Shown piece by piece: positions 1 through 64,000 of a DNA stretch of 64,000 bases. The notes under the pieces were generated by a model. The model was not told the DNA's origin. It worked only from the letters and a program-made list of their open reading frames with translations, and did not search any database. The translations under genes and the position numbers were made by a program. Origin of the DNA: Dissulfuribacterales bacterium. Lineage in GTDB: Bacteria > Desulfobacterota > Dissulfuribacteria > Dissulfuribacterales > DYLC01. Where the stretch lies: NCBI GenBank assembly GCA_041287365.1, contig JBEULL010000018.1, forward strand, positions 240,908 through 304,907, in the 5' to 3' direction. Within the stretch, counting starts at the first letter, position 1, and every line of letters begins with the position of its first letter.

Positions 1-299
1 ACATCACCACAGAAGATGGAAGTTTGGGTGAAAAAGGTTTGGTGACAACGAGTCTTATCGGTCTTTTGAGACAAAAAATGCCTGATGCAGTGCTGAGCTG
101 CGGCCCATGGCCCATGTTAAAGGCAGTAAATGCCTCTGCTCAACAACACAACATTTCTTGTGAGGTTTCTTTGGAGGCGCACATGGCCTGCGGAGTCGGA
201 GCCTGTCTGGGATGTGCCATAAAGGCCGCTGGCGAGGGGTATCTACATGTGTGCAAGGATGGCCCGGTGGTAAACTCAAAACTGGTGGACTGGAGCTGA
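1..299 (+). CDS. pyrK: dihydroorotate dehydrogenase (class 1B) electron-transfer subunit, C-terminal fragment; 5' end lies outside the window
   Basis: Frame is open from nt 3 (ITTEDGSLGEKGLVT...). The tail MACGVGACLGCA...HVCKDGPV has the Cys cluster typical of the PyrK 2Fe-2S site. pyrD follows 4 nt later. Confidence 0.8.
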   Translation, partial: ITTEDGSLGEKGLVTTSLIGLLRQKMPDAVLSCGPWPMLKAVNASAQQHNISCEVSLEAHMACGVGACLGCAIKAAGEGYLHVCKDGPVVNSKLVDWS

Positions 300-303
300 C
301 AAA

Positions 304-1212
304 ATGAAATCCCCTGACCTTTCCATAAAATTCTGCGGCTTACACCTTAAAAATCCAATACTTTTGGCATCTGGCACCTGCGGCTATGGAGCAGAGATAG
401 CAGACTTAATAAATCTTGACTCTCTGGGCGGCATAATCGTAAAAGGAATCTCGCTTCGTCCCAAACCAGGAAATCCACCGCCTCGCATTTTTGAGACTGC
501 CAGTGGACTACTCAATTCCATCGGACTTGAAAATGTAGGGCTCGAGGCATTTATACGCCACAAACTGCCTTGGCTTCGCACGTTAAATACACACATTCTC
601 GTAAACATCTTGGGAGATACTGTTGAAGAATATGCAGAGCTTGCCAGGACATTGAACAAAGAACCTGGAATAAGCGCTCTGGAGGTCAATATCTCCTGCC
701 CTAACGTCAAAAGCGGAGGGGTTGCCTTTGGCACAGACCCTGTTGCAGCTGCCGAGGTGACGCAAGCGGTCAAGGACTGCACGCAACTACCTGTAATAGT
801 AAAGCTTTCGCCAAATGTCACGGACATCACAGCCATTGCAAAGGCTGTGGAAAAGGCTGGTGCAAACGCCGTATCCCTTATTAACACACTTTTGGGCATG
901 GCCATAGACATTCATAGGAGGAAACCCGTGCTGGCCAATGTATTTGGAGGCCTTTCAGGCCCTGCCATAAAACCAGTGGCCCTGCGCATGGTCTGGCAGA
1001 CGGTGCGGGCTGTCTCCATACCTGTTATGGGCATAGGCGGCATAACAACCGCCTCGGATGCACTGGAGTTTTTTCTGGCAGGTGCCAAGGCCATACAGAT
1101 AGGCACTGCCACACTGGTCAATCCCAAAGCAGCGGTTGAGGTCATCGATGGCATAAAAAAATATATGAAAGAGACAGGTATGACTTGCATAGAGGACTTG
1201 CACATTTTGTGA
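304..1212 (+). CDS. pyrD: dihydroorotate dehydrogenase catalytic subunit (class 1B)
   Basis: 302-aa ORF with DHOD TIM-barrel motifs (ASGTCGYG, NISCPNVK, GGLSGPAIKP, GIGGI). Sits directly after the pyrK fragment. Confidence 0.9.
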   Translation: MKSPDLSIKFCGLHLKNPILLASGTCGYGAEIADLINLDSLGGIIVKGISLRPKPGNPPPRIFETASGLLNSIGLENVGLEAFIRHKLPWLRTLNTHILVNILGDTVEEYAELARTLNKEPGISALEVNISCPNVKSGGVAFGTDPVAAAEVTQAVKDCTQLPVIVKLSPNVTDITAIAKAVEKAGANAVSLINTLLGMAIDIHRRKPVLANVFGGLSGPAIKPVALRMVWQTVRAVSIPVMGIGGITTASDALEFFLAGAKAIQIGTATLVNPKAAVEVIDGIKKYMKETGMTCIEDLHIL

Positions 1213-1259
1213 CAATATGTATGAATTTAACGAAGAGCCTTTTTAAAAGGAGGCAGGTC

Positions 1260-1811
1260 ATGAAAGCCCTTTTTTGCTGTGCGACTTTATGCCTTTTTAT
1301 CTCGTGTGTAACTCAAATTGGCATTACAGGCCAAAAGGAGGAAGGTATGAAGCTCTTTTCACCAGCCTTTGAAAACGAAAAGGGGATTCCCAAGCGTTAC
1401 ACTGCCGATGGCCAAGACATCTCTCCTCCCCTGTTTTGGGAAGGAGTGCCCAGCAAGGCCAAGTCCTTGGTGCTCATTGTGGATGACCCTGATGCCCCGG
1501 ACCCCAAGGCACCACGCATGGTCTGGGTGCACTGGGTGCTTTACAACATTCCACCAAACGTTCAGGGACTTTCAGAAGGTATTAAACCTCAAGACCTGCC
1601 TTCAGGCACTTTGGAAGGCTTGAACGACTGGAAGCGCACTGGTTATGGAGGGCCGGCACCGCCCATAGGCAGACATCGCTATTTTTTCAAGCTCTATGCA
1701 CTGGATACCGTGCTTTCGAACATGAAAGCCCCCACCAAATCCACACTACTTGAGGCCATGAATGGCCATGTGATAGCTGAGGCAGTTTTGATAGGGACAT
1801 ATAGCAGGTAA
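1260..1811 (+). CDS. YbhB/YbcL (PEBP, Raf-kinase-inhibitor-like) family protein, probable lipoprotein
   Basis: PEBP signatures DDPDAPDP, WVHW, GPAPPIGRHRYFFKLYALD. I place the start at ATG 1260, which has AGGAGG 6 nt upstream and an N-terminus MKALFCCATLCLFISC that looks like a lipoprotein signal. The track start at 1185 overlaps pyrD. Confidence 0.8.
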   Translation: MKALFCCATLCLFISCVTQIGITGQKEEGMKLFSPAFENEKGIPKRYTADGQDISPPLFWEGVPSKAKSLVLIVDDPDAPDPKAPRMVWVHWVLYNIPPNVQGLSEGIKPQDLPSGTLEGLNDWKRTGYGGPAPPIGRHRYFFKLYALDTVLSNMKAPTKSTLLEAMNGHVIAEAVLIGTYSR

Positions 1812-1818
1812 CCAATAA

Positions 1819-2586
1819 TTATTTTCCTCTCAAGGTTTTCAGCATGTCCCTTCTATCAGGGCTTTTTACTAATGTTTCGCCTATGAGAGCGGCCACAATG
1901 CCGGCATTTTTTAATTGCTGCATGTGGTCAAAAGTGGCGATACCGCTTTCGCTTACCATTGGTATGGACGCTGGTGCTATTTTTCTGAGGCGAAAGGTGG
2001 TCTCAAGGGATACCGTGAAGTCCTTAAGATTGCGGTTGTTTACCCCTATGAGCTCTGCATCGGATTTGATGGCGCGCTCCAGTTCCTCCTCGTCGTGCAC
2101 CTCGGTGAGGCAATCCATGCCCAATTCCTTTGCATGCGCCATAAACTCCTGAAGCTGCATGTCGCTCAGGGCAGCAACGATGAGTAAAATGGCATCAGCG
2201 CCCCAGATTTTGGCCTGTTCTATCTGAATGTGGTCGATGATGAAGTCCTTGCGCAAGAGAGGCAGGCTGACCTGGCTACGAATAAGTGGAAGAAAGGAGA
2301 TGCTTCCCTGAAAGAAGCGCTCATCGGTCAAGACTGAGATAGCCCTTGCACCACCTTCTTCGTAATCCCGGGCCATCTTCACTGAATCGAAATTAGGGCA
2401 AATGAGCCCCTTGGATGGAGATGCCTTTTTGACCTCTGCAATGATGGAGACCTCATCCTCTTGCAACAACGCCTTGATAAACCCGCGTGGTGAATCCACA
2501 TGGATAGCCGGCTCGGTAACCCCTCTTTTTTTAATGGCTTCAATCTCTTCTTGTTTGTGTTGCAGTATGACATTCAGTATGGACAT
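1819..2586 (-). CDS. trpC: indole-3-glycerol-phosphate synthase
   Basis: 255-aa ORF. IGPS-like sequence (IIAEVKKASPSKG, LRKDFIID, ILLIVAAL, IGVNNRNL, VSESGI). Last gene of a trpE-G-D-C run. Confidence 0.9.
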   Translation of the reverse strand: MSILNVILQHKQEEIEAIKKRGVTEPAIHVDSPRGFIKALLQEDEVSIIAEVKKASPSKGLICPNFDSVKMARDYEEGGARAISVLTDERFFQGSISFLPLIRSQVSLPLLRKDFIIDHIQIEQAKIWGADAILLIVAALSDMQLQEFMAHAKELGMDCLTEVHDEEELERAIKSDAELIGVNNRNLKDFTVSLETTFRLRKIAPASIPMVSESGIATFDHMQQLKNAGIVAALIGETLVKSPDRRDMLKTLRGK

Positions 2587-2590
2587 ATTA

Positions 2591-3619
2591 CTATCCCCTT
2601 CCTGCTGCTATGAGTTCATTCAATTTTTCGAGGCCTTTTCCAGAGGCCAATATCTCTTGAGCCAAGGCGATTCCCTTTTTGAGATCAGCCGCCTTACCCC
2701 CCAAATAGATGGCTGCACCCGCATTCAGTGCCACCACATCTGCAGCAGGCCCCCTTTGGCCACTCAATACTGCCCGGCATATATCTGCATTTTCCTGGGC
2801 ATCCCCGCCTTTTATGGCATCCAATGGTGCCTTATTCAACCCCACTTCCTCACAAGAAAATTGGAAATCACGGCAATCAGTTCCATTCCACTCTGCAACG
2901 GTATTTGAGCCTGAAAGCCCCAGTTCATCCATGCCATTGGGGCCATGTACCACCCAGGCACGTCTTGCCCCAAGGCCTGCCAATGCCCTTGCAATGGGCA
3001 TACATAGGCTTGAGTCATAGACACCCACGAGCTGCACATTGGCACTTGCTGGATTGGTCAGTGGACCCAAGAGATTGAAGAGCGTGCGAATGCCCAGCTC
3101 ACGCCTGGGCACAGCTGCATGCCTCATGGAGGGATGTAGGGCCTGGGCAAAAAGAAAACCAATGCCAATGGTTTGAATACACTCTGCCACTTGCTCAGGA
3201 GACATGGCGATATTTACTCCCAATGCCTCCAGCACATCAGCACTTCCAGAACGGCTGGAGACAGCACGATTTCCATGCTTTGCCACCTTTATGCCGGATG
3301 CAGCCACTACAAAGGCAGCGGTAGTGGAGATATTGAAGGTAGATGCGCCATCCCCGCCTGTTCCACAGGTATCCAACAGCACCTCATCTTTGGAAAGCTG
3401 GACTGAAATGGACTGAGAGTGTCTGCGCATTACACGGGCTGCTCCGATGATCTCGTTTACTGTCTCTCCCTTCATGCGTAAGGCCACCAAAAAACCAGCG
3501 ATCTGAGCAGGAGTGGCCTGGCCTGACATGATAACCTCCATGACCTCAGCCATCTCCTCTTGAGCCAGGTCCTTTTGCTCCATGACCTTTAACAAGGCAT
3601 TCTTTAAGGAATTTTGCAT
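2591..3619 (-). CDS. trpD: anthranilate phosphoribosyltransferase
   Basis: 342-aa ORF with the TrpD motifs DTCGTGGDG, KHGNRAVSS and GPLTNPA. Confidence 0.9.
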   Translation of the reverse strand: MQNSLKNALLKVMEQKDLAQEEMAEVMEVIMSGQATPAQIAGFLVALRMKGETVNEIIGAARVMRRHSQSISVQLSKDEVLLDTCGTGGDGASTFNISTTAAFVVAASGIKVAKHGNRAVSSRSGSADVLEALGVNIAMSPEQVAECIQTIGIGFLFAQALHPSMRHAAVPRRELGIRTLFNLLGPLTNPASANVQLVGVYDSSLCMPIARALAGLGARRAWVVHGPNGMDELGLSGSNTVAEWNGTDCRDFQFSCEEVGLNKAPLDAIKGGDAQENADICRAVLSGQRGPAADVVALNAGAAIYLGGKAADLKKGIALAQEILASGKGLEKLNELIAAGRG

Positions 3620-3621
3620 AG

Positions 3622-4191
3622 TTATTTCCCTAACTTCAAAAAATTATTCAAAAGTTTAAGGCCGTCTTGAGTCATGATGGATTCGGGATGAAATTGCACA
3701 CCCTCAATGAGAAATTCTCTATGCCTCATACCCATGAGCTCATCGTTTTCAGACCATGCACTGGCCTCAAGGCACGGAGGCAGGGAAGACTCCTCCACCA
3801 GCAAGGAATGATAGCGCATGGCCTCGAATGGATTGGGCATCTCTTTGAATACGCCCTTACCGTCATGCCGTATCATGGAGGTCTTGCCGTGCATGAGTCT
3901 GTCAGCCCGAATCACCCTGCCGCCAAAGGCAGCTCCAATGGATTGATGCCCCAAACACACTCCAAGAATGGGAATCTTTCCGGCAAAGTGCTGAATAGCG
4001 GCCACAGATATGCCGGCCTCATTGGGTGTACAAGGACCTGGCGATACGAGCAACCGGTCCGGGTTCAGAGAGATAACCTGTTCCAAGGTCAACTCGTCGT
4101 TTCTGATGACCTTCATATCGGCTCCAAGCATGCCCAGCATCTGTACGAGATTGTAGGTAAAAGAATCGTAATTATCGATTACTAACAACAT
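3622..4191 (-). CDS. trpG: anthranilate synthase component II (glutamine amidotransferase; TrpG/PabA type)
   Basis: 189-aa class-I GATase: [24 protein letters not shown] (catalytic Cys), FHPES. Lies between trpE and trpD. Confidence 0.85.
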
Positions 4192-4194
4192 TAT

Positions 4195-5685
4195 TTAATT
4201 TCCTTTATCAAGTATTTCATCCTGTGCTTTATCTATGGCCTTCATCAGGGCCTTGCCTTTGTTGATGGTCTCCTCCCATTCCTTTGTGGGATCTGAATCG
4301 GCGACTATCCCTGCTCCGGCCTGAAGATAGAGTTTATTTCCTTTCTGGCAGAGGGTGCGAATGGTGATGGCCATGTCCATATTGCCTGAAAAATCTAAGT
4401 ATCCCACGGCTCCGGCATAGGGGCCGCGTCTTGCGTGTTCCAGCTCTTCTATGATCTCCATGGCCCGAATCTTTGGTGCCCCGGATACGGTTCCAGCAGG
4501 GAAACATGCCTTCAGGACATGAAACATATCCAAACCATTCCGGAGTTCTCCTGTAACATTGGAAACTATGTGCATCACATGGGAATATCGCTCTATATGC
4601 ATGAGCTCGCTCACCTTCACTGTGCCGATCTTTGCCACACGGCCCACATCGTTTCTGGCCAGATCCACCAGCATGAGGTGTTCAGCCCTTTCTTTGGAAT
4701 CGGCCAGCAGTTCCTTTTCCAGCTGTTTGTCCTCAGCGTCGTCCCTTCCCCTTGGGCGTGTCCCTGCAATGGGCCGCAGCTCGATTTGTCTGTTAGTGAG
4801 CCTGACCAGTATCTCAGGGGAAGAACCTGCCATGGATTCATCGCCCATCTGAAAAAAATACAGATAAGGAGATGGGTTGATACACCTCAACGTCCTGTAT
4901 ATATTAAAAATAGGTATATGATTCCTACCGGAAAAACGCTGGGACAGCACTACCTGAATGATGTCTCCAGCGCGAATGTATTCCTTGGCCTTTTTGACAT
5001 TCGCTTCGAACACAGACTGTTCCACCTCAGGTGTGAGATAAGTCTTTTTTGTAACGGAATCAGAGGGATATGGGCAGCCCTGTAACAGACGCTCTCGAAC
5101 CTGCCTTACCTCTTCCACGGCCTTTTCATATATCTTATTTAACGGAGAGCCGTCGATTCGGGACCAGCAGATTATTTGAAGGGTATGCTTGATATTATCA
5201 TGGGCAAGCACCAATCGTGGCACCATGAATACACTGTCGTTGAAACCGGTGTTGTTTGTGAGACGTTCCGGCAACCGCTCTATGAAACGCACCATATCAT
5301 AACCAAGATACCCCACGGCCCCGCCTGAAAATCGAGGCGGCTCGGCCAGAGGTATGTGTGCCGGCTTGAACTGCGCCAGTATCCTCTGAAAATCCTTCAA
5401 GGGATCGGTGGAATCATGCCATTGCCTCTCCTCTCCAGCGTATTCCTGAAATACTTGTTTGCCTTTTGAACCAAAGACAAGAATGGGAGAAAGGCCGATA
5501 AAACTGTAACGTCCCCATTTTTCACCACCTTCAAGGCTTTCCAGCAGAAAGGAGTACGAACCTGACGCCACCTTGAGATAAATGGAGATGGGCGTATCCA
5601 TATCCACTGAAACTGTGTCGGTTACAGGCGCCAGATTGGCGTCATGAGCGACGGCCTCAAACTCTTGAAATGTCGTAAGCATCAT
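4195..5685 (-). CDS. trpE: anthranilate synthase component I
   Basis: 496-aa chorismate-binding enzyme: LLESxxGG-type motif (FLLESLEGGEKWGRYSF), GTVSGAPK, GPYAGAVGY, GAGIVADSDP. Confidence 0.9.
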   Translation of the reverse strand: MMLTTFQEFEAVAHDANLAPVTDTVSVDMDTPISIYLKVASGSYSFLLESLEGGEKWGRYSFIGLSPILVFGSKGKQVFQEYAGEERQWHDSTDPLKDFQRILAQFKPAHIPLAEPPRFSGGAVGYLGYDMVRFIERLPERLTNNTGFNDSVFMVPRLVLAHDNIKHTLQIICWSRIDGSPLNKIYEKAVEEVRQVRERLLQGCPYPSDSVTKKTYLTPEVEQSVFEANVKKAKEYIRAGDIIQVVLSQRFSGRNHIPIFNIYRTLRCINPSPYLYFFQMGDESMAGSSPEILVRLTNRQIELRPIAGTRPRGRDDAEDKQLEKELLADSKERAEHLMLVDLARNDVGRVAKIGTVKVSELMHIERYSHVMHIVSNVTGELRNGLDMFHVLKACFPAGTVSGAPKIRAMEIIEELEHARRGPYAGAVGYLDFSGNMDMAITIRTLCQKGNKLYLQAGAGIVADSDPTKEWEETINKGKALMKAIDKAQDEILDKGN

Positions 5686-5734
5686 GTGATTGTCTTTCAG
5701 AATCCCTTTGATTGAAATTAGAGCTCAATGTTCC

Positions 5735-5763
5735 TTGACATTATATCCAAAATCCCTTATTAA
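5735..5763 (+). promoter_or_regulatory. candidate sigma-70 promoter for tRNA-Gly
   Basis: TTGACA (5735-5740), a 17-nt spacer, then TATTAA (5758-5763). It ends 16 nt before the tRNA 5' end. Confidence 0.4.
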
Positions 5764-5768
5764 ATAAA
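5740..5768 (-). promoter_or_regulatory. candidate promoter for trpE, back-to-back with the tRNA promoter
   Basis: On the minus strand there is a perfect TATAAT (plus-strand ATTATA, 5740-5745) and a weak -35 TTTATT 17 nt upstream. It lies about 55 nt upstream of the trpE ATG. Confidence 0.35.
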
Positions 5769-5779
5769 AGGTTTTTTTT

Positions 5780-5855
5780 GCGGGCGTAGCTCAGCTGGTA
5801 GAGCACAAGCTTCCCAAGCTTGGGGTCGCGGGTTCGAACCCCGTCGCCCGCTCCA
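5780..5855 (+). tRNA. tRNA-Gly (anticodon CCC)
   Basis: Hand-folded cloverleaf. Acceptor GCGGGCG/CGCCCGC, D-arm GCTCAGCTGGTAGAGC, anticodon stem CAAGC/GCTTG with loop TTCCCAA, T-arm GCGGGTTCGAACCCCGT, discriminator U, encoded CCA. Length 76 nt. Confidence 0.9.
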
Positions 5856-6002
5856 GAAAAACGGCCTGTAATCACCCTATTTGAGGTTGGTCTTTTGTAT
5901 CATAGCCCATCGGCCTGGGCTTGGCCATTACTTCGATTAGTGGAGAAATGTATAGTGAATGAATTGTGAAAAATTCAAAAAAAATACACTCTCTGCTATT
6001 TG

Positions 6003-6029
6003 AAGTGGGCTTATGCCCACTTTTTTATT
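6003..6029 (+). terminator. intrinsic terminator / possible attenuator just upstream of rimP
   Basis: Perfect 8-bp stem AAGTGGGC / GCCCACTT with loop TTAT, followed by TTTTTTATTTT. Confidence 0.6.
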
Positions 6030-6033
6030 TTAT

Positions 6034-6495
6034 ATGATCGAAAAAGAAACGCTGGAAGAAAGACTGATAAAATTATTACAGCCGGTTATCGACAATTCAG
6101 GATATGAATTAGTTGACCTCACTCTTGTAAAGGCCCAAGGCGGCATTACCCTGCGTATTTTTATAGATAAGCCGGAGGGAGTGACATTGGCTGACTGCGA
6201 AAGAATAAGTCGTTTGGCAGGGGATATACTCGATGTGTATGACCCCATATCGAGTCATTATATTCTGGAAGTCTCCTCTCCTGGCATAAACCGTCCGCTC
6301 AAGAAGCTGGCGGACTTTCAGAGATTTGTAGGTCAGAAGGCCCTGATAGAGACCAAAATCCCCATCTCGGGCCGCAAGAGATACAAAGGACTGCTTGCAG
6401 GGGTTGAGAATGAAAACGTCGTTATTTCTGTCGATGGAGCCGATCACTGTATACCAATCGAACAGATCAGAAAGGCCAGATTGGATATTTTATAA
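6034..6495 (+). CDS. rimP: ribosome maturation factor RimP
   Basis: RimP-like sequence (YELVDLTL, ITLRIFIDKPEG, LEVSSPGINRPL) directly upstream of nusA. Start chosen at ATG 6034 because the track start at 6013 lies inside the terminator hairpin. The start remains uncertain because no clear SD is present. Confidence 0.8.
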   Translation: MIEKETLEERLIKLLQPVIDNSGYELVDLTLVKAQGGITLRIFIDKPEGVTLADCERISRLAGDILDVYDPISSHYILEVSSPGINRPLKKLADFQRFVGQKALIETKIPISGRKRYKGLLAGVENENVVISVDGADHCIPIEQIRKARLDIL

Positions 6496-6515
6496 TATAT
6501 AAAGGGCAAAGAGAT

Positions 6516-7772
6516 ATGTCTTTAGAATTGAAACGAATCATAGATCAGGTCAGCAAGGAAAAAGGGCTCGATAAGAACATCCTGATTTCTACCATCGAGG
6601 ATGCCATTATGTCAGCCATCAAGAAACAGGCCGCCAATCCAATGGATATAGAGATCAAATACAATCCCGATGACGGAGAGATAGATGTATTTCAATATCG
6701 AACTGTTGTAGAAAAGATTTCCAATAAAGATATGGAGATATCCCTTGAAGAGGCTCAGCGGCTGGATCCTGAAAGCCAACTGGGTGACAGTATCGGCATC
6801 AAGCTGGACATATCCGCCTTCGGCCGCATAGCTGCACAATCAGCCCGTCAAGTAATTATGCAGAAACTCAGAACAGCGGAACGCGACCTCATCTATGAGG
6901 AATTCAAGGACCGTGTCGGTGAAATCGTCAATGGCATCATTCAGCGTGTGGATTCTTCGGGTGCCATCATCAATCTCGGAAGGACGGACGCCTTGCTTCC
7001 TGTATCCGAACAGCTTCCTCACGAAAATCTCAGAAGAGGCGAGCGCATTCGAGCATATATCATGGAGATTCGAAAGGGCGCCAAGGACCCGCAGGTCATA
7101 CTGTCACGCACATGTCCGGAATTCTTGGTCAAACTGTTCGAATTGGAGGTGCCTGAAATCGCTGACGGCACCATCAAGATCATGGCGGTGGCAAGGGACC
7201 CTGGCAGCAGGTCGAAGATATCTGTTTCATCCAACCTTTCGGACGTGGACCCCATCGGAGCATGTGTGGGTATGCGCGGCTCCAGAGTGCAGGCAGTGGT
7301 TCAGGAACTCAGGGGTGAACGTATAGATATCGTGCTCTGGAATCCGGACCCCGCCAGATATGTCTATAATGCCCTTGCACCCGCTGAATGTTCCAAGGTG
7401 ATTGTGGATGAGGACAATCATGTCCTTGAAATCATCGTTCCTGACGATCAGCTCTCCCTGGCCATCGGTAAGCAAGGGCAGAACGTCAGGCTGGCAGGCA
7501 AACTCCTGGGCTGGAAGATAGATGTCAAGACTGAAACCAGACATGCCAACCTCGAAAACCCAGAATACCATAAACTCCTGAAGCTGAGTGGAGTCACGGA
7601 AAATATCGCCGATAAACTGTTTGCCGCCGGTATAGATACCGTGGAAAAGATAGCGCAGATGGACGCTGTGGAACTGGCACATATCTCCCACATGAAAAGG
7701 GATATGGCCAAGGCGGTTATCGAGGAGGCTAAGGGCGGTATCTCCTCTGACAGTTATGAATCAATCAAATGA
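6516..7772 (+). CDS. nusA: transcription termination/antitermination factor NusA
   Basis: 418-aa ORF with an S1-like region, KH-region sequence (PIGACVGMRGSRVQ, LAIGKQGQNVRLA) and a C-terminal HhH-like tail. Confidence 0.95.
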   Translation: MSLELKRIIDQVSKEKGLDKNILISTIEDAIMSAIKKQAANPMDIEIKYNPDDGEIDVFQYRTVVEKISNKDMEISLEEAQRLDPESQLGDSIGIKLDISAFGRIAAQSARQVIMQKLRTAERDLIYEEFKDRVGEIVNGIIQRVDSSGAIINLGRTDALLPVSEQLPHENLRRGERIRAYIMEIRKGAKDPQVILSRTCPEFLVKLFELEVPEIADGTIKIMAVARDPGSRSKISVSSNLSDVDPIGACVGMRGSRVQAVVQELRGERIDIVLWNPDPARYVYNALAPAECSKVIVDEDNHVLEIIVPDDQLSLAIGKQGQNVRLAGKLLGWKIDVKTETRHANLENPEYHKLLKLSGVTENIADKLFAAGIDTVEKIAQMDAVELAHISHMKRDMAKAVIEEAKGGISSDSYESIK

Positions 7773-7797
7773 ATATACGGTCTCTTGAGGTAATAAT

Positions 7798-10700
7798 ATG
7801 AGTAAAATTCGGGTACATGAGTTGGCAAAGGAGTTTTCCATTGCTCCAAAAGAGATGGAGACATGGATTAAAAACCATGGCTATCCCATAAAAAATTACA
7901 GCAGCACGCTTGAGGACCATGAGGTCCAGGAAATAAGAATGAAATTTCGTGAAGAACGGGCCGTACAGTCTGCATCTTCGGCGGTTACAGGTGAAAATTC
8001 CGACTCCAAACGCCCGAATAAGACATCGGATAACACGGCTGACAACATATCCGCCAGGGCAACAACCGTCATCAGACGCCGCCCTGGCATCAGACTCACC
8101 AAGATCACTCACAACGATGAGACGACCACACAAGAACCATTGAAAGAGACCGCTTTCACAGGCCATGAAGAACAGGCTGAAATCACGGAAGAATCATTTA
8201 TTTCTGAAAGGCCGGAGGCCAGGCCTGCCGCCACAGGCGAACCGAGCCTAAAACATGTGCAGCCAGCGCCTCCCAAATCCTATGTAAAGGTCATTAAAAA
8301 AGAGACTCCGGTGGTTGCGCCTAAGAAGATTCCGTCTTCTGCGCCCCCTGAATCCACTGACAAAACCGTTGTGAGAGCCAAGGCGGAACCAGAGACAATC
8401 AAAATGCAACCTCCTCCAAAAAAAGAGGAGACCGTCAGACAGCCTGAAACATCCTCTGAAAAACCTTCTGATGTGCCTGTGACAAAGCCTGCTGTATCGG
8501 AAAAGACAGCAGGGCCGCAAGAGACGCTTGCCGGAACTATGTCGCCGGTCGAAGCGCATACGGCCGAAAAGACCGAGAGCAAGGAAGAGAAGAAACACCC
8601 TCTTCGAGAGGTTGTAATGGGCAAGCGTGAAAAAGGTCATGAAAGACATGAAACATCCCCTCAAAAAACCGCCCAGCAGCCCAAAAGTTATGTAAAAATA
8701 GTGGATAGACCACGTATCGTTCTGCCGCAACCCCAACTTCCTGCATCAAAACAGCAGCCAAAGCCCTCTTCGCACGGTGGAGCCGGGGCGCCCGGCGCTT
8801 ATTCAGGAAAAGGCCGTAGACCTGAAACACCACAGCCGGCCTCCTCCTTTCCTGACAGAACTGTGCCGCGCATTGACATGACGGTCCCAGTACTCGAACT
8901 GGATAAAAAGACCAAAAAGAAAGACATGTCCAAGCGGGTGGTACAGGTCTCCGAAATGGAAGAGGTTGCCAGGAGACGCAAGGCCGCAGCCAAAAAGATC
9001 GAAAAGCTCAAGCCGATAACCAAGTTGCTGTCCGAGGAACTGGACAGCGATTTAAATGTTACGGATGCCCTGCTGCCTGAAACATCCGTTTATGAAGCAG
9101 TCCTTGAGCCTGTTGTTTTCAAGACCGTACCAAGTAAGTCAGGAACCGGCAGAAAAAAAACAACCAGACCGATTTCCGCGCCTCAATCCGAAGCAGCTTC
9201 TGGGGCCTTCGATGCACAGGCCGGCAGAAGAAGGCTCATACTCAATGAGGCCATACAACTGGGTGACCTTGCTAAAAAAATGGGTGTAAAGATTGGAGAT
9301 GTCATCGGTAAGCTCATGGGCATGGGGGTTATGGCCACCATCAACCAAACCATAGATTATGACACTGCCGCGCTTCTCGCATCCGAGTTCAATTTCGAAG
9401 TGGAGAAACGCACTGTCGCAGAGGATATGTTGATGGAATTTGAACCTCAGGGTTCAGGCGAACAGGTATTGCGTCCGCCTGTGGTAACGGTCATGGGTCA
9501 CGTGGATCACGGTAAGACCTCACTTCTGGATGCGATTCGCGAGGCGGATGTGGTATCCAAAGAGGCCGGAGGCATCACTCAGCACATAGGCGCATATCAT
9601 GTAACCCTGTCATCCGGACACGATGTGGTCTTTCTGGACACACCAGGCCATGAGGCCTTTACAGCCATGAGGGCCAGGGGTGCTCAAGTAACCGATATCG
9701 TGATACTGGTAGTGGCGGCTGACGATGGGGTTATGGCCCAGACAAAAGAGGCCATCGACCACGCAAAGGCAGCGAAGGTGCCCATCATCGTGGCCATCAA
9801 CAAGATCGACAAACCCAACGCTAACATCGATCGCGTCAAAAGAGAGCTGGCGGAATACGGTCTTGTGCCGGAGGAATGGGGTGGAGACACCATATTCGTC
9901 AATATCTCTGCCAAAAAACGTATAGGCATAGAGGAATTTCTGGAGATGCTGGCTCTGCAATCCGAGGTGATGGAATTGAAAGCCGATCCCAACAGGCCTG
10001 CCAAGGGTCATGTGGTGGAGAGCAAGCTGGACAAGGGCCGAGGCCCTGTGGCAACCCTGCTCATATCCAACGGTACGCTTCGTGTGGGAGACAGCCTGGT
10101 CTGCGGCATGCACTATGGAAAGATTCGGGCCATGAACAACGACAAGGGATTGCCCATCAAGTCAGCAGGGCCATCCATACCAGTGGAGGTGCTAGGCCTC
10201 TCCGGAGTGCCTTCTGCCGGAGATGAATTCGTTGTGCTGCCTGACGAGAAAAAGGCGAGAGAGGTGGCGGAATACCGTCAGAGAAAACACCGTGAGGCAG
10301 AACTTGCCAAAGGTTTTCATAAAGTAAGTCTCGACAATGTCTTCGACCGTATAAAGGCCCAGGACATGAAGGAACTGAGTATCGTCCTGAAGACCGATGT
10401 CCAGGGCTCGGTTGAGGCCATATCGGACGCACTCAACAAGCTCAGCACACCGGATGTCACGCTGAAAATAGTTGCAAGCGGCATAGGCGCTATCTCCGAA
10501 TCGGATGTACTGTTGGCATCCGCCTCCAATGCCATAGTTATCGGTTTTAACGTGAAACCCAATCCGCAGGCCAGAAGTCTGGCGGAGCAGGAAAAGGTCG
10601 ACATACGTTTTTATGATGTCATCTTCAATCTCCTGGATGATATCAAAAACGCCATGACCGGCCTGCTCGAACCTGTGTTCAGGGAAAAGACCCTTGGCAG

Positions 10701-10986
10701 GGCACTGGTAAGGCAGGTTTTCATGGTACCCAAGGTAGGTGCTGTGGCCGGCTGCGCCGTAACCGATGGAGTGGTGCAGAGAAACTCCAAGGCTCGGCTT
10801 CTGCGGGACAATGTAGTGGTATATACGGGCAAGATTATCTCGTTACGCAGATTCAAGGAAGACGTCAAAGAGGTCGGTACCGGTTACGAATGCGGTATCG
10901 GGCTGGAACGTTTCAATGACATCAAAGAAGGCGATGTGATAGAGTCGTTTGTCATGGAAGAGACCAAACCCGTGCTTGCAAGCTGA
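7798..10986 (+). CDS. infB: translation initiation factor IF-2, with a long low-complexity N-terminal region
   Basis: 1062 aa. The GTPase core has [21 protein letters not shown] and NKID. The N-terminal ~480 aa are rich in P, K, E and T. Confidence 0.95.
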
Positions 10987-10993
10987 TTACAGG

Positions 10994-11308
10994 ATGTTTA
11001 CTGGAATATTGCGTATCACTTTGAGTTTACCTGAAAATCATTCGTTGAAGGAAAAACGCCGAGTGGTAAAGAGTATTTTACAGCAGATAAAAAACCGTTT
11101 CGAAGCCGCTGCATCGGAGACAGACCATCACGATTTATGGCAGACTGCTGAACTCGGGGTTGCAGTCGTGGGAAACAGTGCAAGCGTACTGGATTCGGTG
11201 CTGAATAAGATAATAGATTTTGTTGAAAGTATCGGTATCGCCGATCTTGTGAATGCAGAGATGGAAATCATCAACATGGGCAGACATGAAATTCGCAGCA
11301 ACAGATGA
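10994..11308 (+). CDS. DUF503 (YlxP-like) protein
   Basis: The small ORF starts MFTGILRITLSLPENHSLKEKRRVVKSI, typical of DUF503. It sits between infB and rbfA, like ylxP in Bacillus. Start set at ATG 10994, not the track start at 10949 that overlaps infB. Confidence 0.7.
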   Translation: MFTGILRITLSLPENHSLKEKRRVVKSILQQIKNRFEAAASETDHHDLWQTAELGVAVVGNSASVLDSVLNKIIDFVESIGIADLVNAEMEIINMGRHEIRSNR

Positions 11309-11343
11309 TGTGCTCATAAAAAATCATTTAGGTATATAATAAT

Positions 11344-11772
11344 ATGGCGCATAGATTCCCAAGGGCATACAGAATAGCGGATATGATCAAGAAGGAACTG
11401 GCATATCTGCTGCTTGGCGAGATAAAAGACCCTCGCATACACGGACTCGTTACTGTCATGAATGTAGAGGTATCCACCGATCTCAAGTATGCGAAGATAT
11501 TTGTGGCGGTCGCAGGCTCGAATCAGGACAAAAAAGAGGTGCTTAAAGGGTTCAAACAGGCCAAGGGCTTCATCAGAACCATGTTGGCCCATCGTATAGA
11601 GATGCGACAGATACCAGAATTGCATTTCTTGCTCGATACCACCCTTGAACGGCAGCTGCATCTGGAGGATGTTTTGGCGACCATTCCGCACTCATCCACT
11701 CTTGCGGAGGCCATTGAGACACCTCCTGATGAAACCAGTGCACCGAATCATATCGAAAATAACGGCAAATGA
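11344..11772 (+). CDS. rbfA: ribosome-binding factor A
   Basis: RbfA-like sequence (RIADMIKKELAYLL, DPRI, VEVSTDLKYAKIF, PELHFLLD) in a conserved operon position. Confidence 0.9.
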   Translation: MAHRFPRAYRIADMIKKELAYLLLGEIKDPRIHGLVTVMNVEVSTDLKYAKIFVAVAGSNQDKKEVLKGFKQAKGFIRTMLAHRIEMRQIPELHFLLDTTLERQLHLEDVLATIPHSSTLAEAIETPPDETSAPNHIENNGK

Positions 11773-11794
11773 TATTTTTGACCTATGATTATAT

Positions 11795-12853
11795 ATGATA
11801 AAAAACGATCAGCAGCTTAAAAAGATAGCGAAACTTATAGACAGCGCTCAAAATTTCCTGATTACGGCACATCAGAAACCGGATGGAGACGCCGTAGGTT
11901 CGCTGCTGGCCCTTTATCTGGCCCTGACTCAGGCAGGCAAGACTGTCACACCATGTCTCGCCGACCCAGTGCCGCAGCACCTGCTCTTTTTACCGGAAAG
12001 CGGCTCCATTATATCTGCTTCGGAACTGGCTTCCAGTAAATTGATAACCCATCAAACAGCCCATCAGGCCCCTACCCTTTCACGGGATACGATCCTGATC
12101 GTGCTGGATTGCAACGAGCTGCAACGCACCGGTATCCTTCCATTTTTACCCGAGCATCTATTTGAGACAGCCGTTGTACTCGATCACCACATAGCCAGGT
12201 CGAACCCACTTTCGGAGTTTACAGACATCTTTTCAAAGGCTCCTCTCCTCTATATCGACACAGAGGTATTTTCAACGGCCGCTCTGGTCTATTGGCTGCT
12301 GGAGACCATGAATCGCCCTCTAACTCCGGAGATAGCCACCAATATCTATACTGGGGTGGTCACTGATACCGGTTCTTTCTGTCACAGCAACACCAATGCG
12401 GAGGCATTGGAAATGGCTGCGGCCCTGGTGAGGGCAGGGGCAAATCCACACAGGATTTCATCACAACTTTTTCAGCAATATCCTGTATCCAGACACAGGT
12501 TGCTGGCCATGGCCTTAAATACCCTTGAGCTCAAGCATGAAGGCAGAGTGGGTTTTATGCATGTATCGCCTGATATGTTCATACGAAGCGGCGCCAATGA
12601 AGAGGATGCTCATGATTTTGTGGGTTATATCAGATCAATAGATACAGTGGAACTGGCGGTTTTTATCAAAGAGACCAGCAACGGTCAGAGCAGTGTGAGT
12701 CTGCGCTCTAAAAGCTATTTCAATGCGGCTGAGTTGGCTGCCTCGTTTGGAGGAGGTGGTCATTTTCATGCAGCAGGGTTTCGAATGAACAAACCCATAG
12801 CGGAGATCAAAGACATGCTGCTCGCAAAGCTGGCTGACGTAACGTGGCAATGA
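11795..12853 (+). CDS. nrnA: DHH/DHHA1-family phosphoesterase (NrnA-like nanoRNase / pAp phosphatase)
   Basis: Motifs HQKPDGDAVGS, DCN, LDHH, TDTGSF, and the C-terminal GGGGHFHAAG (DHHA1). It has the rbfA-nrnA-truB placement seen in other bacteria. Confidence 0.75.
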   Translation: MIKNDQQLKKIAKLIDSAQNFLITAHQKPDGDAVGSLLALYLALTQAGKTVTPCLADPVPQHLLFLPESGSIISASELASSKLITHQTAHQAPTLSRDTILIVLDCNELQRTGILPFLPEHLFETAVVLDHHIARSNPLSEFTDIFSKAPLLYIDTEVFSTAALVYWLLETMNRPLTPEIATNIYTGVVTDTGSFCHSNTNAEALEMAAALVRAGANPHRISSQLFQQYPVSRHRLLAMALNTLELKHEGRVGFMHVSPDMFIRSGANEEDAHDFVGYIRSIDTVELAVFIKETSNGQSSVSLRSKSYFNAAELAASFGGGGHFHAAGFRMNKPIAEIKDMLLAKLADVTWQ

Positions 12854-12854
12854 T

Positions 12855-13577
12855 ATGGAATTGAACGGCGTTTTAGTGATAGACAAACCCCTGGGAATGA
12901 CCTCTTTTCAGGTGATAAAGCTGACCAGAAGGCTTCTGAACATCAAAAAGATCGGGCATACAGGCACCCTTGACCCATTGGCCACGGGTATATTGACCCT
13001 GTGCATAGGCAAGGCCACAAAACTCTCCGAAAAGCTCATGCAAGGTCACAAACGCTATGACGGCTTGATGCAGCTTGGTATGGAGACAACCACTTACGAC
13101 AAAGAGGGTGACATTGTATCGGAACAACCAGTTCCTCCTCATCTGACCCTGGAAAGGCTACAACAACTCGCCGATACCTTCATCGGCAGACTGTTTCAGG
13201 TACCTCCGGCCTTTTCCGCTGTAAAACACAAGGGACAACCCTTATATAAACTGGCCAGAAAAGGGATATTCGTTCAAAAAGACGCTCGTGAGATAGAGAT
13301 ATTTTCCTTTGTCGTGACATCATGGGAACCGCCCGTAATGGGTTTTTCACTACACTGTTCCAAGGGCACATATGTCAGGACCCTGGCCCATGATTTCGGC
13401 CAAAAAGCAGGATGCGGCGCCTGCCTTACAAGGCTTCACCGCACTCAAAACGGTATATTTCACATGGACCATGCCGTTTCCATGGATGACATCAGAAAGG
13501 CTGTGAATACCGATACCATGGAAGGACTGCTGATTCCAAAAGAACTGTTGGACATTACCCCTGAACTTTCAGGGTAA
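12855..13577 (+). CDS. truB: tRNA pseudouridine(55) synthase
   Basis: [13 protein letters not shown] and the catalytic-Asp motif [14 protein letters not shown]. Confidence 0.9.
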
Positions 13578-13612
13578 TCATCATAAAAAACAATCAAAGG
13601 AGGTTTACCAAG

Positions 13613-13882
13613 GTGTCATTACAACCAGAACTCAAAAAGGAACTCATCGAGAAATACAAACGCAGCGACGCGGACACAGGCTCGCCTGAGGTGCAGGTTG
13701 CGCTTTTGACAGCTCGTATCAACAGTCTGAATGAGCACTTCAAGTCCCACAAAAAGGACCATAGCTCCAGAAGAGGTCTGCTCAAGCTGGTCGGACAGAG
13801 AAAGAGTTTGCTGGACTACCTCAGAAACAAGGATATGGACAGATACAGAACCCTTATCTCTGAATTGGGCCTGCGTAAATAA
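13613..13882 (+). CDS. rpsO: 30S ribosomal protein S15
   Basis: 89 aa with [13 protein letters not shown]...HLK..KKDHHSRRGLL-type sequence. GTG start with AGGAGG about 9 nt upstream. Confidence 0.95.
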
Positions 13883-13909
13883 TCTATGCAAATGAATGGA
13901 GTAATGGAA

Positions 13910-15994
13910 ATGACTCGAAAAGAGGCGATACTGGGAGGACATACGATCAGTCTGGAAACAGGCCGAATAGCCAAACAGGCAAATGGATCGGTAATAGTCA
14001 GGGCCGGAGATACAGTGGTTGTTATAACTGCCGTAGCCTCCAAGCAGCCCAGGGAAGACATGGATTTTCTGCCACTCATGGTGGACTATCAGGAGATGTT
14101 TTATGCAGCAGGCAAGATACCGGGCAGTTACTTTCGCAGAGAGATAGGACGGCCCAGCGAAAAGGAAGTGCTGACCTCTCGATGTATCGACAGGCCCATT
14201 CGCCCGCTGTTTCCGGCGAACTATCATCATGACACGCAGATTATAGCCACCGTCCTCTCCATGGACCCTGAGATAGACCCTGATGTCTTGGCCATCACCG
14301 GCGCCTCTGCCGCCCTTTCCATTTCTGATATTCCTTTCAATGGCCCTATTGCAGGCGTTCGTGTGGGCAAGATAAACGGTCAGCTGGTCATAAACCCCAC
14401 AAAGACTCAGCTTGCGGAATCGGAATTGAATATCATAGTGGCCGGCAGTAGGGATGCAGTGGTGATGGTAGAGGGCGGAGCGGCCGTTCTGCCTGAAGAA
14501 GACATACTGGAGGCCATCTTCTTTGCACACAAAGAGATGCAGCCCCTGATAGTCCTTCAAGAGGAGCTGGCCAAAGAGCTTGGCAAACCAAAGTTCGACC
14601 TCGCCCCTGAAAAGGAATTGCCTGAACCCCTGCAAAAGGCCCTTCAGGAGTATGAAGCCGCCATGCGTCAGGTAATCACCACTCCTGACAAACAGCAGCG
14701 AGGCAAACTGAAAGATGCCATCGAACAGGAGTTTCTCTCCAGATTTGCTGATGAGCTGACCGGCTATGAAAAGGTCTTTAAGACCGCTCTCAAAGAAATG
14801 GAAAAAAACATGATGCGTTCCATGATAGTCCATGAGAAACGCCGTATAGACGCCAGAAAATTCGATGAGATACGGCCCATTTCATGCTCCATCGGCGAAC
14901 TGCCTCGCACTCATGGCTCAGCGGTCTTTACACGTGGAGAGACCCAGGTACTTGCTGTGGCCACTCTGGGCAGTGCTGACGATGAACAGCGTATCGATGC
15001 CATCGGCGGCGAATTTTTCAAGCACTTCATGCTGCATTACAATTTTCCTCCATTTTGTGTGGGTGAGGTCAGACCCCTCAGGGGTCCGGCCAGACGCGAT
15101 ATAGGTCATGGAGCCCTGGCTGAACGCGGTATAGCGGCAGTCATTCCTCCTCCTGAGGACTTTGTATATACCATTCGTGTCGTATCTGAGGTAATGGAAT
15201 CCAACGGTTCCTCCTCCATGGCGACCGTATGCGGCGCCACTTTGGCCCTCATGGATGCAGGCGTGCCTATTCGTGATATGGTGGCAGGTGTGGCCATGGG
15301 CCTTATAAAAGAAGGCGACGAGGTGATAATCCTGTCCGATATTCTCGGAGACGAGGACCATCTCGGGGACATGGACTTCAAGGTGGTCGGTACCCATGAG
15401 GGCGTGACCTCCATTCAGATGGACATTAAAATATCAGGCCTCACACCTGAAATAATGCAAAAAGCCATGCTTCAAGCCAGAGAGGGCCGAAAATTCATTC
15501 TCGGTAAGATGAAAGAGGTCATCTCAACGCCTAAAACCGAATTGAGTCAATATGCACCAAAGGTCTTTTCCATACAGATTAATCCTGAAAAGATAAAAGA
15601 CCTCATAGGTCCTGGCGGCAAGAACATCAAAGCGGTGGTGGCTGCATCTGGTGCCAAGGTCGATGTTGACAATGCAGGCAAGGTCAAGATATTTGCATCA
15701 TCAGGGGATTCCGCACAAAAGGCCATACAGATGATCAAACAGCTTACAGCCGAACCTGAAGTCGGCGTGATCTATGACGGTGTTGTTAAGAAGATTATGG
15801 AATTCGGCGCCTTTGTTGAGATAATGCCAGGCACGGACGGCTTGCTGCATATTTCACAGATAGATACCAAACGAGTCAATTCAGTGCAGGATTATCTCAA
15901 GGAAGGCGACACCGTGCGTGTCAAAGTGATTGAAATAGACAAACAAGGCAAAATAAAGCTAAGCCGCAAGGTATTGCTGGAAGAAAATCAATAA
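13910..15994 (+). CDS. pnp: polyribonucleotide nucleotidyltransferase (PNPase)
   Basis: Two RNase PH-like halves followed by KH (IGPGGKNIK) and S1 ([18 protein letters not shown]) regions. In-frame ATGs occur at 13886, 13892, 13904 and 13910. I favour 13910 because GGAG lies 8 nt upstream. Confidence 0.95.
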
Positions 15995-16025
15995 GATATA
16001 CAACTTGCTGATCCATTTTTCAAAT

Positions 16026-17153
16026 ATGAACGAACTATCTGAAATTATTCGAAACAATACCATGCCGCCTCTTGAAATCGGTGACATCTCCGTTCCGGTT
16101 CCCATAATACAAGGCGGTATGGGCATAGGTATTTCCATGGCAGGATTGGCATCCGCCGTAGCCCGTTCCGGCGGTATCGGAGTTATAGCCGCTGTCATGA
16201 TAGGTATAACCGAACCCCATTGGCAGCAGGACCCCATGGGCACAACCCGGACCGCTCTGGCAAAACAGATAGCCCTTGCCAAAGAACAGGCCAAGGGTGG
16301 TGTCATAGGCGTAAATATCATGGTGGCCCTTCAGGATTATGATGAACTGGTAAAAATCGCTGCCGATGCAGGCGCCGACCTCATAATCAGCGGCGCAGGA
16401 CTGCCTCTAAAACTGCCAGGCCTGTTACCCTCAGGTTCTACAACCAACCTGGCCCCCATCGTCTCATCCGGAAGGGCGGCGCAACTCATCTGCCGCAGAT
16501 GGAAGGAACACTATTCCAGGCTTCCTGACCTCATTATAGTCGAGGGCCCTGAGGCCGGAGGGCACCTCGGTTTCAAGAAGGATGAGTTGAACGCACCCAA
16601 AAACCGACTGGAAAACCTGGTGACGGATGTCATACAGGCTGTTGAGCCTTTTACTCAATTCACTCGGAATGGCAAGCCTATTCCAGTTGTGGCGGCAGGC
16701 GGTGTATATACAGGGGCCGATATCTATCATTTCATTCATGATATCGGCGCAGCCGGAGTGCAGATGGCCACTCGCTTTGTGGCCACATACGAGTGTGATG
16801 CCTCCGATGCCTTCAAGGAGGCGTATCTCAAGGCCAGAAAGGAAGACATCACCATCATCAAGAGCCCGGTGGGTCTGCCGGGTAGGGCCCTCAAGGGTAA
16901 GTTCATCGAGATGATGGCTGAAGGAAAAAAAAGGCCATTTAAGTGCCCCAACAAATGTCTCGCTCCATGTGACTACAAAACAGCGCCGTATTGCATAAGC
17001 ACCGCCCTCATCAATGCACAGCGCGGAAACATCGACGCGGGTTTTGTGTTCTGTGGTTCAAATGTTTGGCGGGTGGACAAAATAGTACATGTGCACGAGC
17101 TGATTCAGGAACTGGTGGATCAATACAGAGCGGCTGAACAGGCAAATCAATAA
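16026..17153 (+). CDS. NAD(P)H-dependent flavin oxidoreductase, nitronate monooxygenase / FabK-like family
   Basis: PIIQGGMG, a TIM-barrel FMN-type pattern (GAGLPL, VVAAGGVYTG, GVQMATRF), and a Cys-rich C-terminal insert (FKCPNKCLAPCDY). ATG 16026 preferred over TTG 16005. Confidence 0.7.
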   Translation: MNELSEIIRNNTMPPLEIGDISVPVPIIQGGMGIGISMAGLASAVARSGGIGVIAAVMIGITEPHWQQDPMGTTRTALAKQIALAKEQAKGGVIGVNIMVALQDYDELVKIAADAGADLIISGAGLPLKLPGLLPSGSTTNLAPIVSSGRAAQLICRRWKEHYSRLPDLIIVEGPEAGGHLGFKKDELNAPKNRLENLVTDVIQAVEPFTQFTRNGKPIPVVAAGGVYTGADIYHFIHDIGAAGVQMATRFVATYECDASDAFKEAYLKARKEDITIIKSPVGLPGRALKGKFIEMMAEGKKRPFKCPNKCLAPCDYKTAPYCISTALINAQRGNIDAGFVFCGSNVWRVDKIVHVHELIQELVDQYRAAEQANQ

Positions 17154-17199
17154 CAGGCCTGACGGTGACAGGCTGTTGGTAAAAATGCAATAAAAACAG

Positions 17200-18048
17200 C
17201 TACTTTTCAAAAAAGAAGATTATATTGTCCACCTCCCGCTGAATGGAGCCCATTATCTCTTCCTGTTTGTCGATTATCGAAAACGGAAGCATGCTTCTCT
17301 TTTGGTCAGGTGTGAGATTTTTGTCCACAAGCGTATGCGCCCAGATCAGAAGCCGAGTCAGGCCGTTGGGAAATCGTCTCTTGTCCTTCATGTGGTGATT
17401 CGCTATGGCTGTAACCATCTCATTCGGCATAGACCAGCTTTTGGCCAGATATGCGCCTATATCGACGTGAGTTACCTTGAACCTGATACCTTCATACGCA
17501 AGGGCTCTGTCTCCGCCATTTACGGCATTCTTTGAGAACTCGGCCAGTTCAGCCTCTTTTTTCTCGTTTTTCAGATATTGCAGCAGAACGAGCTTGCCTA
17601 TGTCGTGTATAAGCCCTGTGGTAAAAGCACGAGCCATGGGTGTGATGAATATGTTCAGTTCTCGAAGCATAGTCTGCATGGCGTATGCCACCTGCAGACT
17701 ATGCTCCCAGATGTCGTATTCAACTGTCGAGAATGTCTTGCCAAAGGATTCCTGCAAGGATGACGCCACGATGATATCCAGCACCCTTCTGCTGCCCAGA
17801 ATGGAAACAGCCTGAAATACTGATTCAATCTCCTTGTTGAGACCATAGGCGGCAGCCCGAGTGGCATCAAGTAGCTTGGCGGACAACACAGGTTCAAAGC
17901 TGAGTTTTCTGGCCAGGTCCAGAAGAGAAAGGTCTTCAAGAGAGGTATTGGTCACTATTTCGAGCACATAAGGCGAAATGGGCTTGATATTTTTTATGGC
18001 AGTCTGTATTCCAATAGGTATGGAAGAATTTGATTGTTTTTGCTGCAT
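17200..18048 (-). CDS. HDOD-domain signalling protein (stand-alone)
   Basis: HDOD-like sequence (LSLLDLARKLSFEPVLSAKLL, AVSILG, GLIHDIGKLVLL, ANHH). Start moved to MQQKQ at 18048, which has GGGGA 8 nt upstream. Confidence 0.75.
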   Translation of the reverse strand: MQQKQSNSSIPIGIQTAIKNIKPISPYVLEIVTNTSLEDLSLLDLARKLSFEPVLSAKLLDATRAAAYGLNKEIESVFQAVSILGSRRVLDIIVASSLQESFGKTFSTVEYDIWEHSLQVAYAMQTMLRELNIFITPMARAFTTGLIHDIGKLVLLQYLKNEKKEAELAEFSKNAVNGGDRALAYEGIRFKVTHVDIGAYLAKSWSMPNEMVTAIANHHMKDKRRFPNGLTRLLIWAHTLVDKNLTPDQKRSMLPFSIIDKQEEIMGSIQREVDNIIFFFEK

Positions 18049-18136
18049 TGTGATTCCCCTATAAAAATTGATGGTATCGTAAAAAGTAGAGTATGGCTGC
18101 GGCAAAAACGCCGAATGCAAGGTGCACAAATTAATT

Positions 18137-18164
18137 TTGAATATTGAATGCTGAATGTTGAATT
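18137..18164. repeat. four tandem heptamers TTGAATA / TTGAATG / CTGAATG / TTGAATT
   Basis: Read directly from the sequence in the divergent HDOD / rarA spacer. The last copies form one arm of an 8-bp inverted repeat: AATGTTGA 18154-18161 against TCAACATT 18191-18198. Confidence 0.6.
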
Positions 18165-18325
18165 ATGGTGGATTTGTCACAAGTTAACACTCAACATTAA
18201 AAACTAAACATTGTGAAAGGTAGCAGCCGGCAACTTTTTACGACGCTATCATAATTGCCATTAAATGGATTTATTATAATACAGATAAGCCACTTGAGAA
18301 GCAAGGAGACATAAAAAGTTAGAAT

Positions 18326-19627
18326 ATGCACAATTCACCCCTCGCTGAGCGCATGAGGCCGCGACATATCGATGAATTTCTTGGGCAGAAACACCTCATC
18401 GGGCCAGGCAAGCTCCTGACAGGTCTGCTGGAGCGCGGTAAACTGCCATCGCTGATTTTATGGGGGCCGCCGGGCTGCGGCAAGACCACTCTGGCCAGAT
18501 TGCTATCAAGTGTCTCAGGAATGCATTTTGTTGCATTTTCCGCCGTCCTATCCGGCGTAAAAGAGCTGCGCTCCATCGTTGAAGATGCCAAGAAAAGGGC
18601 TGAAAGAGGTATTGGAACCACCCTTTTTGTGGACGAGATACACCGTTTCAACAAGGCCCAGCAGGATGCCTTTCTGCCTCATGTGGAAAGCGGGCTCATC
18701 ACCCTCATAGGCGCCACCACAGAAAATCCATCCTTCGAAATTATAGCCCCTCTTCTTTCCAGATGTCGAGTGCTGACACTTCAGCCCATGGAGACCTCTG
18801 ATCTGCATATACTTCTGAACAGGACGCTGACCGACACCGAACGTGGGCTTGGCAAAGTGGGACTCACAATAACGGCACGGGCTGCAGACTATCTGGTGGG
18901 CACAGCCGATGGAGATGCACGTAACCTTTTGAATAGTTTGGAAGTGGCTGCTGAACTCGCTATCTCCAGTGATACCAAAGAAATAGATATAGAGTTGCTG
19001 AAGGAGGCCTTGCAACAAAAGGCCCTGCGCTATGACAAGTCAGGTGAAGAGCACTACAATCTCATCTCCGCCCTGCACAAAAGTCTTCGAGGAAGCGACC
19101 CTGATGCAGCCCTCTACTGGCTGGCCAGAATGCTGGCCGCAGGCGAAGACCCCCACTACATCGCAAGACGCATGATTCGCTTTGCATCTGAGGATATCGG
19201 CAATGCGGACCCCAATGCCCTGACACTGGCCATATCAGGGCTGCATGCCTTTGATTTTTTGGGTTCACCCGAGGGGGAGCTGGCCCTGGCCCAAGTGGCA
19301 GTCTATCTGGCCACGGCCCCTAAAAGCAACGCCACATACACAGCCTTTGGCGAAGCTATGGCAGATACCAGAAAATTCGGCACACTGTCTGTTCCGTTAC
19401 ATCTCAGAAATGCCCCTACTCGACTCATGAAGGAATTGGGGTATGGAGAAGGCTATCAATATGCCCACGACATGGAGGATGCTGTGGTCACGCAAGAACA
19501 TCTGCCGCGTGAACTGCGAGAACGTATCTACTATCGTCCCACGACACGAGGCCATGAGCAGGTAATAAAGGAACGTCTGGAAAAATGGCGGCGCATTCAG
19601 GCACAGAGAAAGGCCATTCACCGCTGA
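18326..19627 (+). CDS. rarA: replication-associated recombination protein A (AAA+ ATPase)
   Basis: PLAERMRP...LDEFLGQ-type N-terminus, Walker A GPPGCGKTT, Walker B FVDEIHRFNK, and the C-terminal MgsA region (YDKSGEEHYNLISALHKS, DPDAALYWLARML). Confidence 0.9.
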   Translation: MHNSPLAERMRPRHIDEFLGQKHLIGPGKLLTGLLERGKLPSLILWGPPGCGKTTLARLLSSVSGMHFVAFSAVLSGVKELRSIVEDAKKRAERGIGTTLFVDEIHRFNKAQQDAFLPHVESGLITLIGATTENPSFEIIAPLLSRCRVLTLQPMETSDLHILLNRTLTDTERGLGKVGLTITARAADYLVGTADGDARNLLNSLEVAAELAISSDTKEIDIELLKEALQQKALRYDKSGEEHYNLISALHKSLRGSDPDAALYWLARMLAAGEDPHYIARRMIRFASEDIGNADPNALTLAISGLHAFDFLGSPEGELALAQVAVYLATAPKSNATYTAFGEAMADTRKFGTLSVPLHLRNAPTRLMKELGYGEGYQYAHDMEDAVVTQEHLPRELRERIYYRPTTRGHEQVIKERLEKWRRIQAQRKAIHR

Positions 19628-19628
19628 T

Positions 19629-20588
19629 ATGCCTCAAAAGACCTGGCAGGAAATAGAAAAAATCGGCCGACTGCTCTATGACGGCCTGAAGGAGTGCAGA
19701 CTATGTCCAAGGCAGTGCGGAGTGAACAGACTGAAGGGCAAACTGGGATTCTGCAGGGCCGGAGCTGCTGCCAAAGTGGCCAGAAGTGTGCCGCACATGG
19801 GAGAAGAGCCTCCCATTTCAGGGACACGAGGGGCTGGGACCATCTTCTTTTCCCATTGTCACATGGCCTGTATCTACTGCCAGAATTACCAGATCAGCCA
19901 TCTTCACCATGGCAGAGAGGTAAGTGTAGAAGAACTGGCAGGACTCATGTGGAAACTGGCTCAAAGAGGCTGTCACAACATAGAATGGGTCTCTGTCACC
20001 CATTTTCTGCCTCATGCAGTCCTTGCCTTGGCGGAGTGCATGAAAAACGGACTTGATCTGCCGGTAGTCATGAACTCGGGTGGCTACGAATCTGAAGACA
20101 CCCTGAGACTTCTGGAAGGTATAGTTGACATATATCTGCCTGATGCCAAATATGGAAACCGCAGATACGGCGTCAACTTTTCAAAAGCACCGGATTATCC
20201 AGCAATAAATCGAACCGCCCTGAACGAAATGATACGGCAGATAGGAGCGGAACTCGTGATGGACTCCTCCGGCATCGCAAGACAAGGTATAATCATTAGG
20301 CATCTAGTGCTGCCGGGTTGTACGGAGGACTCCAAGGATATATTGGAGTACATAGCCTTCCGCTATGGTGGGAATGTGCATGTCAGTCTCATGTCTCAGT
20401 ATTTTCCTGCCTTTCGAGCCAAAGAAGATGCGATGCTCGGCAGACATCTCCTGCCGCAGGAATATGAGGACGTCTTGAAATTTGCTGAGATATGCGGCCT
20501 GAGCAATGGGTGGTTTCAGTCCCATGAGCCTTTGAAGAAGGATTATTATCCTGATTTTCTGGACAATTCAATTGCCGTGATGTTATAA
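19629..20588 (+). CDS. radical SAM protein, PflX-like (pyruvate formate-lyase activase homologue)
   Basis: N-terminal CRLCPRQCGVNRLKGKLGFC plus a CxxxCxxC-type cluster (FSHCHMACIYCQNYQIS). Starts 1 nt after the rarA stop. Confidence 0.75.
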   Translation: MPQKTWQEIEKIGRLLYDGLKECRLCPRQCGVNRLKGKLGFCRAGAAAKVARSVPHMGEEPPISGTRGAGTIFFSHCHMACIYCQNYQISHLHHGREVSVEELAGLMWKLAQRGCHNIEWVSVTHFLPHAVLALAECMKNGLDLPVVMNSGGYESEDTLRLLEGIVDIYLPDAKYGNRRYGVNFSKAPDYPAINRTALNEMIRQIGAELVMDSSGIARQGIIIRHLVLPGCTEDSKDILEYIAFRYGGNVHVSLMSQYFPAFRAKEDAMLGRHLLPQEYEDVLKFAEICGLSNGWFQSHEPLKKDYYPDFLDNSIAVML

Positions 20589-20696
20589 TTCGAAATCCCC
20601 GTAAACCGGTGTTCGAGAGCCATTTCAGAAGGGAGTCCGCCGAATTCGGTTTGCTCGCATGGAGTTATGAAATCAGGCATGAAAAGGAGCTGATAT

Positions 20697-21887
20697 ATGT
20701 TTAAAAAATTACTACAAAAGCTCAAGTGGCCCGGCCAGACGGACTCCGAGGAAACACTTACGCAGGAAGGCGCTCAAAACGCCGAACAGGTGAAAGAACA
20801 GGCTTCTTCAGCGGCTTCATCTGCACCTGATACCTCGATTCATTCAAATGAAGGCCAGGCTCAGGCAATCGTACCAGTCGAACAGATTCCATTGAAAGAG
20901 ATTTGTGAACAAGAACAATCCCTGAAACAACCGATTGAACAGCAAATAGAAGATGAGCCGGAGCCCGAAGGTTTTTTTGCAAGATTGAAGAAACAGCTCA
21001 CCAAAAGCAAAGAGGGGTTTGTCCGCCGCATGGACGAACTGCTTTTGGGCAAAAAGGAGATCTCACCAGAGATATTAGACGAACTGGAGGAGATTCTGGT
21101 CACCGCTGATGTAGGAGTGAAGACAGCGGAAGAGATATTTGAGCAGATTCGCGCTGAGGTAAAACGCAAAGAATTGAATGACGTGGATGCGTTGCGAGAC
21201 CGCATCAAGTCGAAACTTTTAGAGTTGTTGCGTGTGAATGCACCTCCACTCACCTGGCACGGCGACCCCTGTGTAGTGTTGATAGTGGGTGTAAACGGCG
21301 TGGGAAAAACTACAACCATAGCCAAACTGACTCATTTTCTGCAGGAACAAGGTAAGACCTGCCTTCTGGCCGCCGCCGACACCTTCAGGGCTGCTGCCAT
21401 AGAACAGCTTGACACATGGGGACAGCGCCTTAATGTCCCTGTAATCAAACACAAACATGGAGCCGATCCATCGGCTGTGGCCTTCGATGCCATAGAGGCA
21501 GGCATAAAACGCAAAGTGAATGTGGTTATTATAGATACGGCCGGCAGACTTCACACCAAGACCAATCTCATGGAGGAGCTCAAGAAGATACGCCGTGTCA
21601 TTGCCAAAAAGATTGCAAATGCGCCTCACGAGACCTTTCTTGTGCTGGACGCCACCACAGGTCAGAACGCCCTATCTCAAGCCAAACTCTTTCAGGAGGC
21701 CACAGATCTTACTGGCATAGTGCTCACCAAGCTGGACGGGACCGCCAAAGGCGGCATAGTGGCGGCCGTTGCCCATCAAATGAGACTTCCCATCCGTTTC
21801 ATCGGCATAGGAGAGAAGATGCACGACTTAAGGCCATTTGACGCCAGAGACTTCGTAACCGCCCTGTTTGAAAACGAAGAAGGTTAG
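20697..21887 (+). CDS. ftsY: signal recognition particle receptor FtsY
   Basis: Acidic N-terminal region, then an NG domain with GVNGVGKTTTIAKL, DTAGR and TKLDGTAKGG. Confidence 0.9.
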   Translation: MFKKLLQKLKWPGQTDSEETLTQEGAQNAEQVKEQASSAASSAPDTSIHSNEGQAQAIVPVEQIPLKEICEQEQSLKQPIEQQIEDEPEPEGFFARLKKQLTKSKEGFVRRMDELLLGKKEISPEILDELEEILVTADVGVKTAEEIFEQIRAEVKRKELNDVDALRDRIKSKLLELLRVNAPPLTWHGDPCVVLIVGVNGVGKTTTIAKLTHFLQEQGKTCLLAAADTFRAAAIEQLDTWGQRLNVPVIKHKHGADPSAVAFDAIEAGIKRKVNVVIIDTAGRLHTKTNLMEELKKIRRVIAKKIANAPHETFLVLDATTGQNALSQAKLFQEATDLTGIVLTKLDGTAKGGIVAAVAHQMRLPIRFIGIGEKMHDLRPFDARDFVTALFENEEG

Positions 21888-21889
21888 AC

Positions 21890-23266
21890 CTATCCTATAG
21901 GCTCATACCAGAATGGCAGCAAAATGATGTAAGTGGCGCCCATGCCATAGACCAGGAGTTCGCACAGCCTGTGCCTGAGCGGGCTGACAAGCCCATAAAA
22001 ATCCCCATATACCAGCCGGTGCAGCACATGAAGGCCTGCCACCACACTGCTTATAACCAGAAACAGGTCCATGCCAGGATAAAACCAGGAAGGCACATGA
22101 AATTCCCAATGCGAGAGGTCAAATCCAAACTGTCTGCCCAAAGTCGGAAAAAAGAACTGAGACTCGTATACTGCATAGTTCAGACGACAGACCAGTTCGC
22201 CGGCAAAGGCCGTGGGTACGAACACCGGCACCATGGGAGAGAATTTGCCGAAGAGTTCGTCTTCTGTAGTGCCAAAGATGCGCGCCCCAAGTTTCAAAAA
22301 CAGCATGGCAATCACGAACCAGAAAAACAGCAGGGCGGAAAACATGAGCATTCTATACACCAGGGTCTCCGTTGCAGGCGTAAATGCCTTGAGAAGGCCA
22401 TAATCCATAAAACGAGCCAGCTGTGAGGCTATCAGCAGGGGGATGATATAAGAACAGGTGATGTAGCGACCTTTACTCGTAATCAACTCGGCAAACGGGC
22501 TTCTGAAATTGATACGTGGGGAATTTTTGTCACATAACGACACGCATCGACCGCAGATGAGGCAATCCAGGTTATTGACCACACCAAATGCGCCCAGATA
22601 CACAGGGCATCCACGCTGTCCGTCCCTACCCTTCTTGCATGCAAAGGTCTTGCATTCTCTGCAGATGTTGTGGTCAGGCCTGAACTCCGTCATGGACATG
22701 GTGGAGGCCACGCCTGTGATGCGTCCCATGGGGCAGAGATAGCGGCACCAGGCCTGAAGCGGGTACAATATGGAAAAAAACGTGGCGCCTCCCAAAATGG
22801 CCAGAATCAGCAAGGCCGTGGCTCGAGGAGACTCCTTTATGCCCATACTCTCTTCCAGCCAGATAATGACGGCAAACAAAAAGACCGCCCAATATATACC
22901 GTATTTTTGCAGCCAACTGGGAATAGGCCTGTATTTAACCCAGCCCAGACGCTGAAAGACCCTTCCAAGCCCGGGGAAAGGACAGAAACCACACCACATG
23001 CGCCCCACAAAAAACCAGCTCAAGACCATGCTGGGCCACCATAGACCCCATGAGAGAAAAATGACCACATTTTCTCGAGGATTTTGAGGGCCGAACAGAC
23101 CTGCCAGGATAATGAAGGCAAAGACCAGGTCGCCCACTGTCCTAATGGAGGCATGCAGTTTTCTGCGTTGCAGAACATGCTTGACGGCAGGAAAGACCTG
23201 AAACAGATTCATGCGCTCATTGGGATATTGATCGAAAAATATGCCTATAACACGCTTGAGTTGCAT
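21890..23266 (-). CDS. polytopic membrane 4Fe-4S-binding protein (NapH/MauN-like N-terminal half plus additional C-terminal TM helices)
   Basis: Multiple hydrophobic helices with the Cys motifs CGFCPFPG, CRYLCPMG, CRECKTFAC...CPV and CLICGRCVSLC. Start probably MQLKR at 23266. The stop lies only 2 nt from the convergent ftsY stop. Confidence 0.65.
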   Translation of the reverse strand: MQLKRVIGIFFDQYPNERMNLFQVFPAVKHVLQRRKLHASIRTVGDLVFAFIILAGLFGPQNPRENVVIFLSWGLWWPSMVLSWFFVGRMWCGFCPFPGLGRVFQRLGWVKYRPIPSWLQKYGIYWAVFLFAVIIWLEESMGIKESPRATALLILAILGGATFFSILYPLQAWCRYLCPMGRITGVASTMSMTEFRPDHNICRECKTFACKKGRDGQRGCPVYLGAFGVVNNLDCLICGRCVSLCDKNSPRINFRSPFAELITSKGRYITCSYIIPLLIASQLARFMDYGLLKAFTPATETLVYRMLMFSALLFFWFVIAMLFLKLGARIFGTTEDELFGKFSPMVPVFVPTAFAGELVCRLNYAVYESQFFFPTLGRQFGFDLSHWEFHVPSWFYPGMDLFLVISSVVAGLHVLHRLVYGDFYGLVSPLRHRLCELLVYGMGATYIILLPFWYEPIG

Positions 23267-23491
23267 CTTTCCCGCCCTGTTATCTATTGAAAATTCAAAA
23301 AAGTATAAATAAAATTCGTTCAATCAGGCTGTTCACACTTTTTGTGATTTTAAGCATAAACACCAAAACTTGTCCAGAAAATTTATCGAACGCAAAACTG
23401 AAGCAATGGCGATTTAACCTAAGCTTCAATTGACTTTTTGGGTTTTTGTAATAATAACGAACTTATTTCAAAAACAATAAACGGAATCAAT

Positions 23492-25990
23492 ATGAAACAT
23501 CCATTGTCTCTGGCCCTTGTATCAGGCCTTTGCATCTTTTTGCTTGGATACATATATCTCGACAACGAACTTCAACAGGAAATCGCACTGCACGAACATA
23601 CGCACATCACCCTTCAAAAAGGCCTGCTGGACACCATAGCGGCCAAATTACGAAAAGACGCCGAAATTCACTTTCATCTCTTTGTGCTGCGCAATGAGGT
23701 CATTGAACGCATGAAACACGCTGCAACTGCAGATATAGCTGACAGACAGGCGCTGCAACAGGATTTACAGGAGCTGCTGAAACCGGTCTATGCGCTGCTC
23801 AAACCCATGGGCATGAAAGGTCTGTACATATACGACGCGCACTCCATGCACATGCTGCAACTCCATGAGGACACAGTAGTCGATACGAAACCGCCCGCCG
23901 CCGAACGACCTGAAATGGTGCGGGCAGACATGGAGAAAAGGCCGGTAACCTGTTTCAGGACATGGGAAAGCGGAGTGATGCTGTGCAATATCTTTCCCAT
24001 TCTGCTCGACAACAGTCTCATCGGCCATGCTGAGTTCATATTTTCTCACGATTATATTCTGAAACAACTCAAAGATATCAATGCAGGCTTTGCAGTACGC
24101 ACAGATTATGACATCATTATAAAAAAGGGTCTGTCTGCTGCTTGGCAGAAACGTAAAAAACCTCAGGAATATAAAGAAGCTTTTCGCATGCCGGACTGGC
24201 TCATGCGTCGAAACGATTCAGATTCATTCAGAGAGTACGGCACCACCTTAGACGACCTGTCGAATGCAGTCTTTGCCGCCGGCCACGGAAATGAATTACA
24301 GCGCAGATTGACTGAGGCCAAACCATTCGCCATTCATGCCCCATTCGGTAACGGCGCGGCATCCCTCATATTTCTTCCCATTCTGGGCATACAGGACGAA
24401 CTTCAGGCGTATACAGTCATTTTCATTCCAAGGGATTTGGAATACATGAAATTACAAGATGACTACAAAACAAGGCTTATCTTTCTCTGCGCCTTTGCCA
24501 TGCTGTTTGCATTTCTTGCGTATTTAACGGCCTTTTCATACCAAAAACAGCGTAAGACCACCAATTTTCTTTCCGCCCTGGTGAGTAACATACCTGATGG
24601 TCTTCTGGTGATAGACTCCGAATGGAGAATACAGGAATCCAATGAAACCGCCTGCCGCATTCTTGGGTACTCGAGAGAGGAACTGGTTGGACAGAACCCC
24701 CACTATCTTCTGCACTATTATGAAGGCCACACCATCGCCCAGAAGGACTGCCCGATTTATAAAATAGTAATGGAAATAGGTAGTTATACTGGGGAAACAG
24801 AGTTAAAGACCAAAAACGGCAAGATTGTTTCCATGCACGTCTCGTGCAGTATGTTTCAACAGGGCAACAAACGCCATAAAAATACCGTAATGGTCTTTCG
24901 GGATATATCCTCTCAGAACGCTGCCCGTCGCGAATTACAGGAAAGCGCCGGATTTTACGCCATGCTCATGGATATCACCACCCTGTTTCTCACCAACGAC
25001 CACAAACGCATGGACGAAACCATCGTCTATGCCATCGGGCAGATAGCCCGTTTTTTTGAGGCAGACCGCTGCTACCTCTGCCACTTTTCTGAGGACTATG
25101 AGTTTCTCACATCCACCTATAGCTGGCATCGAGAAGGGTTAAGTGACACTGGAGTTTCCTGCCTGGAGGCCGTCAAGAAGTGCGGCTGGTTCGTGGACAA
25201 GCTATTTCGTCATCAGCCGGTATATGTCTCAAATATAGATGAGCTGCCTGCAACCGCCTACTGTGAACGGGATTCCATGATCAAGGGCCAAATAAACGCC
25301 CTTGTGCTTTTGCCTGTCATGGATAATGCCATCACCACAGGCTGCTACGTCTTTGAATACAATAGGCCGTACAAATTTACAGAAAACTTCATAACCCGTA
25401 TGCTTTTTGCTACGGACATTGTTACCAATGCCCTTTACAAATTCAGATTCGAAAAACAGATGGTGCATCTGGCCACTACGGATGGGCTTACAGGGCTATT
25501 CAATCGCAGACATTTTCTTGAACTGGCCGAAAAAGAGATACACATAGCCCTGCGTTACAAAAATCCTCTATCCATGATCATGTTCGATATAGACCACTTC
25601 AAGCGTATAAACGACTCCTTTGGCCATGCCATAGGTGATGAAGTCCTGCGAGAACTGGCAAGACGAGTAAAACAAACTCTGCGTGAGACCGATTTCGCCG
25701 GCAGACTGGGTGGAGAGGAGTTCGCTGTGATATGCAGGGCCCTGCCAAACGAGGCTTATATCCTGGCGGAAAGGCTGAGAAAGGCCATGAAAGACAAAGC
25801 TGTAGTGTGCGGAGAGACGAACATCCCCTTTACCATCTCTCTGGGCATAGCAGGGCTACAAGACGGCGTGCAAGACATCACGGAGCTGCTCAAGCGGGCG
25901 GACGACGCCCTTTATAAGGCCAAAAACGCGGGCAGGGATCAAGCAAAAGTCTGGAGTGAAGATACATACAGCCTTGAACAGACTTTATGA
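23492..25990 (+). CDS. membrane-bound diguanylate cyclase: periplasmic sensor region, PAS, GAF-like and GGDEF domains
   Basis: Two TM segments flank a ~300-aa extracytoplasmic region. PAS (GLLVIDSEWRIQESNETACRILGYSREELVGQ). GGDEF with an intact GGEEF and an RETD (RxxD) I-site 5 residues upstream. Start set at MKHPL (23492). Confidence 0.85.
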   Translation: MKHPLSLALVSGLCIFLLGYIYLDNELQQEIALHEHTHITLQKGLLDTIAAKLRKDAEIHFHLFVLRNEVIERMKHAATADIADRQALQQDLQELLKPVYALLKPMGMKGLYIYDAHSMHMLQLHEDTVVDTKPPAAERPEMVRADMEKRPVTCFRTWESGVMLCNIFPILLDNSLIGHAEFIFSHDYILKQLKDINAGFAVRTDYDIIIKKGLSAAWQKRKKPQEYKEAFRMPDWLMRRNDSDSFREYGTTLDDLSNAVFAAGHGNELQRRLTEAKPFAIHAPFGNGAASLIFLPILGIQDELQAYTVIFIPRDLEYMKLQDDYKTRLIFLCAFAMLFAFLAYLTAFSYQKQRKTTNFLSALVSNIPDGLLVIDSEWRIQESNETACRILGYSREELVGQNPHYLLHYYEGHTIAQKDCPIYKIVMEIGSYTGETELKTKNGKIVSMHVSCSMFQQGNKRHKNTVMVFRDISSQNAARRELQESAGFYAMLMDITTLFLTNDHKRMDETIVYAIGQIARFFEADRCYLCHFSEDYEFLTSTYSWHREGLSDTGVSCLEAVKKCGWFVDKLFRHQPVYVSNIDELPATAYCERDSMIKGQINALVLLPVMDNAITTGCYVFEYNRPYKFTENFITRMLFATDIVTNALYKFRFEKQMVHLATTDGLTGLFNRRHFLELAEKEIHIALRYKNPLSMIMFDIDHFKRINDSFGHAIGDEVLRELARRVKQTLRETDFAGRLGGEEFAVICRALPNEAYILAERLRKAMKDKAVVCGETNIPFTISLGIAGLQDGVQDITELLKRADDALYKAKNAGRDQAKVWSEDTYSLEQTL

Positions 25991-25994
25991 AGAT

Positions 25995-28430
25995 TTAGCC
26001 CCTTTTCATCAGAGATGCTATGGCCTCGATGAGATCTGTAATTCCAAAGGGCTTTTGCAGAAATGCAATGTTTTTCTGCTGCAATACCGCCATATCCCTT
26101 TCTTCAATGGCAAAGCCTGACATGAATATGGCCTTAATGTCACCATATACGGATGAGAGTTCTCTCCAAAGTTCTATGCCGCTGATGCCTGGCATTGCAA
26201 TGTCTGTAACGACTATATCCACTTCAGGCCTTTCTTCATTTATGACTCGCAGACACTCCTTCGGATCAGTGTAAGTCTTGACTTTATGGCCGTGGGCTGA
26301 AAGCACCATGGAAACCATGGAGACTATGTGTTCGTCGTCGTCCACCACCAGAAGGTTCAAACCTTTTTCCTCGCTGACCTGCTTGTCTGGTTGCAACTGA
26401 GCAGGAGCCTCAGCGGAGTTACATGCGCTGTCTGAGTCCATCGCAGGAAATGTAATGGTGAAAACTGTGCCCTTTCCTACCTCGCTCTTTACGCTTATCT
26501 CTCCGCTATGCTGTTTCACAATGCCATAGACAGTGAATAGGCCCAGGCCGGTTCCGTGTTCAGGCCCCTTTGTGGTGAAAAACGGGTCGAATATGCGCTC
26601 CTGAACCGCCATGCTCATACCACAGCCCGTATCGCTCACTTGCAAAATCACACGTCTGCAACTGCCCTCATGAGACTGTATCTCCTCGTTTCTGGTCTCT
26701 ATGGTGACTGTCCCGCCTTCAGGCATGGCATCCCTTGCATTCAGAAGCAGGTTCATAAGTATCTGTTCCATCTGCCCTTTGTCCGCCAGTACAGAAAAGA
26801 GATTTGAAGCCAATTTCGTTTCAATCCGTATATTTTCTCCCAAAAGATGAAACAGACCGTTTTTAAGCTCCATGATCACGGAATTCAAATCTATTTTTTT
26901 CGGCTCTGATTCCGTTCTTTTGCCGAAGGCCAATATCTGTTTTACTATTTCGGCAGCCCGCTTCGCAGCCTTCTTGATCTCCAGCAGATAGGCATGCATT
27001 TTTTCATGGGTGGATACCATCTGAAGCCCCATCTCAGCATATCCAAGCACCGGCATGAGAAAATTGTTGAGGTTATGGGCTATACCGCCCGCAAGCCTGC
27101 CAACTGCCTCCAGTTTATGAGCCTGCATCAGTTGTCGTTGAATCTCCATGGCCTGATTCAATGCCCTTTTCTTGTCCGTGATATCTCGAGACAGAATGAT
27201 GAAATGAGGCTGCTGTCCTTTAGGCATCTTTTTGGGTACCACATTGAACTCGAACCATCTCAGGTTCCCATGCACCTCCAGTGAATATTCACCTGTGGAG
27301 CGGCCAAGGGTCAAGGCTGTTTGAAGTCCCCTCATACCGGCCTCCGCCGCTTCGGCAGGCAGGCAATCCACAAGGGTCTTTCCTATAAAATCTTCTTTGG
27401 GAACCAAAAGAAGTTCAGGACTCGAGGAGTGAAAGTCATAAAAACGGCCCGAGATGTCCACCTCGAACAGCAGGTCTGGAAGTGCATTCAGTGTGGCCTC
27501 CAGATGGTTTTTGATACCTGTCAATTCTCGCGTGCGGCGGACTACCATGTAACGCAGGACAAGCACCATCATGCACAGGATAACGACCGTTCCTGCTCCA
27601 ATCCACATGAGCAGCAAGAGTCTGTCGTTCAAGGGCGTTGCTATGGGTCTTCCCATCCATTTGTTTCGAATCTGCTCATATTCCTGCGAAGTAATGGCTG
27701 CAAAACCCTTTTGAACCGTATTGAAAAGCTCTTTGTCTCCCTTTCTGACTGCCCTGTGAAACTCACCGCTATATAGAGGAAAGGCATATCGAAAGTCATC
27801 CTTCGCCTTTTTCTTATAAATCAGAAAATTGGCAGGCGGTTCATCCATACAGAACACCTTCAGCCTTTTCTCCACAGCCTCATTTATTATGGCCTCATAA
27901 CTGGAGTAAAGACGAATGTCCTTTATACCATGGTCATTAAGCCAATCCACACAGGCATCGCCTGCCTTGACCCCGACCACAAAACCCCGTAGGCTGGTGA
28001 GGTCCGTAATGCCTGCAATATCTCTGTATATATAGATGGCCACAGGTATGGGCTCATGAGGCGGCAAAAAGTCTAAAAAGGTCTCTCTTTGCTGCGTTCT
28101 AAAGGTGGTATCTATCACATCAGCCTTTCCTTCAGCCATAGCCCGCAGACAATCGGCCCAATCCATGCCTGTGAGCACAACGGTGATGCCGGTCTTCTCC
28201 TGCCACAGTTTCCATTCGTCCACCAGCTTGCCCACCAATTTGCCCTGTTCATTTCTAAAGACATAAGGCGGATAGTTGTCGTCCAAGACCACGGTTATGG
28301 AGGAGCGCTCGCCATAACTCGCAGCATCGATAAGAGGCAATATAGCCAGAAAAATGCCGATGGCCAGAAAGAATAACCGATATGACCCATATCCACGGTA
28401 TCGCCTTGAATCTGGGCATCTGCCCCTCAT
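25995..28430 (-). CDS. hybrid sensor histidine kinase: periplasmic solute-binding (SBP family 3-like) domain, TM, PAS, HisKA, HATPase and receiver
   Basis: N-terminal amino-acid-binding-protein-like domain (VLDDNYPPYVF, DVIDT). H-box GGIAHNLNN, N/G boxes (LLLNARDA, DTGCGM, GTGLGL), and a C-terminal REC (LLVVDDDE...TDIAMPGISG). ATGA overlap with the upstream PP-loop gene. Confidence 0.85.
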   Translation of the reverse strand: MRGRCPDSRRYRGYGSYRLFFLAIGIFLAILPLIDAASYGERSSITVVLDDNYPPYVFRNEQGKLVGKLVDEWKLWQEKTGITVVLTGMDWADCLRAMAEGKADVIDTTFRTQQRETFLDFLPPHEPIPVAIYIYRDIAGITDLTSLRGFVVGVKAGDACVDWLNDHGIKDIRLYSSYEAIINEAVEKRLKVFCMDEPPANFLIYKKKAKDDFRYAFPLYSGEFHRAVRKGDKELFNTVQKGFAAITSQEYEQIRNKWMGRPIATPLNDRLLLLMWIGAGTVVILCMMVLVLRYMVVRRTRELTGIKNHLEATLNALPDLLFEVDISGRFYDFHSSSPELLLVPKEDFIGKTLVDCLPAEAAEAGMRGLQTALTLGRSTGEYSLEVHGNLRWFEFNVVPKKMPKGQQPHFIILSRDITDKKRALNQAMEIQRQLMQAHKLEAVGRLAGGIAHNLNNFLMPVLGYAEMGLQMVSTHEKMHAYLLEIKKAAKRAAEIVKQILAFGKRTESEPKKIDLNSVIMELKNGLFHLLGENIRIETKLASNLFSVLADKGQMEQILMNLLLNARDAMPEGGTVTIETRNEEIQSHEGSCRRVILQVSDTGCGMSMAVQERIFDPFFTTKGPEHGTGLGLFTVYGIVKQHSGEISVKSEVGKGTVFTITFPAMDSDSACNSAEAPAQLQPDKQVSEEKGLNLLVVDDDEHIVSMVSMVLSAHGHKVKTYTDPKECLRVINEERPEVDIVVTDIAMPGISGIELWRELSSVYGDIKAIFMSGFAIEERDMAVLQQKNIAFLQKPFGITDLIEAIASLMKRG

Positions 28431-29149
28431 AGCAAATATTCCTTTCTCACGTTGGATAGCCCCTTGAAGATGTTGTCTCGAATGCGGCGATCAGTTTCAT
28501 ATAGATTCGTCAGCAAGGATTTTATACCCTCGCGGCGTGTTTTACCAGCGGACGGGCAAGGATTTTGTGACACAGGCAAACACAATTCCATTGCCATGCG
28601 TTCAATCTTGTCCTTGGAAACCAGTGCCAAAGGACGAATGAGAGTGAGACGTCCTTGAAACATCTCCTGTTTTGGAACCATGGTGCTCATCTCACCGGCA
28701 TAACAGAGGTTCAGGAAAAATGTTTCTATGAGGTCATCCTGATTGTGCCCCAGGGCCAGTTTGTTGCAACCGAGAGCGGCAGTCAACTGAAACAGCCGCT
28801 TTCTGCGCCATAGGGAACAGAGAAAGCACGGGCTTTTGCCTCGATTAAATGCAGAATGCGCCAGAATGCCGTAGTCCGTATCCTCCATGTGAAAAGAAAG
28901 GCCCATTTTGCGAAAAAAGTCCAAAAGTAGCCTTCTGGCCTGGGATTGAAACCCCATATCCAGATATACAGGAATGATAGTGTATGAAATGGGCGCCTTC
29001 TGAAGCCAGTGGCGCAGAAACCATAGAAGCAGAAGGCTGTCCGAGCCGCCGGAAACAGCCACGAGAATGCGGTCGCCGTCCTGCAGCAACCCGTATTGGT
29101 GTATGGCCTGGCCCACCAGATGATTTACACGTTTTTTCAAAAATCCCAT
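28427..29149 (-). CDS. PP-loop ATPase, TtcA-family tRNA thiolase-like
   Basis: SGGSDS PP-loop, CFLCSLWRR CxxC motif, LALGHNQDD. Start set at MGFLKK (29149) to avoid overlapping ispDF. Confidence 0.7.
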   Translation of the reverse strand: MGFLKKRVNHLVGQAIHQYGLLQDGDRILVAVSGGSDSLLLLWFLRHWLQKAPISYTIIPVYLDMGFQSQARRLLLDFFRKMGLSFHMEDTDYGILAHSAFNRGKSPCFLCSLWRRKRLFQLTAALGCNKLALGHNQDDLIETFFLNLCYAGEMSTMVPKQEMFQGRLTLIRPLALVSKDKIERMAMELCLPVSQNPCPSAGKTRREGIKSLLTNLYETDRRIRDNIFKGLSNVRKEYLL

Positions 29150-29169
29150 AATACGTGAATCAGGGCCGT

Positions 29170-30438
29170 TTAAGACACCTGTTTTGCCACAAGCACTGTG
29201 GCATAACAAGCCATTCCCTCGCCTTTTCCAGCAAATCCCATGCCCTCAGTGGTAGTGGCCTTTATGTTTATACATGCGGCAGGTGCAGCGCAGATTTCAG
29301 CTATATTGCCTCGCATTTCTTGAAAATAAGGGGCCAGCTTGGGGGCCTGGGCCACCAGAGTGATATCTGCGTTTTCCACAGAAAAACCTCGTGCATGGGC
29401 CAGTTTCACCACCTCTTTTAAAAGCAGAAGACTGGAGATGTCTTTATATCGCATATCGGAATCAGGGAAATGACAGCCTATATCCCCTTCTCCCATGGCG
29501 CCCAATATGGCGTCGCACAGGGCGTGAGTCAGCACATCCGCATCAGAATGGCCGTCCAGACCAAAATCAAAGGGTATCTCCACTCCGCCCAGAACCAGCC
29601 TTCTGCCTGCTGTCAAACGATGGGCATCGTAGCCCATGCCCACTCGTATTCTTGGCATTTCGCAAGGGCTCGCTGCCTTGTGTGCAGGAAATGAAAGGTG
29701 AGCACGCACTTGGGCTGTACTTGGGAATTTAGTGGTGTCTTTCGTTTTTTCGCTATTACGGGCCTGTAGAATCAATTCAGCCAGTTGAAGGTCAACCGGC
29801 TCCGTTATCTTGAGATTGGTCCAATCAGAGCTCATAACCGCAACTGGAACACCTATGAGCTCCAAAAGCCCTGCCTCATCCGTAAAAGAAAGTCCTTTTT
29901 TGTCCGCCTCTTCATAGGCTCGAAGCAGGTCTGCCTTTTTGCAAACCTGAGGGGTCTGAGCCAGAAAAAGCCGATCACGAGGAATAGTGCGAAGTATCAA
30001 GCCGTCTTCGTCTGTCTCTTTAACAGTATCCATCACAGGGGCTGCAAGCAGGGCAGCGCCCAAATCCTTGGCCAGAATACATAGTTCTTCTATGACATCA
30101 GGTGTTACAAGAGGCCTTGCACCGTCGTGCACCGCCACCCAATTCAGAGCAGGGTCAGTGGCAAGCAGGGCGTTTTTTACAGACTCCTGACGGGAAGCCC
30201 CTCCCTCCACCAGCCTCACAGGCTTTACTGACATGAGGTCCTGCATGGCAAGGGTCGCCTGTTCCATGTAATCTGTATGCACAGCCACTACCACCTCTTG
30301 AATGAAATCAGCCAAAAGCATGGCATTGACGCTGTGATAGAGCACAGGTCTGCCATTTAGGGGCAAAAACTGCTTGGGCACCACAGAGCCAAAACGCACT
30401 CCCATGCCTGCCGCCGCGACTATTCCGGAAACCCTCAT
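29170..30438 (-). CDS. ispDF: bifunctional 2-C-methyl-D-erythritol 4-phosphate cytidylyltransferase / 2-C-methyl-D-erythritol 2,4-cyclodiphosphate synthase
   Basis: N-terminal IspD (VAAAGMGVRFG, KQFL) and C-terminal IspF (RVGMGYDAHRL, GHSDADVLTHA, ATTTEGMGF), joined by a ~35-aa linker. Confidence 0.9.
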   Translation of the reverse strand: MRVSGIVAAAGMGVRFGSVVPKQFLPLNGRPVLYHSVNAMLLADFIQEVVVAVHTDYMEQATLAMQDLMSVKPVRLVEGGASRQESVKNALLATDPALNWVAVHDGARPLVTPDVIEELCILAKDLGAALLAAPVMDTVKETDEDGLILRTIPRDRLFLAQTPQVCKKADLLRAYEEADKKGLSFTDEAGLLELIGVPVAVMSSDWTNLKITEPVDLQLAELILQARNSEKTKDTTKFPSTAQVRAHLSFPAHKAASPCEMPRIRVGMGYDAHRLTAGRRLVLGGVEIPFDFGLDGHSDADVLTHALCDAILGAMGEGDIGCHFPDSDMRYKDISSLLLLKEVVKLAHARGFSVENADITLVAQAPKLAPYFQEMRGNIAEICAAPAACINIKATTTEGMGFAGKGEGMACYATVLVAKQVS

Positions 30439-30456
30439 ACTACCCCCTATCTACCA

Positions 30457-31848
30457 TCAGATATCAAAAATCTTATCAGGATTTAATATCCCTTTGACAT
30501 CGAAGACCTTTTTTATATTTTTCATAAGAGACACGACCTCTTTGCCCAGTTCCTTTTCAAGAAATGCCTTTTTGGTAAGCCCTATTCCGTGTTCTCCGGA
30601 GATGGTGCCACCCAAATCAAGGGCGGTCTGAAATATTTCTGTCATAACCTGTTGAATCTTAGGGCTTTCAGGCCCTTCTTGAAACAGACAGTTGACGTGA
30701 AGATTGCCGTCTCCAGCATGGCCGAAGCTCAGAATATACACATCGTATTTCTCTCCCAGGGCATGAAGACGTTTAATTGTCTCTGGCAGGGCATGCCGTG
30801 GAACACAGATATCCTCGCTGATTCGACTGCAATACGCCAATCTTTTTATGGCAGGAGATATGCCTCGACGAACGGACCAGATTTTCTGCACGTCCTGCTG
30901 ACTTTCAGCCGATTTGTAATAGACGGCCCTGTTTAACTTACAACACTCCAGCACTGTTGCAAGCTCGTATGCGACTCCATCCTGAGTACCGTCCACCTCC
31001 AGAAGCAGCATGGCCTTTGCGTCGGCAGGCACTGAATCGGGCATATCCTTTGATACACACCGAAGGGAGACTTCGTCCAAAAATTCGGCGGCGCGAGGCA
31101 GTATTCCGACATTAAATATGGCAAGCACGGCATTCATCGCTGAAGAGGTGTCTGAAAAAAAGGCGAGCAATGTGCCGACTCGCTGAGGTCTTGGAATCAG
31201 GCGCAGAAACAGCCTGGAGAACACGGCCAAGGTCCCTTCGGAGCCCACCAGAAGCCTGGTCAAGTCATAGCCTGCTACGCCCTTTGCGGTCCTTACACCG
31301 ATATTTACGACATCACCGTTTGCCAGTACCACCTCCATTCCCCGCACATAATCTCTAGTTACGCCGTATTTCACGGCACGAGGCCCTCCTGCACAGGTGG
31401 CGGCATTTCCTCCCAGCGTGCAAAAGGCCAGGCTTGCGGGATCCGGCGGATAGAAAAGCCCACGGCCCTCAACTACTCTCTGAAATTCACCTGTGACCAC
31501 GCCAGGCTCCACCTCTGCCAGCAAATCCTCGTTGGATACGGAAACGATGCGATTCATGCGTGTAAGCGCCAGGGCGATTCCATTGTGAGGTACACTGGCG
31601 CCTGTCCTGCCGCTTCCGGCCCCTCGTGAAAACACAGGCACCCCTTCTTCATAGGCCAGTTTCAGACAACGGGCTATCTGCTCTGTGGAAACAGGGGTCA
31701 GTACACAGGCTGGATATGAGGTTATTCCGCTGGAATCATAAGAATAACAGGAGAGACTAAAGGGATCGCAGTAAAGATTTTCAGGACCTACGGCCTGCTT
31801 CAGGGCATCGAGAAAGTAGGGTTTAAGGGTATTCATACAGCGATTCAA
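30457..31848 (-). CDS. FAD-linked oxidase (GlcD / D-lactate dehydrogenase-like)
   Basis: PCMH-type FAD-binding domain (RGAGSGRTG, VEPGVVTGEF) and a C-terminal GEHGIGLTK motif. Confidence 0.8.
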   Translation of the reverse strand: MNRCMNTLKPYFLDALKQAVGPENLYCDPFSLSCYSYDSSGITSYPACVLTPVSTEQIARCLKLAYEEGVPVFSRGAGSGRTGASVPHNGIALALTRMNRIVSVSNEDLLAEVEPGVVTGEFQRVVEGRGLFYPPDPASLAFCTLGGNAATCAGGPRAVKYGVTRDYVRGMEVVLANGDVVNIGVRTAKGVAGYDLTRLLVGSEGTLAVFSRLFLRLIPRPQRVGTLLAFFSDTSSAMNAVLAIFNVGILPRAAEFLDEVSLRCVSKDMPDSVPADAKAMLLLEVDGTQDGVAYELATVLECCKLNRAVYYKSAESQQDVQKIWSVRRGISPAIKRLAYCSRISEDICVPRHALPETIKRLHALGEKYDVYILSFGHAGDGNLHVNCLFQEGPESPKIQQVMTEIFQTALDLGGTISGEHGIGLTKKAFLEKELGKEVVSLMKNIKKVFDVKGILNPDKIFDI

Positions 31849-31857
31849 AAGGCGCTG

Positions 31858-33213
31858 TCATTTTCCACGCCACCTCATCTTCTCCAGTTGAGTGGAAAGA
31901 AAATCGATCTCAGCCTTTAATTTCCCGCCGTCTTTAATAATTTGCTGCACCTGTTTGACCGCATGTATAACCGTGGCATGGTCCCTGCCGAATGTCTTGC
32001 CTATTATCTCGAGGGATTCACATGTATATTGCCTGGCCAGATACATGCCCAACTGCCGCGGCCACAGCACGCTTCTCTTTCTGCTTTTGGATGTGAGTTC
32101 AGCCGTAGTCAGTTTATAAAAACGACACAACATCTCCTGAATGGCCTGAATATTCAGGTCAAGGGGCTGCCCCACCATATCTCCAAGCACCTCCTGTGCC
32201 AATTGAAGCGTGACCTCTTGTTTCATCAAGGTGGTGCGAGTCAAAAGCCCCGCCACAGCCCCTTCCAGCCGCCTCACATCCCCGAACAGGCGTTCAGCCA
32301 GATAATCCAGCACAATGTCAGGCACAACAAGACCGTTTCTCAATGCCTTTACCGCCAATATGTTGCGTCTTGTTTGCTGATCGGGCTCATCTATATTGGC
32401 CATTATGGCGGCATTGAGACGGGAGCCCAGCCCTTCATGTAGATTTGCAAGCTGTACCGGAGGCTGATTGGCGGTCATGACAATGGTCTTTCCGCTCTCC
32501 ATGAGTGTGTCTATTATCAGAGACAGTTCTGCCTGCGTGCGCTGCCTTCCAGAGAGGCAATGCACCTCTTCCAATAACAGGATATCGCATTCCTGCTGAT
32601 ATTTCTGCTTAAAACCATCGAATTGTCCGTCCTTTGCAGCCCGCACCACCTGATTGGTCAATTCATTGGCGGAAAGATAGGCTATGCGCATGGACGGCCT
32701 GTTTTCAAGAATAAACTGGCCGGTAGCCTGAGACAGATGGCTTTTGCCAAGACCTGAAGGCGAATGCAGATACAGTATGTGTCCCTGGCTTATTTCACCG
32801 CTTGCAATGGCCTTGCAGACGTCATGGGCATATCTGTTACATTCTCCGACCACGAATTCATCGAATGAATAATGTCTGCTGAAACGCAGGGCCGCAGGTT
32901 TTCTGGGGTTGAAATCCGGTAAGATGGCCTGCTGTGCTTGATTTTCCGGCTGTTTCAGGAATGCCTCCGCAGAATTTTCCTTTTTATAATCACAGGTCAG
33001 ACGGATCATACGATTTTCGAGCTCAGGGCAGCGAGAGAGCAGAGGCAGATAGTGTTCCTGCACCCACGAGGCGAAAAAACGGTTGGGACATCCGAGAATC
33101 AGGGTGTCTTCCTTTACGTCCACTACCTGTATAGGTTCTATCCAGACCTCGAAGCTGCTTTCAGAAACATGGGAACGCAGATAGTCCTTGACAGTATTCC
33201 AGACACTCTTCAT
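31858..33213 (-). CDS. dnaA: chromosomal replication initiator protein DnaA
   Basis: N-terminus W..VKDYL...FEVWIEPI. AAA+ core with YSFDEFVVGECNRYAH, Walker A SPSGLGKSHL and LLLEEVH. Domain IV with FGRDHATVIHAVKQV. Confidence 0.9.
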   Translation of the reverse strand: MKSVWNTVKDYLRSHVSESSFEVWIEPIQVVDVKEDTLILGCPNRFFASWVQEHYLPLLSRCPELENRMIRLTCDYKKENSAEAFLKQPENQAQQAILPDFNPRKPAALRFSRHYSFDEFVVGECNRYAHDVCKAIASGEISQGHILYLHSPSGLGKSHLSQATGQFILENRPSMRIAYLSANELTNQVVRAAKDGQFDGFKQKYQQECDILLLEEVHCLSGRQRTQAELSLIIDTLMESGKTIVMTANQPPVQLANLHEGLGSRLNAAIMANIDEPDQQTRRNILAVKALRNGLVVPDIVLDYLAERLFGDVRRLEGAVAGLLTRTTLMKQEVTLQLAQEVLGDMVGQPLDLNIQAIQEMLCRFYKLTTAELTSKSRKRSVLWPRQLGMYLARQYTCESLEIIGKTFGRDHATVIHAVKQVQQIIKDGGKLKAEIDFLSTQLEKMRWRGK

Positions 33214-33530
33214 ATAGATATCTCTCCCATTTTCAAAACTTCCCTAAACGGCGTTCGCCGTCAGCATGAAGTCACTATGTCTTATTCAAAAATGATGCTT
33301 CAGATTCATACAAGACCGTCACTTAACTGTCAAACAATGGTGCTTGTTATAAAATCACTTATCAGAAAAAAAGAAACAGCACTGCAGAATAGGACATAAC
33401 GATTTGTTTTATTTAGCTATTTGAAATAGATTTTGATAACTTCCTAAAATCCAAGCCTTTTTTGTTAACAAAAAATCAAATAAATCAAGTTAGTTACAAT
33501 AGCATAATTTTTGGACAAGTTTTCAACATT

Positions 33531-33550
33531 CTATTTTCTCCTATTTTCTC
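33531..33550. repeat. tandem 10-mer CTATTTTCTC x2 inside the AT-rich dnaA-upstream spacer
   Basis: Read directly from the sequence. It is followed by ATTTTTTT. Confidence 0.6.
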
Positions 33551-33666
33551 ATTTTTTTGAAGTTTTTCTAGTTGTTATGTCTTAGCTCATTATTATTTTG
33601 CCCGTCTTTTAAAAACTCTTGCAAAACCCCTCTGTTATTTTCAAAGGGCCTTGCTATGATATAAAC

Positions 33667-34764
33667 ATGCAACAGTCTCGAGATGTTTTTCCCATGTTGA
33701 ACAGGGCCGTTGAGGCCAGGCTCTTTCCGGGCTGCTCCATCGCAGTATGGCATCGGAATGAAACAACATTCGTGAATCACGGCAGGCTCACCTACAATGG
33801 AAGCTCTCCGCAAGTAACTTCAAATACATATTACGACCTGGCATCCCTGACCAAGCCACTGGTTACAAGTCTTTCCGTGTTGTATCTGTGCAGTACAAAT
33901 CAGATTCAACTGGAATGGCCCATTAAAAAGGTATTGGGTCGTCGTTCCGGAAACCTGGCTGATATTCCGCTGAAATACCTGCTCTGCCACTCTTCAGGCC
34001 TTGCCGCCCATCTGAACTTATACGAGATATTGGCAGATATTGAACCGGCTCAAAGGAAGGACGCCTGCCTGAAACTGATCTCCTCCCTTGCCCTGAATGC
34101 GCCGGTCCCCACATACAGCGACCTCGGATTCATTCTGCTGGGTATTCTGCTGGAAGAACTGACCGAAACGCCGCTGAATGTGTTTTTTGAAGAACGGATA
34201 TGCCCTGAACTCGAAACAGACCAATTGTTTTTTTTACCCATCAAAGGGAAACGGAATGAGACGGCCCCCCACCGAAATACGGCCTTTGCTCCTACGGGCT
34301 ACTGTCCAGTGAGAAAGACCATGGTCACTGCCCAGGTAAACGACCTAAATGCCTGGTGGCTTGGTGGTGTGGCAGGACATGCCGGCATCTTCGGAAATAC
34401 ACACGGCCTGCTTAAGGCCCTTGTGCAGCTTATGGGCATTCATAACGGCCGCATCGATTCGAAGCGTATTCCTCGCACTTGGCTGAAGACATTTTTCACA
34501 CCGGTTTCAGGCTCGCATACCAGGGCGCTTGGCTTCGATACACCCTCCATGCACTCCGCATCGGGCAGATATTTTTCCAGACATACAGTGGGGCATCTGG
34601 GCTGGACAGGCGTTTCCTTCTGGATGGATCTGAAACAAGAAGTTATAATTATTTTTTTATGCAACAGACCGTTTCCTCGTGCAGACAATACACAAAACTT
34701 AGATGCCATGCGTGAATTCAGACCGGCCATACACGATCTGTTATGGGAACTTTTTATAAAATGA
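33667..34764 (+). CDS. serine hydrolase of the beta-lactamase (class C / esterase) family
   Basis: S-x-x-K motif in DLASLTKPLV, later HSSGL and AGHAGIFG. ATG 33667 preferred over TTG 33619. Confidence 0.75.
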   Translation: MQQSRDVFPMLNRAVEARLFPGCSIAVWHRNETTFVNHGRLTYNGSSPQVTSNTYYDLASLTKPLVTSLSVLYLCSTNQIQLEWPIKKVLGRRSGNLADIPLKYLLCHSSGLAAHLNLYEILADIEPAQRKDACLKLISSLALNAPVPTYSDLGFILLGILLEELTETPLNVFFEERICPELETDQLFFLPIKGKRNETAPHRNTAFAPTGYCPVRKTMVTAQVNDLNAWWLGGVAGHAGIFGNTHGLLKALVQLMGIHNGRIDSKRIPRTWLKTFFTPVSGSHTRALGFDTPSMHSASGRYFSRHTVGHLGWTGVSFWMDLKQEVIIIFLCNRPFPRADNTQNLDAMREFRPAIHDLLWELFIK

Positions 34765-34779
34765 AGGAAATACCGTTAA

Positions 34780-36261
34780 ATGCAATACATACTTGAAGTA
34801 ATTTATGAAGTCATTAAAAACCATGAACCATATCTGGCAGGCGGGGCTGTCAGAGACCTGCTGCTGAAAAGGCCGATAAAGGACATGGATATAACCGTCA
34901 GAAGCAATGCCATGCAACTGGCCCGTGAGATTTCGGCCCGCCTGAACGCCGCCTTCGTGCCTTTGGATGTGGAAACAGACACGGCGCGAGTAGTGGTCTC
35001 CAGAGAACTGGTTGCAGATTTAAGCTCCTTTCGCGATGGCGCTGCAAGCATCATCGAAGACCTGAATGCCCGCGATTTCACCATCAATGCCATGGCCACA
35101 CCCTTTGAGAACGCCATGGCATTGATTTGTTCATCGTCTGTGGGGAATCTTGAAAGCTTGAATGAAACCATGAAGGCCGACACACCAAATCTCCTCATAG
35201 ATCCATTGAACGGCCTGCATGACCTGAATCAAGGCATCATTCGTGCGATAGATCGAAAAAACCTGTTTTCAGACCCGTTGCGTTGTATCAGGGCCTACAG
35301 ATTCACCGCACAACTGGGCATTGTTATTGAGCCACAAACAAGAAACTGGATACACGAGGCCATGCACCACCTGGACAATGTTGCATGTGAACGTATACAA
35401 CGAGAGATGAGCCTGATTCTTGGTGTGCCTGATGCACACTCCACAATTCACCAAATGGCCGATGACGGCATCCTTTTTCATATCCTGCCGGAACTCGAGG
35501 CAGGAAAAGGAATGGAACAGCCCGGCTTTCACCACCTGGATGTGCTGAGCCACAGCCTCGAGACCCTGAAATGCCTGGAATCCGTAATTCAAGACCCGAC
35601 ACATAAATTTTCACCATCCGAGCCTATAACAGCATGGCTCGATACCAATCCATCCCTCATAGAGGCATTGAAATGGGCTGCCCTTCTACACGATGTGGCC
35701 AAGCCCGTGTGCAGGTCTGAAAAAAACGGCAGGACCACCTTTTACCAGCACGACAGTCATGGCAACAGCATGATCAAGGGGATAGCAGCCCGACTGCGCT
35801 GGCCAAGGCACACCACGCTCATGGCATCCACACTTGCCGCCCTGCATATGAGACCATTTCATCTGCTTACGGATATGGAGCGCCGTAAGACTCATCCCAC
35901 CAAACGGGCCATGCGCAGACTCTTGAACCATATGAAGCAGGACTATCCAGCCCTGTTTCTTCTGGCCATGGCGGACAGCATGGCAGGCTGCGGCCCTCTG
36001 AAGCCAGCTGATCTGGACGAACGACTCTCCAGACTCTGGTGCATAGTGCATCACTTCTATGTAAAGGAACTGCATCCCCTTCAAACCCGCAAACGGCTGT
36101 TGACAGGAAAGGACATACAAGAAATTCTACGGATTTCGCCAGGCCCTGAAATAGGCAAGGCGCTGAATGAACTGGAGATAGCGGAGTTGGAAGGCAGGAT
36201 AACGACTCGTGAGCAGGCATCGAACTGGTTGAAAGACTGGTATGTATCTCACGCTGAATGA
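34780..36261 (+). CDS. cca: CCA-adding enzyme / poly(A) polymerase-family tRNA nucleotidyltransferase with HD domain
   Basis: GGAVRDLLL...DMDI nucleotidyltransferase head, RDFTINAM, and a C-terminal HD region (LLHDVAKP, HDSHG). Confidence 0.8.
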   Translation: MQYILEVIYEVIKNHEPYLAGGAVRDLLLKRPIKDMDITVRSNAMQLAREISARLNAAFVPLDVETDTARVVVSRELVADLSSFRDGAASIIEDLNARDFTINAMATPFENAMALICSSSVGNLESLNETMKADTPNLLIDPLNGLHDLNQGIIRAIDRKNLFSDPLRCIRAYRFTAQLGIVIEPQTRNWIHEAMHHLDNVACERIQREMSLILGVPDAHSTIHQMADDGILFHILPELEAGKGMEQPGFHHLDVLSHSLETLKCLESVIQDPTHKFSPSEPITAWLDTNPSLIEALKWAALLHDVAKPVCRSEKNGRTTFYQHDSHGNSMIKGIAARLRWPRHTTLMASTLAALHMRPFHLLTDMERRKTHPTKRAMRRLLNHMKQDYPALFLLAMADSMAGCGPLKPADLDERLSRLWCIVHHFYVKELHPLQTRKRLLTGKDIQEILRISPGPEIGKALNELEIAELEGRITTREQASNWLKDWYVSHAE

Positions 36262-37117
36262 ATATCTAAAAAATATATTTGGAGGTCGTGTTCAGAAGAT
36301 CCCGCTGGATGCAGGCCTCACCTGCCCAAACAGAGATGGTACCAAGGGAAAGGGCGGCTGTATATATTGCAACGAGACAGGCTCAGGTACAGGGGCCTTT
36401 TCCATGGGTAAAGACTTACACCAACAGATGGAAGACGGCATGAAATGGGCCAAGAGACGTTACAATGCCCAAATGTTCTTGGCATATCTTCAATCATTTT
36501 CAAATACATATGCGTCTATGGAACATCTGGCCGATATATATCGCGCTGCCTTAACGCCGGACGAGGTGGTGGGAATGAGTATAGCTACAAGACCTGACTG
36601 CATCGACAAGAAATGCCTGATGCTCATAAAGGAGATAGCCGGCCGAAAGATGGTCTGGATGGAGTATGGGCTTCAGAGCGCCAGCAACGCCACATTGAGG
36701 CGCATAAACCGCGGACACACATTTGAAGACTTCGTGCATGCGGTAACCATCACCCACGAACTCGGAATACCCGTTTGTTGCCACGTGATCTTCGGGCTGC
36801 CAGGTGAAACACAAGAGGATATGCAATACACCATAGAACGAGTGCGTGAATTGAAGGTGGATGGCATAAAATTTCATCAACTCTCGGTATTGAAGGGCAC
36901 ACCGCTTCAAAGACTGTGGGAGCGGGGCATATACCGGCCCATTTCTCAAGAGCTCTACACAGACCTGGTGACATGGGCCGTAAGACACCTCGGCAGCGAA
37001 TGTGTGATACACAGACTGACAGCCGACCATTCCGCAAACGTCCTGCTCGCCCCTGTCTGGTCCTTACAAAAGCATGAAATAATTAGAACAATACACAAAA
37101 AATTAGCATTGTCATAG
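36242..37117 (+). CDS. TIGR01212-family radical SAM protein
   Basis: GLTCPNRDGTKGKGGCIYCN motif and a family-typical length of 291 aa. 20-nt overlap with cca. Confidence 0.8.
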   Translation: MYLTLNEYLKNIFGGRVQKIPLDAGLTCPNRDGTKGKGGCIYCNETGSGTGAFSMGKDLHQQMEDGMKWAKRRYNAQMFLAYLQSFSNTYASMEHLADIYRAALTPDEVVGMSIATRPDCIDKKCLMLIKEIAGRKMVWMEYGLQSASNATLRRINRGHTFEDFVHAVTITHELGIPVCCHVIFGLPGETQEDMQYTIERVRELKVDGIKFHQLSVLKGTPLQRLWERGIYRPISQELYTDLVTWAVRHLGSECVIHRLTADHSANVLLAPVWSLQKHEIIRTIHKKLALS

Positions 37118-37188
37118 ACACAATATTTGTTTGACTATATGTGGTGTCTTTGATATCTTAAATTTCAGGATATATTTGGAGACAAAAG

Positions 37189-37278
37189 ATGAAATCCATC
37201 GGATTGTTATACATATTTCTCTTTTTACTCTACACCGGCATTGAAGCAGTCGAGTCCAGGGATATCCACCTTACATAG
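37189..37278 (+). CDS. possible 29-aa hydrophobic micro-ORF (MKSIGLLYIFLFLLYTGIEAVESRDIHLT)
   Basis: ATG with GGAG about 9 nt upstream and one predicted TM-like stretch. There is no other support. Confidence 0.2.
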   Translation: MKSIGLLYIFLFLLYTGIEAVESRDIHLT

Positions 37279-37500
37279 GAGGATAGAGACCACCCTTACA
37301 GCGGCAGTAATAGGTTTAGCTTACTGGGACAGATGCACTATCATCAGAAAGGCGCGAATACGGCTGTATGCTAAATAGAAGACAAATGGCGGCTAAACGA
37401 GCTCGTAAAAGCGCTAAGGCACTTGCCCCGCAGCGCTAAGGCCTTGCAGCCCTGCTGAAGACATTTCATATACGTTAACTGCACTATACCAAAACACTCA

Positions 37501-38844
37501 ATGGAAGAGATTCGACTTGTACATATAGGTGACTGCCAAGTCACTAAAGACCCTGATACCATACTCGAGACATGTCTTGGCTCGTGTGTAGGCATAGCCA
37601 TATACGACGCAGTCAGGCGTGTCGGCGGCATGTGCCACATTCTGCTGCCTGATGGCCCTGCTGAAAAGAAACATGCCAATCCCACCGCCTATGCCACTAC
37701 AGCGGTTCCATTCCTGCTGAACGCCTTTGAAGAGCTGGGAGGCGAGAGAAAAACAGCCGTCACTGCCATTGCGGGCGGCGCATCCATAATGACAAAGCAT
37801 TCAGGCGCAGACCTCAAGATAGGTCAGCGGAATCTGCTCGCTGTAATGGAAGGCCTGAGACATGCAGGTATCAAGATTTCATATGAACACGTGGCAGGTA
37901 ATCTGGGGCGTGTGATGCGCCTGTATATGCGAAACGGCCAGATTCACGTTCGCACATCCAGAATGCCCACACCAGAAGAGGCAGGGAGGCAGATAAATGA
38001 AAAATGGAATGCCAACGCCTTGTGCGCCTCAATCCTGCAGGGCGCTGAAGACATCAGGCCCAGTTCCAATGTGGCCATTCGCGCCCTTCAACTCGCCAAT
38101 GGCGAGGACACCAGCATTATTGAACTGGAACAGCTCATTCTTCATGACCAGGTGCTGGCTGCCAACATACTCAAGGAGGCCAATTCCGCCTACTACGGAC
38201 TTTCCAGACAGGTACATACCATCTCTCAGGCCATCGCATACCTTGGCATGAGGACCTTCAAAAAAATAGTTATGGATACATGTCTTGCTGACATGTACGC
38301 CAGGTGTATAAATACCTATGATATGGAAGAAGGGGCGTTTTTCTATCACTCCGTTACATGTGCCCGCATAAGCGAGACTATAGCCAAAGTAACGGGTCGC
38401 GTGGAGCCGGAGACAGCGTATCTGGCCGGTCTGCTGCATGACATCGGCAAGATCGTGATCGAACGTTACGGTACAGATCTGTTCACACAGGTTACGAGCA
38501 GGGTGCTGTTGAAAAACGAATCCTTCGTGCAGGCCGAAAAAGACGTGTTCGGCCTGGACCATGCGGCCATAGGCCAGTATATCGCTCGAAACTGGCAACT
38601 TCCGATGGCACTGGAGGAGGCGATAGCATTTCATCATGAGCCCGAAAACATGAATGTAATCTCACCTCTTCCCTGTATAGTTCATATCGCTGACCACATC
38701 TGCAATATAGCCGGAATAGGACTTTCCAACGATTCCATGATCAACGGACTGAGCCAAAGGGCCATCACAGCCCTGGCCCTTGATGAAGGGGCGATAGAGG
38801 ACATCCTTTCCGCTGTCCCGCGCATAATCCATGCACACTCATAA
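37501..38844 (+). CDS. cheD: CheD (chemoreceptor glutamine deamidase) fused to a C-terminal HDOD domain
   Basis: Residues 1-~155 are CheD-like (VHIGDCQVTKDPDTILETCLGSCVGIAIYD, VGGMCHILLPDG, with catalytic Cys and His contexts). Residues ~190-447 are HDOD-like (LHDQVLAANILKEANSAYYG, AIAYLG, GLLHDIGKIVI, AFHHEP). Confidence 0.8.
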   Translation: MEEIRLVHIGDCQVTKDPDTILETCLGSCVGIAIYDAVRRVGGMCHILLPDGPAEKKHANPTAYATTAVPFLLNAFEELGGERKTAVTAIAGGASIMTKHSGADLKIGQRNLLAVMEGLRHAGIKISYEHVAGNLGRVMRLYMRNGQIHVRTSRMPTPEEAGRQINEKWNANALCASILQGAEDIRPSSNVAIRALQLANGEDTSIIELEQLILHDQVLAANILKEANSAYYGLSRQVHTISQAIAYLGMRTFKKIVMDTCLADMYARCINTYDMEEGAFFYHSVTCARISETIAKVTGRVEPETAYLAGLLHDIGKIVIERYGTDLFTQVTSRVLLKNESFVQAEKDVFGLDHAAIGQYIARNWQLPMALEEAIAFHHEPENMNVISPLPCIVHIADHICNIAGIGLSNDSMINGLSQRAITALALDEGAIEDILSAVPRIIHAHS

Positions 38845-38849
38845 CGGAC

Positions 38850-39713
38850 ATGGAACCTGATCGCATCAATCATCTTAAACATCTTGTAGAACAACGCACG
38901 GGTTGCAGGTTTTCCAGCTACAATCCAGGGACATTTCAAAGAAGGCTTTTGCGGCGCATGTCCGCCCTCGGCATACACGACATAGACGCTTACGAGGCCT
39001 ATTTGCAAAAAAATCCTTCTGAATACCAGACACTTCTTCACTCCCTCACCATAAAGGTCAGCGAATTTTTCAGGGACACCGAGATTTTCAATCACATCGA
39101 ACAGCATATCATACCTGAAATCTTTGAAAGACACGCCCAGCAAAACGATCGCAACATCCGTATCTGGAGCACTGCCTGCGCCTATGGAGAGGAGGTGTAT
39201 TCCACAGCCATTCTGCTCTTTGAATACCTTCAGCGTATGGAGGAGCAGGAAAGAAAAAAATGGAATATCACACTACTGGGCACGGATATAGACCAAATGG
39301 CCGTAGAAAAGGCCAGGGAAGCCGTTTATAACATCAAATCCATGGAAGATGTTATCTCAGCACACCCAAACGCCTTTCAGCGCATCATCGGTATGCCTGA
39401 ACACATACAGGTCATTCCAGAGATTCAGGCCATGGCGCAGTTTGTATGTTTCGATATCACCACAGTGAAATATCTTGCACCACCCGTCGGCATCTTCACC
39501 GAGTACGACATCATCTATTGCAGAAACGTGCTCATCTATTATGATTATCAGCAGAAATTCGATACACTGCACAGACTTTATGAATGCCTGAATCCAGACG
39601 GTTATCTGGTGCTGGGGAAAGCGGAAAGCATGCCGGATGAACTTTTGAAATGCCTTGTCCCTGTGAAACATGGAATAAAAATCTATAAAAAAGGATTGGC
39701 TGCACATGGATAA
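38850..39713 (+). CDS. cheR: CheR-type protein-glutamate O-methyltransferase
   Basis: N-terminal helical domain (FQRRLLRRM, TIKVSEFFRD) and SAM-binding domain (IRIWSTACAYGEEVYS, DIIYCRNVLIYY). Starts 5 nt after cheD-HDOD. Confidence 0.85.
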   Translation: MEPDRINHLKHLVEQRTGCRFSSYNPGTFQRRLLRRMSALGIHDIDAYEAYLQKNPSEYQTLLHSLTIKVSEFFRDTEIFNHIEQHIIPEIFERHAQQNDRNIRIWSTACAYGEEVYSTAILLFEYLQRMEEQERKKWNITLLGTDIDQMAVEKAREAVYNIKSMEDVISAHPNAFQRIIGMPEHIQVIPEIQAMAQFVCFDITTVKYLAPPVGIFTEYDIIYCRNVLIYYDYQQKFDTLHRLYECLNPDGYLVLGKAESMPDELLKCLVPVKHGIKIYKKGLAAHG

Positions 39714-42525
39714 CAGCCCATTTCAGATATACGACGACCATGTTCTTGCCTATGAAGCGGTTTATCAGCTCTACATGCGCGCACCCACACCCATTCGCAT
39801 GATGGACATAAACTGTCATGTGCTCACTCAGAATCCTGCCATGGATGCCATGGTGGATATGAGCAATCCGGAAAGCCTTGGTAAAAAATGTTTTGAGATC
39901 ACTCATGCAGCGGGCTTATGCCACACGGAAAACTGCCCTCTTCGGCAGATAGCCTGCGGAGAGAACAAAAATCTCCTTTTGTTCTATGAATGTGAACTCT
40001 GGAATGGAACACAATTTCCGGCCAGAGTCATTTCATCGCCCTTCTACGATCAGAACGGCCATCTGGCTGGCATAGTGCAGACCATTCAAGACGACAGCCA
40101 TTATGTGGCCATGGCAAACGCCCTTGAACGAAAAAATCAGGAACTGGCCGCCAACTATCAGACACTGGAAAATCACTATAAGATCATAAGGCTTCTTCAC
40201 GAGGCCAATGAACTTTCAGAAATGGCACAGCGGCTTTTAACTATTCTCATCGAAAATACATCATCTGCAACGGGTGTGTTTTATATATGGAACCATAAGC
40301 GTGAAGTTCTGACCCCTCTGGCCTCTTACGCCTTATTCACAAATCCGCCTGAATTTAGCATGGGCCAGGGCATGCCAGGTCAGGCCGCCCAGTCAAAACA
40401 CACCCTTCTGCTGCAGAATCTGCCGGCTGACCATCTCAAGCTGAAAACCGGCGCCATGGATGCACAGCCATTCTCCATCATCTGTATTCCAATGTTTCTG
40501 CAGGACAAACTACTGGGAGTAATGGAGCTGGGCTCCTTCAACGACCTCTCCCTTCATAAGGACTATCTGGAAAACATACTGCCTCAGACCTGTCTTGCCA
40601 TTCAGAACGCCCTTAACACACAGGAGATTCTTCAACTCTCCAACACCATGAAGCAGCAAAACGAACAACTGAACGCCCAGAACGAGGAATTGCAGGCGCA
40701 GAGCGAAGAACTGCTGGCGCAAAGCGAAGAGATTCAGGCCCAGACAGAGGAACTCATGGCTCAGAGGGACGCCCTGGAAAAGAAGACCAAGGAGGCCGAA
40801 GAGGCCAATCGCATGAAGTCTATATTTCTCTCCAACATGTCCCACGAGCTGCGCACACCTCTCAATTCCATTCTCGGTCTGGCTCGTCTCATGCTGGACG
40901 ACTATCAGGTCACGCAGGACCAGCGTCACAAGGAATACCTGAATATCATACTCAGAAACGGCGAAAATCTGCTGGAGCTTATAAACGATATCCTGGACCT
41001 CACACGCATCGAATCAGGTAGAGAAGAGATGCGCTTCACTCCGGTCAAAACCAGAGACCTCATAGAAAAGCTGGGGCTTTCCATGGCTCCATTGGCCCAG
41101 AAAAAGGAACTCGCCTTTGAAATACAGACGGACGAAGCGCCTGAAACCATCGTGACAGACCAGCGGAGGCTCAACCAAATACTGACAAATCTCCTGGGGA
41201 ATGCCGTCAAATTCACGGAAAAAGGCAAAATAACCCTGAAATGCACGAAAAAAACAGCGGAAGATAGGGATTATATCGTCTTTTCGGTGATAGATACAGG
41301 CATAGGCATTCCCAAGGGATATGAAAAACTCATCTTCGAGCCCTTCAAACAGGTGGACGGATCATATACACGCAAATACGGCGGAACAGGACTCGGACTG
41401 AGCATATCACAGAAACTGGCTCAGATGCTGGGAGGTGAGATATCCGTCTTCAGTGAACTGGGCAAAGGCAGCAGCTTTACACTCACACTGCCTGTGGACA
41501 GACGCAGCAAGAACAGATTGCCCGACGAGGTCTGGAAAAAACGACTGAAGGCAGCCCTGCTGCCCAATATAAACAAATCGTCTGCAACACCTTCCACCAC
41601 TCCTGATACTACGAATGCAACAAAGGCAACGACTGCTCCAATCCCTTCTGGAGCGGACGTTTCATCTCTGCAGACTGCAAAAACCACTGAACGGCCTGTA
41701 ACATCGGCCATCACAAAGGACACGAACGGCCAAAGAATCTTACTGGTGGACGATGATATGCTGGTACTGAAGGAATTGGGGACTCGGCTCAAGTCATACG
41801 GCTATGAGGTATCCTATGCATTTGACGGCAATCTGGGGCTGAAACTCCTTTTGGATGAAAAACCAGGGCTTGTCCTGCTAGATCTTACCATGCCGGTCAT
41901 GGACGGATTTTCGTTCCTGCACGAGATGCAGAAACTGCCGGATGTATCTGAAATCCCTGTGATAATCCTGAGTGCGGCGGACATAGACAGTGATATGGAA
42001 AAACTGTTTCCGCCAAACGTCAAGGGTGTTTTGCAAAAAGGCAACATAAAGAGTCAGGAACTCATGACCTTCCTACAGAATACATTGTGCAGCGATGAAA
42101 AGCAGACAGAGGCGAACAAATCAGCCGATGATCCGGTAACGACTGACTGCAAACAAAACAGTAAAAAGATATTGATCGCTGAAGACAATCCAGACAATAT
42201 GTTTTTATTAAAAGAACTCTTGACGCCAAGAGGTTATATGGTGTTACATGCCGTAAACGGCAATGAGGCGGTGCAGATGGCTATGACTCAGCGGCCTGAT
42301 CTCATTCTCATGGACATTCAAATGCCGGAACTGAATGGACTGGACGCCACAAAGGCCATAAGAGAAAACGGCCTCAAGACCCCCATTATCGCCCTGACGG
42401 CAAAGGCCATGAAGGGCGACCGTGAACAGATTATAGAGGCCGGGTGTAATGATTATATATCCAAACCATTCACTCCAAATTCTCTTCTGCGCACTATCAG
42501 TTACTGGTTGAACCTAGAGCAATAA
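39706..42525 (+). CDS. hybrid sensor histidine kinase: Cys-rich PAS, GAF, heptad-repeat coiled coil, HisKA, HATPase, T/S/P-rich linker and two receivers
   Basis: H-box [11 protein letters not shown] boxes [26 protein letters not shown]1 LLVDDDM...DLTMPVMDG and REC2 [10 protein letters not shown]...[10 protein letters not shown]...LTAKA. Its ATG overlaps the cheR stop by 8 nt. Confidence 0.85.
40675..40764 (+). repeat. in-frame 21-nt periodic coding repeat (heptads AQNEELQ / AQSEELL / AQSEEIQ / AQTEELM / AQ)
   Basis: The units gcccagaacgaggaattgcag, gcgcagagcgaagaactgctg, gcgcaaagcgaagagattcag and gcccagacagaggaactcatg were read directly. Codon 324 of the kinase starts at 40675. Confidence 0.9.
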
Positions 42526-42541
42526 AAACACAGGACAAGAA

Positions 42542-43744
42542 ATGGAAAGTATTCTTACACCCTCGCTATCTAATATCAATACCGCCCAAAAGCGCCCCTG
42601 TATTCTGGTGGTGGAAGACCAACCGGACAATCTGTTTATTCTAAAAGAGGTGCTGGAACGCGGCAACTTTCAGGTCATAACAGCGAGAACCGGCGAAGAG
42701 GCCCTGGAAAAGATTCGCAATTCACGCGAAGAGATAGATCTCGTACTCTCCGACATCATGATGCCAGGCATCTCCGGCATAATGCTCTGCGAGACCATCA
42801 AGACGGATGTTGCCTCATCCCATATACCGGTGATGCTCATCACGTCCCTTTGTCTGGACGAAAAAGACGAAATCAAAGGCCGTGAGGCAGGCGCGGAGGA
42901 TTATCTTACCCGTCCCATCAACCCTGATCTGCTGCTTAAACGCATCAAGCGAATCCTGGAAACCAAAAAGACTATAGACTTCTGGAAGGGGGCCTATGAA
43001 GAAAAGGATCAGGCCCTGACCTCTCAGGAATGGAGCACCCGCATGCTAATCCATGACCTCAAAAACCCGCTTACAGGTGCAAGCGGTTATCTGACCCTTC
43101 TGGCCATGGACCCTGACATCACACCCAAACAGCGCAATCTCATTCAGAAGATACAGGTGGCATTACAACAGCAGACGGAGATGCTTCAGGACATGCTTTC
43201 CCTGGCCGCAGCCAAATTCGGCAGGCTCAGCCTGGAAAAGGAAACCTTTTCCCTTTGTGATGTATTGAAGGAAAACGTCTTTATGCAGCAAGGAGCGGCC
43301 ATGCAAAAGGGCATGGCCCTGCACACAGAGATATCGAAAGGCGCATGTATGGTCAAGGCGGACCGCAGACTCATAAAACGCGTCATAGCCAATCTGATCA
43401 TGAATTCCATCAAATATGGAGAACCGAACACTCCCATAGAGATACATCTGGGCGAGCAAAATGACAATCCATTCCTGCGGCGCCTGCCAGCGAACGATCA
43501 TATCTGGTTCAGCATCTCCAATGAGGCGCCTGTAATATCTCAAGAAGATCAGAGACGTATCTTCAAGCCCTTTGAACAGCAGCATGCCGGATCCGAGCAA
43601 AAATACGGACTCAAGGGCGCCGGCCTTGGCCTATGTTTCTGCCATGAGATCATAAAACTCCACGACGGCGAATTAGGCGTCATTTCACCTGTTCCAGGCC
43701 GGGACTCGGGCGTGGTCTTTTATTTCAGCCTTCCAAGGACATAA
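42542..43744 (+). CDS. response-regulator / histidine-kinase fusion (N-terminal REC, HisKA, HATPase)
   Basis: REC (ILVVEDQPDN...SDIMMPGISG...TS). H-box-like IHDLKNPLT. ATPase region (NLIMNSIKYG, GAGLGLCF). Confidence 0.8.
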   Translation: MESILTPSLSNINTAQKRPCILVVEDQPDNLFILKEVLERGNFQVITARTGEEALEKIRNSREEIDLVLSDIMMPGISGIMLCETIKTDVASSHIPVMLITSLCLDEKDEIKGREAGAEDYLTRPINPDLLLKRIKRILETKKTIDFWKGAYEEKDQALTSQEWSTRMLIHDLKNPLTGASGYLTLLAMDPDITPKQRNLIQKIQVALQQQTEMLQDMLSLAAAKFGRLSLEKETFSLCDVLKENVFMQQGAAMQKGMALHTEISKGACMVKADRRLIKRVIANLIMNSIKYGEPNTPIEIHLGEQNDNPFLRRLPANDHIWFSISNEAPVISQEDQRRIFKPFEQQHAGSEQKYGLKGAGLGLCFCHEIIKLHDGELGVISPVPGRDSGVVFYFSLPRT

Positions 43745-43759
43745 TTCCTCAACCCATCA

Positions 43760-45106
43760 GTGATGCTCAAAAGCCGGTTCAACCCATCCCAGATACTACT
43801 GTTGGGCTTTACAACCATCATCGGAGTAGGTGCCATTCTTCTTAAATTGCCGATTTCCACTCGACACGGTATCTCAACTGTGGATGCCCTTTTTACTGCA
43901 ACCTCTGCTGTCTGTGTCACTGGACTTATAGTCAAGAACACGCCTGTAGACTTCACTCTGTTTGGCCAGATAGTGATACTGCTGCTCATTCAGATAGGCG
44001 GCCTCGGATACATGACCTCCACCACCCTGATTTTTTTGATGATGGGAAAGAAAATCGACATCAAAGACCGTTTTCTCCTAAAGGAATCCATGAATCTCAT
44101 AAGCATGGAAGGCGTGGTCAAATTCGTAAAGCATGTGCTGACCGTTACCTTAATCATAGAACTTCGTGTACTTCTACTCTCTTTTTGCTTTCTACCCTAC
44201 ATGCCTTGGCGAAAAGCAGTTTATTACGGCCTATTCCATTCCATATCCGCCTTCAACAACGCCGGATTCAGCCTATTTCCCGACAATTTAATGAAATTCA
44301 AAACAAGTATGAGCATAAATCTGATTATCTCGCTGCTCATCATTGCAGGTGGAATAGGCTTTTTAGTGCTATGGGAACTCAAAAACAGATGGAATCTTCG
44401 AGCAAAGGACAGAGAACTGCTCTCCATGCACGCCAAAACCGTTTTGGGCACCACCGGCCTGCTGATTCTCGCCGGCGCTGTGCTGATTCTGCTTTTCGAA
44501 CGCAATAATCCAGACTCCATGGCCGGCCTTTCTCTGCCGTATCAATTTCTTGCCGCATTTTTTGCTTCAATTACGGCGCGAACCGCTGGTTTCAACACAT
44601 TGGACTATGCCTCCCTTACACCGGAGACTCTATTTCTCACCATAGTTCTTATGTTCATAGGCGCCTCTCCTGGTGGCACAGGTGGAGGTGTCAAGACCAC
44701 CACTATTGCCGTGGTGCTGACAAGCATGTTCGCCACCATTCGAGGAGAGGAACAGACAGTACTCTTCAAAAGGGCTGTTCCTTCAAGTGTTATCTCAAAA
44801 TCCATGCTTATAGTGGTACTGGGGGCCATCTTTGTAATCGTTGCATCTATCTTGATTCTGCACTTTGAAAACAGCCGCTACCTTTCCATTCTCTTTGAAG
44901 TGACATCGGCCATAGGCACTGTGGGACTTTCCGTGGGGGATGGAGGTGTGCGCAGCCTTTCGGCCACATTTTCTCCACTTGGAAAAATGATAATCTCATT
45001 TATCATGCTTGCAGGTAGAATCGGACCCTTGACACTTGCATGCGCCTTTTTTGAACAAAAAGGCAAACGATATCGATATCCGAAAGGAAGGATTGCCATA
45101 GGATGA
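43760..45106 (+). CDS. TrkH/KtrB-family potassium transporter membrane subunit
   Basis: Polytopic protein with repeated selectivity-filter-like motifs (TGL, IGGLG, NAGF, TAGF, GGTGGG, GTVGLS). Starts 15 nt after the REC-kinase gene. Confidence 0.85.
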   Translation: MMLKSRFNPSQILLLGFTTIIGVGAILLKLPISTRHGISTVDALFTATSAVCVTGLIVKNTPVDFTLFGQIVILLLIQIGGLGYMTSTTLIFLMMGKKIDIKDRFLLKESMNLISMEGVVKFVKHVLTVTLIIELRVLLLSFCFLPYMPWRKAVYYGLFHSISAFNNAGFSLFPDNLMKFKTSMSINLIISLLIIAGGIGFLVLWELKNRWNLRAKDRELLSMHAKTVLGTTGLLILAGAVLILLFERNNPDSMAGLSLPYQFLAAFFASITARTAGFNTLDYASLTPETLFLTIVLMFIGASPGGTGGGVKTTTIAVVLTSMFATIRGEEQTVLFKRAVPSSVISKSMLIVVLGAIFVIVASILILHFENSRYLSILFEVTSAIGTVGLSVGDGGVRSLSATFSPLGKMIISFIMLAGRIGPLTLACAFFEQKGKRYRYPKGRIAIG

Positions 45107-45771
45107 AAAAACAATACGCAGTCATCGGGTTGGGGCGTTTCGGTTATTCCGTTGCAAAGACCCTGACAGAACTCGGTGAAGACGTGATTGCCATAGACAA
45201 CAACGAGGAGCGAGTGCGAAAGATAGCCGATTTTGTAACCGAATCGGTGGTGATGGACGCCCTGGATGAAAAGGCATTGCGCTCCATCGGTTTACAGAAC
45301 GTGGATGTGGCCGTAGTCAGCATCGGTGAAAATATAGAGGCCAGCATTTTAGTAGTAATGATTCTCAAGGAGATGGGTGTGCAAAACATCATAGCCAAGG
45401 CGGTCACATCCCTGCATGGCAAGGTGCTCGAAAATTTGAACGTAACTCGCATCGTATATCCTGAAAGAGACATGGCCGTGCGTGTAGCACAGCAACTGGC
45501 CAGGCCCACCATTTTGGAACACTTGGAACTTTCTCCTGAATACAGTATCATCGAGATTCCAGCCCCTTCCTTTGTAGCCGGCCGCATGCTGAGAGACACT
45601 GGGCTGCGCAACAAATATGGCATAAACCTCATAGCGATTCGTCGCAGGAAATCAGAGACTGGCCTCACTGAATGGAATGTCAATCCGGCGCCAACAGACA
45701 TCATTCAACCTGAGGACATTCTGGTGGTCATAGGCTCCAATACCGATCTGGAGCGGCTGAACAACGCCTGA
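45103..45771 (+). CDS. TrkA/KtrA-family K+ uptake regulatory subunit (RCK N- and C-domains)
   Basis: Rossmann motif VIGLGRFG followed by a TrkA-C-like C-terminus. ATGA overlap with the membrane subunit gene. Confidence 0.85.
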   Translation: MKKQYAVIGLGRFGYSVAKTLTELGEDVIAIDNNEERVRKIADFVTESVVMDALDEKALRSIGLQNVDVAVVSIGENIEASILVVMILKEMGVQNIIAKAVTSLHGKVLENLNVTRIVYPERDMAVRVAQQLARPTILEHLELSPEYSIIEIPAPSFVAGRMLRDTGLRNKYGINLIAIRRRKSETGLTEWNVNPAPTDIIQPEDILVVIGSNTDLERLNNA

Positions 45772-45806
45772 TTTTCAATGATTTTGAAAGGAACTGTATC
45801 AAAAAT

Positions 45807-48533
45807 ATGTCACTCTCAACTGACTTGACAACAACGGACACACAAACAAATTCCTCTAAACCCACTGCACTCCAAACCGCTCCTATTGATAAATCTTATG
45901 AATTTCAGGAAGTTGAGGCCAAGTGGCTGAATGACTGGGCTCAGGCAGGGCTCTCGATAGCCACCATGGACTCAACCAAACCCTGTTTTTCCATGGTCAT
46001 TCCACCTCCCAACGTCACAGGTGTGCTGCACATCGGGCATGCCCTGAACAACACGCTTCAGGATATCTTGATTCGCTACAAGCGCATGGATGGATATAAT
46101 ACCCTCTGGGTACCAGGGACCGACCATGCAGGTATCGCCACTCAAAACGTCGTAGAACGGCAGCTGGCTCAGGAAGGTCTTTCTCGTCATAAATTGGGTA
46201 GAGAGGCCTTCATTCAGCGGGTCTGGGAATGGAAGGCCAAAAGTGGAGGACGCATTCTCGAACAGCTCAAGCGACTGGGCTGTTCCTGCGACTGGTCACG
46301 CGAGCGCTTCACCTTTGACGAAGGTCTGTCATTAGCCGTAAAAGAGGTCTTTGTGCGGCTCTACGAAGAAGGCCTCATTTATAAAGGAGATTACATAATC
46401 AACTGGTGCCCCCGTTGCCACACGGCCTTGGCGGATATAGAAGTGGAACACGAACCACAGGAAGGCTGCATCTGGCGCCTCAAATACCCTCTCAAGGATG
46501 AGACCGGCTATGTGGTAGTGGCCACCACTCGGCCAGAGACCATGCTGGGAGACACCGCTGTGGCGGTAAATCCCAACGATGCCAGGTATGCTCATCTCAT
46601 CGGTAAAGAGCTGATGCTGCCTCTTGTCAACAGGCCCATTCCCATCATAGCCGACGATACGGTGGACATGGAATTCGGAACAGGTGCCGTGAAGATCACA
46701 CCGGCCCATGACTTCAATGACTTTGAAACAGGACTGCGCCACAATCTGCCTGTGATCAACATCTTTGACACCTCTGCACACGTCAATGAAAACGGCGGCA
46801 AATACCAGGGGATGGACCGCTACGAGGCCAGAAAACGCATTTTGGAAGACATGTCGGCCATTGGTCTGTTGGAAGCAGAGGAAAAACATAGCCTTGCCAT
46901 CGGCGGATGTTACCGCTGCAAGACAGTGGTGGAGCCTCGTATCTCCAAACAGTGGTTCGTGCGCACTCAACCCCTGGCCCAAAAGGCATTGGCGGCAGTA
47001 AGAGAGAAAGAGACGGTCATACTGCCTGCATCCTGGGAAAAGACCTACGAGGAATGGATGACCAACATCAAGGACTGGTGTATCTCCCGTCAGATCTGGT
47101 GGGGGCATCGCATTCCTGCCTGGACATGTAAGACCTGCGGCGAGACCATAGTGGCCAAAGATACTCCAACTGCCTGCACAAAATGCAACTCCACAGACCT
47201 GGAACAGGAGACGGACGTGCTGGACACCTGGTTCAGTTCCGCACTTTGGCCGTTTTCCACTCTGGGATGGCCTGAAAAAACCAGGGAACTGGAAATGTTT
47301 TATCCAACCTCCGTGCTCATCACCAGCTTCGATATCCTCTTTTTTTGGGTGGCACGCATGCTCATGATGGGCATTCATTTCATGGAGGAAGTGCCGTTCA
47401 GGTATGTCTATCTCCATGCCCTGGTAAGAGACAGCCAGGGGCAGAAGATGAGCAAATCCAAAGGCAATGTCATAGACCCCTTGACGGTCATGGAAAAATA
47501 CGGCACAGACGCGGTGCGCATGACCCTTACCGCTCTGGCTGCTCAAGGCAGGGACATCAAGCTGGCGGAGGACCGTATCGAAGGCTACCGCCACTTCATC
47601 AACAAGATATGGAACGCCACTCGTCTGGTACTCATGAATGTAAATGACTCATTTGAACCGTTGAAAGACCCTGAATCATTAATTCCAAGAGCTTTGAAAG
47701 ATAAGTGGATCTTGGCCAGACTCGGCAAACTCATTCAAAGCACACGCCACAATCTGGACAACTTCGAGTTCGACGAGGCTGCGCGAGGATTGTATCACTT
47801 CTTCTGGCACGAATACTGCGATTGGTATCTGGAACTGGCAAAACCCGCATTTCAAAGCCTGAACGACCAGGAGAGAAGGATTACGCAACAGACGGCCATC
47901 ACTGTGCTCGATATCTGTCTCAGACTGCTCCACCCCATTATTCCTTTTGTAACAGAGGAATTATGGCATAACCTACCGGGTTCATCAGGCCACATCATGA
48001 CAGCGGAATTTCCCAGACCTGTGCCTGCCTGGCAAAATGAGACTGCTGAGGCGCAAATGCAGGAGCTCATCGAGATCATCACCGGCATTCGCAACCTGCG
48101 CTCCGAATTCAACATACACCCTGGTATCAGGCTCAAGGTTCAGGTTTTTCCTCATGATGATGGTATCCGTGAGCTGTTTTCCGCACAAAAAACGCATCTG
48201 TTAGCATTAGCTAAACTTGAGACCATAGATTTCTATGATACCTCGCAGCCAAGGCCCAAAAACGCCGCATCCGTGATTCTAAAGGACGTAGAGATATTCA
48301 TTCCCCTGAAGGACGTGATAGATCTGGCTGGCGAATTGAAAAAACTGCAAAAAGAGGAAGAAAAGCTGCTGAATGACCTGCAAAAGACACAGGCCAAGCT
48401 GAACAATGCGGACTTCATGGCCAGGGCGCCTCAGGAGATTAGAGAAAAGGAGCAACAGCGCTTTACTGATATAGAGACCCGTTTGAAACGCATTAAAGAT
48501 CATAAGGCCACATTGAGCACCATCGAGACATGA
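45807..48533 (+). CDS. valS: valine--tRNA ligase
   Basis: HIGH (PPNVTGVLHIGHAL), KMSKS, an editing-domain insert and a C-terminal coiled coil. 908 aa. Confidence 0.95.
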   Translation: MSLSTDLTTTDTQTNSSKPTALQTAPIDKSYEFQEVEAKWLNDWAQAGLSIATMDSTKPCFSMVIPPPNVTGVLHIGHALNNTLQDILIRYKRMDGYNTLWVPGTDHAGIATQNVVERQLAQEGLSRHKLGREAFIQRVWEWKAKSGGRILEQLKRLGCSCDWSRERFTFDEGLSLAVKEVFVRLYEEGLIYKGDYIINWCPRCHTALADIEVEHEPQEGCIWRLKYPLKDETGYVVVATTRPETMLGDTAVAVNPNDARYAHLIGKELMLPLVNRPIPIIADDTVDMEFGTGAVKITPAHDFNDFETGLRHNLPVINIFDTSAHVNENGGKYQGMDRYEARKRILEDMSAIGLLEAEEKHSLAIGGCYRCKTVVEPRISKQWFVRTQPLAQKALAAVREKETVILPASWEKTYEEWMTNIKDWCISRQIWWGHRIPAWTCKTCGETIVAKDTPTACTKCNSTDLEQETDVLDTWFSSALWPFSTLGWPEKTRELEMFYPTSVLITSFDILFFWVARMLMMGIHFMEEVPFRYVYLHALVRDSQGQKMSKSKGNVIDPLTVMEKYGTDAVRMTLTALAAQGRDIKLAEDRIEGYRHFINKIWNATRLVLMNVNDSFEPLKDPESLIPRALKDKWILARLGKLIQSTRHNLDNFEFDEAARGLYHFFWHEYCDWYLELAKPAFQSLNDQERRITQQTAITVLDICLRLLHPIIPFVTEELWHNLPGSSGHIMTAEFPRPVPAWQNETAEAQMQELIEIITGIRNLRSEFNIHPGIRLKVQVFPHDDGIRELFSAQKTHLLALAKLETIDFYDTSQPRPKNAASVILKDVEIFIPLKDVIDLAGELKKLQKEEEKLLNDLQKTQAKLNNADFMARAPQEIREKEQQRFTDIETRLKRIKDHKATLSTIET

Positions 48534-49387
48534 AACCATCCCGTCCACACTCTTCCACTTATAGCCACCTGATTCGGCAGGCGCTGGCTGAAGATATGCC
48601 CTTTGGAGACATCACCACCTCCTGCATTATGGACCCCGATGCACAGGGGAGGGCCGTCATTCTGGCCAAGGAGGACTGTGTGGTGGCAGGGCTGTTCGTG
48701 GCCCAGGAGGTCTTTGCGCATGTGGATGACCGCGTCGTCTGTAATATCATGTTCGATGAGGGGGCAGCGGTTCACACCGGCGAAATACTCATGGAGATTG
48801 AAGGCAGCCTTGCCTCCATTCTCATGGGAGAACGGGTTGCATTGAACCTGATTCAACGGCTCTGCGGCATAGCGACTTTGACTGCGGCCTTCGTAACGGC
48901 GCTGACCGGCACCAACTGCCGTGTGCTGGATACACGCAAAACCACCCCTGGTCTGCGTGTATTGGAAAAATACGCCGTGCGCGTGGGAGGCGGCCACAAT
49001 CACCGTTTCTCCCTGTCCGATGGAATACTCATAAAGGACAACCACATAGCCGCCTGCGGTTCCATTACCGAGGCGGTAAGACGGGTGTATGAAAATGCAC
49101 CGCATACCATAGCCGTTCAATGTGAGGTCTCAAACATCAAGGAGCTGCAAGAGGCCTTGAATGCCGGCGTTAACGCGGTGTTGCTGGACAACATGGACAC
49201 TGATGCATTAAAAAAAGCGGTTGAATTCATAAGAAAGACTGCACCTAATGTGCTAATCGAGGCATCGGGTGGAGTTACCATCAACAATGTCAGGGAGATA
49301 GCCCTTACAGGTGTGGATATGGTCTCAACCGGCAGTATTACACATTCGGTAAAGGCTGTGGATATCAGCCTGCGCATTCTGAGATGA
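48530..49387 (+). CDS. nadC: nicotinate-nucleotide diphosphorylase (carboxylating)
   Basis: QAPRTase-like sequence (ALAEDMPFGDITT, LDTRKTTPGLR, GGGHNHR, DNH, EASGG). Confidence 0.9.
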   Translation: MKPSRPHSSTYSHLIRQALAEDMPFGDITTSCIMDPDAQGRAVILAKEDCVVAGLFVAQEVFAHVDDRVVCNIMFDEGAAVHTGEILMEIEGSLASILMGERVALNLIQRLCGIATLTAAFVTALTGTNCRVLDTRKTTPGLRVLEKYAVRVGGGHNHRFSLSDGILIKDNHIAACGSITEAVRRVYENAPHTIAVQCEVSNIKELQEALNAGVNAVLLDNMDTDALKKAVEFIRKTAPNVLIEASGGVTINNVREIALTGVDMVSTGSITHSVKAVDISLRILR

Positions 49388-50175
49388 CCGTCAAAAAACG
49401 TCTGGATGTACTGGTGGTAGAGCGAGGTATTGCAGACTCTCGAGCAAAGGCGCAGGCCATAATCACGGCTGGTCAAATACAAGTAAACGGCCAAATCCTG
49501 GACAAATGCGGTCAGCAGGTGCCGGAGAATGCAGAGATATGTCTTTTAAGCAATCCATGTCCTTATGTGAGCAGAGGCGGATTGAAACTGGCGCACGCCC
49601 TGTCGTGTTTTCAAATAAATGTCAGGGGAATGGTCTGCATGGATGTGGGCGCATCCACAGGCGGCTTTACGGACTGTCTGCTGCAATACGGGGCAATGCT
49701 GGTGTATGCAGTGGATGTGGGCTACGGCCAACTGGATTGGAAACTCCGAAACGACAGCCGAGTGGTGGTATTGGAAAAACAGAACATCCGTAACATAGAC
49801 CACACATCGATTCCGGAACCCATAGACCTGCTGGTGATGGACGTCTCCTTCATCTCCTTGAAAACGGCTCTGCCACCTGCCCTGCCCTTTCTCAAACCCT
49901 GCGGAGCCGTGATCGCACTGATCAAGCCGCAATTCGAGGCAGGCAGAGAACAGGTGGGAAAGGGAGGTGTGATCAGGGATGCAAAGGTACGGGAGGAAGT
50001 GGTACAGGGGCTTCGGACATTTTTCAGTCAGGAACTGAAGCTGGAGATAGCTGGTCTGGTTGCATCACCCATTCATGGGGCGAAGGGCAACGAAGAGTAT
50101 CTGATCTATATGAAAATTAATGGAGGATACAAGGAGCATGGGAGAACGGAAGTCGAGTTGGAGGGAAATCGATAA
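49384..50175 (+). CDS. tlyA: TlyA-family rRNA (cytidine-2'-O)-methyltransferase
   Basis: S4-like N-terminus (RLDVLVVERGIADSRAKAQAII), YVSRGGLKL, DVGASTGGFTD, LIKPQFEAG. Confidence 0.85.
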   Translation: MTVKKRLDVLVVERGIADSRAKAQAIITAGQIQVNGQILDKCGQQVPENAEICLLSNPCPYVSRGGLKLAHALSCFQINVRGMVCMDVGASTGGFTDCLLQYGAMLVYAVDVGYGQLDWKLRNDSRVVVLEKQNIRNIDHTSIPEPIDLLVMDVSFISLKTALPPALPFLKPCGAVIALIKPQFEAGREQVGKGGVIRDAKVREEVVQGLRTFFSQELKLEIAGLVASPIHGAKGNEEYLIYMKINGGYKEHGRTEVELEGNR

Positions 50176-50608
50176 ACGCAAGAACAAGTCCGGTTCTTCG
50201 AGTAAAGGGATGAAGAGCCGTTTGGAAAAGGCTCTGGAAAATCCTGCCCTGAAGAAATATTACCTTCAGGAGGTGGAAAAGCTCTTCAGCGGTTCAAAGG
50301 ATGCAGAAAAAGAACGCAGCCTGACAGCGCTTCGAGAACTGTACGGCAGCGCTGCCTTTGAGGAGACAGCCTTGAAATATCACGAACTTTACGGCCTGCC
50401 ACAGGATTGGAGCGGGCTTTTGATGTTTCTGGACCTCAAGGACCAATCGGAAATCGTCACCAAGGCCATGGAACTCCTTGTAGGCATGGCAGCCGAGAGA
50501 AATACACTAGAACGCAACAATCTCAAGGCCAAACTCCGATTTCTGGGCATGACCACAGAGGATACCGACATTCGAGACAAGGCCAACGAATACCTCAAGA
50601 CCATGTGA
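50138..50608 (+). CDS. hypothetical protein with a lysine/serine-rich N-terminus
   Basis: The ORF is co-directional and sits tightly between tlyA and xerD. I recognise no motif. The start is ambiguous (50120, 50138 or 50210), and the first two options overlap tlyA. Confidence 0.45.
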   Translation: MGERKSSWREIDKRKNKSGSSSKGMKSRLEKALENPALKKYYLQEVEKLFSGSKDAEKERSLTALRELYGSAAFEETALKYHELYGLPQDWSGLLMFLDLKDQSEIVTKAMELLVGMAAERNTLERNNLKAKLRFLGMTTEDTDIRDKANEYLKTM

Positions 50609-50614
50609 ACTCCC

Positions 50615-51535
50615 ATGGATTCCACAATAAAATCCGATACAAACACTTGGTTCAGACTCATAGACGACTTTATAGCCCATCTTCGCATTGAAAAAGGGCT
50701 TTCCGGCAATACCAGTGAGGCCTACGCCACAGACTTGAACTTCTTTGTAACTTATGTGACGGATATCGGCATTTACGAACCGGCTGAACTCACACTCACA
50801 GCCATCCTCTCTTGGCTCGTCAGGCAAAAGACGCAAGGCATGCACGCCCGCACCATCTCCAGACGTCTCTCCAGTCTGAGGTCATTTTTCAATTTTCTAC
50901 GTCTTGAACGCATAGTCACATCCAATCCAGTCACCACCATTCAAAATCCGAAGATAGGCCTGTATCTACCGGATGTCCTGAGCGTGGAAGAGGTGGAAAG
51001 GCTTCTGAACGCACCGAATACCAATACTCACCTCGGCATGCGTGACAGGGCTATTCTGGAACTCACCTATGCCTGCGGTCTTCGGGCATCCGAGGCCGTA
51101 ACTTTGAAACTCCATCAGATAGACATGAATTTGGCCTACCTACGCGTCATAGGAAAAGGAAACAAGGAGAGGGTCACCCCCATTGGGGATGTGGCCGTTG
51201 AGATATTGAAGGAATATCTACTGAAGGCCAGACCGCAATTTCTAAGGACAGCGGGCAGTGAATTCCTGTTTCCCAGCCGGAACGGACGGCCTCTCACCCG
51301 CCAGCGCTTCTGGCAGATATTAAAGACTCATGCGTTACAGGCAGGGCTGAAGTCTGAGCTATCCCCTCACTCCCTTCGCCACTCCTTTGCCACGCACCTG
51401 CTGGAAGGCGGGGCCGATCTGCGCGTTGTGCAGATGCTTTTGGGCCATTCCAGCATCACCACCACACAGATATACACACATCTCGACCTGCAACACCTGC
51501 GTGAGGTGCACAAGCGATTCCATCCCAGGGCATAG
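50615..51535 (+). CDS. xerD: tyrosine recombinase XerD/XerC family (XerD-like)
   Basis: N-terminal SAM-like domain (FIAHLRIEKGLSGNTSEAYATDL) and catalytic region (RDRAILELTYACGLRASE, HSLRHSFATHLLEGGADLRVVQMLLGHSSITTTQIYTH). Confidence 0.85.
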   Translation: MDSTIKSDTNTWFRLIDDFIAHLRIEKGLSGNTSEAYATDLNFFVTYVTDIGIYEPAELTLTAILSWLVRQKTQGMHARTISRRLSSLRSFFNFLRLERIVTSNPVTTIQNPKIGLYLPDVLSVEEVERLLNAPNTNTHLGMRDRAILELTYACGLRASEAVTLKLHQIDMNLAYLRVIGKGNKERVTPIGDVAVEILKEYLLKARPQFLRTAGSEFLFPSRNGRPLTRQRFWQILKTHALQAGLKSELSPHSLRHSFATHLLEGGADLRVVQMLLGHSSITTTQIYTHLDLQHLREVHKRFHPRA

Positions 51536-52164
51536 AGAAGCCCTCGAAGGGCACAGGACTTCTGTGGTTCGAATGGTTCGGGTTCAATGCAGGCAGCGCA
51601 TTGGCCGCAAACGGGCTGGCTGGAATGGCCTTCTTAAACACCAATACAGCCGCTGCGGCAGCCGCCCTGGCCTGGATGGCTATGGACTGGCTCTTCTATA
51701 AAAAATGCACTGTGCTGGGCATGGCCTCCGGCGCTGTGGCAGGGTTGGTGGGCATCACGCCTGCGGCAGGTTTTGTTGACATAGCCGGAGCCTTTATAAT
51801 CGGCATAGCGGTAGGCGTGATTCCGTTTCTGATAATCGCAAAGATCAAACCACGACTTGGCTATGACGACACACTGGATGCCTTTGGCATACACGGTGTG
51901 GCAGGTTTTATGGGAGCGATACTGACGAGCATTTTGGCTAATCCAGCCATAAACCAGGCAGGTAAGGGTGTAATATACGGAAATGGTAGTCAATTTCTTA
52001 CACAATTTCTTGCAGCAGGCGCGACTTTTGTGTATTCTGGCATAGCAACCCTAGTCATACTGGTAATTATAAAAGCGACCATTGGCATTCGAGTGGAAAA
52101 CGAAGAGGAGATCAAGGGGCTTGACGAGACACAGCACGGCAAAACCGCCTATTTTTTCCTCTAA
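51536..52164 (+). pseudogene. amt: ammonium transporter (Amt) gene remnant: C-terminal half only
   Basis: The reading frame is open from the base after the xerD stop. It reads ...KGTGLLWFEWFGFNAGSALAANG..., which is a mid-protein Amt signature. It continues through DDTLDAFGIHGVAGFMGAIL to a normal Amt C-terminus. About 200 N-terminal residues are absent. The first in-frame start is TTG 51601. Confidence 0.75.
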
Positions 52165-52191
52165 AGTAAAATTACAAAGACATGAGGCATC

Positions 52192-52530
52192 ATGAGAAAG
52201 ATAGAAGCGATTCTAAAACCATCCAGATTCGAGCAGGTAAAGGACGCCCTGAACAAAATAGGCGTAAAGGGCATGACAGTATCGGAAGTAAAGGGCTATG
52301 GCAGACAAAAAGGTCACAAAGAGGTCTATCGCGGCACTGAATATGTAGTTGATTTGATTCCGAAGATCAAGATTGAGATTGTAGCCGAGGCTGCACAGAT
52401 TCCCATGATTATCGATACGATCATCGCAGAGGCCAATACAGGCACCATAGGCGATGGCAAAATATTCGTTATGCCCATAGAAGATGTAATAAGGGTGAGA
52501 ACAAAGGAACGCGGTAAAGAGGCTATATAG
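52192..52530 (+). CDS. glnK: P-II nitrogen regulatory protein (GlnK type, Amt-linked)
   Basis: 112 aa: MRKIEAILKPSRFEQVKDAL...GVKGMTVSEVKGYGRQKGH (T-loop Tyr context)...TGTIGDGKIFV. Confidence 0.9.
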   Translation: MRKIEAILKPSRFEQVKDALNKIGVKGMTVSEVKGYGRQKGHKEVYRGTEYVVDLIPKIKIEIVAEAAQIPMIIDTIIAEANTGTIGDGKIFVMPIEDVIRVRTKERGKEAI

Positions 52531-52561
52531 TGCAATTCGCAACGATAAATTAACATTGATT

Positions 52562-52601
52562 CAATAGCGTATTCATATCAGACATGAATACGCTATTTTT
52601 T
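52562..52601 (+). terminator. intrinsic terminator after glnK
   Basis: 14-bp perfect stem AATAGCGTATTCAT / ATGAATACGCTATT with a 7-nt loop, then a T-run (TTTTTTT). Confidence 0.8.
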
Positions 52602-52624
52602 TGAATTGACAACAGACAGATATT

Positions 52625-54586
52625 ATGAAAAATCTACAACTCAGCACAAGATTCGCACTTATAACAGGTGGAATATGCGGTTTATTCTATCTATTATTCG
52701 TATTGTTGAGCTATAATTATTTAAAAGAACAAACCCTTCGCGTGGGATCAGAAAAGGCACATATCATTCTCGATATCATGAACGGCATCGATGCCTATAT
52801 CAATCAGACTCTAAGGCCAAAAATTATGAACCTGATGCCTGACATACAAGAAAATCCACATGCATTCATTCCGGAGATACTTTCCACCACTAAAATCAAA
52901 AACATAGTACTCGAAAAGGCTAAACTCGAAAATTTTCAATTCACATATAAAAGGATGTCTATAAATCCACGCAACAAGGATAATGGATTAAGTGAATTAT
53001 ATGCCGAAATACTGACAGTATTTCAAAAAAATCGAGAGATGAATGAATGGCAGGGCATAAAATCCATAGATAAACATAGATTTTTTATCCTTGCGAAACC
53101 GATCTATATAAAAGAAAATTGTTTAAGATGTCATGGCGATGCAAATCAAGCGCCTGTCGGACTTATTGCAAAATATGGAAGTGAAGCCGGATTCAGGTTC
53201 AAGACAAATGATTTGATGGGTCTGGAAGCGGTTTCCATTTCCATGGATGTAATATGGAATGAAATCATTCAGACAACCATAAATATCTGTACAATAGGCA
53301 TTATAATAATAGTTCTGTTGTTCATAGCTATTGAAGGTGGTTTTATCAGACTTGTAGGACATCCACTGAAAAAAATAGCCCAACACTTTACTAATATCAG
53401 TCAAAATATGTTGTTAGACACAGCAACCTTAAAAGTAAAGAAACATGATGAAATAGGCGAATTGATACAATCATTCAATCTAATGATAGAAAATCTCAAA
53501 CAAGCCTATGAAAACATCAAATCAAATGCAACAATTTTACAGACTATAATCAATGGAATAAGTGATCCACTTGCACTGATAGGGAAAGATTGCAATATGA
53601 TAGCCGCAAATAACACATATCAGGAATGGATATCCAAAAACAAAAAAATAGTGTTAAATACCATAGAAAAAGAACAACAAAATTGCAATTCAGAAACAAT
53701 AACATGCCAAAAAATCAAAAGACTATTAAACAATAAAGAAGAAATTATTGAAGAGTATAAAACAGAAAATGATGAATATTATTTAATACATTTATATCCA
53801 ATCAAAAACAACCAAAATGAAGTCATAAAAATAGTACATTATATTCAGGATATAACGAAACAAAAAAGATTGGAATTACAGATGGCACATGCTGAAAAAA
53901 TGGCAACAATCGGCCAGATGGCGGCAGGATTTGCTCATGAAATCAACAATCCATTGAGTATAATCCAGTGTTATACAAAATTATTGATCAAGAAATTTCT
54001 AAACGATCAGGAAACAATAAACGATCTCAAAATAATAGAGAAACATATCAATTCATCAAAAAATATAGTGGAAAATCTATTATATTTTTCAAGACACAAA
54101 AAAACAATTTACGAACAAATTAATATAAACAACATTATATTCGAAACCATTTCAATAACTAAAATACAATTCGAAAAGAAAAACATCATTATCACAAAAA
54201 GATTTCAAGAAAATCTTCCGATGATTTACGGCGACCGTGAAAAGCTGAAACAGGTGTTGCTCAACATTCTACTCAACGCGGAACAGGCCATCTCAAGTCA
54301 TGGCGAGATCACCATCACAACCGGTTTCGATGAAAACCGGAACGATGTGTATATCTCAATAAAAGACACTGGCTGCGGCATTTCAGCGCAGCACCTGAAT
54401 CATGTGTTCGAACCATTCTTCACCACAAAGCCACCCGGTGAAGGGACGGGGCTTGGACTTTTCGTGTCCTATGGTATCATTCGCGAACACAAGGGAGATA
54501 TCCTTCTAAAGAGCACAGAAGGTCAAGGGACGGAGATATTCATCACACTACCCGGCCTATTATATGAAAACCAAACTGACGTATGA
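52625..54586 (+). CDS. sensor histidine kinase with a periplasmic CxxCH (DUF3365/Tll0287-like, putative c-type haem) domain, HAMP, PAS, HisKA and HATPase
   Basis: TM1 at residues ~10-30, CLRCH at residues 166-170 (nt 53120-53134) and TM2 at ~215-240. HAMP-like (HDEIGELIQSFNLMIENL). H-box FAHEINNPL. N/G boxes LLLNAEQA, DTGCGI, GTGLGL. Confidence 0.85.
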   Translation: MKNLQLSTRFALITGGICGLFYLLFVLLSYNYLKEQTLRVGSEKAHIILDIMNGIDAYINQTLRPKIMNLMPDIQENPHAFIPEILSTTKIKNIVLEKAKLENFQFTYKRMSINPRNKDNGLSELYAEILTVFQKNREMNEWQGIKSIDKHRFFILAKPIYIKENCLRCHGDANQAPVGLIAKYGSEAGFRFKTNDLMGLEAVSISMDVIWNEIIQTTINICTIGIIIIVLLFIAIEGGFIRLVGHPLKKIAQHFTNISQNMLLDTATLKVKKHDEIGELIQSFNLMIENLKQAYENIKSNATILQTIINGISDPLALIGKDCNMIAANNTYQEWISKNKKIVLNTIEKEQQNCNSETITCQKIKRLLNNKEEIIEEYKTENDEYYLIHLYPIKNNQNEVIKIVHYIQDITKQKRLELQMAHAEKMATIGQMAAGFAHEINNPLSIIQCYTKLLIKKFLNDQETINDLKIIEKHINSSKNIVENLLYFSRHKKTIYEQININNIIFETISITKIQFEKKNIIITKRFQENLPMIYGDREKLKQVLLNILLNAEQAISSHGEITITTGFDENRNDVYISIKDTGCGISAQHLNHVFEPFFTTKPPGEGTGLGLFVSYGIIREHKGDILLKSTEGQGTEIFITLPGLLYENQTDV

Positions 54587-56007
54587 AACCAGAGCCAGTT
54601 ACTCCGCAAAAACTATTGATAATTGACGACGAACCGGACCTGTTGCTGGGTCTGAAGCGTCTGTTGCAGCCTTATTTCAGGCAGGTTCAGGTAATGACAG
54701 CCGAATCGCCTCACACCGCATTGGAACTCATTAAAAATGAGACCGTGAATGTAGTACTGAGCGATATTCGTATGCCAGGCATGGATGGAATGGCCCTGCT
54801 TCAAATGCTGAAGAAGAACGCAGCTCCTCCTACCGTAGTGCTCATGACCGCCTATGGCACCATAGATCTGGCCATCGATGCCTTAAAGCAGGGTGCCTAT
54901 GACTTTCTCACCAAACCATTGGACGAAGACAGGCTTGTTCACACTCTGCAAAAGGCCCTGGAGCGCCAGCAACTGCTGGAAAAGACCTCGCTTCTGGAAA
55001 AAGAGTTGCATCAAAGAAAAGGACTTGCCGATACATTCATCGGCACCAGCCCTGCCCTCAAGAAGGCTATAGATACCATCGCCCTTGCCGCCGGAACCGA
55101 TGTCCCTGTGCTCATAACCGGCGAAAGCGGCACAGGAAAAGAACTGGCTGCAAAGGCCCTGCATTCATGGAGTAACCGCAGCGCCCACGAATTTGTTGCC
55201 ATCAACTGCGCCGCCATGCCCGCAGAACTCCTGGAAAGCGAGCTCTTCGGTCACAAAAAAGGGGCATTCACTCATGCCATAGCCGATAAAAAGGGGCTTT
55301 TCGAACTTGCCGATAAGGGTACCCTCTTTCTCGATGAAATAGGAGATATGCCCCTTACGCTTCAAGCCAAACTACTGCGTGTGCTGCAAGAGGGAGAGAT
55401 TCGTCCCATTGGAGACAACCACACCAGAAAGGTGGATGTTCGAGTTATAGCTGCTACAAATAAACCCATCAAAACCATGTTGGAACGAGAGGAATTCCGG
55501 CAGGACCTCTTCTTCAGGCTCAATGTCATCGAGATACAGATGCCTCCATTGCGAGAGATGCGGGAAGACATTCCCATCCTGGCGCAACACTTTTTGCAAC
55601 AATTTTTGAAGGAAACCGGCATGCCTCCCAAAACCTTTTCAAGAGAGGCCCTGATTCAGCTTTCCACCTGGCATTGGCCTGGAAATGTCAGGGAACTTCA
55701 AAACTTGGTGAAACGGGCTGCCATTTTCAGCTCAGGTGACACGATTCTACCGGAAGACCTGCAGATTCCAGCCAAACGCGGCTGTGCCGGCGGAGACTTA
55801 AACGGCCTGGTGAACATGCAGTATCATGAGGCCAAAGAAACGGTCATGCGTACCTTCACAACGCAGTATCTCACTCAAATACTGAGGTCCACCAACTGCA
55901 ACATCACACTGGCCGCCAAGCGCTGCGGCCTCGAACGCCAGTCCCTGCAACAGCTCATTCGACGCTATGGAATCAGTGTGGACGAAATAAAAAACACTGC
56001 AAACTAA
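54583..56007 (+). CDS. sigma-54-dependent response regulator (NtrC family: REC, AAA+ and Fis-type HTH)
   Basis: REC (LLIIDDEPD...SDIRMPGMDG). AAA+ with GESGTGKE, the GAFTHA (GAFTGA-like) loop, and ELFGH. C-terminal HTH. ATGA-type 4-nt overlap with the kinase. Confidence 0.9.
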   Translation: MKPEPVTPQKLLIIDDEPDLLLGLKRLLQPYFRQVQVMTAESPHTALELIKNETVNVVLSDIRMPGMDGMALLQMLKKNAAPPTVVLMTAYGTIDLAIDALKQGAYDFLTKPLDEDRLVHTLQKALERQQLLEKTSLLEKELHQRKGLADTFIGTSPALKKAIDTIALAAGTDVPVLITGESGTGKELAAKALHSWSNRSAHEFVAINCAAMPAELLESELFGHKKGAFTHAIADKKGLFELADKGTLFLDEIGDMPLTLQAKLLRVLQEGEIRPIGDNHTRKVDVRVIAATNKPIKTMLEREEFRQDLFFRLNVIEIQMPPLREMREDIPILAQHFLQQFLKETGMPPKTFSREALIQLSTWHWPGNVRELQNLVKRAAIFSSGDTILPEDLQIPAKRGCAGGDLNGLVNMQYHEAKETVMRTFTTQYLTQILRSTNCNITLAAKRCGLERQSLQQLIRRYGISVDEIKNTAN

Positions 56008-56161
56008 ATCTTGCACTGCAAATAAAAAAATACAGCAATACCCCTGTTACAGCACCCTAACCTTTGAGATCTGACTGGAAATCAAGCGGATTTCATGGGG
56101 TTTTCAAGGCATTTCACACAATTTTCCATCATATTCCATATAATTTTCCAATTTTAGTTCA

Positions 56162-56177
56162 AGGCACAACTGTTGCA
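56162..56177 (+). promoter_or_regulatory. sigma-54 (-24/-12) promoter
   Basis: AGGCACaactgTTGCA matches TGGCAC-N5-TTGCA at all positions except the first T. GG is at 56163-4 and GC at 56175-6. It lies about 173 nt upstream of the 56350 ATG and directly downstream of a sigma-54 activator gene. Confidence 0.6.
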
Positions 56178-56240
56178 ATTTGAAGCCATGCAGCGACATC
56201 TTGCGGCCTGTTTTCATTTCTATTGCAAAGGAGGGCGACC

Positions 56241-56249
56241 ATGGCATAA
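56241..56249 (+). promoter_or_regulatory. minimal leader ORF (ATG GCA TAA) behind a strong SD
   Basis: AAGGAGGG (56228-56235), 5 nt, then ATG-GCA-TAA. It lies within the predicted sigma-54 transcript leader. Confidence 0.3.
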
Positions 56250-56349
56250 GATTTCACTTCATTCCGGCGTTTTTTAAATAAATTTGACAAGATTTTTTTA
56301 CAAAACCATCACCTTTCATTATCGACACAACTGCACAGAGGAGGTTTCC

Positions 56350-58101
56350 ATGGCAGAAATCGAAGAAAAAAAGGGATTGATCAGTGAAGATTGGCTGTCC
56401 TTGATTCTGGGCCTCATCGTCTTTGTCCTCTCACTTGGAGTCTTTCAGAACATGGACATTCTTGGCTGGGGCGTCACAACAAAGATGTGGACGAATCCAG
56501 GAAAAATAAACGGTGTGGTCTCCAAGGTCTATCAGCCGCTCAAGGGTGAAATAACCAAGATAGACGGCAAGACCCTGGTCATCAAAAAATCCGATGGCAA
56601 GGAGGAAAAGGTAACGGTAGAAGACGTATCCCGCTATAAAGTGGGGGACAAGTATGAAAAAGACGGTATCTCCGGCAATACCGCCCTGTTTCTCACCTTT
56701 TTGGCCATGCTGGTCTTGATGGGCTTTGGCGCCCTGCTCTTGGGTGCAAACCTGTCTCGCTTTCTCATAGGCTTTACAGCAGTCTTCTGGATCAGCTATC
56801 TATGTTGGGTTTTGGGGCACTGGGCCTACATAGCAGCCACCAAGGCGGATCTCGCCAAGTTCAATATTCCATGGTCACTCAGCATGACCGGTGAGTTCGG
56901 CTTCATCATCGCCCTGGTTGCAGGCCTCATCATCGGCAATTTCGTGCCAAAATTGGCCGACTTTATGAAAGAGGCCGCGCGTCCAGAACTCTACATCAAG
57001 ACAGCCATCGTCATTATGGGCGCTACACTTGGACTCAAAGCCGCTCAATCCTTCGGTCTGGCCACCAACATCATGTTTCGCGGGCTTTGCGCCATAGTGG
57101 AGGCATATCTCATCTACTGGGCATTCACCTACTGGGTGGCCAGAAAATACTTCAAATTCAGCCGTGAATGGTCGGCGCCACTGGCCTCGGGCATCTCCAT
57201 CTGCGGAGTCTCGGCTGCCATAGCCACAGGCGGAGCCATTCGAGCCAGGCCTGTGGTACCCATCATGGTCTCTTCCCTGGTGGTTATCTTCGTGGCCATT
57301 GAAATGATCATCCTGCCGTTTATCGCTCAGGTCTTTCTTTGGAAAGAACCATTGGTGGCAGGCGCATGGATGGGTCTGGCAGTGAAATCCGACGGTGGTG
57401 CCATTGCAAGCGGCGCCATCGCAGACTCATTGATTCGTGCCAAGGCCATGGATATGACGGGCATCAACTATGCAGAGGGATGGATCACCATGACCGCAAC
57501 CACGGTCAAGATGTTCATCGACATCTTCATAGGCGTGTGGGCCTTTGTACTGGCCATCATCTGGTGCACCAAGATCGATTGCAAACCAGGCCAGAAGACC
57601 AGCGCCATTGAGATATGGAACCGCTTTCCCAAGTTCGTTATAGGCTATGTACTCACATTCTTCATTCTGCTCTTTATATGTTGGCCGGCAGCCAAGACAG
57701 TAGGTCCTACCACTGACCAGATGAACAAACTGAAGGTGGAGATACAGAGCATCGAAAAACAGGTGAGCGGCGCGGCGGCGGAGAACAAGGCAGCCCTTGA
57801 GGCCAAACTGACCGATGCCAAGGCCAAGATAAAAGATATGGAGGCCAGCATCAAGGAACCCAAAAAACTCCTTGATACAGCCAGGCTTTCCACAGAGGAA
57901 GGAGATACCTTCAGAAAGCTCTTCTTCCTGCTCTGCTTCTTCACCATCGGCCTGGTATCCAACTTCAAGAAGCTCATGGAGGAAGGCATCGGTAAACTGG
58001 CAGCTGTCTACGCCGTGTGCCTGTTCGGATTCATAATCTGGATCGCCCTGCTGATCTCCTGGCTCTTTTTCCACGGAGTGAAGCCGCCGGTAATAACCTG
58101 A
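56350..58101 (+). CDS. polytopic membrane protein, YeiH/UPF0324-like (putative sulfate-exporter family) with extra N-terminal soluble insert and C-terminal coiled-coil insert
   Basis: Many TM helices and an SGISICGVSAAIATGGA motif like the UPF0324 ICG-SA signature. Start at ATG 56350 (GGAGG 6 nt upstream), not TTG 56284. The family call is from memory of the motif only. Confidence 0.6.
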   Translation: MAEIEEKKGLISEDWLSLILGLIVFVLSLGVFQNMDILGWGVTTKMWTNPGKINGVVSKVYQPLKGEITKIDGKTLVIKKSDGKEEKVTVEDVSRYKVGDKYEKDGISGNTALFLTFLAMLVLMGFGALLLGANLSRFLIGFTAVFWISYLCWVLGHWAYIAATKADLAKFNIPWSLSMTGEFGFIIALVAGLIIGNFVPKLADFMKEAARPELYIKTAIVIMGATLGLKAAQSFGLATNIMFRGLCAIVEAYLIYWAFTYWVARKYFKFSREWSAPLASGISICGVSAAIATGGAIRARPVVPIMVSSLVVIFVAIEMIILPFIAQVFLWKEPLVAGAWMGLAVKSDGGAIASGAIADSLIRAKAMDMTGINYAEGWITMTATTVKMFIDIFIGVWAFVLAIIWCTKIDCKPGQKTSAIEIWNRFPKFVIGYVLTFFILLFICWPAAKTVGPTTDQMNKLKVEIQSIEKQVSGAAAENKAALEAKLTDAKAKIKDMEASIKEPKKLLDTARLSTEEGDTFRKLFFLLCFFTIGLVSNFKKLMEEGIGKLAAVYAVCLFGFIIWIALLISWLFFHGVKPPVIT

Positions 58102-58146
58102 TTCACACTTCTAACGTTTCAGGGCAGCCGACTGGTATTCTGGAAT

Positions 58147-58167
58147 GGGCAGGCACATGGCCTGCCC
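58147..58167 (+). other. GC-rich intercistronic stem-loop (no T-run)
   Basis: GGGCAGGC / GCCTGCCC, an 8-bp perfect stem with loop ACATG, lying between the membrane-protein gene and the microprotein ORF. Confidence 0.4.
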
Positions 58168-58225
58168 CTACATAAGATGATATGTGTTAACCTCACACAA
58201 AAATTCTCTTGAAAGGAGTAGCTAT

Positions 58226-58387
58226 ATGGCAGAGGATACCAAACTTGTAGAAGAGATAAAAAAGATGGAATATGAGCCGTTACTTCCAGCGGAAATTCAG
58301 CTCATCCGTTGGAGCATAGGCATAGGCGCAGGTGGGCTGCTGTTTCTCTACTGGCTGTCCCAGGTCCTGTTTCCAGGCGGGCATTGA
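58226..58387 (+). CDS. 53-aa single-TM microprotein
   Basis: MAEDTKLVEEIKKMEYEPLLPAEIQLIRWSIGIGAGGLLFLYWLSQVLFPGGH. GGAG lies ~9 nt upstream of ATG 58226. It is followed by a terminator. Confidence 0.5.
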   Translation: MAEDTKLVEEIKKMEYEPLLPAEIQLIRWSIGIGAGGLLFLYWLSQVLFPGGH

Positions 58388-58456
58388 ACAAAGATCATCG
58401 AAGGCATGATGTTAAAATACATCGCGACGTGATTGAAAATACATCATCGCAATAAG

Positions 58457-58482
58457 AAAGGCGGCTCTCAAGCCGCCTTTTT
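58457..58482. terminator. bidirectional intrinsic terminator between convergent genes
   Basis: AAAGGCGGCT / AGCCGCCTTT, a 10-bp perfect stem with loop CTCA. It is T-rich on the plus side and TTTCTTATT on the minus side. Confidence 0.7.
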
Positions 58483-58506
58483 ACGATTCACTACATTTTA
58501 TATTTA

Positions 58507-60966
58507 TTACCTCACACCTTTTTCCGCCAGAAACGGCCCGTATTTTTTGTCTGTAATGCAGATATGGTTCTGCAGCCAGTTCTTGAGAAAATTCAGCAGC
58601 TCCAAATCCACTGTGGCGTAACCTTTCTCGAACTTCTCCTTGAAGGCAAGCACCTTTTGCACCAGGTCTGCGTGAATGGCCTTGTGGGCATCGGTGTCTG
58701 GATAGCCGTGCTTGTCGAAATAATCCTCTTCAGTCTTGAAATGAAAGACCGTGTATTCCGCCAGTTCATTCAAGACCTTGGCTGCGGCATCCTTTCCTAT
58801 GCCTTGCTTTATACCGGCATAAATGGTGTTCACCATGGCCACCAGCTTCTTGTGCTGTTCGTCTATGGAAGGAATGCCCACACTCAAATTCGGACTCCAC
58901 GGCATGAATTCAGCGGATTGTGAAGGGTTATGTAACTGCCTCTCCGCCTGCGGCTGTGCTGAAGATGTGCGCCTTCTTGAGGTGGGTTCGGCCTTCATAC
59001 CCTGTAATGCATGACCTCCTGCGCCTTCACTGCCATTTTTTGGGTCTTCAAGAATAGTCAACAATGAATGTAACAAAGAGATAGTCTGCTGGAAAAATGG
59101 GTCTATCTGGTTTTTGAAATAATCCAACATACGATCCCGTTCACCCGCCGCGATCATGCGCTGCAACTCCACAACATTGCGATGCATGGAGTCATGCACG
59201 GGCTGCAATTTCAATATTACATCCGCTATGCGAGAAGATGCAGGCTTATAACCGTCCAGAAAACGTCCAAGGCCACAGCGATGAGGATCGGTCTCCACCT
59301 CAAAGGGCACAAACTCGATCACGCCTGCAATTACCTTATCCCTCCACTGCATGTGCTGGTAAATAACGGCCTTTATACGGGCGCTGTCCGCCAGGCTTGC
59401 AAGCAATGAGGAAAGCAGACTCGGCTCCACTTTGATCTGAGACATCAACACAGCGGTCTCTGCTACAACGCTTTCCATACCATAGGCATTGGCCTCTATC
59501 TCCCTGCGCATTCTCGAGAAACGAGAGGCCTGTTCCAAAAGCACCTCAGAGTCCTTCATCACACTTCTGGCGCCTTCAGCGGCCCTTTCGATATTGTGTG
59601 TGATTTCAGAGACAGTGGCGGTCTGTTCCTCCGTAGCGCTGGCAATGGTGCTAGCCAGGTCATTCACCTCGCTTACAGCCTGTGTAATACGCTCCACTGA
59701 ATCCACTGCGTGCTGAGTATCGGCTTGTATCGTGGTGATCATACGGGTGATCTCCTCCGTGGCCCCTGCCGTCTGCTTGGCCAGTTCCTTCACCTCATTG
59801 GCCACTACCGCAAAACCCTTGCCTGCCTCACCTGCACGAGCGGCCTCGATGGTGGCATTCAGGGCCAAAAGATTGGTCTGAGATGCTATGTTGTTGATAA
59901 CTCGAATGATATCACCGATCTTTTCTGAACTTGTGGACAGGCTCTGAATAGCCGACTGCGCCTCGGCGGTCTGAGTCTGGGCGTCGTTGGCCTTCTGCGC
60001 TGTAATTGCCACGCTGTGCGCTATCTCATTGGTGGCGGTGGACATATCCTTGGTGGCCTGAGCGATGGTCTCGAGGTTGCTGGAGGAGGTCTGGGCCGAC
60101 TGCTTCACCTTATGAGAGACGGCCAGGATCTCATCCGCATATTGAATAAGCCGGTCTTTATTTTTATTGAGAATAGAGGCCACGCTCTCCACCACTGCAT
60201 TTTGGGCATTCATGGTGTTGAACTGTCCGATCATGGTGGAGGAAAGGGCGTTACACGCAGATGCAAGACGCTGCACCTCCGAAGGCCCTTCTACGGGCAG
60301 ACAGGTCTGAAACCTACCCTGACCTGCCTCCTGAATGGCGATCACTACCCTTTCCAGAGAGGCGATCATGAAACGCCTTACAAAAAAGGTGACCAAAATA
60401 ATGAAACATATACCACCTGCAAGAGTGACATACTGAAAATATTGGGCGTATCGGTCTTTTTGAAGAGAAGATGCCTCAAATGCCTTGGTCACTGCATCCG
60501 CCTGCTTAAAAAGGGTACCGTTGGTCTCGTTCATGGCTGAAACTGCCTTTTTTACATCTTCCGCATTTGGCTTTTCATTTAGAACAACAGCGATATGGGC
60601 TGAAAACGGCTTCCACAGCCCTTCCAGTTTATTGAGCTCGGAAAACAATGCCTCATCAGTCACAGCAGATAACCCCAGTTCTGAACTGCCGTTTTTGAGC
60701 CCTTGTAACGATTTTTCAAAGAGCTGCGAGGCATTCTTCAGTTCGTTCAGGTGTGAGGCATCGCCTGTTACCATGTAGGCATTGGCGGCCTTGGTCATCT
60801 TTTGAGAGAGCATGCGCTCACGGCCAGCTATGTTTATGGCTATGGTATCCGAGCCATGTAGATAAATGAGAAAAAAATTGAGGGAAACGGTGACAATAGT
60901 GGCCACAAACATGATGGCCACCAGGGCCGGGACCAGAAATGAAATAGAGTAAAAACGCCTGAGCAT
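58507..60966 (-). CDS. methyl-accepting chemotaxis protein with N-terminal PilJ/NarX-type sensor, HAMP, MA domain, CZB-like module and C-terminal hemerythrin domain
   Basis: [16 protein letters not shown] (nitrate/PilJ-type P-box), MA hairpin region ([37 protein letters not shown]). CZB-like H..W...[11 protein letters not shown]...HDSMH at nt 59053-59382. Hemerythrin-type ligand residues ([15 protein letters not shown]...H, WL.NHI..D) at nt 58510-58911. Confidence 0.9.
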
Positions 60967-61033
60967 TCACTTCCTCCTTACAAAAAAAGTCATTGACAGA
61001 TTTCTTTAATACGTATCATGACATTGCGCAATA

Positions 61034-61078
61034 GGAAAACCACACTGCCCCTATGGGGCACCCCTCTACAAGAAGGGG
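61034..61078 (-). terminator. candidate terminator after fliW (two adjacent short hairpins, then GGTTTT)
   Basis: The minus strand reads CCCCTTCTTGTAGAGGGG, then TGCCCCATAGGGGCA, then GTGTGGTTTT. The stems are short and the T-run is weak. Confidence 0.35.
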
Positions 61079-61154
61079 AATACTCAGATTCTGCATTCTG
61101 CGCTTTACCGAGTTACGAAATAAAAGGAGGATAAGAAGAAAATAAGGAAAAGAA

Positions 61155-61604
61155 TCAGGCGCATTTTTCCTTCTGACACTCAGAATTCAGGGGATACTGT
61201 ACTGGATAACTATTGGGATCCAAAACCACCTGCATGCCCAGCCGCTTTTCTGTATTGATCACCACAGGGCCCAGCAGATTAGCCGTGATGCATTTTGGGT
61301 TGTCCTTTGGAATGGTTACAATGAGCAATGTCTCGGCCTGTTCAGCAGTTGTCATTTCCAGTTCCTCCTGAACATTATCGGGTATATCGAACACGTAGTC
61401 GGCCAGACACACAGAAGGGGTGATGGCCACAAATGCCAGTTCAGGCATGTCCACGCTCTGCAACCAGAAAAAAGGAGAATCTTGTCTGTGCGGAATGAGC
61501 ACATAACGCTTCTGTTCAGGGAAACCAAGTATACCGTGTTTGAACAGAATGATGTCCTGGTCAGTGATATCGAGTGTGCCAAAACGCATTGTTTCTAGTT
61601 TCAT
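61155..61604 (-). CDS. fliW: flagellar assembly factor FliW
   Basis: MKLETMRFGTLDITDQDIILFKHGILGFPE...FFWLQS. AAGGAGG SD upstream of ATG 61604. The track start at 61661 would overlap csrA. Confidence 0.85.
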   Translation of the reverse strand: MKLETMRFGTLDITDQDIILFKHGILGFPEQKRYVLIPHRQDSPFFWLQSVDMPELAFVAITPSVCLADYVFDIPDNVQEELEMTTAEQAETLLIVTIPKDNPKCITANLLGPVVINTEKRLGMQVVLDPNSYPVQYPLNSECQKEKCA

Positions 61605-61605
61605 T

Positions 61606-61839
61606 TCATTCCTCCTTTGTGGAAACGATGGCATCCAATGCCTGAATATCCGCTGGGGCATCGGCCGCCAATCTGTTCTGTTCCTGAATACGAAGATAAA
61701 TCTCGTGTCTCAAAATAGATGTATTGGATGGAGCGATTATTCCCAACTTCACCTGGTTGTTTCGAATCTCCAGCACCTTGATCTCTATGTCATCACCTAT
61801 GCAAATCTTTTCCTCTACCTTTCGTGTCAATATCAGCAT
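61606..61839 (-). CDS. csrA: carbon storage regulator CsrA (FliW-partnered type)
   Basis: [37 protein letters not shown]...ILRHEIY. Confidence 0.9.
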
Positions 61840-61866
61840 GGCAGCCTCCCTGCTTCCATTATGGTC

Positions 61867-62766
61867 TTATTTCAGATAGTCTGCAAGGCTCAATCCCATC
61901 ACCTTGGAGGCGGCGCCAAGGGCTGCCTGATAACTCACCTGTTTTGTCTGAAGATCGGTAACGGCCTTGACCATGTCAGTCTCTTCTATATTTGACAACC
62001 TTTCCTTGTTGGTAAGAGAGAGTGTGAAGGCCATATCCGTTTTGTTGGTTAGGGTGTTGTCCTGAGCGCCTATCTGAGAGATCAGAGAATTGACCTTTTC
62101 TATGGCAGTATCTATGTCTCCCAGCGCAACCTCTATGTCTCCTCGGCTGTTGGCGTTCAGACCGTCGTTTAGCAGTTTCAGACCATCGAACACACCGGTG
62201 GCCATAAAGGCGCTGTGACCGTCGATATTGATCTTCTGCGTGGTGCCGTCAGCCACCGTGATCTTCAGGTCGTCCTGATTGCCATTATATTCCACTGTGC
62301 CGTCCTTGTTCAGCATCAAAGGCGTCACACCGGGCGGATAATCCGTGGTGCGGGACCCGGCCAGTATGTATCTGCCGCCCAATTTGGTGTTGCCCAGAGT
62401 CGCCACTTCTTCCATTATCGTCTTGATTTCAGCTGCAATGGCCTTTCTGCTTTCCGCGCTCTGACTGTCGTTGATGCCCTGAACCGCCAAAGACTTGGCC
62501 CGCAAAAGCCGGTCCTGTACCTGCGTAAGCGTGGTTTCCGTGGCAGTGGTCCATGCCTTGCCATAGGTGATATTGCGCTGATACTGATCTGTGTCAGAAA
62601 TGGCGTTGCGAATGGCCTGAGCATGGGTCATGGCTACGGGCTCGTCCGATGGTAGTCTATATATCTTGCCCGAGGATATGGAGGCATTGGTCTTGTCCAG
62701 ACTCTCCGTCAACCGGTTCAGATCGGTATTGATTCTGCTGTAGATACTATTCAGAGTGATTCTCAT
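61867..62766 (-). CDS. flgL: flagellar hook-associated protein 3 (hook-filament junction)
   Basis: Flagellin-like N-terminus (MRITLNSIYSRINTDLNRL) and C-terminus (DMVKAVTDLQTKQVSYQAALGAASKVMGLSLADYL). Confidence 0.85.
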   Translation of the reverse strand: MRITLNSIYSRINTDLNRLTESLDKTNASISSGKIYRLPSDEPVAMTHAQAIRNAISDTDQYQRNITYGKAWTTATETTLTQVQDRLLRAKSLAVQGINDSQSAESRKAIAAEIKTIMEEVATLGNTKLGGRYILAGSRTTDYPPGVTPLMLNKDGTVEYNGNQDDLKITVADGTTQKINIDGHSAFMATGVFDGLKLLNDGLNANSRGDIEVALGDIDTAIEKVNSLISQIGAQDNTLTNKTDMAFTLSLTNKERLSNIEETDMVKAVTDLQTKQVSYQAALGAASKVMGLSLADYLK

Positions 62767-62782
62767 GTTAATTCACCTCCTG

Positions 62783-64000
62783 TTACTTGGTTTCCAATAT
62801 GGTGACGAACATCTCGTCCGCCATCTTTATGAGCTTGGCTGACGCTGTATATGCCTGCTGAAAACGAATCAAATTGGCCATTTCCTCGTCCAGAGACACG
62901 CCTGACACGGAGTCGCGGCGCTGTTGCAGCTCGTCCACCTGTGCCTTGCTGAAGTCGTAATCCTGCTGAAAACTGCGAGACTGAATACCTATGGTTCCAA
63001 CTATTCCATGATACGCCTCGTTCAAGGTCGCATCGCTCAGATTAACTACGGCATGTTTAGAAAGGTCACGCATGGTCAAGGCATTTAGGTTGTTGGCCCT
63101 GGCCAGAATGCCTCCAGGAGGAGTGGAAAGCCCTGTTTTAGCAAGAAATCCCGAAATTCCAGGGGCATCGGTGGTATCATCCGCCAAAACAAACTTGGCC
63201 GCCTGCCCCTCTGTTTCTATGTGCAGTCTGCCGTCAGGCTCTATCCATGCCTTCACATCGTTTAGATCGTTCAAACGTTTGGCGATATCTGAGAGGCTGT
63301 CGTATTGAGGATTGACCTCGATGTTGTGCACACCCATGAACTGCCCGTTGTTGTCATACAGGTAGATATTGAAAGTGCCTGCATTCATGTCTGACTTTAT
63401 ATTATTGAGCGGCTCAGCCATTCTGTCTGTCTTGAATGACCCGGCCAACTCGGGCTGCACATAATTCAGGCCAAGGGCGTTCAGAATGCCGCTGGTATCC
63501 TCGGAAAGGCTCATGGTCTGGCCGGTGGCTGTATTGGTCAATGACAGATAATGCTGCGTCTGACCCTGAATGGTAACGGTGGAAAGCGAAGCGCTCACGC
63601 CTGGTATGGCATTTAGAGCCGTTACCAGATCATTTAAGGTCATTGTACTGGGATTCACTTGAATCTGCCGAGAATCGATGTTGTTTCCGTCTGCATCGAA
63701 GTGATTCACCACAAAGGAACCCACTTTCAATTTCTGAAACTGGGCAAGACCGGATGCAGCTGTGCCAAGAGGCTTAGTTGTATCAGTAACTGAGTTGATG
63801 GCATTCATGGGCTGTGTACTGGAAAAGCCAGCTCCAACCCCCAGATATGCCAAAAGCCCTGTAGTGTCATCGCCAAGGGCAACTGATGCCCAATGCTGAG
63901 AATTATTTGCCGGTTCGGGTTGTTCCTGCTCCAGACGCACTCGCAGAATGCCGTTATCCATCTCGGCGTGCAGGCCGTCGATGGCATCTATCGCTGCAAT
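62783..64000 (-). CDS. flgK: flagellar hook-associated protein 1, C-terminal part; N-terminus lies beyond the window
   Basis: The frame stays open to nt 64000. The C-terminus SGVSLDEEMANLIRFQQAYTASAKLIKMADEMFVTIL is the conserved FlgK rod/hook C-terminal motif. Confidence 0.85.
   Translation of the reverse strand: MAAIDAIDGLHAEMDNGILRVRLEQEQPEPANNSQHWASVALGDDTTGLLAYLGVGAGFSSTQPMNAINSVTDTTKPLGTAASGLAQFQKLKVGSFVVNHFDADGNNIDSRQIQVNPSTMTLNDLVTALNAIPGVSASLSTVTIQGQTQHYLSLTNTATGQTMSLSEDTSGILNALGLNYVQPELAGSFKTDRMAEPLNNIKSDMNAGTFNIYLYDNNGQFMGVHNIEVNPQYDSLSDIAKRLNDLNDVKAWIEPDGRLHIETEGQAAKFVLADDTTDAPGISGFLAKTGLSTPPGGILARANNLNALTMRDLSKHAVVNLSDATLNEAYHGIVGTIGIQSRSFQQDYDFSKAQVDELQQRRDSVSGVSLDEEMANLIRFQQAYTASAKLIKMADEMFVTILETK

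Follow-up and report, generated by a model that had tools for sequence, protein, structure and literature searches.

We describe a four-gene cassette in a Dissulfuribacterales bacterium (GCA_041287365.1, contig JBEULL010000018.1, positions 240,908-304,907; this 64,000-nt stretch is hereafter the window), in which a CheD-HDOD fusion and a CheR-type methyltransferase are encoded immediately ahead of a hybrid histidine kinase and a REC-kinase. Comparative sequence evidence supports these four proteins as a functional unit, and the best reading, which comparative genomics backs strongly and to which we assign a probability of about 0.55, is a methylation-based tuning of the sensor kinase by CheR and CheD-HDOD. 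The features are as follows.

37118-37500 (+): upstream intergenic region, 383 nt, presumed site of the cassette promoter
37501-38844 (+): CheD-HDOD fusion, 447 aa (Pfam)
38850-39713 (+): CheR-type SAM-dependent protein-glutamate methyltransferase, 287 aa (Pfam)
39706-42525 (+): hybrid sensor kinase, 939 aa (Pfam)
40675-40761 (+): four tandem heptads, kinase residues 324-352, proposed methyl-accepting sites (regular expression)
40843-40845 (+): codon of the phospho-accepting His380, H-box HELRTPLN (H-box location)
42542-43744 (+): REC-HisKA-HATPase_c kinase, 400 aa, fourth gene of the cassette (Pfam)
43760-45771 (+): TrkH/KtrB-like and TrkA/KtrA-like K+ uptake genes (Pfam, TIGR00933)
43760-45106 (+): TrkH (Pfam, TIGR00933)
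45103-45771 (+): TrkA, with TrkA_N and TrkA_C domains (Pfam)

Successive genes are spaced, in order, by a 5-nt gap, an 8-nt overlap of the CheR stop with the hybrid kinase start, a 16-nt gap and, into and within the trk genes, a 15-nt gap and a 4-nt overlap. An ORF check and Pfam confirmed the coordinates, gaps, overlaps and domain calls of the initial annotation, and its remark that no terminator is visible also stands: the 15 terminator-like sites do not exceed chance (12.4 expected), and none of them is in an intergenic gap. The upstream region carries a single weak sigma70-like site (37131-37159) and no sigma54 consensus within 2 mismatches, and comparison with Rfam gave nothing meaningful, the sole chance match being to U6 (16.6 bits; gathering score 44). 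The cluster was annotated as free of CheA, CheW and CheB; tblastn with canonical queries extends this to the whole 64 kb, where no CheA, CheW, CheB methylesterase or CheX was found, and no CheC was seen among the Pfam-annotated neighbours. The only MCP of the window does lie about 15 kb away on the other strand (58507-60966, minus strand, 14.8 kb downstream of the cassette), beside FliW, flagellin-like and FlgK-like genes. Because of this MCP and these flagellar genes, 'receptor-free' operation of the module is unproven.

The first protein combines a CheD domain (residues ~1-155; Pfam 2.7e-22, 79 bits) with an HDOD/HD domain (residues ~175-445; HDOD 1.9e-52, 178 bits; HD 2.5e-16). Across the family, CheD residues C29 and H46 do not vary, nor do HDOD ligands H283, H313, D314, H354 and H378, and H379 is near-invariant, giving a complete di-metal site of five His and one Asp. 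In the AF2 model (pLDDT 79.9, pTM 0.79), the predicted CheD fold matches that of T. maritima CheD (Foldseek, 2f9z_C, TM 0.87, rmsd 1.9 Å), and the HDOD part matches 3hc1 and 3p3q. At the position of what we take to be Thr21 of T. maritima CheD, the cassette protein has Glu23, adjoined by Thr24. The di-iron ligand set of 3HC1 is kept in the cassette HDOD (PMC12075610). CheD and HDOD are separate, overlapping neighbour genes in two canonical che operons (L015 and L034, with content CheA-CheW-(MCP)-CheR-(CheB)-CheD-HDOD), so the fusion unites two known neighbours. More distant CheD-HDOD fusions (~30% identity) stand alone, lacking both CheR and kinase neighbours. That CheD-HDOD instead of CheB makes a distinct architecture was anticipated in the initial annotation, and our literature search found no paper on this version.

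CheR contains CheR_N (Pfam 1.8e-13) and CheR (6.6e-39) domains and aligns over its full length with Salmonella CheR (1bc5/1af7, E 2.4e-29). The start at 38850 is needed because CheR_N occupies residues 8-56; one automatic gene call elsewhere chose a later start. In a neighbour-joining tree without bootstrap support and with only 4-5 canonical CheR sequences, kinase-linked CheRs, that of the window included, form one clade whose sub-clades track operon architecture, and the CheRs of che operons are placed outside it.

The hybrid kinase reads, by Pfam, as a weak PAS followed by GAF-HisKA-HATPase_c-REC-REC, with the heptad coil preceding HisKA; its N-terminal domain is PAS-like and contains Cys, and its start is conserved in L192 and L193. 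Methylation-consensus heptads had been noted in the coil, and the expression [ASTG]xx[EQ][EQ]xx[ASTG] indeed finds four tandem matches (residues 324, 331, 338 and 345), which are kept in register in all cassettes; His380 lies 53 residues past E327-E328, the pair that belongs to the first core heptad and serves as motif anchor. The CheR-adjoining kinase of every cassette has 3-5 tandem heptads of the form AQxEE[LI]x, matching the chemoreceptor methylation consensus, and at least three tandem heptads occur in the control DNA (1.06 Mb, 1,788 ORFs) only in cassette kinases and one real MCP methylation helix. EE stands at 31 of the 33 heptad pairs in cassettes and Gln is almost never encoded there, so that a deamidase would have little obvious substrate at canonical positions; nor is the window's single 'EQ' heptad a deamidation signature, since orthologues have K, R or L at that site. 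The REC-kinase has no consensus heptad array, with at most one match in the locus checked (L003) and no place in the tandem-heptad list.

A search seeded on CheD-HDOD, independently of the coil, recovered the four-gene cassette from ~10 lineages at identities down to 34%, with unrelated flanking genes in each. Its members are the window with L166 and L192, L193 (66%), L003 (44%), L189 and L190 (38-39%), and L005, L010, L110 and L125 (34-36%), with a permuted order of CheR, kinase and CheD-HDOD in L100/L104. A REC-HK/REC-HisKA gene follows the hybrid kinase in all cassettes with the downstream region recovered. HMM annotation and a neighbourhood survey, suggested beforehand as a check, find CheD-HDOD, CheR and a heptad kinase recurring together in these ~10 lineages, and an MCP adjoins the cassette in only one, L190, where a convergent PilJ-type MCP is 39% identical to that of the window.

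The reverse test used 115 metagenome loci seeded on the coil motif alone. CheR is present at 36 of these, always on the same strand, and accompanies 11 of the 17 coil kinases (again on the same strand) that have an H-box no more than 130 aa from the motif and are flanked on each side by 3 kb or more of sequence. The conserved heptads co-occur with CheR across metagenomes far beyond chance. In the same scan, CheB is also found at L079 and L091 and CheD-HDOD at L110, L125 and L166, and L158 encodes one long ORF in which CheB and CheR domains are fused, which confirms that a coil-motif locus can carry modifying enzymes joined covalently to a long ORF; the CheB-CheR fusions mentioned in the initial annotation thus exist, as do GAF-coil kinases linked to CheR and CheB. 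The distance from heptad motif to His is congruent to 4 modulo 7 in all 58 of 58 loci, a fixed register that places the heptad sites on a helix continuous with the DHp. GAF-coil-HisKA-HATPase is common to all nine CheR-linked kinases tested and is accompanied by between 0 and 3 REC domains, which leaves the coil rather than REC as the shared element. The motif also occurs in long-flank kinases without nearby CheR (for example the HAMP-coil-PAS family L071/L095/L130), and heptad residue composition is alike in CheR-linked and unlinked proteins; consequently, the coil alone is not diagnostic and may be mainly structural. With heptads that are conserved, in register with the DHp His and co-occurring with CheR, the adjacent kinase is still the most plausible substrate, as first proposed.

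We propose a self-contained signalling cassette in which a soluble GAF-type hybrid histidine kinase would replace the MCP-CheW-CheA complex. The helix from GAF to DHp would be a continuous coiled coil bearing at least four solvent-exposed Glu-Glu pairs one heptad apart, in the sequence context recognised by CheR on chemoreceptors. CheR would methylate coil glutamates, neutralising charge on the signalling helix and shifting the balance between kinase and phosphatase activity. The Cys-His hydrolase domain CheD may serve as the methylesterase that removes the modification, or may act on the abundant coil glutamines, and the fused HDOD may dock or gate CheD, in a role like that of CheC for CheD or REC for CheB. 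From the modified kinase, the signal would be relayed by its two REC domains to the REC-kinase and from there to an unlinked regulator, a part that in relatives may fall to an operon-encoded sigma54 activator or HTH_17 regulator. In this scheme we infer the coil as substrate, the direction of the kinase effect, an esterase function for CheD and what HDOD does; the literature searched yielded no biochemical evidence for methylation of any histidine kinase.

CheR and CheD-HDOD could instead be ordinary adaptation enzymes acting in trans on MCPs (e.g. PilJ-type) and merely co-located or co-expressed with the kinase, which would suit the window MCP beside flagellar genes, the MCP convergent to the L190 cassette, the split CheD and HDOD genes inside genuine che operons and the coil motifs found without CheR. 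We consider this unlikely, as synteny is with the kinase and an MCP adjoins only 1 of ~10 cassette lineages, kinase-linked CheRs are a clade separate from those of che operons, the end of the CheR gene runs into the kinase start, a CheR on the same strand accompanies at least half of the coil-bearing kinases, and the 64 kb holds no CheA or CheW. Quite improbable, too, is a target elsewhere in the relay, for instance acidic pairs of the REC-kinase or of one of the three REC domains: Salmonella CheR does methylate a non-MCP two-component protein, PhoP, at consecutive acidic residues (PMC8546571), and several REC domains are present in every cassette, but L180 is a CheR-linked GAF-coil kinase without a REC domain, GAF-coil-DHp with fixed-register heptads is the element common to all CheR-linked kinases, and the REC-kinase is without the motif.

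If the coil were purely structural, the CheR-like protein and CheD-HDOD might be non-enzymatic partners of the kinase, as adaptors or as small-molecule or metal sensors. The HDOD protein SadB does its work as an adaptor without binding a ligand (PMC12075610), coil composition does not change with the presence of CheR, and few Gln occupy canonical sites for a deamidase; we nonetheless give this little credence, because the CheD catalytic Cys/His and the HDOD metal-ligand set are invariant in the family, the alignment of CheR with active CheR structures spans its whole length, and a conserved consensus that matches what these enzymes are known to modify would otherwise be hard to account for. 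The suggested coupling to K+ uptake, with TrkH/TrkA either co-transcribed or controlled by the module, found no support and is very improbable as the physiological output. A 15-nt gap without terminator separates the REC-kinase from trkH and the arrangement is kept in L166 and L192 (87% identity), but no cassette other than those of the window and these two, relatives at ≥87% identity with a wholly syntenic neighbourhood, is followed by Trk; the entire dnaA-to-valS block is syntenic in L192, so the linkage carries no functional information. Trk is absent from L193 (66% identity), where an opposite-strand glycosidase follows, and from all other cassettes, which have REC-HisKA and NtrC-type sigma54 regulators next or HTH_17-REC regulators before. 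The trk genes are thus outside the conserved set, though possibly co-transcribed.

Methylation-based tuning of the kinase would draw on the families of canonical adaptation in E. coli, B. subtilis and T. maritima: CheR_N plus CheR, CheD with a Cys-His dyad, the shared substrate consensus given above, exact-heptad site spacing on an exposed coiled-coil face (residues 295, 302 and 309 in Tar), and a related CheD and HDOD pair in the real che operons L015 and L034. It differs in its proposed substrate, a HisKA-type hybrid kinase without the MCP signalling domain PF00015, in the absence of CheA/CheW from cassette and window, in the fusion of CheD to HDOD and in the separate clade of its CheR. CheB-CheR-PAS-histidine kinase fusions are, to our knowledge, an uncharacterised architecture; the window enzymes, in contrast, are separate proteins, with CheD-HDOD rather than CheB. 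As in the CheC-CheD complex (T. maritima 2F9Z, B. subtilis), where a dedicated partner controls CheD access to substrate, the cassette CheD has an obligatory neighbour or fusion partner in HDOD; this all-helical di-metal domain of the HD superfamily, however, is unrelated to CheC, and its partner role is putative. In the PhoP case, the substrate is a response regulator and the enzyme the housekeeping chemotaxis CheR, with no dedicated operon and no heptad array (PMC8546571).

Also related is the BmsA cluster of Pseudomonas alkylphenolica (Lee et al. 2016, cited in PMC8175716), in which, as summarised there, a CHASE3/GAF hybrid kinase is genetically linked to adjacent cheR, the demethylating enzyme gene cheB and a second hybrid kinase. 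That summary reports biofilm and motility phenotypes only and gives no mechanism, and we found no sign of a test for kinase methylation. By the same summary, BmsA senses through CHASE3 and its genes run kinase, CheR, CheB, whereas the cassette has a Cys-containing PAS-like sensor, the order CheD-HDOD, CheR, kinase, and CheD-HDOD in place of CheB. The metagenome relatives L079 and L091 (CHASE3-GAF-coil-HK-RECx3, then CheR, then CheB) share the heptad coil and its register. The cassette suggests that some two-component kinases may be tuned by reversible methylation, as chemoreceptors are.

Six co-directional open reading frames were found where the initial annotation had placed them: the four genes of the cassette, joined by a 5-nt gap, an 8-nt overlap and a 16-nt gap, and two Trk genes that follow after a 15-nt gap and overlap each other by 4 nt. 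Pfam domain annotation, a check proposed at that stage, bears out all of the named proteins, and no terminator is visible along the run, with terminator-like sites at chance level and zero in the short gaps. No sigma54 promoter or riboswitch was found upstream of the cassette.

Genes of the cassette and their Trk neighbours
37501-38844, + strand: CheD-HDOD fusion, 447 aa, with Pfam CheD and HDOD/HD in a single protein
38850-39713, + strand: CheR, with CheR_N (PF03705) at 50.4 bits and CheR (PF01739) at 133.8 bits vs cut-offs of 27
39706-42525, + strand: hybrid kinase, 939 aa, with a weak PAS match, then GAF, HisKA, HATPase_c and two REC (Pfam)
42542-43744, + strand: fourth gene of the cassette, a REC-HisKA-HATPase_c kinase (Pfam)
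43760-45106, + strand: TrkH, TIGR00933 at 367 bits vs a cut-off of 331
45103-45771, + strand: TrkA, with TrkA_N at 96.6 bits and TrkA_C at 50.9 bits

CheR (aa 9-262) aligns to the solved CheR 1bc5/1af7 (E 2.4e-29), and the third protein is a HisKA-type hybrid kinase, with HisKA (73 bits), HATPase_c (107 bits), two REC stretches, the phospho-accepting H380 within HELRTPLN, and receiver motifs LLDLTMP and LMDIQMP read from the sequence. The downstream pair, a TrkH membrane subunit and a TrkA_N/TrkA_C (RCK) subunit, makes up a Trk/Ktr K+ uptake system. Both modification enzymes score far under their NCBIfam equivalog cut-offs (CheR, 120.6 bits vs 435 for the chemotaxis CheR NF007902; CheD, 118.5 bits vs 251 for its best match, NF010015) and are thus divergent from the canonical chemotaxis enzymes. 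No Pfam match to the MCP signalling domain (PF00015) was found in the hybrid kinase. Its residues 1-170 (39706-40215) hold a PAS-like domain with a Cys triad, C62-x9-C72-x4-C77 (KKC.EI...C.T..CP), retained in orthologues down to 37% identity (comparison loci L192, L193 and L003), a candidate site for metal, Fe-S or redox sensing. In the receiver of the REC-kinase (42542-42950), the conserved Lys of the 'KP' motif is replaced by Arg in the window clade (YLTRP, YITRP, YISRP); the same position is Lys (FISKP) in the REC-kinases of L189 and L190.

In its linker between GAF and the DHp helix, the hybrid kinase fits the chemoreceptor methylation consensus perfectly at four tandem positions, aa 324, 331, 338 and 345 (aa 324-352; 28 protein letters not shown). 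In all cassette kinases, 3-5 tandem heptads fit the consensus at the same place and with the same spacing from the H-box, and the partner REC-kinases have no consensus heptad array. Across 1.06 Mb of control DNA (1,788 ORFs), at least three tandem heptads are confined to cassette kinases and one methylation helix of a genuine MCP (L028).

A coil scan of metagenome DNA encoding EE[LI]QAQxEE[LI]xAQ gave 120 loci, which were then searched with HMMs built from the CheR, CheB, CheD and HDOD sequences in hand. CheR was found in 36 of the 115 loci with a motif-bearing ORF, on the same strand in all 36 and with its centre typically ~1.75 kb upstream of the motif. Half (12/24) of the loci whose motif is flanked by 3 kb or more on each side have a CheR. 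Among loci with that much flank, an H-box no further than 130 aa from the motif goes with CheR in 11/17 cases, a more distant one in 1/4. Some coil loci add CheB (L079, L091) or CheD-HDOD, and one (L158) has a fused CheB-CheR. GAF-coil-HisKA-HATPase is common to all CheR-linked kinases tested (9/9, Pfam); their N-terminal sensors (HAMP, CHASE3 or none) and number of REC domains (0-3) vary, so the invariant element is the GAF-coil-DHp core. In 58/58 kinases with an H-box within 130 aa, motif and His are separated by a distance congruent to 4 mod 7 (32, 39, 46, 53 ... up to 116). This fixed register argues that the heptad array and the His-bearing DHp helix form one continuous coiled coil, changing in length by whole heptads only. 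A homology search with kinase aa 1-372 returned distant GAF matches only, missed the orthologues, and was left out of the statistics.

Heptad composition was rejected as a way to tell CheR-linked coils from unlinked ones, because residue frequencies are alike with and without CheR. E/Q variation was likewise rejected as a deamidation signature: the position of the window NEQL heptad is K, R or L in orthologues, and EQ is about as frequent in the presence of CheR as in its absence. The EE pairs are nearly always encoded as Glu, with a genuine EQ at a core site only in L010, so that CheD would here more probably be an esterase or a regulator than a deamidase acting on canonical sites; the NCBIfam name of the Thermotoga CheD equivalog is 'deamidase/methylesterase'. 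Two Gln per heptad (positions 2 and 7) are nevertheless conserved. The motif is also present in CheR-less proteins, a HAMP-coil-PAS kinase family in which it is out of register with the H-box, at a distance of ~330 aa. Members of this family (L071, L085, L092, L095, L096, L111, L130, L142, L174 and others) have AQQEELQ heptads and long flanks without CheR, and are a useful negative control for the methylation hypothesis.

The CheD domain (79.4 bits vs the Pfam PF03975 cut-off of 25) has a CheD fold, its AF2 model matching T. maritima CheD 2f9z_C in Foldseek with TM 0.87 and rmsd 1.9 A. C29 and H46 do not vary among 29 family members and fall opposite LGSC and H.MLP in the alignment with 2f9z_C; we take the catalytic dyad of the T. 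maritima enzyme to be Cys27 and His44. The position of Thr21, presumably its third catalytic residue, aligns to E23 of CheD-HDOD with T24 next to it, an ambiguous equivalence in a region that reads LET.LGSC in the cassette clade and has A at that position in the stand-alone clade. The HDOD domain (178 bits vs the Pfam PF08668 cut-off of 22.9) has 3hc1 as its best PDB match (E 8.8e-33), with Foldseek matches to 3hc1, 3p3q and 1vqr. H283, H313, D314, H354 and H378 are the same throughout the family, H379 is conserved to 90% or more, and the motifs HD, H and HH line up with those of 3hc1. Five His and one Asp bind two iron ions in 3HC1, and most metal-ligand residues are lost in the HDOD adaptor SadB (PMC12075610); the HDOD of the cassette keeps the complete predicted di-metal ligand set, as in 3HC1. 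The AF2 model of the whole fusion has fair confidence (pLDDT 79.9), and its pTM of 0.79 suggests a fixed inter-domain arrangement of CheD and HDOD.

CheD-HDOD fusions are numerous, with 565 matches at E <= 1e-5, mainly in Thermodesulfobacteriota, and both domains are present in all of the best 120 of these 565 matches. In two che operons, with the orders CheA-CheW-CheR-CheD-HDOD-CheY...CheB (L015) and CheA-CheW-MCP-x-x-CheR-CheB-CheD-HDOD-CheX (L034), CheD (~160 aa) and HDOD (~285 aa) are separate, overlapping genes, and L020 and L028 appear to have the same split arrangement by tblastn. The fusion in the window thus joins two existing neighbours, which implies that HDOD would be a functional partner of CheD. 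No paper mentioning CheD together with HDOD was found by literature search. At L008 (10001-11976), a stand-alone CheD-HDOD gene faces another CheD gene, this one of a single domain (188 aa), in convergent orientation. On a Chthoniobacter contig (L040, 562-2240), CheR lies directly upstream of a plain HDOD protein without a CheD domain, which hints at a wider CheR-HDOD link. The window holds a second HDOD/HD protein, stand-alone and of 309 aa (17200-18129, -).

The same four genes surround CheD-HDOD homologues at 87% (L192), 66% (L193) and 44% (L003) identity, and more distant ones at 39% (L190), 38% (L189), 35% (L005) and 34% (L010), with flanking genes unrelated from one cassette to another. 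The cassette is also present in L110, L125 and L166, found via the coil-seeded metagenome scan, and in permuted order (CheR-kinase-CheD-HDOD) in L100/L104. A scan of genome contigs seeded on a generic HD motif (59 loci, mostly plain HDOD proteins) still gave L010 and the split CheD/HDOD che operons. Fusions at ~30% identity stand alone, several in a pyrF/selA context; two of them, L007 (10001-11353) and L191 (8001-9368), share the conserved context pyrF(-) / CheD-HDOD / selA / TPR / hemC, which has neither CheR nor kinase.

Control of K+ uptake, which had been suggested as a possible output, finds no support in this comparison. Only the window, L166 and L192 have Trk and ValRS after the cassette; there the whole region is syntenic (dnaA to valS in L192), and at 66% identity (L193) Trk is gone. 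With the region syntenic as a whole, the cassette-Trk linkage carries no functional information, and Trk as the cassette output is rejected on synteny. The cassettes of L010, L110 and L125 include a REC-HisKA protein and an NtrC-type sigma54 activator, and those of L125, L189 and L190 an HTH_17-REC regulator; these regulators, together with the loss of Trk, point to a phosphorelay to transcription as the predicted conserved output, not K+ transport. Related cassettes (L189 13447-13683; L190 13955-14203; L005 16260-16889; L125 10231-10893) include very small HisKA-only ORFs of 78-82 aa, or REC-HisKA proteins without an ATPase domain, which are candidates for phosphotransfer proteins of Spo0B/ChpT type or for modulators of kinases. 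In the window, dnaA (31858-33213, -; intergenic 33214-33618) lies ~4 kb upstream of the cassette, so that the chromosomal origin is probably nearby. A XerC/D-like integrase (50615-51535) is followed by a truncated ammonium-transporter fragment covering the C-terminal half of the Pfam model only (51601-52164), and a sharp 2-kb GC dip (52001-54000, 0.353 vs ~0.49) comes next. The dip overlaps the beginning of a kinase (Tll0287-HAMP-PAS) that forms a pair with a sigma54 regulator; the region (50615-54586) may be an insertion scar. A 477-aa ORF (21890-23323, -) has no Pfam match at E <= 1e-4.

The substrate of CheR and CheD was weighed between the adjacent kinase and chemoreceptors elsewhere. As first noted, the sole MCP of the window is on the other strand (58507-60966, -); it has an unusual PilJ-HAMP-MCPsignal-CZB-hemerythrin architecture (819 aa) with one consensus methylation site, SATEEQTA, and lies directly downstream of FliW, flagellin-like and FlgK-like genes (61155-63961, -), from which the organism appears to be flagellated. 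The cassette enzymes may act on MCPs in trans, given this receptor with its flagellar neighbours and a PilJ-type MCP, 39% identical to it, that adjoins the L190 cassette; the description of the cassette as 'receptor-free' is unproven. In line with the initial annotation, tblastn with canonical queries found no CheA, CheW or CheB in the 64 kb, nor CheX, and CheA and CheW are also missing from the neighbourhoods of the other cassettes examined. In a neighbour-joining tree of 40 CheRs, all kinase-linked CheRs fall in one clade, with sub-clades that match operon architecture (cassette, CheR-upstream, CHASE3/CheR-downstream), and the che-operon CheRs (four only, a small sample in a tree without bootstrap support) lie outside it; the window CheR is placed outside the che-operon CheRs.

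Three independent lines, seeded on CheD-HDOD, seeded on the coil, and drawn from the register, point to the coil as substrate. The central proposal of the initial annotation, that the covalent-modification enzymes act on the two-component kinase, gains strong comparative support from the cassette, the coil scan and the register, and we put its probability at roughly 0.55. Charge neutralisation on a coil continuous with DHp would be expected to bias kinase output. No report of histidine kinase methylation by CheR was found by literature search; P. putida CheR1 is said to affect biofilm and not chemotaxis. Salmonella PhoP is the sole precedent found for a non-MCP CheR substrate (PMC8546571).

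The closest described system is the BmsA cluster of Pseudomonas alkylphenolica, which a secondary account describes as a CHASE3/GAF hybrid kinase whose neighbours are cheR, cheB and another hybrid kinase, and which it associates with biofilm and motility (PMC8175716, citing Lee et al. 2016). The window shares with it the GAF-coil-HisKA core linked to CheR, and differs in sensor, gene order and eraser enzyme, having no CHASE3 or CheB_methylest match and CheD-HDOD instead; metagenome loci L079 and L091 have the BmsA architecture and the same in-register coil. Unlike an MCP, the hybrid kinase has no MCP signalling domain, but it does have heptad-spaced methylation consensus on a coiled coil. Without an MCP domain, CheA or CheW, the window system falls outside the Che pathway, and judged from its genes it is predicted to work like a chemosensory adaptation module. 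The distinct architecture proposed at the outset is upheld in the form of a putative CheR-type adaptation redirected to a GAF-coil kinase, with the CheD-HDOD fusion replacing CheB.

A broader and more tentative reading, to which we give somewhat less than even odds, is that these proteins belong to widespread, unrecognised 'methyl-accepting histidine kinases' of GAF-coil-HisKA type, in which an array of 2-9 Glu-Glu heptads, continuous with the helix of the phospho-accepting His, would serve as covalent memory or gain control, with a dedicated CheR lineage as writer and CheB, or in the window CheD-HDOD, as eraser. On this reading, the di-iron HDOD could make erasure redox- or metal-dependent. 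The genomic link to CheD, in che operons and in the cassette, gives the poorly understood HDOD domain a concrete partner and a new lead on its function. A testable substrate is defined, four Glu-Glu pairs whose helix is in register with His380, plus a dedicated enzyme pair, along with a broad family for tests that includes genetically tractable Pseudomonas relatives (BmsA cluster). Sensory adaptation through reversible methylation of glutamates is considered a hallmark of chemoreceptor arrays, and classical two-component kinases are not known to have such a memory. If the proposal is true, chemotaxis-style adaptation would operate in transcriptional two-component signalling, with no chemoreceptor array needed.

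Follow-up and report, generated by a model that had tools for sequence, protein, structure and literature searches.

In its textbook form, sensory adaptation works through the reversible methylation of glutamate residues, a mechanism that is tied to chemoreceptor arrays. Methylation enzymes are also physically linked to a HisKA kinase in the CheB-CheR-PAS histidine kinase fusions, which are CheB-based, single polypeptides; we know of no demonstration that CheR methylates any HisKA kinase. Among HDOD proteins, the one with a defined mechanism is SadB, which acts as a Lon adaptor for AmrZ independently of ligand, and whose pocket is occluded and lacks three His ligands (PMC12075610). The HDOD structure 3HC1 coordinates two iron ions via five His residues and one Asp (PMC12075610). 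In Geobacter, the che clusters of the alpha group include stand-alone HD-domain genes (PMC2577667). In the literature that we searched, no description of a pairing or fusion of CheD with HDOD was found, nor one of the kinase methylation that we propose below.

We analysed a stretch of 64,000 nucleotides from a Dissulfuribacterales bacterium (contig JBEULL010000018.1), hereafter the window. Its plus strand contains at 37501..38844 a single uninterrupted ORF with an ATG start, the first gene of an operon, which encodes a protein of 447 aa. The product of this gene, cheD-HDOD, is a CheD-type cysteine hydrolase genuinely fused to an HDOD domain, and a Dissulfuribacterales MAG carries an identical protein (P0001). 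The CheD domain (residues 1-155; 37501..37965) was delimited by the NCBIfam alignment, Foldseek and pLDDT. It is followed by a linker (residues 156-170; 37966..38010) that has a pLDDT of 72-76 and is variable in length and mostly gapped in the family alignment, and by the HDOD domain (residues ~171-447, Pfam core 189-381; 38011..38841), which was defined by Pfam, the 3hc1 alignment and Foldseek. Upstream of the gene, the leader at 37118-37500 showed no Rfam family (best E 0.19) and no terminator-like site, and promoter-like matches numbered 3 against 1.5 expected.

Both domains scored well above the Pfam cut-offs, CheD (PF03975) with 79.4 bits against 25 (E 2.7e-22, residues 48-152) and HDOD (PF08668) with 178.1 bits against 22.9 (E 1.9e-52, residues 189-381); the Pfam HD model matched residues 281-402 with 60.5 bits. 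The NCBIfam CheD models aligned residues 3-155, which is nearly the entire 160-aa CheD. In the translation, TCLGSCVGIAIYD is located at residues 24-36 and GGMCHILLPDG at 42-52, while LLHDIGKIVI and AFHHEP are found at 311-320 and 376-381. A sequence search of the PDB matched the protein to CheD of T. maritima (2f9z_C, E 1.4e-20) and retrieved 3hc1 as the best HDOD structure (E 9e-33, covering residues 174-414). The AlphaFold2 model of the full-length protein (pLDDT 88.2, pTM 0.75) gave both folds, with a pLDDT mostly above 90 in the CheD half and an all-helical HDOD half. In Foldseek, the modelled CheD half superposed on 2f9z_C with a TM of 0.88 and an rmsd of 1.8 Å over 153 columns, and the C-terminal half matched the HDOD structures 3hc1, 3p3q, 3m1t and 1vqr, as well as 9qzk. 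The original prediction, made from the sequence alone, of a complete CheD domain with its Cys and His contexts, a linker and then a complete HDOD domain was therefore borne out, for the CheD part by the profile scores, the motifs and the 2f9z_C superposition, and for the HDOD part by the Pfam score, the 3hc1 alignment and Foldseek. It had also placed a second, stand-alone HDOD gene at 17200-18048. Such a gene exists, on the minus strand, but 18048 corresponds to an internal start, and the longest ORF (309 aa; HDOD 130.9 bits) extends over 17200..18129; its product shares 29% identity with the HDOD of the fusion.

When the databases were searched for the CheD+HDOD architecture, the fusion was found widely. 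At least 120 protein clusters (90% identity), whose listed members come from NCBI, JGI, ENA and Logan assemblies, share CheD, HDOD and HD, with a median length of 447 aa across the 120 listed; the architecture was present in 68 of the best 150 representatives at 50% identity, and also in the isolate genome of the cultured Thermosulfuriphilus ammonigenes (L077). CheD-HDOD is thus a sizeable, already-sequenced family and no one-off oddity, which the sources annotate just generically, for instance as 'HDOD domain-containing protein'. The two domains are separate in some lineages: an in-frame TGA lies between them in one locus (L007), and in others (L015, L024-26, L039) they are encoded by separate genes that overlap by 4 nt. 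Such arrangements could suggest that a sequencing or assembly frameshift joined two genes artificially in the window. We consider this practically out of the question and rejected an assembly artefact, since the ORF is continuous and the same architecture and length recur in all those clusters from four independent data sources, in the 50%-identity representatives and in an isolate genome; this conservation excludes an artefactual frameshift or stop.

The split genes are arranged in the order CheD, HDOD, REC, and one of them belongs to a complete chemosensory cluster with CheA, CheW, MCP, CheR, CheB, CheD, HDOD and CheY (L039), to which another is similar (L024). Since CheD and HDOD also occur as separate, overlapping genes in the chemosensory clusters of other lineages, their pairing is recurrent. 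In a further locus (L040), HDOD, CheR and REC are present but no CheD was recognised. The distant fused members (~30% identity) have neighbours that are neither che genes nor kinases, and several adjoin selA and heme-synthesis genes, so the substrate of the family need not be the hybrid kinase described below.

We then compared the presumed functional residues with those of solved structures. In the 2f9z_C alignment, Cys29 (codon 37585..37587, plus strand) is equivalent to Cys27 of T. maritima CheD, and hence the predicted catalytic nucleophile, and His46 (37636..37638, plus strand) is equivalent to His44. Both residues are invariant in 120 of the 120 listed CheD-HDOD relatives, and the pair is unchanged even between family sequences that are just 26-30% identical, which argues for retained catalysis. 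For T. maritima CheD, Chao et al. (2006) reportedly describe Thr21 as a third catalytic residue. In the same alignment this position is Glu23 in CheD-HDOD; the adjacent Thr24 is kept in 47 of the 49 members of the window's subfamily and is Ala in the other subfamily, and the canonical Thr is present in the split CheDs adjoining HDOD. None of the NCBIfam CheD equivalogs (NF010015, NF041119 and others) reached its cut-off, the best score being 118.5 bits against 251, and for this reason the name of a canonical MCP deamidase is unsuitable for CheD-HDOD. The NF041119 label for the Thermotoga CheD reads 'glutamine deamidase/glutamate methylesterase'.

The codons of the predicted di-metal ligands of the HDOD domain span 38347..38637 (plus strand), and each ligand aligned to an identical residue of 3hc1: His283 (38347-49), His313-Asp314 (38437-42), His354 (38560-62) and His378-His379 (38632-37). 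All of them are invariant in the 120 listed members except His379 (114/120), and so are Lys317 and Glu346. As judged from this alignment, the HDOD domain keeps the complete 3HC1-type ligand set of five His and one Asp. Identity as an HD-GYP c-di-GMP phosphodiesterase was rejected, as the relevant stretch, FHHEPENMNVISPLP, contains no GYP, and Pfam reports HDOD and HD only.

Downstream of cheD-HDOD, three further plus-strand genes complete the conserved operon. After a gap of 5 nt follows cheR (38850..39713; 287 aa; Pfam CheR_N and CheR), which overlaps by 8 nt the gene of a hybrid histidine kinase (39706..42525; 939 aa; PAS-like, GAF, HisKA, HATPase, REC and REC); 16 nt further on, the last conserved gene of the module encodes a REC-HisKA-HATPase kinase (42542..43744; 400 aa). 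According to Pfam, the operon encodes three receiver domains. The order cheD-HDOD, cheR, GAF hybrid histidine kinase, REC-kinase is conserved across 11 loci of the window's subfamily, which are distributed among Thermodesulfobacteriota, a Nitrospiria MAG, a contig labelled Anaerolineae and T. ammonigenes. The hybrid kinase was observed after cheR in L001, L004, L007, L008, L073, L074, L077 and L080-82, and the REC-kinase after the hybrid kinase in L001, L073, L074, L077, L081 and L082; a metagenome scan with the CheD-HDOD protein retrieved three close loci with the synteny unchanged. Orthologues of cheR lie immediately 5' of the kinase gene in all the loci examined, and related kinases have a cheR gene directly before them even at L078, which has no CheD-HDOD, and at L079, where the upstream sequence is lacking. 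The operon CheRs are closer to each other (155-220 bits) than to the CheRs of MCP clusters (77-97 bits). No MCP, CheA, CheW or CheB is encoded inside the conserved block of the 11 syntenic loci. In the window's subfamily, the conserved partners of CheD-HDOD are CheR and a hybrid HisKA kinase, rather than CheC or an adjacent MCP.

The hybrid kinase contains four tandem heptads at residues 324-352 (40675..40761, plus strand), each of which fits [ASTG]xx[EQ][EQ]xx[ASTG], the consensus for chemoreceptor methylation and CheD recognition, a loose pattern of 4 positions. In five orthologues, the heptads begin exactly 55 residues ahead of the H-box SHELRTP, which is invariant in the alignment and includes the phospho-acceptor His380 (40843..40845, plus strand). 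Residues 281-398 are predicted to form one unbroken helix that holds the heptads and leads into the phospho-accepting His. Among 3682 ORFs (840,288 residues), three or more tandem consensus units were found only in the operon kinases and in two MCPs. At least three tandem units were present in 81 of 120 kinase homologues; the Glu-Glu pairs are kept in 104-118 of the 120, and Gln occupies the candidate sites in just 1-3 of them. Given that these sites are encoded as Glu-Glu, hydrolysis of methyl esters would be expected, rather than glutamine deamidation. Pfam found GAF, HisKA, HATPase and REC in the hybrid kinase, and no MCPsignal domain. A search of a large protein database with the 103-aa coiled-coil/H-box segment retrieved short HisKA fragments only. 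Similar 'NEEL' heptad repeats presumably occur in the CheB-CheR-PAS histidine kinase fusions. The heptad, with a polar Asn at position a, Leu at d and acidic residues at b and c, could also be a mere signalling-helix coiled coil that matches the loose consensus by chance.

From the conserved gene order and the heptads, we propose, at about even odds, that CheR methylates glutamates of the kinase, that CheD-HDOD reverses this modification and that HDOD is a regulatory or tethering module. CheR would methylate the exposed Glu-Glu pairs of the kinase coiled coil; methylation would alter the charge and packing of the coiled coil and hence the on/off balance of the kinase, as in chemoreceptors; and the CheD domain would strip the methyl groups or deamidate the occasional Gln. 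Through the CheR/CheD pair, a HisKA kinase would thereby be subject to direct and reversible feedback, or adaptation, with no involvement of MCP, CheA, CheW or CheB. HDOD may take the role that the receiver domain has in CheB, or that CheC has toward CheD, and might tether or gate the hydrolase through sensing at its metal centre or through one of the kinases' receiver domains once phosphorylated; this role of HDOD is one that we purely infer. The original prediction that the deamidase activity or its targeting is gated by HDOD is consistent with the recurrent CheD/HDOD pairing and the invariant set of predicted metal ligands. The more specific version is an adaptation system independent of chemoreceptors, in which a classical HisKA hybrid kinase would be reversibly methylated on its signalling coiled coil by CheR together with a CheD-HDOD hydrolase gated by metal or redox state; we put it forward tentatively, as somewhat less than probable.

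In a conventional alternative, ordinary MCPs encoded elsewhere would be deamidated or demethylated by CheD-HDOD, with CheR acting on those MCPs too and the kinases being no more than co-transcribed regulators of a chemotaxis-like pathway. The window itself encodes an MCP with a canonical SATEEQTA site 20 kb away (58507-60966), as well as flagellar genes; one syntenic locus (L074) has an MCP gene at its edge, and the split CheD and HDOD pairs sit in complete MCP/CheA clusters. Against these observations stand the absence of MCP, CheA, CheW and CheB from the block in the 11 loci, the restriction of its conserved neighbours to CheR and to kinases with 3-4 tandem consensus sites, and the grouping of the operon CheRs apart from those of MCP clusters; we regard the conventional role as unlikely.

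HDOD could alternatively be the active partner, either as a metal-dependent phosphohydrolase or as a CheC-like element that binds phosphorylated receivers or acts on them, with CheD mainly binding the kinase helix in the way that CheD binds CheC. The retention of all metal ligands together with the invariant Lys317 and Glu346 fits this possibility, as do the order CheD, HDOD, REC of the split clusters, the three receiver domains of the operon and the locus with HDOD, CheR and REC that lacks a recognisable CheD. However, the CheD Cys and His are invariant too, which argues that its catalysis is retained; moreover, we know of no HD-family enzyme that dephosphorylates receiver domains, nor of an activity shown for any HDOD. 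We consider this explanation quite improbable. CheD-HDOD might instead be an adaptor or pseudo-enzyme like SadB, which would bring a client to a protease or partner without catalysis, the che-like neighbours reflecting regulation only. SadB, which works without ligand binding, matches CheD-HDOD in its layout of an enzyme-like N-terminal domain of ~150 aa followed by an HDOD; 9qzk is among the Foldseek matches, and distant family members have housekeeping contexts. We consider an adaptor very improbable, since the three His ligands lost in SadB are all kept in the CheD-HDOD family, and its catalytic Cys/His pair does not vary even at 26-30% identity.

If our proposal of methylation feedback on the kinase is true, an ordinary two-component system gains a memory, or adaptation, that has until now been known from MCP-CheA arrays alone, and a regulatory role in a circuit of this kind is defined for the first time for the enigmatic HDOD domain. 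Methylation-based adaptation would then extend to ordinary two-component signalling, and a testable job would be offered to two poorly understood elements, HDOD and a CheD outside the context of CheC and MCPs. Because the operon is also present in the cultured T. ammonigenes, the hypothesis is directly testable. Should the substrate be something other than the kinase, HDOD is still marked as a partner of CheD by their recurrent pairing as fused, stop-split or overlapping genes.

Compared with the single-domain CheDs of T. maritima (TM0903, 2F9Z) and B. subtilis, CheD-HDOD has the same fold, the same Cys and His within LGSC and HxxLP, and a CheR neighbour. It differs in its fusion to HDOD, in the Glu at the position of Thr21, in its sub-cut-off NCBIfam scores, and in a genomic block without CheC or MCP, where the presumed target is a HisKA kinase. 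As in the CheC-CheD pair of B. subtilis and T. maritima, a dedicated partner of CheD is encoded adjacently; here this partner is HDOD, overlapping or fused, which belongs to the all-helical HD superfamily, is unrelated to CheC and is not known to have a substrate-mimic helix or phosphatase activity. With CheB, CheD-HDOD would share the logic of coupling a receptor-modifying hydrolase covalently to a signalling domain, with CheR as its counterpart; however, the catalytic folds are unrelated (Ser versus Cys hydrolase), the domains come in the reverse order, and regulation falls to REC in CheB and would fall to HDOD here. The stand-alone HDOD of Geobacter sulfurreducens (3HC1) is the best sequence match of solved structure, and its five His and Asp are all conserved here; it is a single-domain protein, whereas the HDOD of the window is fused to CheD. 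SadB of Pseudomonas aeruginosa (9QZK) and Maqu_0641 (3MEM) likewise combine an N-terminal enzyme-like domain of ~150 residues with a C-terminal HDOD in about 450 aa, but that domain is YbaK-like in them and CheD in the window protein. Finally, the kinase resembles the methylation helices of MCPs in that its heptads meet the consensus four times in tandem, which elsewhere in the control set was true of MCPs only. Unlike MCPs, which use a four-helix bundle, the kinase would carry its sites before the DHp domain, in a signalling coiled coil of two helices; it is without an MCPsignal domain, and its sites are almost never encoded as Gln.

The original prediction that this gene encodes a CheD deamidase fused to an HDOD domain was borne out by Pfam, NCBIfam, a PDB sequence search and an AlphaFold2 model. 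Positions 37501–38844 (+) form a single uninterrupted ORF of 447 codons with an ATG start, and the four motifs quoted in that prediction were all found in its translation. In the 447-aa product, Pfam detected CheD at residues 48–152 (79.4 bits, cut-off 25), HDOD at residues 189–381 (178.1 bits, cut-off 22.9) and HD at residues 281–402 (60.5 bits); the protein is a member of the Pfam CheD and HDOD families. Since the NCBIfam models, which span the whole CheD domain of approximately 160 aa, aligned with residues 3–155, the N-terminal domain is a complete CheD. It is also divergent, because its NCBIfam scores (at most 118.5 bits) were far under the equivalog cut-offs (at least 223 bits), and for this reason an equivalog of the canonical MCP deamidase was ruled out; the absence of the GYP motif likewise ruled out an HD-GYP domain. 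The top PDB sequence match was the Geobacter sulfurreducens HDOD protein 3hc1 (E = 9e-33, residues 174–414), and Thermotoga maritima CheD (2f9z_C) matched residues 5–151 (E = 1.4e-20). The AlphaFold2 model, obtained from 117 relatives, had a mean pLDDT of 88.2 and a pTM of 0.75; its N-terminal half resembled 2f9z_C (TM 0.88, rmsd 1.8 Å), and its C-terminal half matched solved HDOD structures. We regard the identity of both domains as almost certain.

One entry of a large protein database, from a Dissulfuribacterales MAG, is identical to this protein. Clustering of the homologues at 90% identity gave at least 120 clusters, with identities to the query down to 27%, and CheD, HDOD and HD occurred together in all 120 clusters listed (median length 447 aa). 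These stem from NCBI, JGI, ENA and Logan assemblies, under names such as 'HDOD domain-containing protein', 'putative nucleotidyltransferase with HDIG domain' and, once, 'HDOD protein/CheD'. In an exhaustive phmmer search against 1.84 billion 50%-identity representatives, both domains were found in 68 of the best 150 matches, the remainder being stand-alone HDOD proteins of approximately 285 aa. Full-length matches came from Thermodesulfobacteriota, Nitrospiria, Bacteriovoracaceae, KSB1, one contig labelled Anaerolineae and the cultured Thermosulfuriphilus ammonigenes. Because the same architecture recurs across clusters, sources, independent assemblies and a cultured organism, an assembly frameshift was excluded as the origin of the fusion, and an artefact has a negligible probability. 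The architecture is thus already in databases, where it has gone unremarked.

Alignment with HMMER placed Cys29 and His46, each invariant in the 120 relatives, on the catalytic Cys27 and His44 of T. maritima CheD. The third catalytic residue of that enzyme is said to have been identified by Chao et al. in 2006 as Thr21, with which Glu23 aligns here. Glu23 and Thr24 are kept in 46 and 47, respectively, of the 49 homologues in the subfamily of the window protein (P0001–P0049); a more distant CheD-HDOD subfamily has [Gln/Lys/Glu]-Ala at these positions, and where, in other lineages, CheD has its own gene ahead of an HDOD gene, the canonical Thr is retained. In the HDOD domain, His283, His313, Asp314, Lys317, Glu346, His354 and His378 are invariant in the family, and His379 is kept in 114 of 120 relatives. 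The five His and the Asp among these residues recur unchanged in 3hc1, where a set of this composition coordinates two iron ions (PMC12075610), so the fused HDOD domain very probably binds a di-metal centre.

The gene is followed after 5 nt by cheR (38850–39713, +), which overlaps by 8 nt a gene for a 939-aa hybrid kinase (39706–42525, +; PAS-like/GAF/HisKA/HATPase/REC/REC); a REC-HisKA-HATPase kinase gene (42542–43744, +) comes 16 nt later. The K+ uptake genes trkH and trkA (43760–45771) start 15 nt further on, as if co-transcribed with the REC-kinase gene; they occupy this place in the window only and not at related loci. Neither an Rfam match nor a terminator-like site was found in the 380-bp leader of cheD-HDOD. 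The order cheD-HDOD, cheR, GAF hybrid kinase, REC-kinase is conserved in Ca. Desulfofervidus auxilii (loci L001–L003, 38% identity), L004 (35% identity), Syntrophobacteraceae (L008), L073 and L074, T. ammonigenes (L077), three close metagenomic loci (L080–L082) and a Nitrospiria MAG (L007), in which an in-frame TGA, then an ATG, separates CheD from HDOD. At that site (10440–10490) both parts share one frame, with the ATG 3 nt after the TGA, an arrangement that may reflect a true gene split, read-through or an error in the sequence. An HTH_17-REC gene lies upstream of the block in L001 and L074. These two loci also have, between the two kinase genes, an ORF of 78–82 aa consisting of a HisKA (DHp) segment alone (L001, 13447–13683; L074, 12955–13203), which is absent from the window.

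Around more distant fused members (approximately 30% identity) this context is missing. A second CheD-HDOD subfamily (L005, L075 and L076; 30–32% identity), which does not have the conserved Thr, lies in the order pyrF (−), cheD-HDOD (8001–9353 or 7001–8368), selA, TPR, hemC, hemD, with a 4-nt overlap of cheD-HDOD and selA in L075 and L076 and no che or kinase genes nearby; other distant members are isolated. Elsewhere the domains are encoded separately: in six loci (L015, L024–L026, L031 and L039) a CheD gene of approximately 160 aa overlaps the start of an HDOD gene of approximately 288 aa, with CheR before and a receiver gene after the pair. As judged from their Pfam content, two of these loci are complete chemosensory clusters: L039 from KSB1 (1537–11734; CheA, CheW, MCP, two ORFs, CheR, CheB, CheD, HDOD, CheY) and L024 (5619–16642; CheA, CheX, CheY, CheR, CheD, HDOD, REC, CheB, then MCP). 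The two ORFs of L039, between MCP and CheR (177 and 185 aa), match no Pfam family. The occurrence of CheD and HDOD as fused, stop-split and translationally coupled forms is classical evidence for a functional partnership. A Desulfomonilia contig (L040, 285–2495) carries HDOD, CheR and REC consecutively with no recognisable CheD, which suggests that HDOD is able to associate with the methylation machinery by itself.

Chemoreceptor methylation and CheD recognition follow the consensus [ASTG]-x-x-[EQ]-[EQ]-x-x-[ASTG]. Between GAF and HisKA, residues 324–352 of the hybrid kinase comprise four consecutive heptads, each of which fits this consensus; the orthologous kinases of L001, L004, L007 and L008 have three to four units, the first exactly 55 residues ahead of the H-box, and the two other kinases of the window have one isolated match apiece. 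Of the 3682 ORFs with 100 aa or more in 77 loci (840,288 residues), only nine contained at least three tandem units, namely seven cheR-adjacent kinases and two MCPs. Such arrays were present in 81 of 120 kinase homologues; when these were anchored on the H-box, all four heptads had the consensus A-Q-[N/S]-E-E-L-Q, with the Glu-Glu pair kept in 104–118 of the 120 and Gln there in 1–3 only. An AlphaFold2 model of residues 160–620 (pLDDT 85) predicted one unbroken helix (residues 281–398) that takes in the heptads as well as His380, the phospho-acceptor; with Asn at a and Leu at d, the Glu-Glu pairs would occupy exposed b/c positions. The kinase was ruled out as an MCP. At every locus examined cheR is directly upstream of the kinase gene, including Geopsychrobacter electrodiphilus (L078), with no CheD-HDOD gene before cheR, and a Gemmatimonadota contig (L079), with only 267 nt of upstream sequence. 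Kinase-adjacent CheRs scored 155–220 bits against the window CheR, whereas those of MCP clusters scored 77–97 bits. The PAS-like N-terminus of the kinase (39706–40185, residues 1–160) has the Cys motif GKKC62-x9-C72-xTxx-C77-P and a later YEC95ELW, and may be a metal or Fe-S sensing site; by inspection, most of the 31 closest homologues retain C62, C72 and C77 (one with shorter spacing), and YEC was seen, within the stretch compared, in the closest homologues only.

Other features of the window were also recorded. An MCP gene (58507–60966, −) is found 20 kb downstream of cheD-HDOD, together with flagellar genes. The MCP has an unusual order (PilJ, HAMP, MCPsignal, CZB zinc-binding, C-terminal hemerythrin) and a single consensus methylation site, SATEEQTA, at residue 443; after it (61155–63961) come FliW, a member of the flagellin family and a gene whose product has flagellar domains of the hook/rod type. 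A stand-alone HDOD gene (17200–18129, −; 309 aa) scores 130.9 bits for HDOD; its product shares 29% identity with the fused HDOD domain and retains the H, HD, H and HH motifs. Next to it are genes for a nitronate monooxygenase-like protein and an AAA+ ATPase of the MgsA type, and che genes are absent from its surroundings. A tyrosine recombinase gene (50615–51535) is directly followed (region 50615–52164) by an ORF whose match to an ammonium transporter is confined to the C-terminal half (profile positions 216–399 of 399); this gene may be truncated or disrupted. The region 31858–33618, comprising dnaA (31858–33213, −) and a non-coding gap of approximately 400 nt before the next gene, may hold a chromosomal origin. 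No significant Pfam family was found for a 477-aa ORF (21890–23323, −; sub-threshold Fer4_5 match only) or a 162-aa ORF (50120–50608, +).

The domains, conserved residues, operon and motif are established by these analyses; the mechanism that we infer is one in which CheR would methylate the exposed Glu-Glu pairs on the signalling helix of the kinase and the CheD domain would hydrolyse the methyl esters. NCBIfam (NF041119) names Thermotoga CheD a deamidase/methylesterase; as the codons at these sites specify Glu, the expected chemistry is that of an esterase and not of a deamidase. HDOD would stand in for the CheB receiver domain, or for CheC, tethering or gating the hydrolase, either via its di-metal centre or by binding to one of the operon's three receiver domains, and a two-component kinase would in this way be directly subject to feedback or adaptation. 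We give this mechanism as a whole about an even chance. Its main weaknesses are the looseness of the motif consensus, the altered third catalytic position of CheD and the presence of fused relatives in unrelated gene contexts.

Conventional action on distant MCPs is a possible but clearly less probable reading. No cheA, cheW, cheB or cheC was found within the 64-kb window, which does encode an MCP. It is rather unlikely that HDOD is the catalytic or CheC-like element and CheD a binding module; the retained metal ligands speak for this reading, and the invariant catalytic Cys and His of CheD speak against it. Slightly less likely still is a non-catalytic adaptor like SadB, a YbaK-like and HDOD protein without three of the metal-binding His (PMC12075610), all of which the fused HDOD has.

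In the literature searched, we found neither the CheD/HDOD pairing, nor both domains in one paper, nor an operon of CheR, CheD-HDOD and a heptad kinase; the nearest published statement found is that Geobacter alpha-group che clusters include a stand-alone HD-domain gene (PMC2577667). Compared with known systems, CheD-HDOD is similar to SadB in layout, and it would be most like CheB in logic and most like the CheC–CheD pair in partnership.

What the first reader, a model, noticed from the sequence alone, without database searches (positions are those of the whole stretch)
40651..40770. Four consecutive heptads in the kinase signalling helix each fit the chemoreceptor methylation-site consensus
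Residues 324-352 of the hybrid kinase read [29 protein letters not shown].

Every 8-residue window ([32 protein letters not shown]) fits the pattern I recall for MCP methylation sites, [ASTG]-x-x-[EQ]-[EQ]-x-x-[ASTG]. The E-E pairs are spaced exactly 7 residues apart, like the site spacing on Tar/Tsr-type receptors. Each heptad also carries a Gln, and the preceding turn is QQNEQLNAQ. These Gln residues are potential CheD Gln-to-Glu substrates.

The array sits in the coiled coil between the GAF domain and the DHp, about 28 residues before the phospho-accepting His (SHELRTPLN). Charge changes there could plausibly bias kinase output. The DNA shows a matching 21-nt periodicity.

The adjacent genes encode exactly the enzymes that write such marks.
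Basis: partly seen in the sequence, partly recalled or inferred. Interest (0 to 1): 0.8.

Follow-up and report, generated by a model that had tools for sequence, protein, structure and literature searches.

The report
Methyl-accepting helix in a sensor kinase
A bacterial sensor kinase carries four to five Glu-Glu heptad repeats just before its phosphorylated histidine; these are almost certainly the target of the CheR methyltransferase encoded next to it, a known but little-studied arrangement.

Summary
Residues 324-352 of the 939-aa hybrid kinase (39706-42525, +) read [29 protein letters not shown]. These are the protein's only four matches to the chemoreceptor methylation consensus. They lie in one predicted helix running from the GAF domain to His380.

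The array is a family hallmark, not chance. It is conserved in about 115 homologues, and its exposed Glu-Glu, Gln and Ala positions are as invariant as the core Leu. A cheR gene lies directly beside the array-bearing gene in 15 of 16 contexts, including one protein with a SpoIIE phosphatase output instead of a kinase. In an independent set of 62 kinase loci, cheR is adjacent in 21/24 with heptad-spaced EE(L/I) runs against 3/38 without (p about 2e-10).

The idea is not new. [quoted passage not shown] In Bacillus cereus, the CheR-type RsbM was shown to methylate the signalling helix of the homologous kinase RsbK.

What differs here is a conserved CheD-HDOD fusion in place of CheB, and a separate clade of upstream CheRs. 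Methylation itself is untested.

The parts
37501..38844 (+). CheD-HDOD fusion protein (447 aa): N-terminal CheD deamidase/methylesterase-type domain and C-terminal HDOD/HDIG domain. Candidate eraser or regulator of the marks.
   Evidence: Pfam CheD 2.7e-22, HDOD 1.9e-52, HD 2.5e-16. It aligns to T. maritima CheD 2F9Z at E 1.9e-21 with the catalytic Cys and His in place. T24, C29 and H46 are invariant in 7 module-linked homologues. NCBIfam: nearest CheD equivalogs are below cut-off; HDIG is above cut-off.
38850..39713 (+). CheR-family protein-glutamate O-methyltransferase (287 aa). Its stop overlaps the kinase start by 8 nt. Candidate writer.
   Evidence: Pfam CheR_N 1.8e-13 and CheR 6.6e-39. 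Full-length match to Salmonella CheR 1BC5/1AF7 at E 2.4e-29 with conserved SAM-domain motifs. It falls in a clade made only of CheRs lying upstream of array-bearing proteins.
39706..42525 (+). Hybrid sensor kinase (939 aa): PAS-like domain, GAF, long helix with the array, HisKA, HATPase_c, REC, REC.
   Evidence: AlphaFold2 model, mean pLDDT 81. 100% identical to a protein of a Dissulfuribacterales MAG (P0003).
40207..40554 (+). GAF domain (residues 168-283).
   Evidence: Pfam GAF_2 4.5e-11.
40579..40899 (+). Single continuous predicted helix (residues 292-398) joining GAF to DHp helix 1 and containing the array and His380.
   Evidence: DSSP on the AlphaFold2 model gives H292-398. Block pLDDT is about 69-90 in a monomer model.
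40660..40764 (+). Five in-register heptads (residues 319-353): NEQLNAQ / NEELQAQ / SEELLAQ / SEEIQAQ / TEELMAQ. This is the putative methyl-accepting array. The four strict consensus matches are residues 324-352 (nt 40675-40761).
   Evidence: Conservation in 115 unique homologues: Glu-Glu pairs 3.4-4.25 bits, Gln(g) 3.2-4.1, Ala(f) 2.2-3.5, Leu(d) 3.1-4.25, out of 4.32. The segment 316-354 has 9 acidic and 1 basic residue.
40843..40845 (+). Codon of the phospho-accepting His380 (H-box SHELRTPLN).
   Evidence: The distance from the last Glu-Glu pair to His is constant across homologues.
42542..43744 (+). REC-HisKA-HATPase protein (400 aa), 16 nt downstream of the kinase. A conserved fourth gene of the module.
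   Evidence: An equivalent REC-HK gene follows the kinase in L082, L084, L085 and L171, with larger REC-PAS-HK genes in L088, L089 and L170.

Best explanation
The kinase is a CheR-dependent sensor kinase with a methyl-accepting coiled coil, of the kind called MAC and exemplified by RsbK.

Anatomy (shown): four to five heptads of (N/S/T)-E-E-(L/I)-x-A-Q sit on the helix that carries the sensory signal from the GAF domain into the DHp. The last pair is a fixed 31 residues before His380.

Register (inferred): with Leu at position d, the Glu-Glu pairs fall at the exposed b and c positions and Ala at f. This is the same register as the E. coli Tar methylation helix.

Mechanism (inferred):
- The translationally coupled CheR methylates one Glu of each pair, using SAM.
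- The stretch carries 9 acidic and 1 basic residue per chain, which in a parallel dimer should be mutually repulsive.
- Each methyl ester removes one negative charge. This should stabilise or re-pack the helix pair and shift the balance between kinase and phosphatase activity. The direction of the effect is unknown.
- In B. cereus RsbK, methylation of the equivalent helix represses signalling together with the C-terminal REC domain.
- The CheD-HDOD protein most likely removes the methyl groups, in place of the CheB found in other branches of this group of CheR-linked kinases. That would make the mark reversible. The HDOD/HDIG domain could couple this activity to another input.
- The signal then passes to the two REC domains and the downstream REC-HK.

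Shown here: the anatomy, the conservation, the gene linkage and the homology to RsbK-type kinases. Inferred: methylation of this protein, which residue is modified, the sign of the effect, and the role of CheD.
For: 1. Family-wide conservation. All of about 120 best homologues (32-86% identity) carry the array at a fixed distance from the H-box, despite different sensor modules: PAS-GAF, HAMP-PAS-GAF, dCache-HAMP-GAF and 4HB_MCP-GAF.

2. Exposed residues are as conserved as the core. E335, E342 and E349 score 4.1-4.25 of 4.32 bits and Gln(g) up to 4.07. A merely structural coiled coil would not be expected to show this. It points to recognition by a partner.

3. Gene linkage. cheR lies immediately next to the array protein in the window, L001 and L003, and in 12/12 contexts fetched without knowing what flanked each gene: P0032, P0023, P0041, P0077, P0090, P0121, P0117, P0035, P0111, P0132, P0137 and P0128.
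- These span Thermodesulfobacteriota, Chloroflexota (Anaerolineae) and Gemmatimonadota, and also include Geopsychrobacter.
- P0132 has a SpoIIE phosphatase output instead of a kinase, so CheR follows the array and not the kinase domain.
- P0246 fuses a CheR domain to an array and a GAF domain.

4. Independent test. 80 kinase loci were fetched with generic H-box patterns. In the 62 with at least 1.5 kb on both sides, cheR lies 0-391 nt away in 21/24 with two or more heptad-spaced EE[LIMV] and in 3/38 with one or none (Fisher p = 1.8e-10).

5. The window CheR belongs to a clade containing only CheRs upstream of array proteins. It is separate from che-operon CheRs, including that of E. coli.

6. 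Experimental precedent. RsbM, encoded in one operon with rsbK, methylates the S-helix of the CHASE3-HAMP-GAF-S-helix-HK-REC kinase RsbK and represses sigma-B signalling (PMC4574943; PMC12848376).
- The window kinase is 33% identical (E 9e-101) to Bacillales kinases of that architecture.
- The arrays align: [26 protein letters not shown].

7. Enzyme integrity. CheR matches Salmonella CheR over its full length. The CheD Cys and His are intact.

8. One 107-residue helix is predicted from the GAF domain through the array to His380.
Against: - There are no biochemical data for this protein or for its CheR clade.
- The window also encodes a conventional MCP (58507-60966, -) with a consensus site and flagellar genes. 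CheR and CheD could therefore have ordinary chemoreceptor substrates in this organism.
- The 10-residue MCP consensus is not met.
- Array-like heptads without a cheR neighbour exist in L012, L048 and L066, and degenerate ones in many actinobacterial kinases. The motif can therefore persist without CheR.
- The association statistics are not corrected for shared ancestry.
- CheD-HDOD fusions are not specific to this module. More distant ones (about 30% identity) sit next to selA with no CheR or kinase nearby.
- Four array proteins have CheR but no CheD or CheB nearby.
- B. cereus RsbK itself was not retrieved. The homology shown is to Bacillales kinases of the same architecture.
Confidence: 0.72

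Rival explanations
1. The array is only a structural signalling-helix motif of this kinase family. The adjacent CheR and CheD-HDOD act on conventional chemoreceptors, and are linked to the kinase for regulatory reasons, for example because the kinase controls chemotaxis adaptation.
For: The genome encodes MCPs and flagella. One MCP with a consensus site (SATEEQTA) lies 16 kb away. Heptad-like EEL motifs occur in kinases without cheR (L012, L048, L066 and many actinobacterial loci). Only one CheR is seen in the 64-kb window.
Against: - cheR follows the array even when the output is a SpoIIE phosphatase.
- cheR is linked to arrays across phyla and across sensor types, in 15 of 16 contexts.
- None of these modules has cheA or cheW beside it.
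- The window CheR belongs to a clade separate from che-operon CheRs.
- The exposed Glu-Glu, Gln and Ala positions are near-invariant.
- In B. cereus the equivalent CheR paralogue methylates the kinase (PMC4574943).
Confidence: 0.1
2. The array is a docking or decoy site. It binds CheR and/or CheD without being modified. This would either recruit them or titrate them away from chemoreceptors, as CheC mimics a receptor to hold CheD, so that the kinase reads or sets enzyme availability.
For: The array resembles the substrate motif, which would also suit a pseudo-substrate. In established knowledge, CheC carries a receptor-like motif that inhibits CheD (Chao et al. 2006, recalled, not read here). 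All pair positions are Glu rather than a Gln/Glu mixture.
Against: An all-Glu array with an intact CheR is just what a methyl acceptor looks like. The copy number varies from 2 to 9 heptads, as expected if the number of sites is tunable. RsbK is actually methylated (PMC4574943).
Confidence: 0.08
3. This is the reader's variant: CheD's main job here is Gln-to-Glu deamidation of the conserved heptad Gln residues or of the preceding QQNEQ turn, creating or tuning the charges.
For: Gln at position g is almost invariant (3.2-4.1 bits). One in-register E-Q pair (E320-Q321) precedes the array in the window. The CheD catalytic residues are conserved.
Against: - The g-position Gln lies outside the E/Q pair of the recognised motif.
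- It is just as conserved in array proteins with no CheD nearby, such as P0121, P0111, P0132 and P0137.
- Position 321 varies across homologues (L, E, K, D, Q).
- Gln at the pair positions is seen in only 1-3% of sequences.
Confidence: 0.07

Closest known systems
Bacillus cereus RsbK-RsbM (sigma-B stress module): a hybrid kinase with a 'methylatable signalling helix' and its CheR-type methyltransferase
   Same: - GAF, then a long helix with heptad-spaced QxEEL repeats, then HisKA-HATPase-REC.
- A CheR-family gene in the same operon.
- Homologous sequence: 33% identity, E 9e-101, to Bacillales kinases of RsbK architecture, with the arrays aligned.
- Methylation of the helix by RsbM is reported and represses signalling together with the REC domain (PMC4574943).
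   Different: - RsbK is membrane-bound with CHASE3-HAMP. The window kinase has a cytoplasmic PAS-like domain plus GAF and two REC domains.
- In the Bacillales the array lies about 35 residues further from the His. Here it lies 31 residues before it.
- In the Bacillales RsbK-type loci examined here, cheR lies downstream of the kinase and belongs to another CheR clade.
- RsbM is described as an orphan methyltransferase with no esterase. Here a CheD-HDOD gene is part of the module.
- The partner is a REC-HK, not the RsbY PP2C phosphatase.
[quoted passage not shown]
   Same: [quoted passage not shown] The window locus fits the MAC2 description in having a separate adjacent CheR.
   Different: - The descriptions I could read name CheB and CheR as partners. 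This locus has CheD-HDOD and no CheB.
- The original paper (PMC3401578) and the MiST MAC HMMs were not available, so formal membership could not be tested.
- Only one CheR fusion (P0246), and no CheB-CheR fusion, appeared among 140 newly retrieved proteins among the top profile hits.
Adaptation region of methyl-accepting chemotaxis proteins (E. coli Tar/Tsr) with CheR/CheB, and CheD in Bacillus and Thermotoga
   Same: - Glu/Gln pairs at heptad spacing, followed by x-x-Ala.
- Same inferred register: pair at b/c, Ala at f.
- Same enzyme families next door.
   Different: - No MCPsignal hairpin domain, and no CheW or CheA coupling.
- The array lies on a parallel helix feeding directly into a DHp, not in an antiparallel four-helix bundle.
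- All pairs are Glu-Glu.
- The outer small residues of the 10-residue consensus are replaced by Gln.

Membership tests
RsbK/RsbM-type kinase with methylatable signalling helix | Sensor protein with a GAF domain followed by a long helix bearing heptad-spaced Glu pairs ahead of the output domain | tested here: met
RsbK/RsbM-type kinase with methylatable signalling helix | CheR-family methyltransferase gene in the same operon | tested here: met
   CheR at 38850-39713 overlaps the kinase start by 8 nt. The linkage is conserved in 15/16 contexts.
RsbK/RsbM-type kinase with methylatable signalling helix | Sequence homology to RsbK | tested here: inconclusive
   33% identity, E 9e-101, to Priestia megaterium P0364 and other Bacillales CHASE3-HAMP-GAF-HK-REC kinases. 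B. cereus RsbK itself was not among the sequences retrieved.
RsbK/RsbM-type kinase with methylatable signalling helix | C-terminal receiver domain (inhibitory in RsbK) | tested here: met
   Two REC domains, about residues 676-795 and 822-931. Their function was not tested.
RsbK/RsbM-type kinase with methylatable signalling helix | Glu residues of the helix are methylated by the CheR paralogue | not testable with these tools
   Needs mass spectrometry or a labelled-SAM assay.
MAC2 (Wuichet and Zhulin 2010; MiST3) | Match to the MiST MAC2 profile HMM, or placement of CheR in the MAC2 clade | not testable with these tools
   The HMMs and the original paper were not available. The rough NJ tree shows the window CheR in an array-linked clade distinct from both the kinase-CheR-CheB clade and che-operon CheRs.
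MAC2 (Wuichet and Zhulin 2010; MiST3) | Associated with both CheB- and CheR-related proteins (as summarised) | tested here: not met
   CheR is present. No CheB catalytic domain is found in the 64-kb window: the E. coli CheB query hits only a REC domain at 54691-54918. CheD-HDOD is there instead. CheB is also absent from all fetched contexts of this clade.
Methyl-accepting chemotaxis protein (MCP) | MCPsignal (PF00015) hairpin domain | tested here: not met
   No MCPsignal hit in the kinase. The Tar signalling-domain query hits only the separate MCP near 59.6-59.9 kb.
Methyl-accepting chemotaxis protein (MCP) | Methylation-site consensus | tested here: inconclusive
   The 8-residue form is met four times. 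The 10-residue form [ASTG][ASTG]xx[EQ][EQ]xx[ASTG][ASTG] is met zero times.
CheD (chemoreceptor glutamine deamidase/methylesterase) | CheD fold with the catalytic Cys-His (and Thr) | tested here: met
   Aligns to 2F9Z with Cys and His matched. The Thr is displaced by one position in the pairwise alignment, but T24 is invariant in the clade. Scores fall below the NCBIfam equivalog cut-offs, so it is a divergent CheD.

The most novel reading that the evidence does not exclude
This CheR clade, its PAS/GAF or HAMP-GAF kinases and the CheD-HDOD fusion form a self-contained, reversible adaptation circuit for an ordinary two-component kinase. CheR writes methyl esters on the helix just before the phospho-His. 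CheD erases them, taking the role of CheB. The HDOD/HDIG domain gates erasure through a second input. The result would be a chemotaxis-style methylation memory with no MCP, CheA or CheW. It would also give the first assigned partner and function for a CheD-HDOD protein.
Probability: 0.3. Interest if true: 0.7.

Novelty: new variant of a known kind. Interest (0 to 1): 0.45.

Why it matters
Glutamate methylation as an adaptation memory is textbook for chemoreceptors, but outside them it is barely explored. According to a 2022 survey, MAC proteins had not been characterised experimentally. B. cereus RsbK is the only worked example I found.

This locus and its relatives supply three things:
- A compact, soluble kinase in which the sites sit 31 residues from the phospho-His. 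It therefore needs no membrane reconstitution.
- A clear and testable set of target residues.
- A candidate eraser, CheD-HDOD, which the Bacillus system lacks.

Together these would allow a direct test of how charge neutralisation on a signalling helix sets kinase output.

The survey here also shows how far the rule extends. The array and CheR travel together across at least three phyla, five sensor architectures and two output types.

Tried and rejected
- **Coil-only homologue search.** A word-index search with the 84-residue coil peptide gave only 8 candidates and 2 hits. The full-length protein was used instead.
- **Primary MAC paper.** Wuichet and Zhulin 2010 could not be read by PMC id or PubMed id. 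MAC is therefore cited second-hand.
- **Reverse test.** I asked whether every CheD-HDOD sits beside an array kinase. It does not. The metagenome scan returned more distant fusions (about 30% identity) next to selA, TPR and SIS genes, and separate cheD plus HDOD genes inside ordinary che operons. CheD-HDOD is therefore not diagnostic of the module.
- **CheB-CheR fusions.** I expected the array profile to pull out CheB-CheR-fused (MAC1) proteins as fusion evidence. Only one CheR fusion (P0246) appeared among the 140 newly retrieved proteins among the top hits. My recollection that MAC1 coils read STNEELQS was not verified.
- **Promoter and terminator scan** of 36900-46000. Counts equal the shuffled expectation, so it is uninformative.
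- **NCBIfam.** There is no family-specific model for the kinase. The best hits are generic hybrid kinases below cut-off.
- **Chance coincidence.** Rejected on the family-wide conservation.
- **Recent DNA repeat expansion.** The DNA copies are only 69% alike.
- **Coding on the minus strand.** Rejected, because the conserved kinase reading frame is on the + strand.
Full report
**1. The observation**

The ORF 39706-42525 (+) encodes a 939-aa hybrid kinase. Pfam and an AlphaFold2 model give this order: a PAS-like domain, GAF (168-283), a long helix, HisKA (371-438), HATPase_c (484-598) and two receiver domains.

- Shuffled sequences give about one match anywhere.
- The same pattern recovers all four classical E. 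coli Tar sites, three of them at heptad spacing, so it is a fair proxy.
- A fifth heptad in register (NEQLNAQ, 319-325) precedes the four.
- The DNA shows a 21-nt period over 40662-40766, with copies only 69% alike. The repeat is therefore old and is maintained at the protein level.

The neighbours are as described:
- A CheD-HDOD fusion at 37501-38844.
- A full-length CheR at 38850-39713, whose stop overlaps the kinase start by 8 nt.
- A REC-HisKA-HATPase protein at 42542-43744.

The model predicts one uninterrupted helix from residue 292 to 398. It runs from the end of GAF through the array into the helix bearing His380.

**2. The array is a family hallmark**

The window protein is identical to one from a Dissulfuribacterales metagenome-assembled genome. 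All of the 120 best homologues listed, at 31-100% identity, carry the same array at a fixed distance from the H-box. Their sensor modules differ: PAS-GAF, HAMP-PAS-GAF, dCache-HAMP-GAF or 4HB_MCP-GAF.

In 115 unique sequences the information content, out of 4.32 bits, is:

| Position | Bits |
|---|---|
| Glu-Glu pairs | 3.4-4.25 |
| Gln after Ala | 3.2-4.1 |
| Ala | 2.2-3.5 |
| Core Leu/Ile | 3.1-4.25 |

If Leu is placed at position d, the Glu pairs fall at the exposed b and c positions and Ala at f. This is the register I read in Tar (E301-E302-T-A-A-S-M / E308-Q309-L-T-A-T-V). Exposed positions that are as conserved as the core point to recognition by another protein.

The stretch 316-354 has nine acidic residues and one basic. 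The number of heptads varies between homologues from 2 to 9, always in whole heptads.

A profile of the array found 2,688 proteins at E <= 1e-3 among 1.84 billion cluster representatives. Those checked were mostly 4HB/CHASE3-HAMP-GAF-array-HisKA-HATPase-REC kinases.

**3.

First, I looked up contexts for twelve array proteins. I chose them for contig length and diversity, without knowing what flanked each gene.
- All twelve have a cheR gene immediately beside the array gene: P0032, P0023, P0041, P0077, P0090, P0121, P0117, P0035, P0111, P0132, P0137 and P0128.
- For P0128 only the C-terminal end of CheR survives at the contig edge.
- With the window, L001 and L003, that makes 15 contexts.
- The one exception, L002, has only 943 nt upstream.
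- P0132 is CHASE3-HAMP-GAF-array-SpoIIE, a phosphatase and not a kinase, and it still has cheR directly upstream.
- P0246 fuses a CheR domain to an array and a GAF domain.

CheR therefore follows the array and not the kinase domain.

Second, a scan of one genome per species with generic H-box patterns returned 80 GAF/HAMP hybrid-kinase loci.
- Twenty-five have cheR, always 0-391 nt from the kinase. Sixteen of these also have cheB.
- Among the 62 loci with at least 1.5 kb on both sides, cheR is present in 21 of 24 whose pre-H-box helix has two or more heptad-spaced EE(L/I/M/V).
- It is present in 3 of 38 with one or none (Fisher p = 1.8e-10).
- This p value is not corrected for shared ancestry. 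The pattern does recur across at least six phyla: Bacteroidota, Pseudomonadota, Cyanobacteria, Bacillota, Actinomycetota and Gemmatimonadota.
- Exceptions exist. L012, L048 and L066 have arrays without cheR, and many actinobacterial kinases keep a degenerate two-heptad remnant.

**4. What is already known**

The idea is in the literature.
[quoted passage not shown] A 2022 preprint states they had not been characterised experimentally. MiST3 carries HMMs for them. I could not read the original paper.
- Independently, B. cereus RsbK (CHASE3-HAMP-GAF-S-helix-HK-CA-REC) was shown to be methylated on its signalling helix by RsbM, encoded in one operon with rsbK.
  - Methylation represses sigma-B signalling together with the REC domain.
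  - 127 RsbK-like kinases in 10 phyla are mentioned.
  - RsbM is called an orphan methyltransferase with no cognate esterase (PMC4574943).
  - A genomic association between RsbK and CheR was noted earlier (PMC12848376).
- From memory of the 2012 abstract, not read here, the preferred sites were Glu439 and Glu446, seven residues apart.

The window kinase is 33% identical (E 9e-101) over GAF-helix-kinase-REC to Bacillales kinases of RsbK architecture. Their helix reads [26 protein letters not shown] and aligns with the window array. B. cereus RsbK itself was not among the sequences retrieved.

**5. What differs here**

- **A separate CheR clade.** In a rough neighbour-joining tree of 50 CheRs, the window enzyme falls in a clade made only of CheRs upstream of AQxEEL-array proteins. 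This clade is separate from the one holding the kinase-then-CheR(-then-CheB) loci with their Bacillales RsbM-like members. It is also separate from che-operon CheRs, including that of E. coli.
- **CheD-HDOD in place of CheB.** No context in this clade has CheB. Ten of the 14 contexts whose flanks were long enough to tell have a CheD-HDOD fusion. It lies upstream of cheR in eight (window, L001, L003, P0032, P0023, P0041, P0077, P0035) and downstream of the kinase in two (P0090, P0117).
- **CheD looks intact.** The CheD domain aligns to T. maritima CheD with the catalytic Cys and His. T24, C29 and H46 are invariant in the clade. NCBI labels its Thermotoga CheD model a deamidase/methylesterase. 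The HDOD part passes the HDIG cut-off.
- **No prior description found.** No paper in the searchable library contains both "CheD" and "HDOD".
- **CheD-HDOD is not exclusive to this module.** More distant fusions sit beside selA with no CheR or kinase. Separate cheD and HDOD genes lie side by side in ordinary che operons.

**6. The Gln proposal**

The heptad Gln sits at position g, outside the Glu/Gln pair that CheB and CheD act on.
- It is equally invariant in array proteins with no CheD nearby.
- Gln at the pair positions occurs in only 1-3% of sequences.
- The one in-register E-Q pair of the window (E320-Q321) is variable in homologues.

If CheD acts on this kinase, demethylation is the likelier reaction. 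This is inference.

**7. Mechanism and rivals**

Most likely (about 0.7):
- CheR methylates one Glu per pair on a strongly acidic, parallel two-helix segment that links GAF to the DHp.
- Each methyl ester removes one charge and changes helix packing, and so changes kinase output.
- CheD-HDOD reverses the mark.
- The signal passes to the REC domains and the downstream REC-HK.

The anatomy, conservation, linkage and homology are shown. Modification of this protein, the site, the sign of the effect and the role of CheD are inferred.

Rivals:
- CheR and CheD serve the organism's conventional MCPs, one of which lies in the window. This does not explain the linkage to the phosphatase-output protein, the absence of cheA and cheW beside the modules, or the conserved exposed residues.
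- The array is a decoy or docking site. This cannot be excluded without biochemistry.

**8. Verdict**

The main interpretation is well supported by comparative data and by precedent, though it remains unproven for this protein.

The system is a variant of a known kind (MAC, RsbK/RsbM). It is distinguished by its CheR clade, by the array lying 31 residues before the phospho-His, and by the conserved CheD-HDOD partner.

Noticed in passing
L090 7968-9329, L095 7992-9359 (also L091-L100, L102); L101, L109, L116, L122, L128, L157: CheD and HDOD recur together outside this module. They occur as orphan CheD-HDOD fusions next to selA, TPR and SIS genes with no CheR or kinase nearby. They also occur as separate adjacent cheD and HDOD genes inside ordinary cheA-cheW-cheR-...-cheB operons. 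No paper in the searchable library mentions both terms.
   Followed up: partly
L173 1528-5406: A CheR gene is followed directly by a CHASE3-HAMP-GAF-array-SpoIIE (PP2C phosphatase) protein and then a STAS/HATPase_c_2 protein. This looks like a partner-switching output under the same array-plus-CheR input.
   Followed up: partly
window 43760-45771 (+); L170 14409-15408; L171 1603-1938: TrkH and TrkA potassium-uptake genes follow the REC-HK with gaps of 15 nt and an overlap, so they may share the operon. Trk genes also lie near two homologous modules. This may hint at the physiological input or output.
   Followed up: no
window 58507-60966 (-): An 819-aa MCP has a C-terminal bacteriohemerythrin domain and one consensus methylation site (SATEEQTA at 443). 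It is followed by fliW, flgL and flgK at 61155-63961 (-). The organism is therefore probably flagellated and chemotactic.
   Followed up: partly
P0168 (292 aa); P0136, P0203, P0228, P0235: The heptad copy number varies widely, from 2 to 9. P0168 has nine near-perfect GQNEELA/V repeats and no recognisable kinase or sensor domain.
   Followed up: no
P0246 (763 aa): A single protein has a partial CheR SAM-binding domain (131-226), then a five-heptad array (from about residue 449), then a GAF domain (530-641). It is the only CheR-array fusion among the 140 newly retrieved proteins among the top profile hits.
   Followed up: partly
L085 11746-11994; L087 10547-11176; L171 5315-6004: Several modules contain small ORFs with only a HisKA domain (82 aa) or REC-HisKA without an ATPase domain (209-229 aa). 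These may be phosphotransfer or phosphatase-only partners.
   Followed up: no
window 17392-17895 (-): A second HDOD-like coding region lies elsewhere in the window, 29% identical to the HDOD part of the CheD-HDOD protein over 173 residues.
   Followed up: no
L004, L006-L009, L012-L014, L019, L029, L044, L068 (Streptomyces, Nonomuraea, Actinomadura and relatives): Large actinobacterial GAF kinases keep a two-heptad remnant (ERSDELQRQQEELRRSNAELE) in the same helix but have no cheR within 10 kb. This may be a relic of the array after loss of CheR, or an ancestral form.
   Followed up: no

Follow-up and report, generated by a model that had tools for sequence, protein, structure and literature searches.

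The whole stretch of DNA that was analysed, hereafter the window, is 64,000 nt long, and the genes and other elements listed in this paragraph are read on its + strand. An intact xerD gene (50615–51535, stop codon TAG at 51533–51535) is followed by 13 nt of its own 3′ flank (51536–51548), by the C-terminal part of an ammonium transporter gene, amt (51549–52164), by an intact glnK gene for a P-II protein (52192–52530) and by a strong intrinsic terminator (52563–52597). Genes for a histidine kinase and a sigma54-dependent response regulator (52625–56007) come next. As set out below, the amt remnant is probably a young pseudogene left by a deletion.

Relatives of the locus came from two routes. 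A genome scan with XerD gave L008 (Deltaproteobacteria bacterium STE_37) and L009 (uncultured Desulfobulbaceae), whose XerD proteins are 85–87% identical to that of the window, and L054 (Logan SRR25994133), which proved to be the closest relative, and L055 were reached through the 90% protein cluster of the amt remnant. A metagenome scan with XerD gave no further relative with informative downstream sequence; two contigs, L029 and L030, stop with xerD or shortly after it. A literature search on the Dissulfuribacterales organism and on the xerD-amt-glnK locus returned nothing specific.

The recombinase that adjoins the junction is a housekeeping XerD, a tyrosine recombinase with Pfam Phage_integrase and SAM_1 matches. 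Its score of 362 with the NCBIfam equivalog model for XerD (TIGR02225, recomb_XerD) exceeds the cut-off of 329.6, and its score of 318 with the XerC model TIGR02224 falls short of the cut-off of 335.15. The order valS-nadC-tlyA-hyp162-xerD is identical in L054, L008, L009, L029 and L030. The hypothetical 162-aa protein encoded in this string has no Pfam or NCBIfam match, and its gene shares 56 nt (50120–50175) with the 3′ end of tlyA, an overlap kept in L054, L008 and L009.

The reading frame that opens at 51535 runs from EKPSKGTGLLWFEWFGFNAGSA... to ...HGKTAYFFL* (stop codon 52162–52164) and remains open over 209 codons, without stops or frameshifts. Its part from 51549 onwards starts with the last base of amt codon 229 and runs through codons 230–433 to the stop codon, corresponding to TM6–TM11. 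The earlier note, made from the letters of this DNA, had recognized here an Amt protein that lacks its N-terminal half, and this proved correct: Pfam PF00909 (Ammonium_transp) is matched at positions 196–399 of 399 and not over its full length (E=1.4e-61), and the TIGR00836 score of 225.9 is below the cut-off of 343.3, compared with 480.6 for the orthologue in L054. The remnant aligns with residues 203–404 of Escherichia coli AmtB and residues 193–390 of A. fulgidus Amt-1, and retains the second pore-histidine context, FGIHGVAGFMG, as well as the S219 region. In the published structures of AmtB, the twin pore histidines are H168 (TM5) and H318 (TM10), and the periplasmic recruitment site is formed by F107, W148 and S219. 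Because the AmtB alignment begins at residue 203, H168, F107 and W148 have no counterpart in the remnant, and given these residue roles the lost part held the first pore histidine and the periplasmic NH4+ site. The N-terminal half is indeed missing, as had been claimed: tblastn of the 64-kb window with full-length Amt and with the porin-like protein of the relatives (see below) found neither an amt N-terminal half nor a copy of the porin-like gene.

Candidate in-frame starts of the remnant are CTG 51562 (used in GenBank), TTG 51601 and ATG 51625 (used in Logan gene calls). No convincing SD sequence was found at any of the three, in agreement with the earlier note, although the TTG which that note took for the first in-frame start is preceded by the CTG. 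A sigma70-like promoter site was sought between xerD and glnK, and none was found there. In GenBank, the CTG-start product of 200 aa is MEZ0329192.1, ‘hypothetical protein ABWK15_06495 [Dissulfuribacterales bacterium]’, which matches the same junction sequence, and the exact 179-aa product is called as a gene on the Logan contigs of the three sequencing runs named below. Both the GenBank entry and the 179-aa gene calls should be relabelled as an amt pseudogene.

The glnK gene starts 27 nt after the amt remnant, has a GAGG SD sequence and encodes the T-loop tyrosine Tyr51 in GYGRQKGHKEVYRGTEY. Both this gene and its terminator had been described as intact, and they are: the P-II family PF00543 is matched over positions 1–102 of 102 (E=1.8e-31), and a 14-bp stem followed by TTTTTGAATT lies at 52563–52597. 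Its score with the NCBIfam equivalog models is 138.8, below the cut-off of 202, so the choice of GlnK over GlnB rests on gene context. The dN/dS of glnK relative to L054 is 0.022, which indicates strong constraint.

The histidine kinase (Tll0287-like/HAMP/PAS) and the sigma54-dependent response regulator are kept downstream of glnK in all relatives. The kinase gene (52625–54586) has a GC content of 0.34, locally 0.28, against ∼0.50 in its neighbours. Its orthologues in L054, L008 and L009 have a GC content of 0.34–0.35 at 83–93% nucleotide identity; since the low value is common to all three relatives, it is ancestral, not the result of a recent import, and unrelated to the deletion. We considered whether the junction marks the left edge of a compositionally odd segment, as had been proposed, or of a horizontally acquired low-GC block, and rejected this: GC content remains at about 0.5 through the remnant (0.51–0.54), the low GC content is confined to the kinase gene, and that gene is equally poor in GC in all four genomes.

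In L054, L008 and L009 the genes follow in the order xerD, a porin-like gene, full-length amt, glnK, histidine kinase and sigma54 response regulator. The porin-like gene, gcw, encodes 262–284 aa with a weak Gcw_chp match, and a fourth intact gcw-amt pair is found in L055. The amt orthologues of these four relatives are 433–435 aa long. Those of L054, L008 and L009 match PF00909 over positions 1–399, whereas only codons 230–433 remain at the syntenic position in the window. By blastn, nucleotides 2–8950 of L054 align with 42600–51548 of the window (89.8% identity) and nucleotides 10687–19012 with 51549–59872 (93.5% identity). At the junction the relatives have extra DNA of 1736 nt (L054), 1744 nt (L009) and 4782 nt (L008). 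The synteny comparison that the earlier note had proposed thus shows both flanks in collinear order and unchanged orientation in three relatives, with the missing DNA between the two flanks, and the sharp deletion junction postulated there is borne out.

The junction lies between 51548 and 51549, where nucleotides 8951–10686 of L054 (1736 nt) are absent. The break is not exactly at the xerD stop codon, as had been supposed, but 13 nt beyond it, and on the right the retained sequence begins with the third base of amt codon 229. The deleted DNA comprises nearly all of the xerD-gcw intergenic region, the gcw gene for a porin-like protein of 262 aa, and amt codons 1–228 with two bases of codon 229. 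The 13 nt that survive from the native xerD 3′ flank are AGAAGCCCTCGAA, where L054 has AGGAGCCCTCGAA, and the left blastn segment ends with them at 51548. Together with the last base of the TAG they form a 14-nt stretch, GAGAAGCCCTCGAA (51535–51548), which matches the native 3′ end of xerD in L054, GAGGAGCCCTCGAA. Microhomology at the breakpoint is 0 nt and no filler was found; within 40 nt of both breakpoints there are no shared 7-mers, direct or inverted, and no leftover element. Comparison with the ∼83%-identical relatives had suggested a CATAA microhomology between xerD ...GGGCATAA and amt ...CCCCATAA, but both this microhomology and a reading of the 14 nt as diverged amt sequence were ruled out by the native match in L054 and the 0 nt of homology.

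A short palindrome had been reported on the junction, and GCCCTCGAAGGGC is present at 51540–51552. Its 5-bp stem is made by the join itself, which brings GCCCTCGAA of the xerD flank next to GGGC of amt. As a terminator or a recombination site the palindrome was rejected, because it lies outside the predicted minimum-energy fold of the region (z=−1.78; 10 of 200 shuffles fold as well) and has no T-run on the + strand.

In the spacer between xerD and gcw, L054, L008 and L009 share an invariant motif TGGCAT-N5-TTGA, which precedes the gcw start by ∼57 nt (regions 9100–9180, 12100–12180 and 9080–9160, respectively), and AT-rich palindromes of the TTACAAAAATGTAA type lie upstream of it in the same spacer in all three. 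Neither the motif nor palindromes of this type occur anywhere in the whole window. By their sequence, these elements are a candidate sigma54 promoter with activator sites, whose −12 element is non-consensus (TTGA, not TTGC), and the sigma54 regulator encoded downstream plausibly serves it. In L008, the spacer region also contains ∼3.2 kb of extra DNA (8921–12100) between xerD and the porin-like gene, which is absent from the window; it holds three to four copies of a repeat of ∼450–500 nt with long internal inverted repeats, and a VapBC-like pair (PIN toxin at 10167–10595). The xerD-gcw spacer appears to be a hot spot for insertions.

To what extent the remnant has departed from an Amt protein was surveyed at the 92 alignment columns in which at least 95% of 119 homologues agree (118–119 per site). 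Three changes unique to the window fall at sites conserved in at least 99% of homologues, compared with none in each of L054, L008 and L009. A Gly to Glu change (GAA, 51571–51573) turns WFGWFGFN into WFEWFGFN at a position that is Gly in 99% of homologues and in all four intact close relatives; a Gly to Ser change (AGC, 51928–51930) turns LTG into LTS, where 99% of homologues have Gly; and a Glu to Lys change (AAA, 52141–52143) turns the C-terminal HGE.AY into HGKTAY, where all 118 homologues have Glu. Hence two characteristic Amt motifs, WFGWFGFNAGS in TM6 and HGE.AY, now read WFEWFGFNAGS and HGKTAY; L054, L008 and L009 retain the two motifs unchanged. The excess of apparently damaging substitutions (three against zero, zero and zero) is suggestive, the numbers being small. 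The dN/dS of the retained part is 0.082 relative to L054 and 0.08–0.10 relative to L008 and L009, the same level as between the intact orthologues of L008 and L009 (0.084). With L008 and L009 as outgroups, seven non-synonymous and 10 synonymous changes fall on the window branch and three and seven on the L054 branch, a difference that is not significant. Polymorphism in the remnant among four near-identical assemblies is zero. Since dN/dS is as low in the remnant as in intact orthologues, selection statistics by themselves do not tell a pseudogene of very recent origin from a fragment that is still constrained; most of the divergence would have built up while amt was still intact, which points to a recent deletion. 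From the truncation and the substitutions we infer a non-functional, young pseudogene.

We consider it about 90% probable that a single recent deletion of ∼1.74 kb in this Dissulfuribacterales-like lineage left an amt pseudogene beside an intact glnK. In this event, the xerD flank, cut 13 nt past the stop codon, was joined to amt at the last base of codon 229, with loss of the spacer that holds the sigma54-like promoter and the palindromes, of gcw (262 aa) and of the N-terminal 228 codons of amt (TM1–5). The frame of the remnant would still be open only because the deletion is too young for stops or frameshifts to have arisen. The glnK gene remains intact, and its nitrogen-regulated promoter is presumably gone; as no promoter-like site was found between xerD and glnK, transcription of glnK probably depends on read-through from the valS...xerD string alone. 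Because the join is blunt, with neither repeats nor microhomology, illegitimate recombination or end-joining is the probable mechanism, and not Xer or a mobile element. The comparison establishes the deletion with its exact ends and content, and three read sets contain it; loss of function and of the promoter, expression of glnK by read-through and the mode of breakage are deduced from this.

Other explanations would require either that the join is not real or that it arose in another way. A chimeric join of unrelated contig ends, made in assembly or binning, could be suspected because the source is apparently a MAG and an abrupt junction is typical of chimeras. However, the same junction was recovered in three separately assembled runs (SRR29446201, SRR29446202 and SRR29446203; Logan), whose contigs match the window over 17–19 kb without gaps at 99.95–99.97% identity and differ from it by 5–8 SNPs each, a different set in each contig and none of them in the remnant. 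The exact XerD and GlnK proteins were found on contigs of all three runs. Moreover, in the relatives the two joined sides lie next to each other at a distance of only 1.7 kb, and there is no shared k-mer at the join, which a de Bruijn graph assembler would presumably need, so an artefact is extremely unlikely. A rearrangement by Xer or a mobile element, with the 5′ half of amt surviving elsewhere, was suggested by the position of the junction 13 nt from a tyrosine-recombinase gene, the link that the earlier note had drawn, and would be in keeping with an insertion-prone spacer, given the ∼3.2 kb of repeats and the VapBC-like pair gained by L008. That link did not hold: the adjacent gene is a housekeeping xerD in an order conserved across the relatives, and the junction has neither direct or inverted repeats of at least 7 nt at its breakpoints, nor recombination-site-like sequence, microhomology or a leftover element, so the adjacency looks coincidental. 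The flanks have kept their colinearity and orientation, and the window contains neither the amt N-terminal half nor gcw; as it covers 64 kb of the genome, a relocated copy of the lost segment or a second amt may lie outside it. When the N-terminal 216 aa of Amt were searched against 5.8 billion proteins, no N-terminal-half fragment exceeded 78% identity apart from the protein of L008 itself. This negative is biased and of little weight, since only proteins of up to ∼380 aa were listed and another search of this kind missed the window's own 179-aa product. We therefore regard such a rearrangement as very improbable.

One further alternative accepts the deletion and differs on its product. The TM6–TM11 half, which consists of the second structural repeat with TM11 and the cytoplasmic tail, might be translated from CTG 51562, TTG 51601 or ATG 51625 as a genuine half-size Amt, for example as a membrane dock for GlnK or as a dual-topology half-channel. 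The open frame, the low historical dN/dS and the intact, constrained glnK downstream agree with this, as does a 216-aa C-terminal-half ORF with a GGAGG SD sequence and a near-identical start in L052, a MAG of the unrelated Brevinematia. If such a protein were made, half-size Amt proteins would, given L052, be a recurrent and overlooked class. However, the short ORF, whose conservation in related genomes would by the earlier note have refuted a truncation, is not conserved: the four closest relatives carry the long gene. None of the starts has a good SD sequence, the promoter is apparently deleted, three residues conserved in at least 99% of homologues have changed, the HGE motif among them, and evolution before the deletion accounts for the low dN/dS. 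The ORF of L052 itself has Asp at the 99%-conserved Gly of LTG, a sign of decay and not of a new class of proteins, so that it too seems to be a remnant on its way to being lost. A stand-alone half that docks GlnK or pairs with itself is thus hardly to be expected, and the explanation as a whole seems highly unlikely to us.

Partial amt genes away from contig ends, as in the window, were met in two other places. In L052 (JBMFQU010000001, 3704–4651), the 216-aa ORF follows an AT-rich spacer of 300 nt, without an N-terminal half; its start lies within ∼12 residues of the window breakpoint, and a BBP2 porin gene occupies the place where glnK would be expected. In L053 (3508–7079 of a 767-kb contig), amt ORFs of 117 and 281 aa are followed by glnK, an intact amt gene for 447 aa and glnA, so that a split amt precedes glnK in the same order as in the window. 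Unlike the window, L053 shows an in-place split, a frameshift or nonsense change that may be a sequencing error, and has another, intact amt close by, and L052 has a strong SD sequence; neither shares the window junction. These two cases show partial amt genes to be recurrent in MAGs.

The recent deletion, which we regard as the best explanation, is of an ordinary kind. An amtB-glnK pair consists of an Amt/MEP/Rh channel and its P-II regulator, and the pairing, as amtB-glnK or glnK-amtB, is conserved and well established in bacteria and archaea. The window retains the order amt then glnK, the short spacer of 27 nt and a complete P-II protein with the T-loop tyrosine, and the canonical pair is present in L054, L008 and L009. 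In contrast to such a pair, amt in the window has lost its first 228 codons and its presumed promoter, which leaves an orphan glnK and a stub. These features are those of deletion-derived truncated pseudogenes: an internal deletion specific to one lineage, loss of start and (probably) promoter, changes at otherwise invariant residues, and automatic annotation as a short ‘hypothetical protein’ (MEZ0329192.1). Nothing essential sets the locus apart from other pseudogenes of this kind; what is unusual is the uninterrupted frame and the blunt break without microhomology. The neighbouring xerD, the palindrome on the junction and the low GC content of the kinase gene are incidental.

For the lineage, the event means loss of this copy of amt, of its companion porin-like gene and of the operon's putative nitrogen-regulated promoter, so that the adjacent kinase and sigma54 regulator have lost a probable neighbouring target and glnK is left as an orphan. 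The loss predicts that the genome has a second amt at another locus, or that the organism lives with enough ammonium to do without active uptake. The locus offers a clean and well-dated example of a blunt deletion without microhomology and matters little beyond this genome; its practical use lies in the correction of annotation and in inferences on the nitrogen physiology of this lineage. Divergence along the compared region is uneven, synonymous divergence between the window and L054 ranging from 0.50 in valS to 0.145 in the response regulator, which may reflect rate heterogeneity or past recombination.
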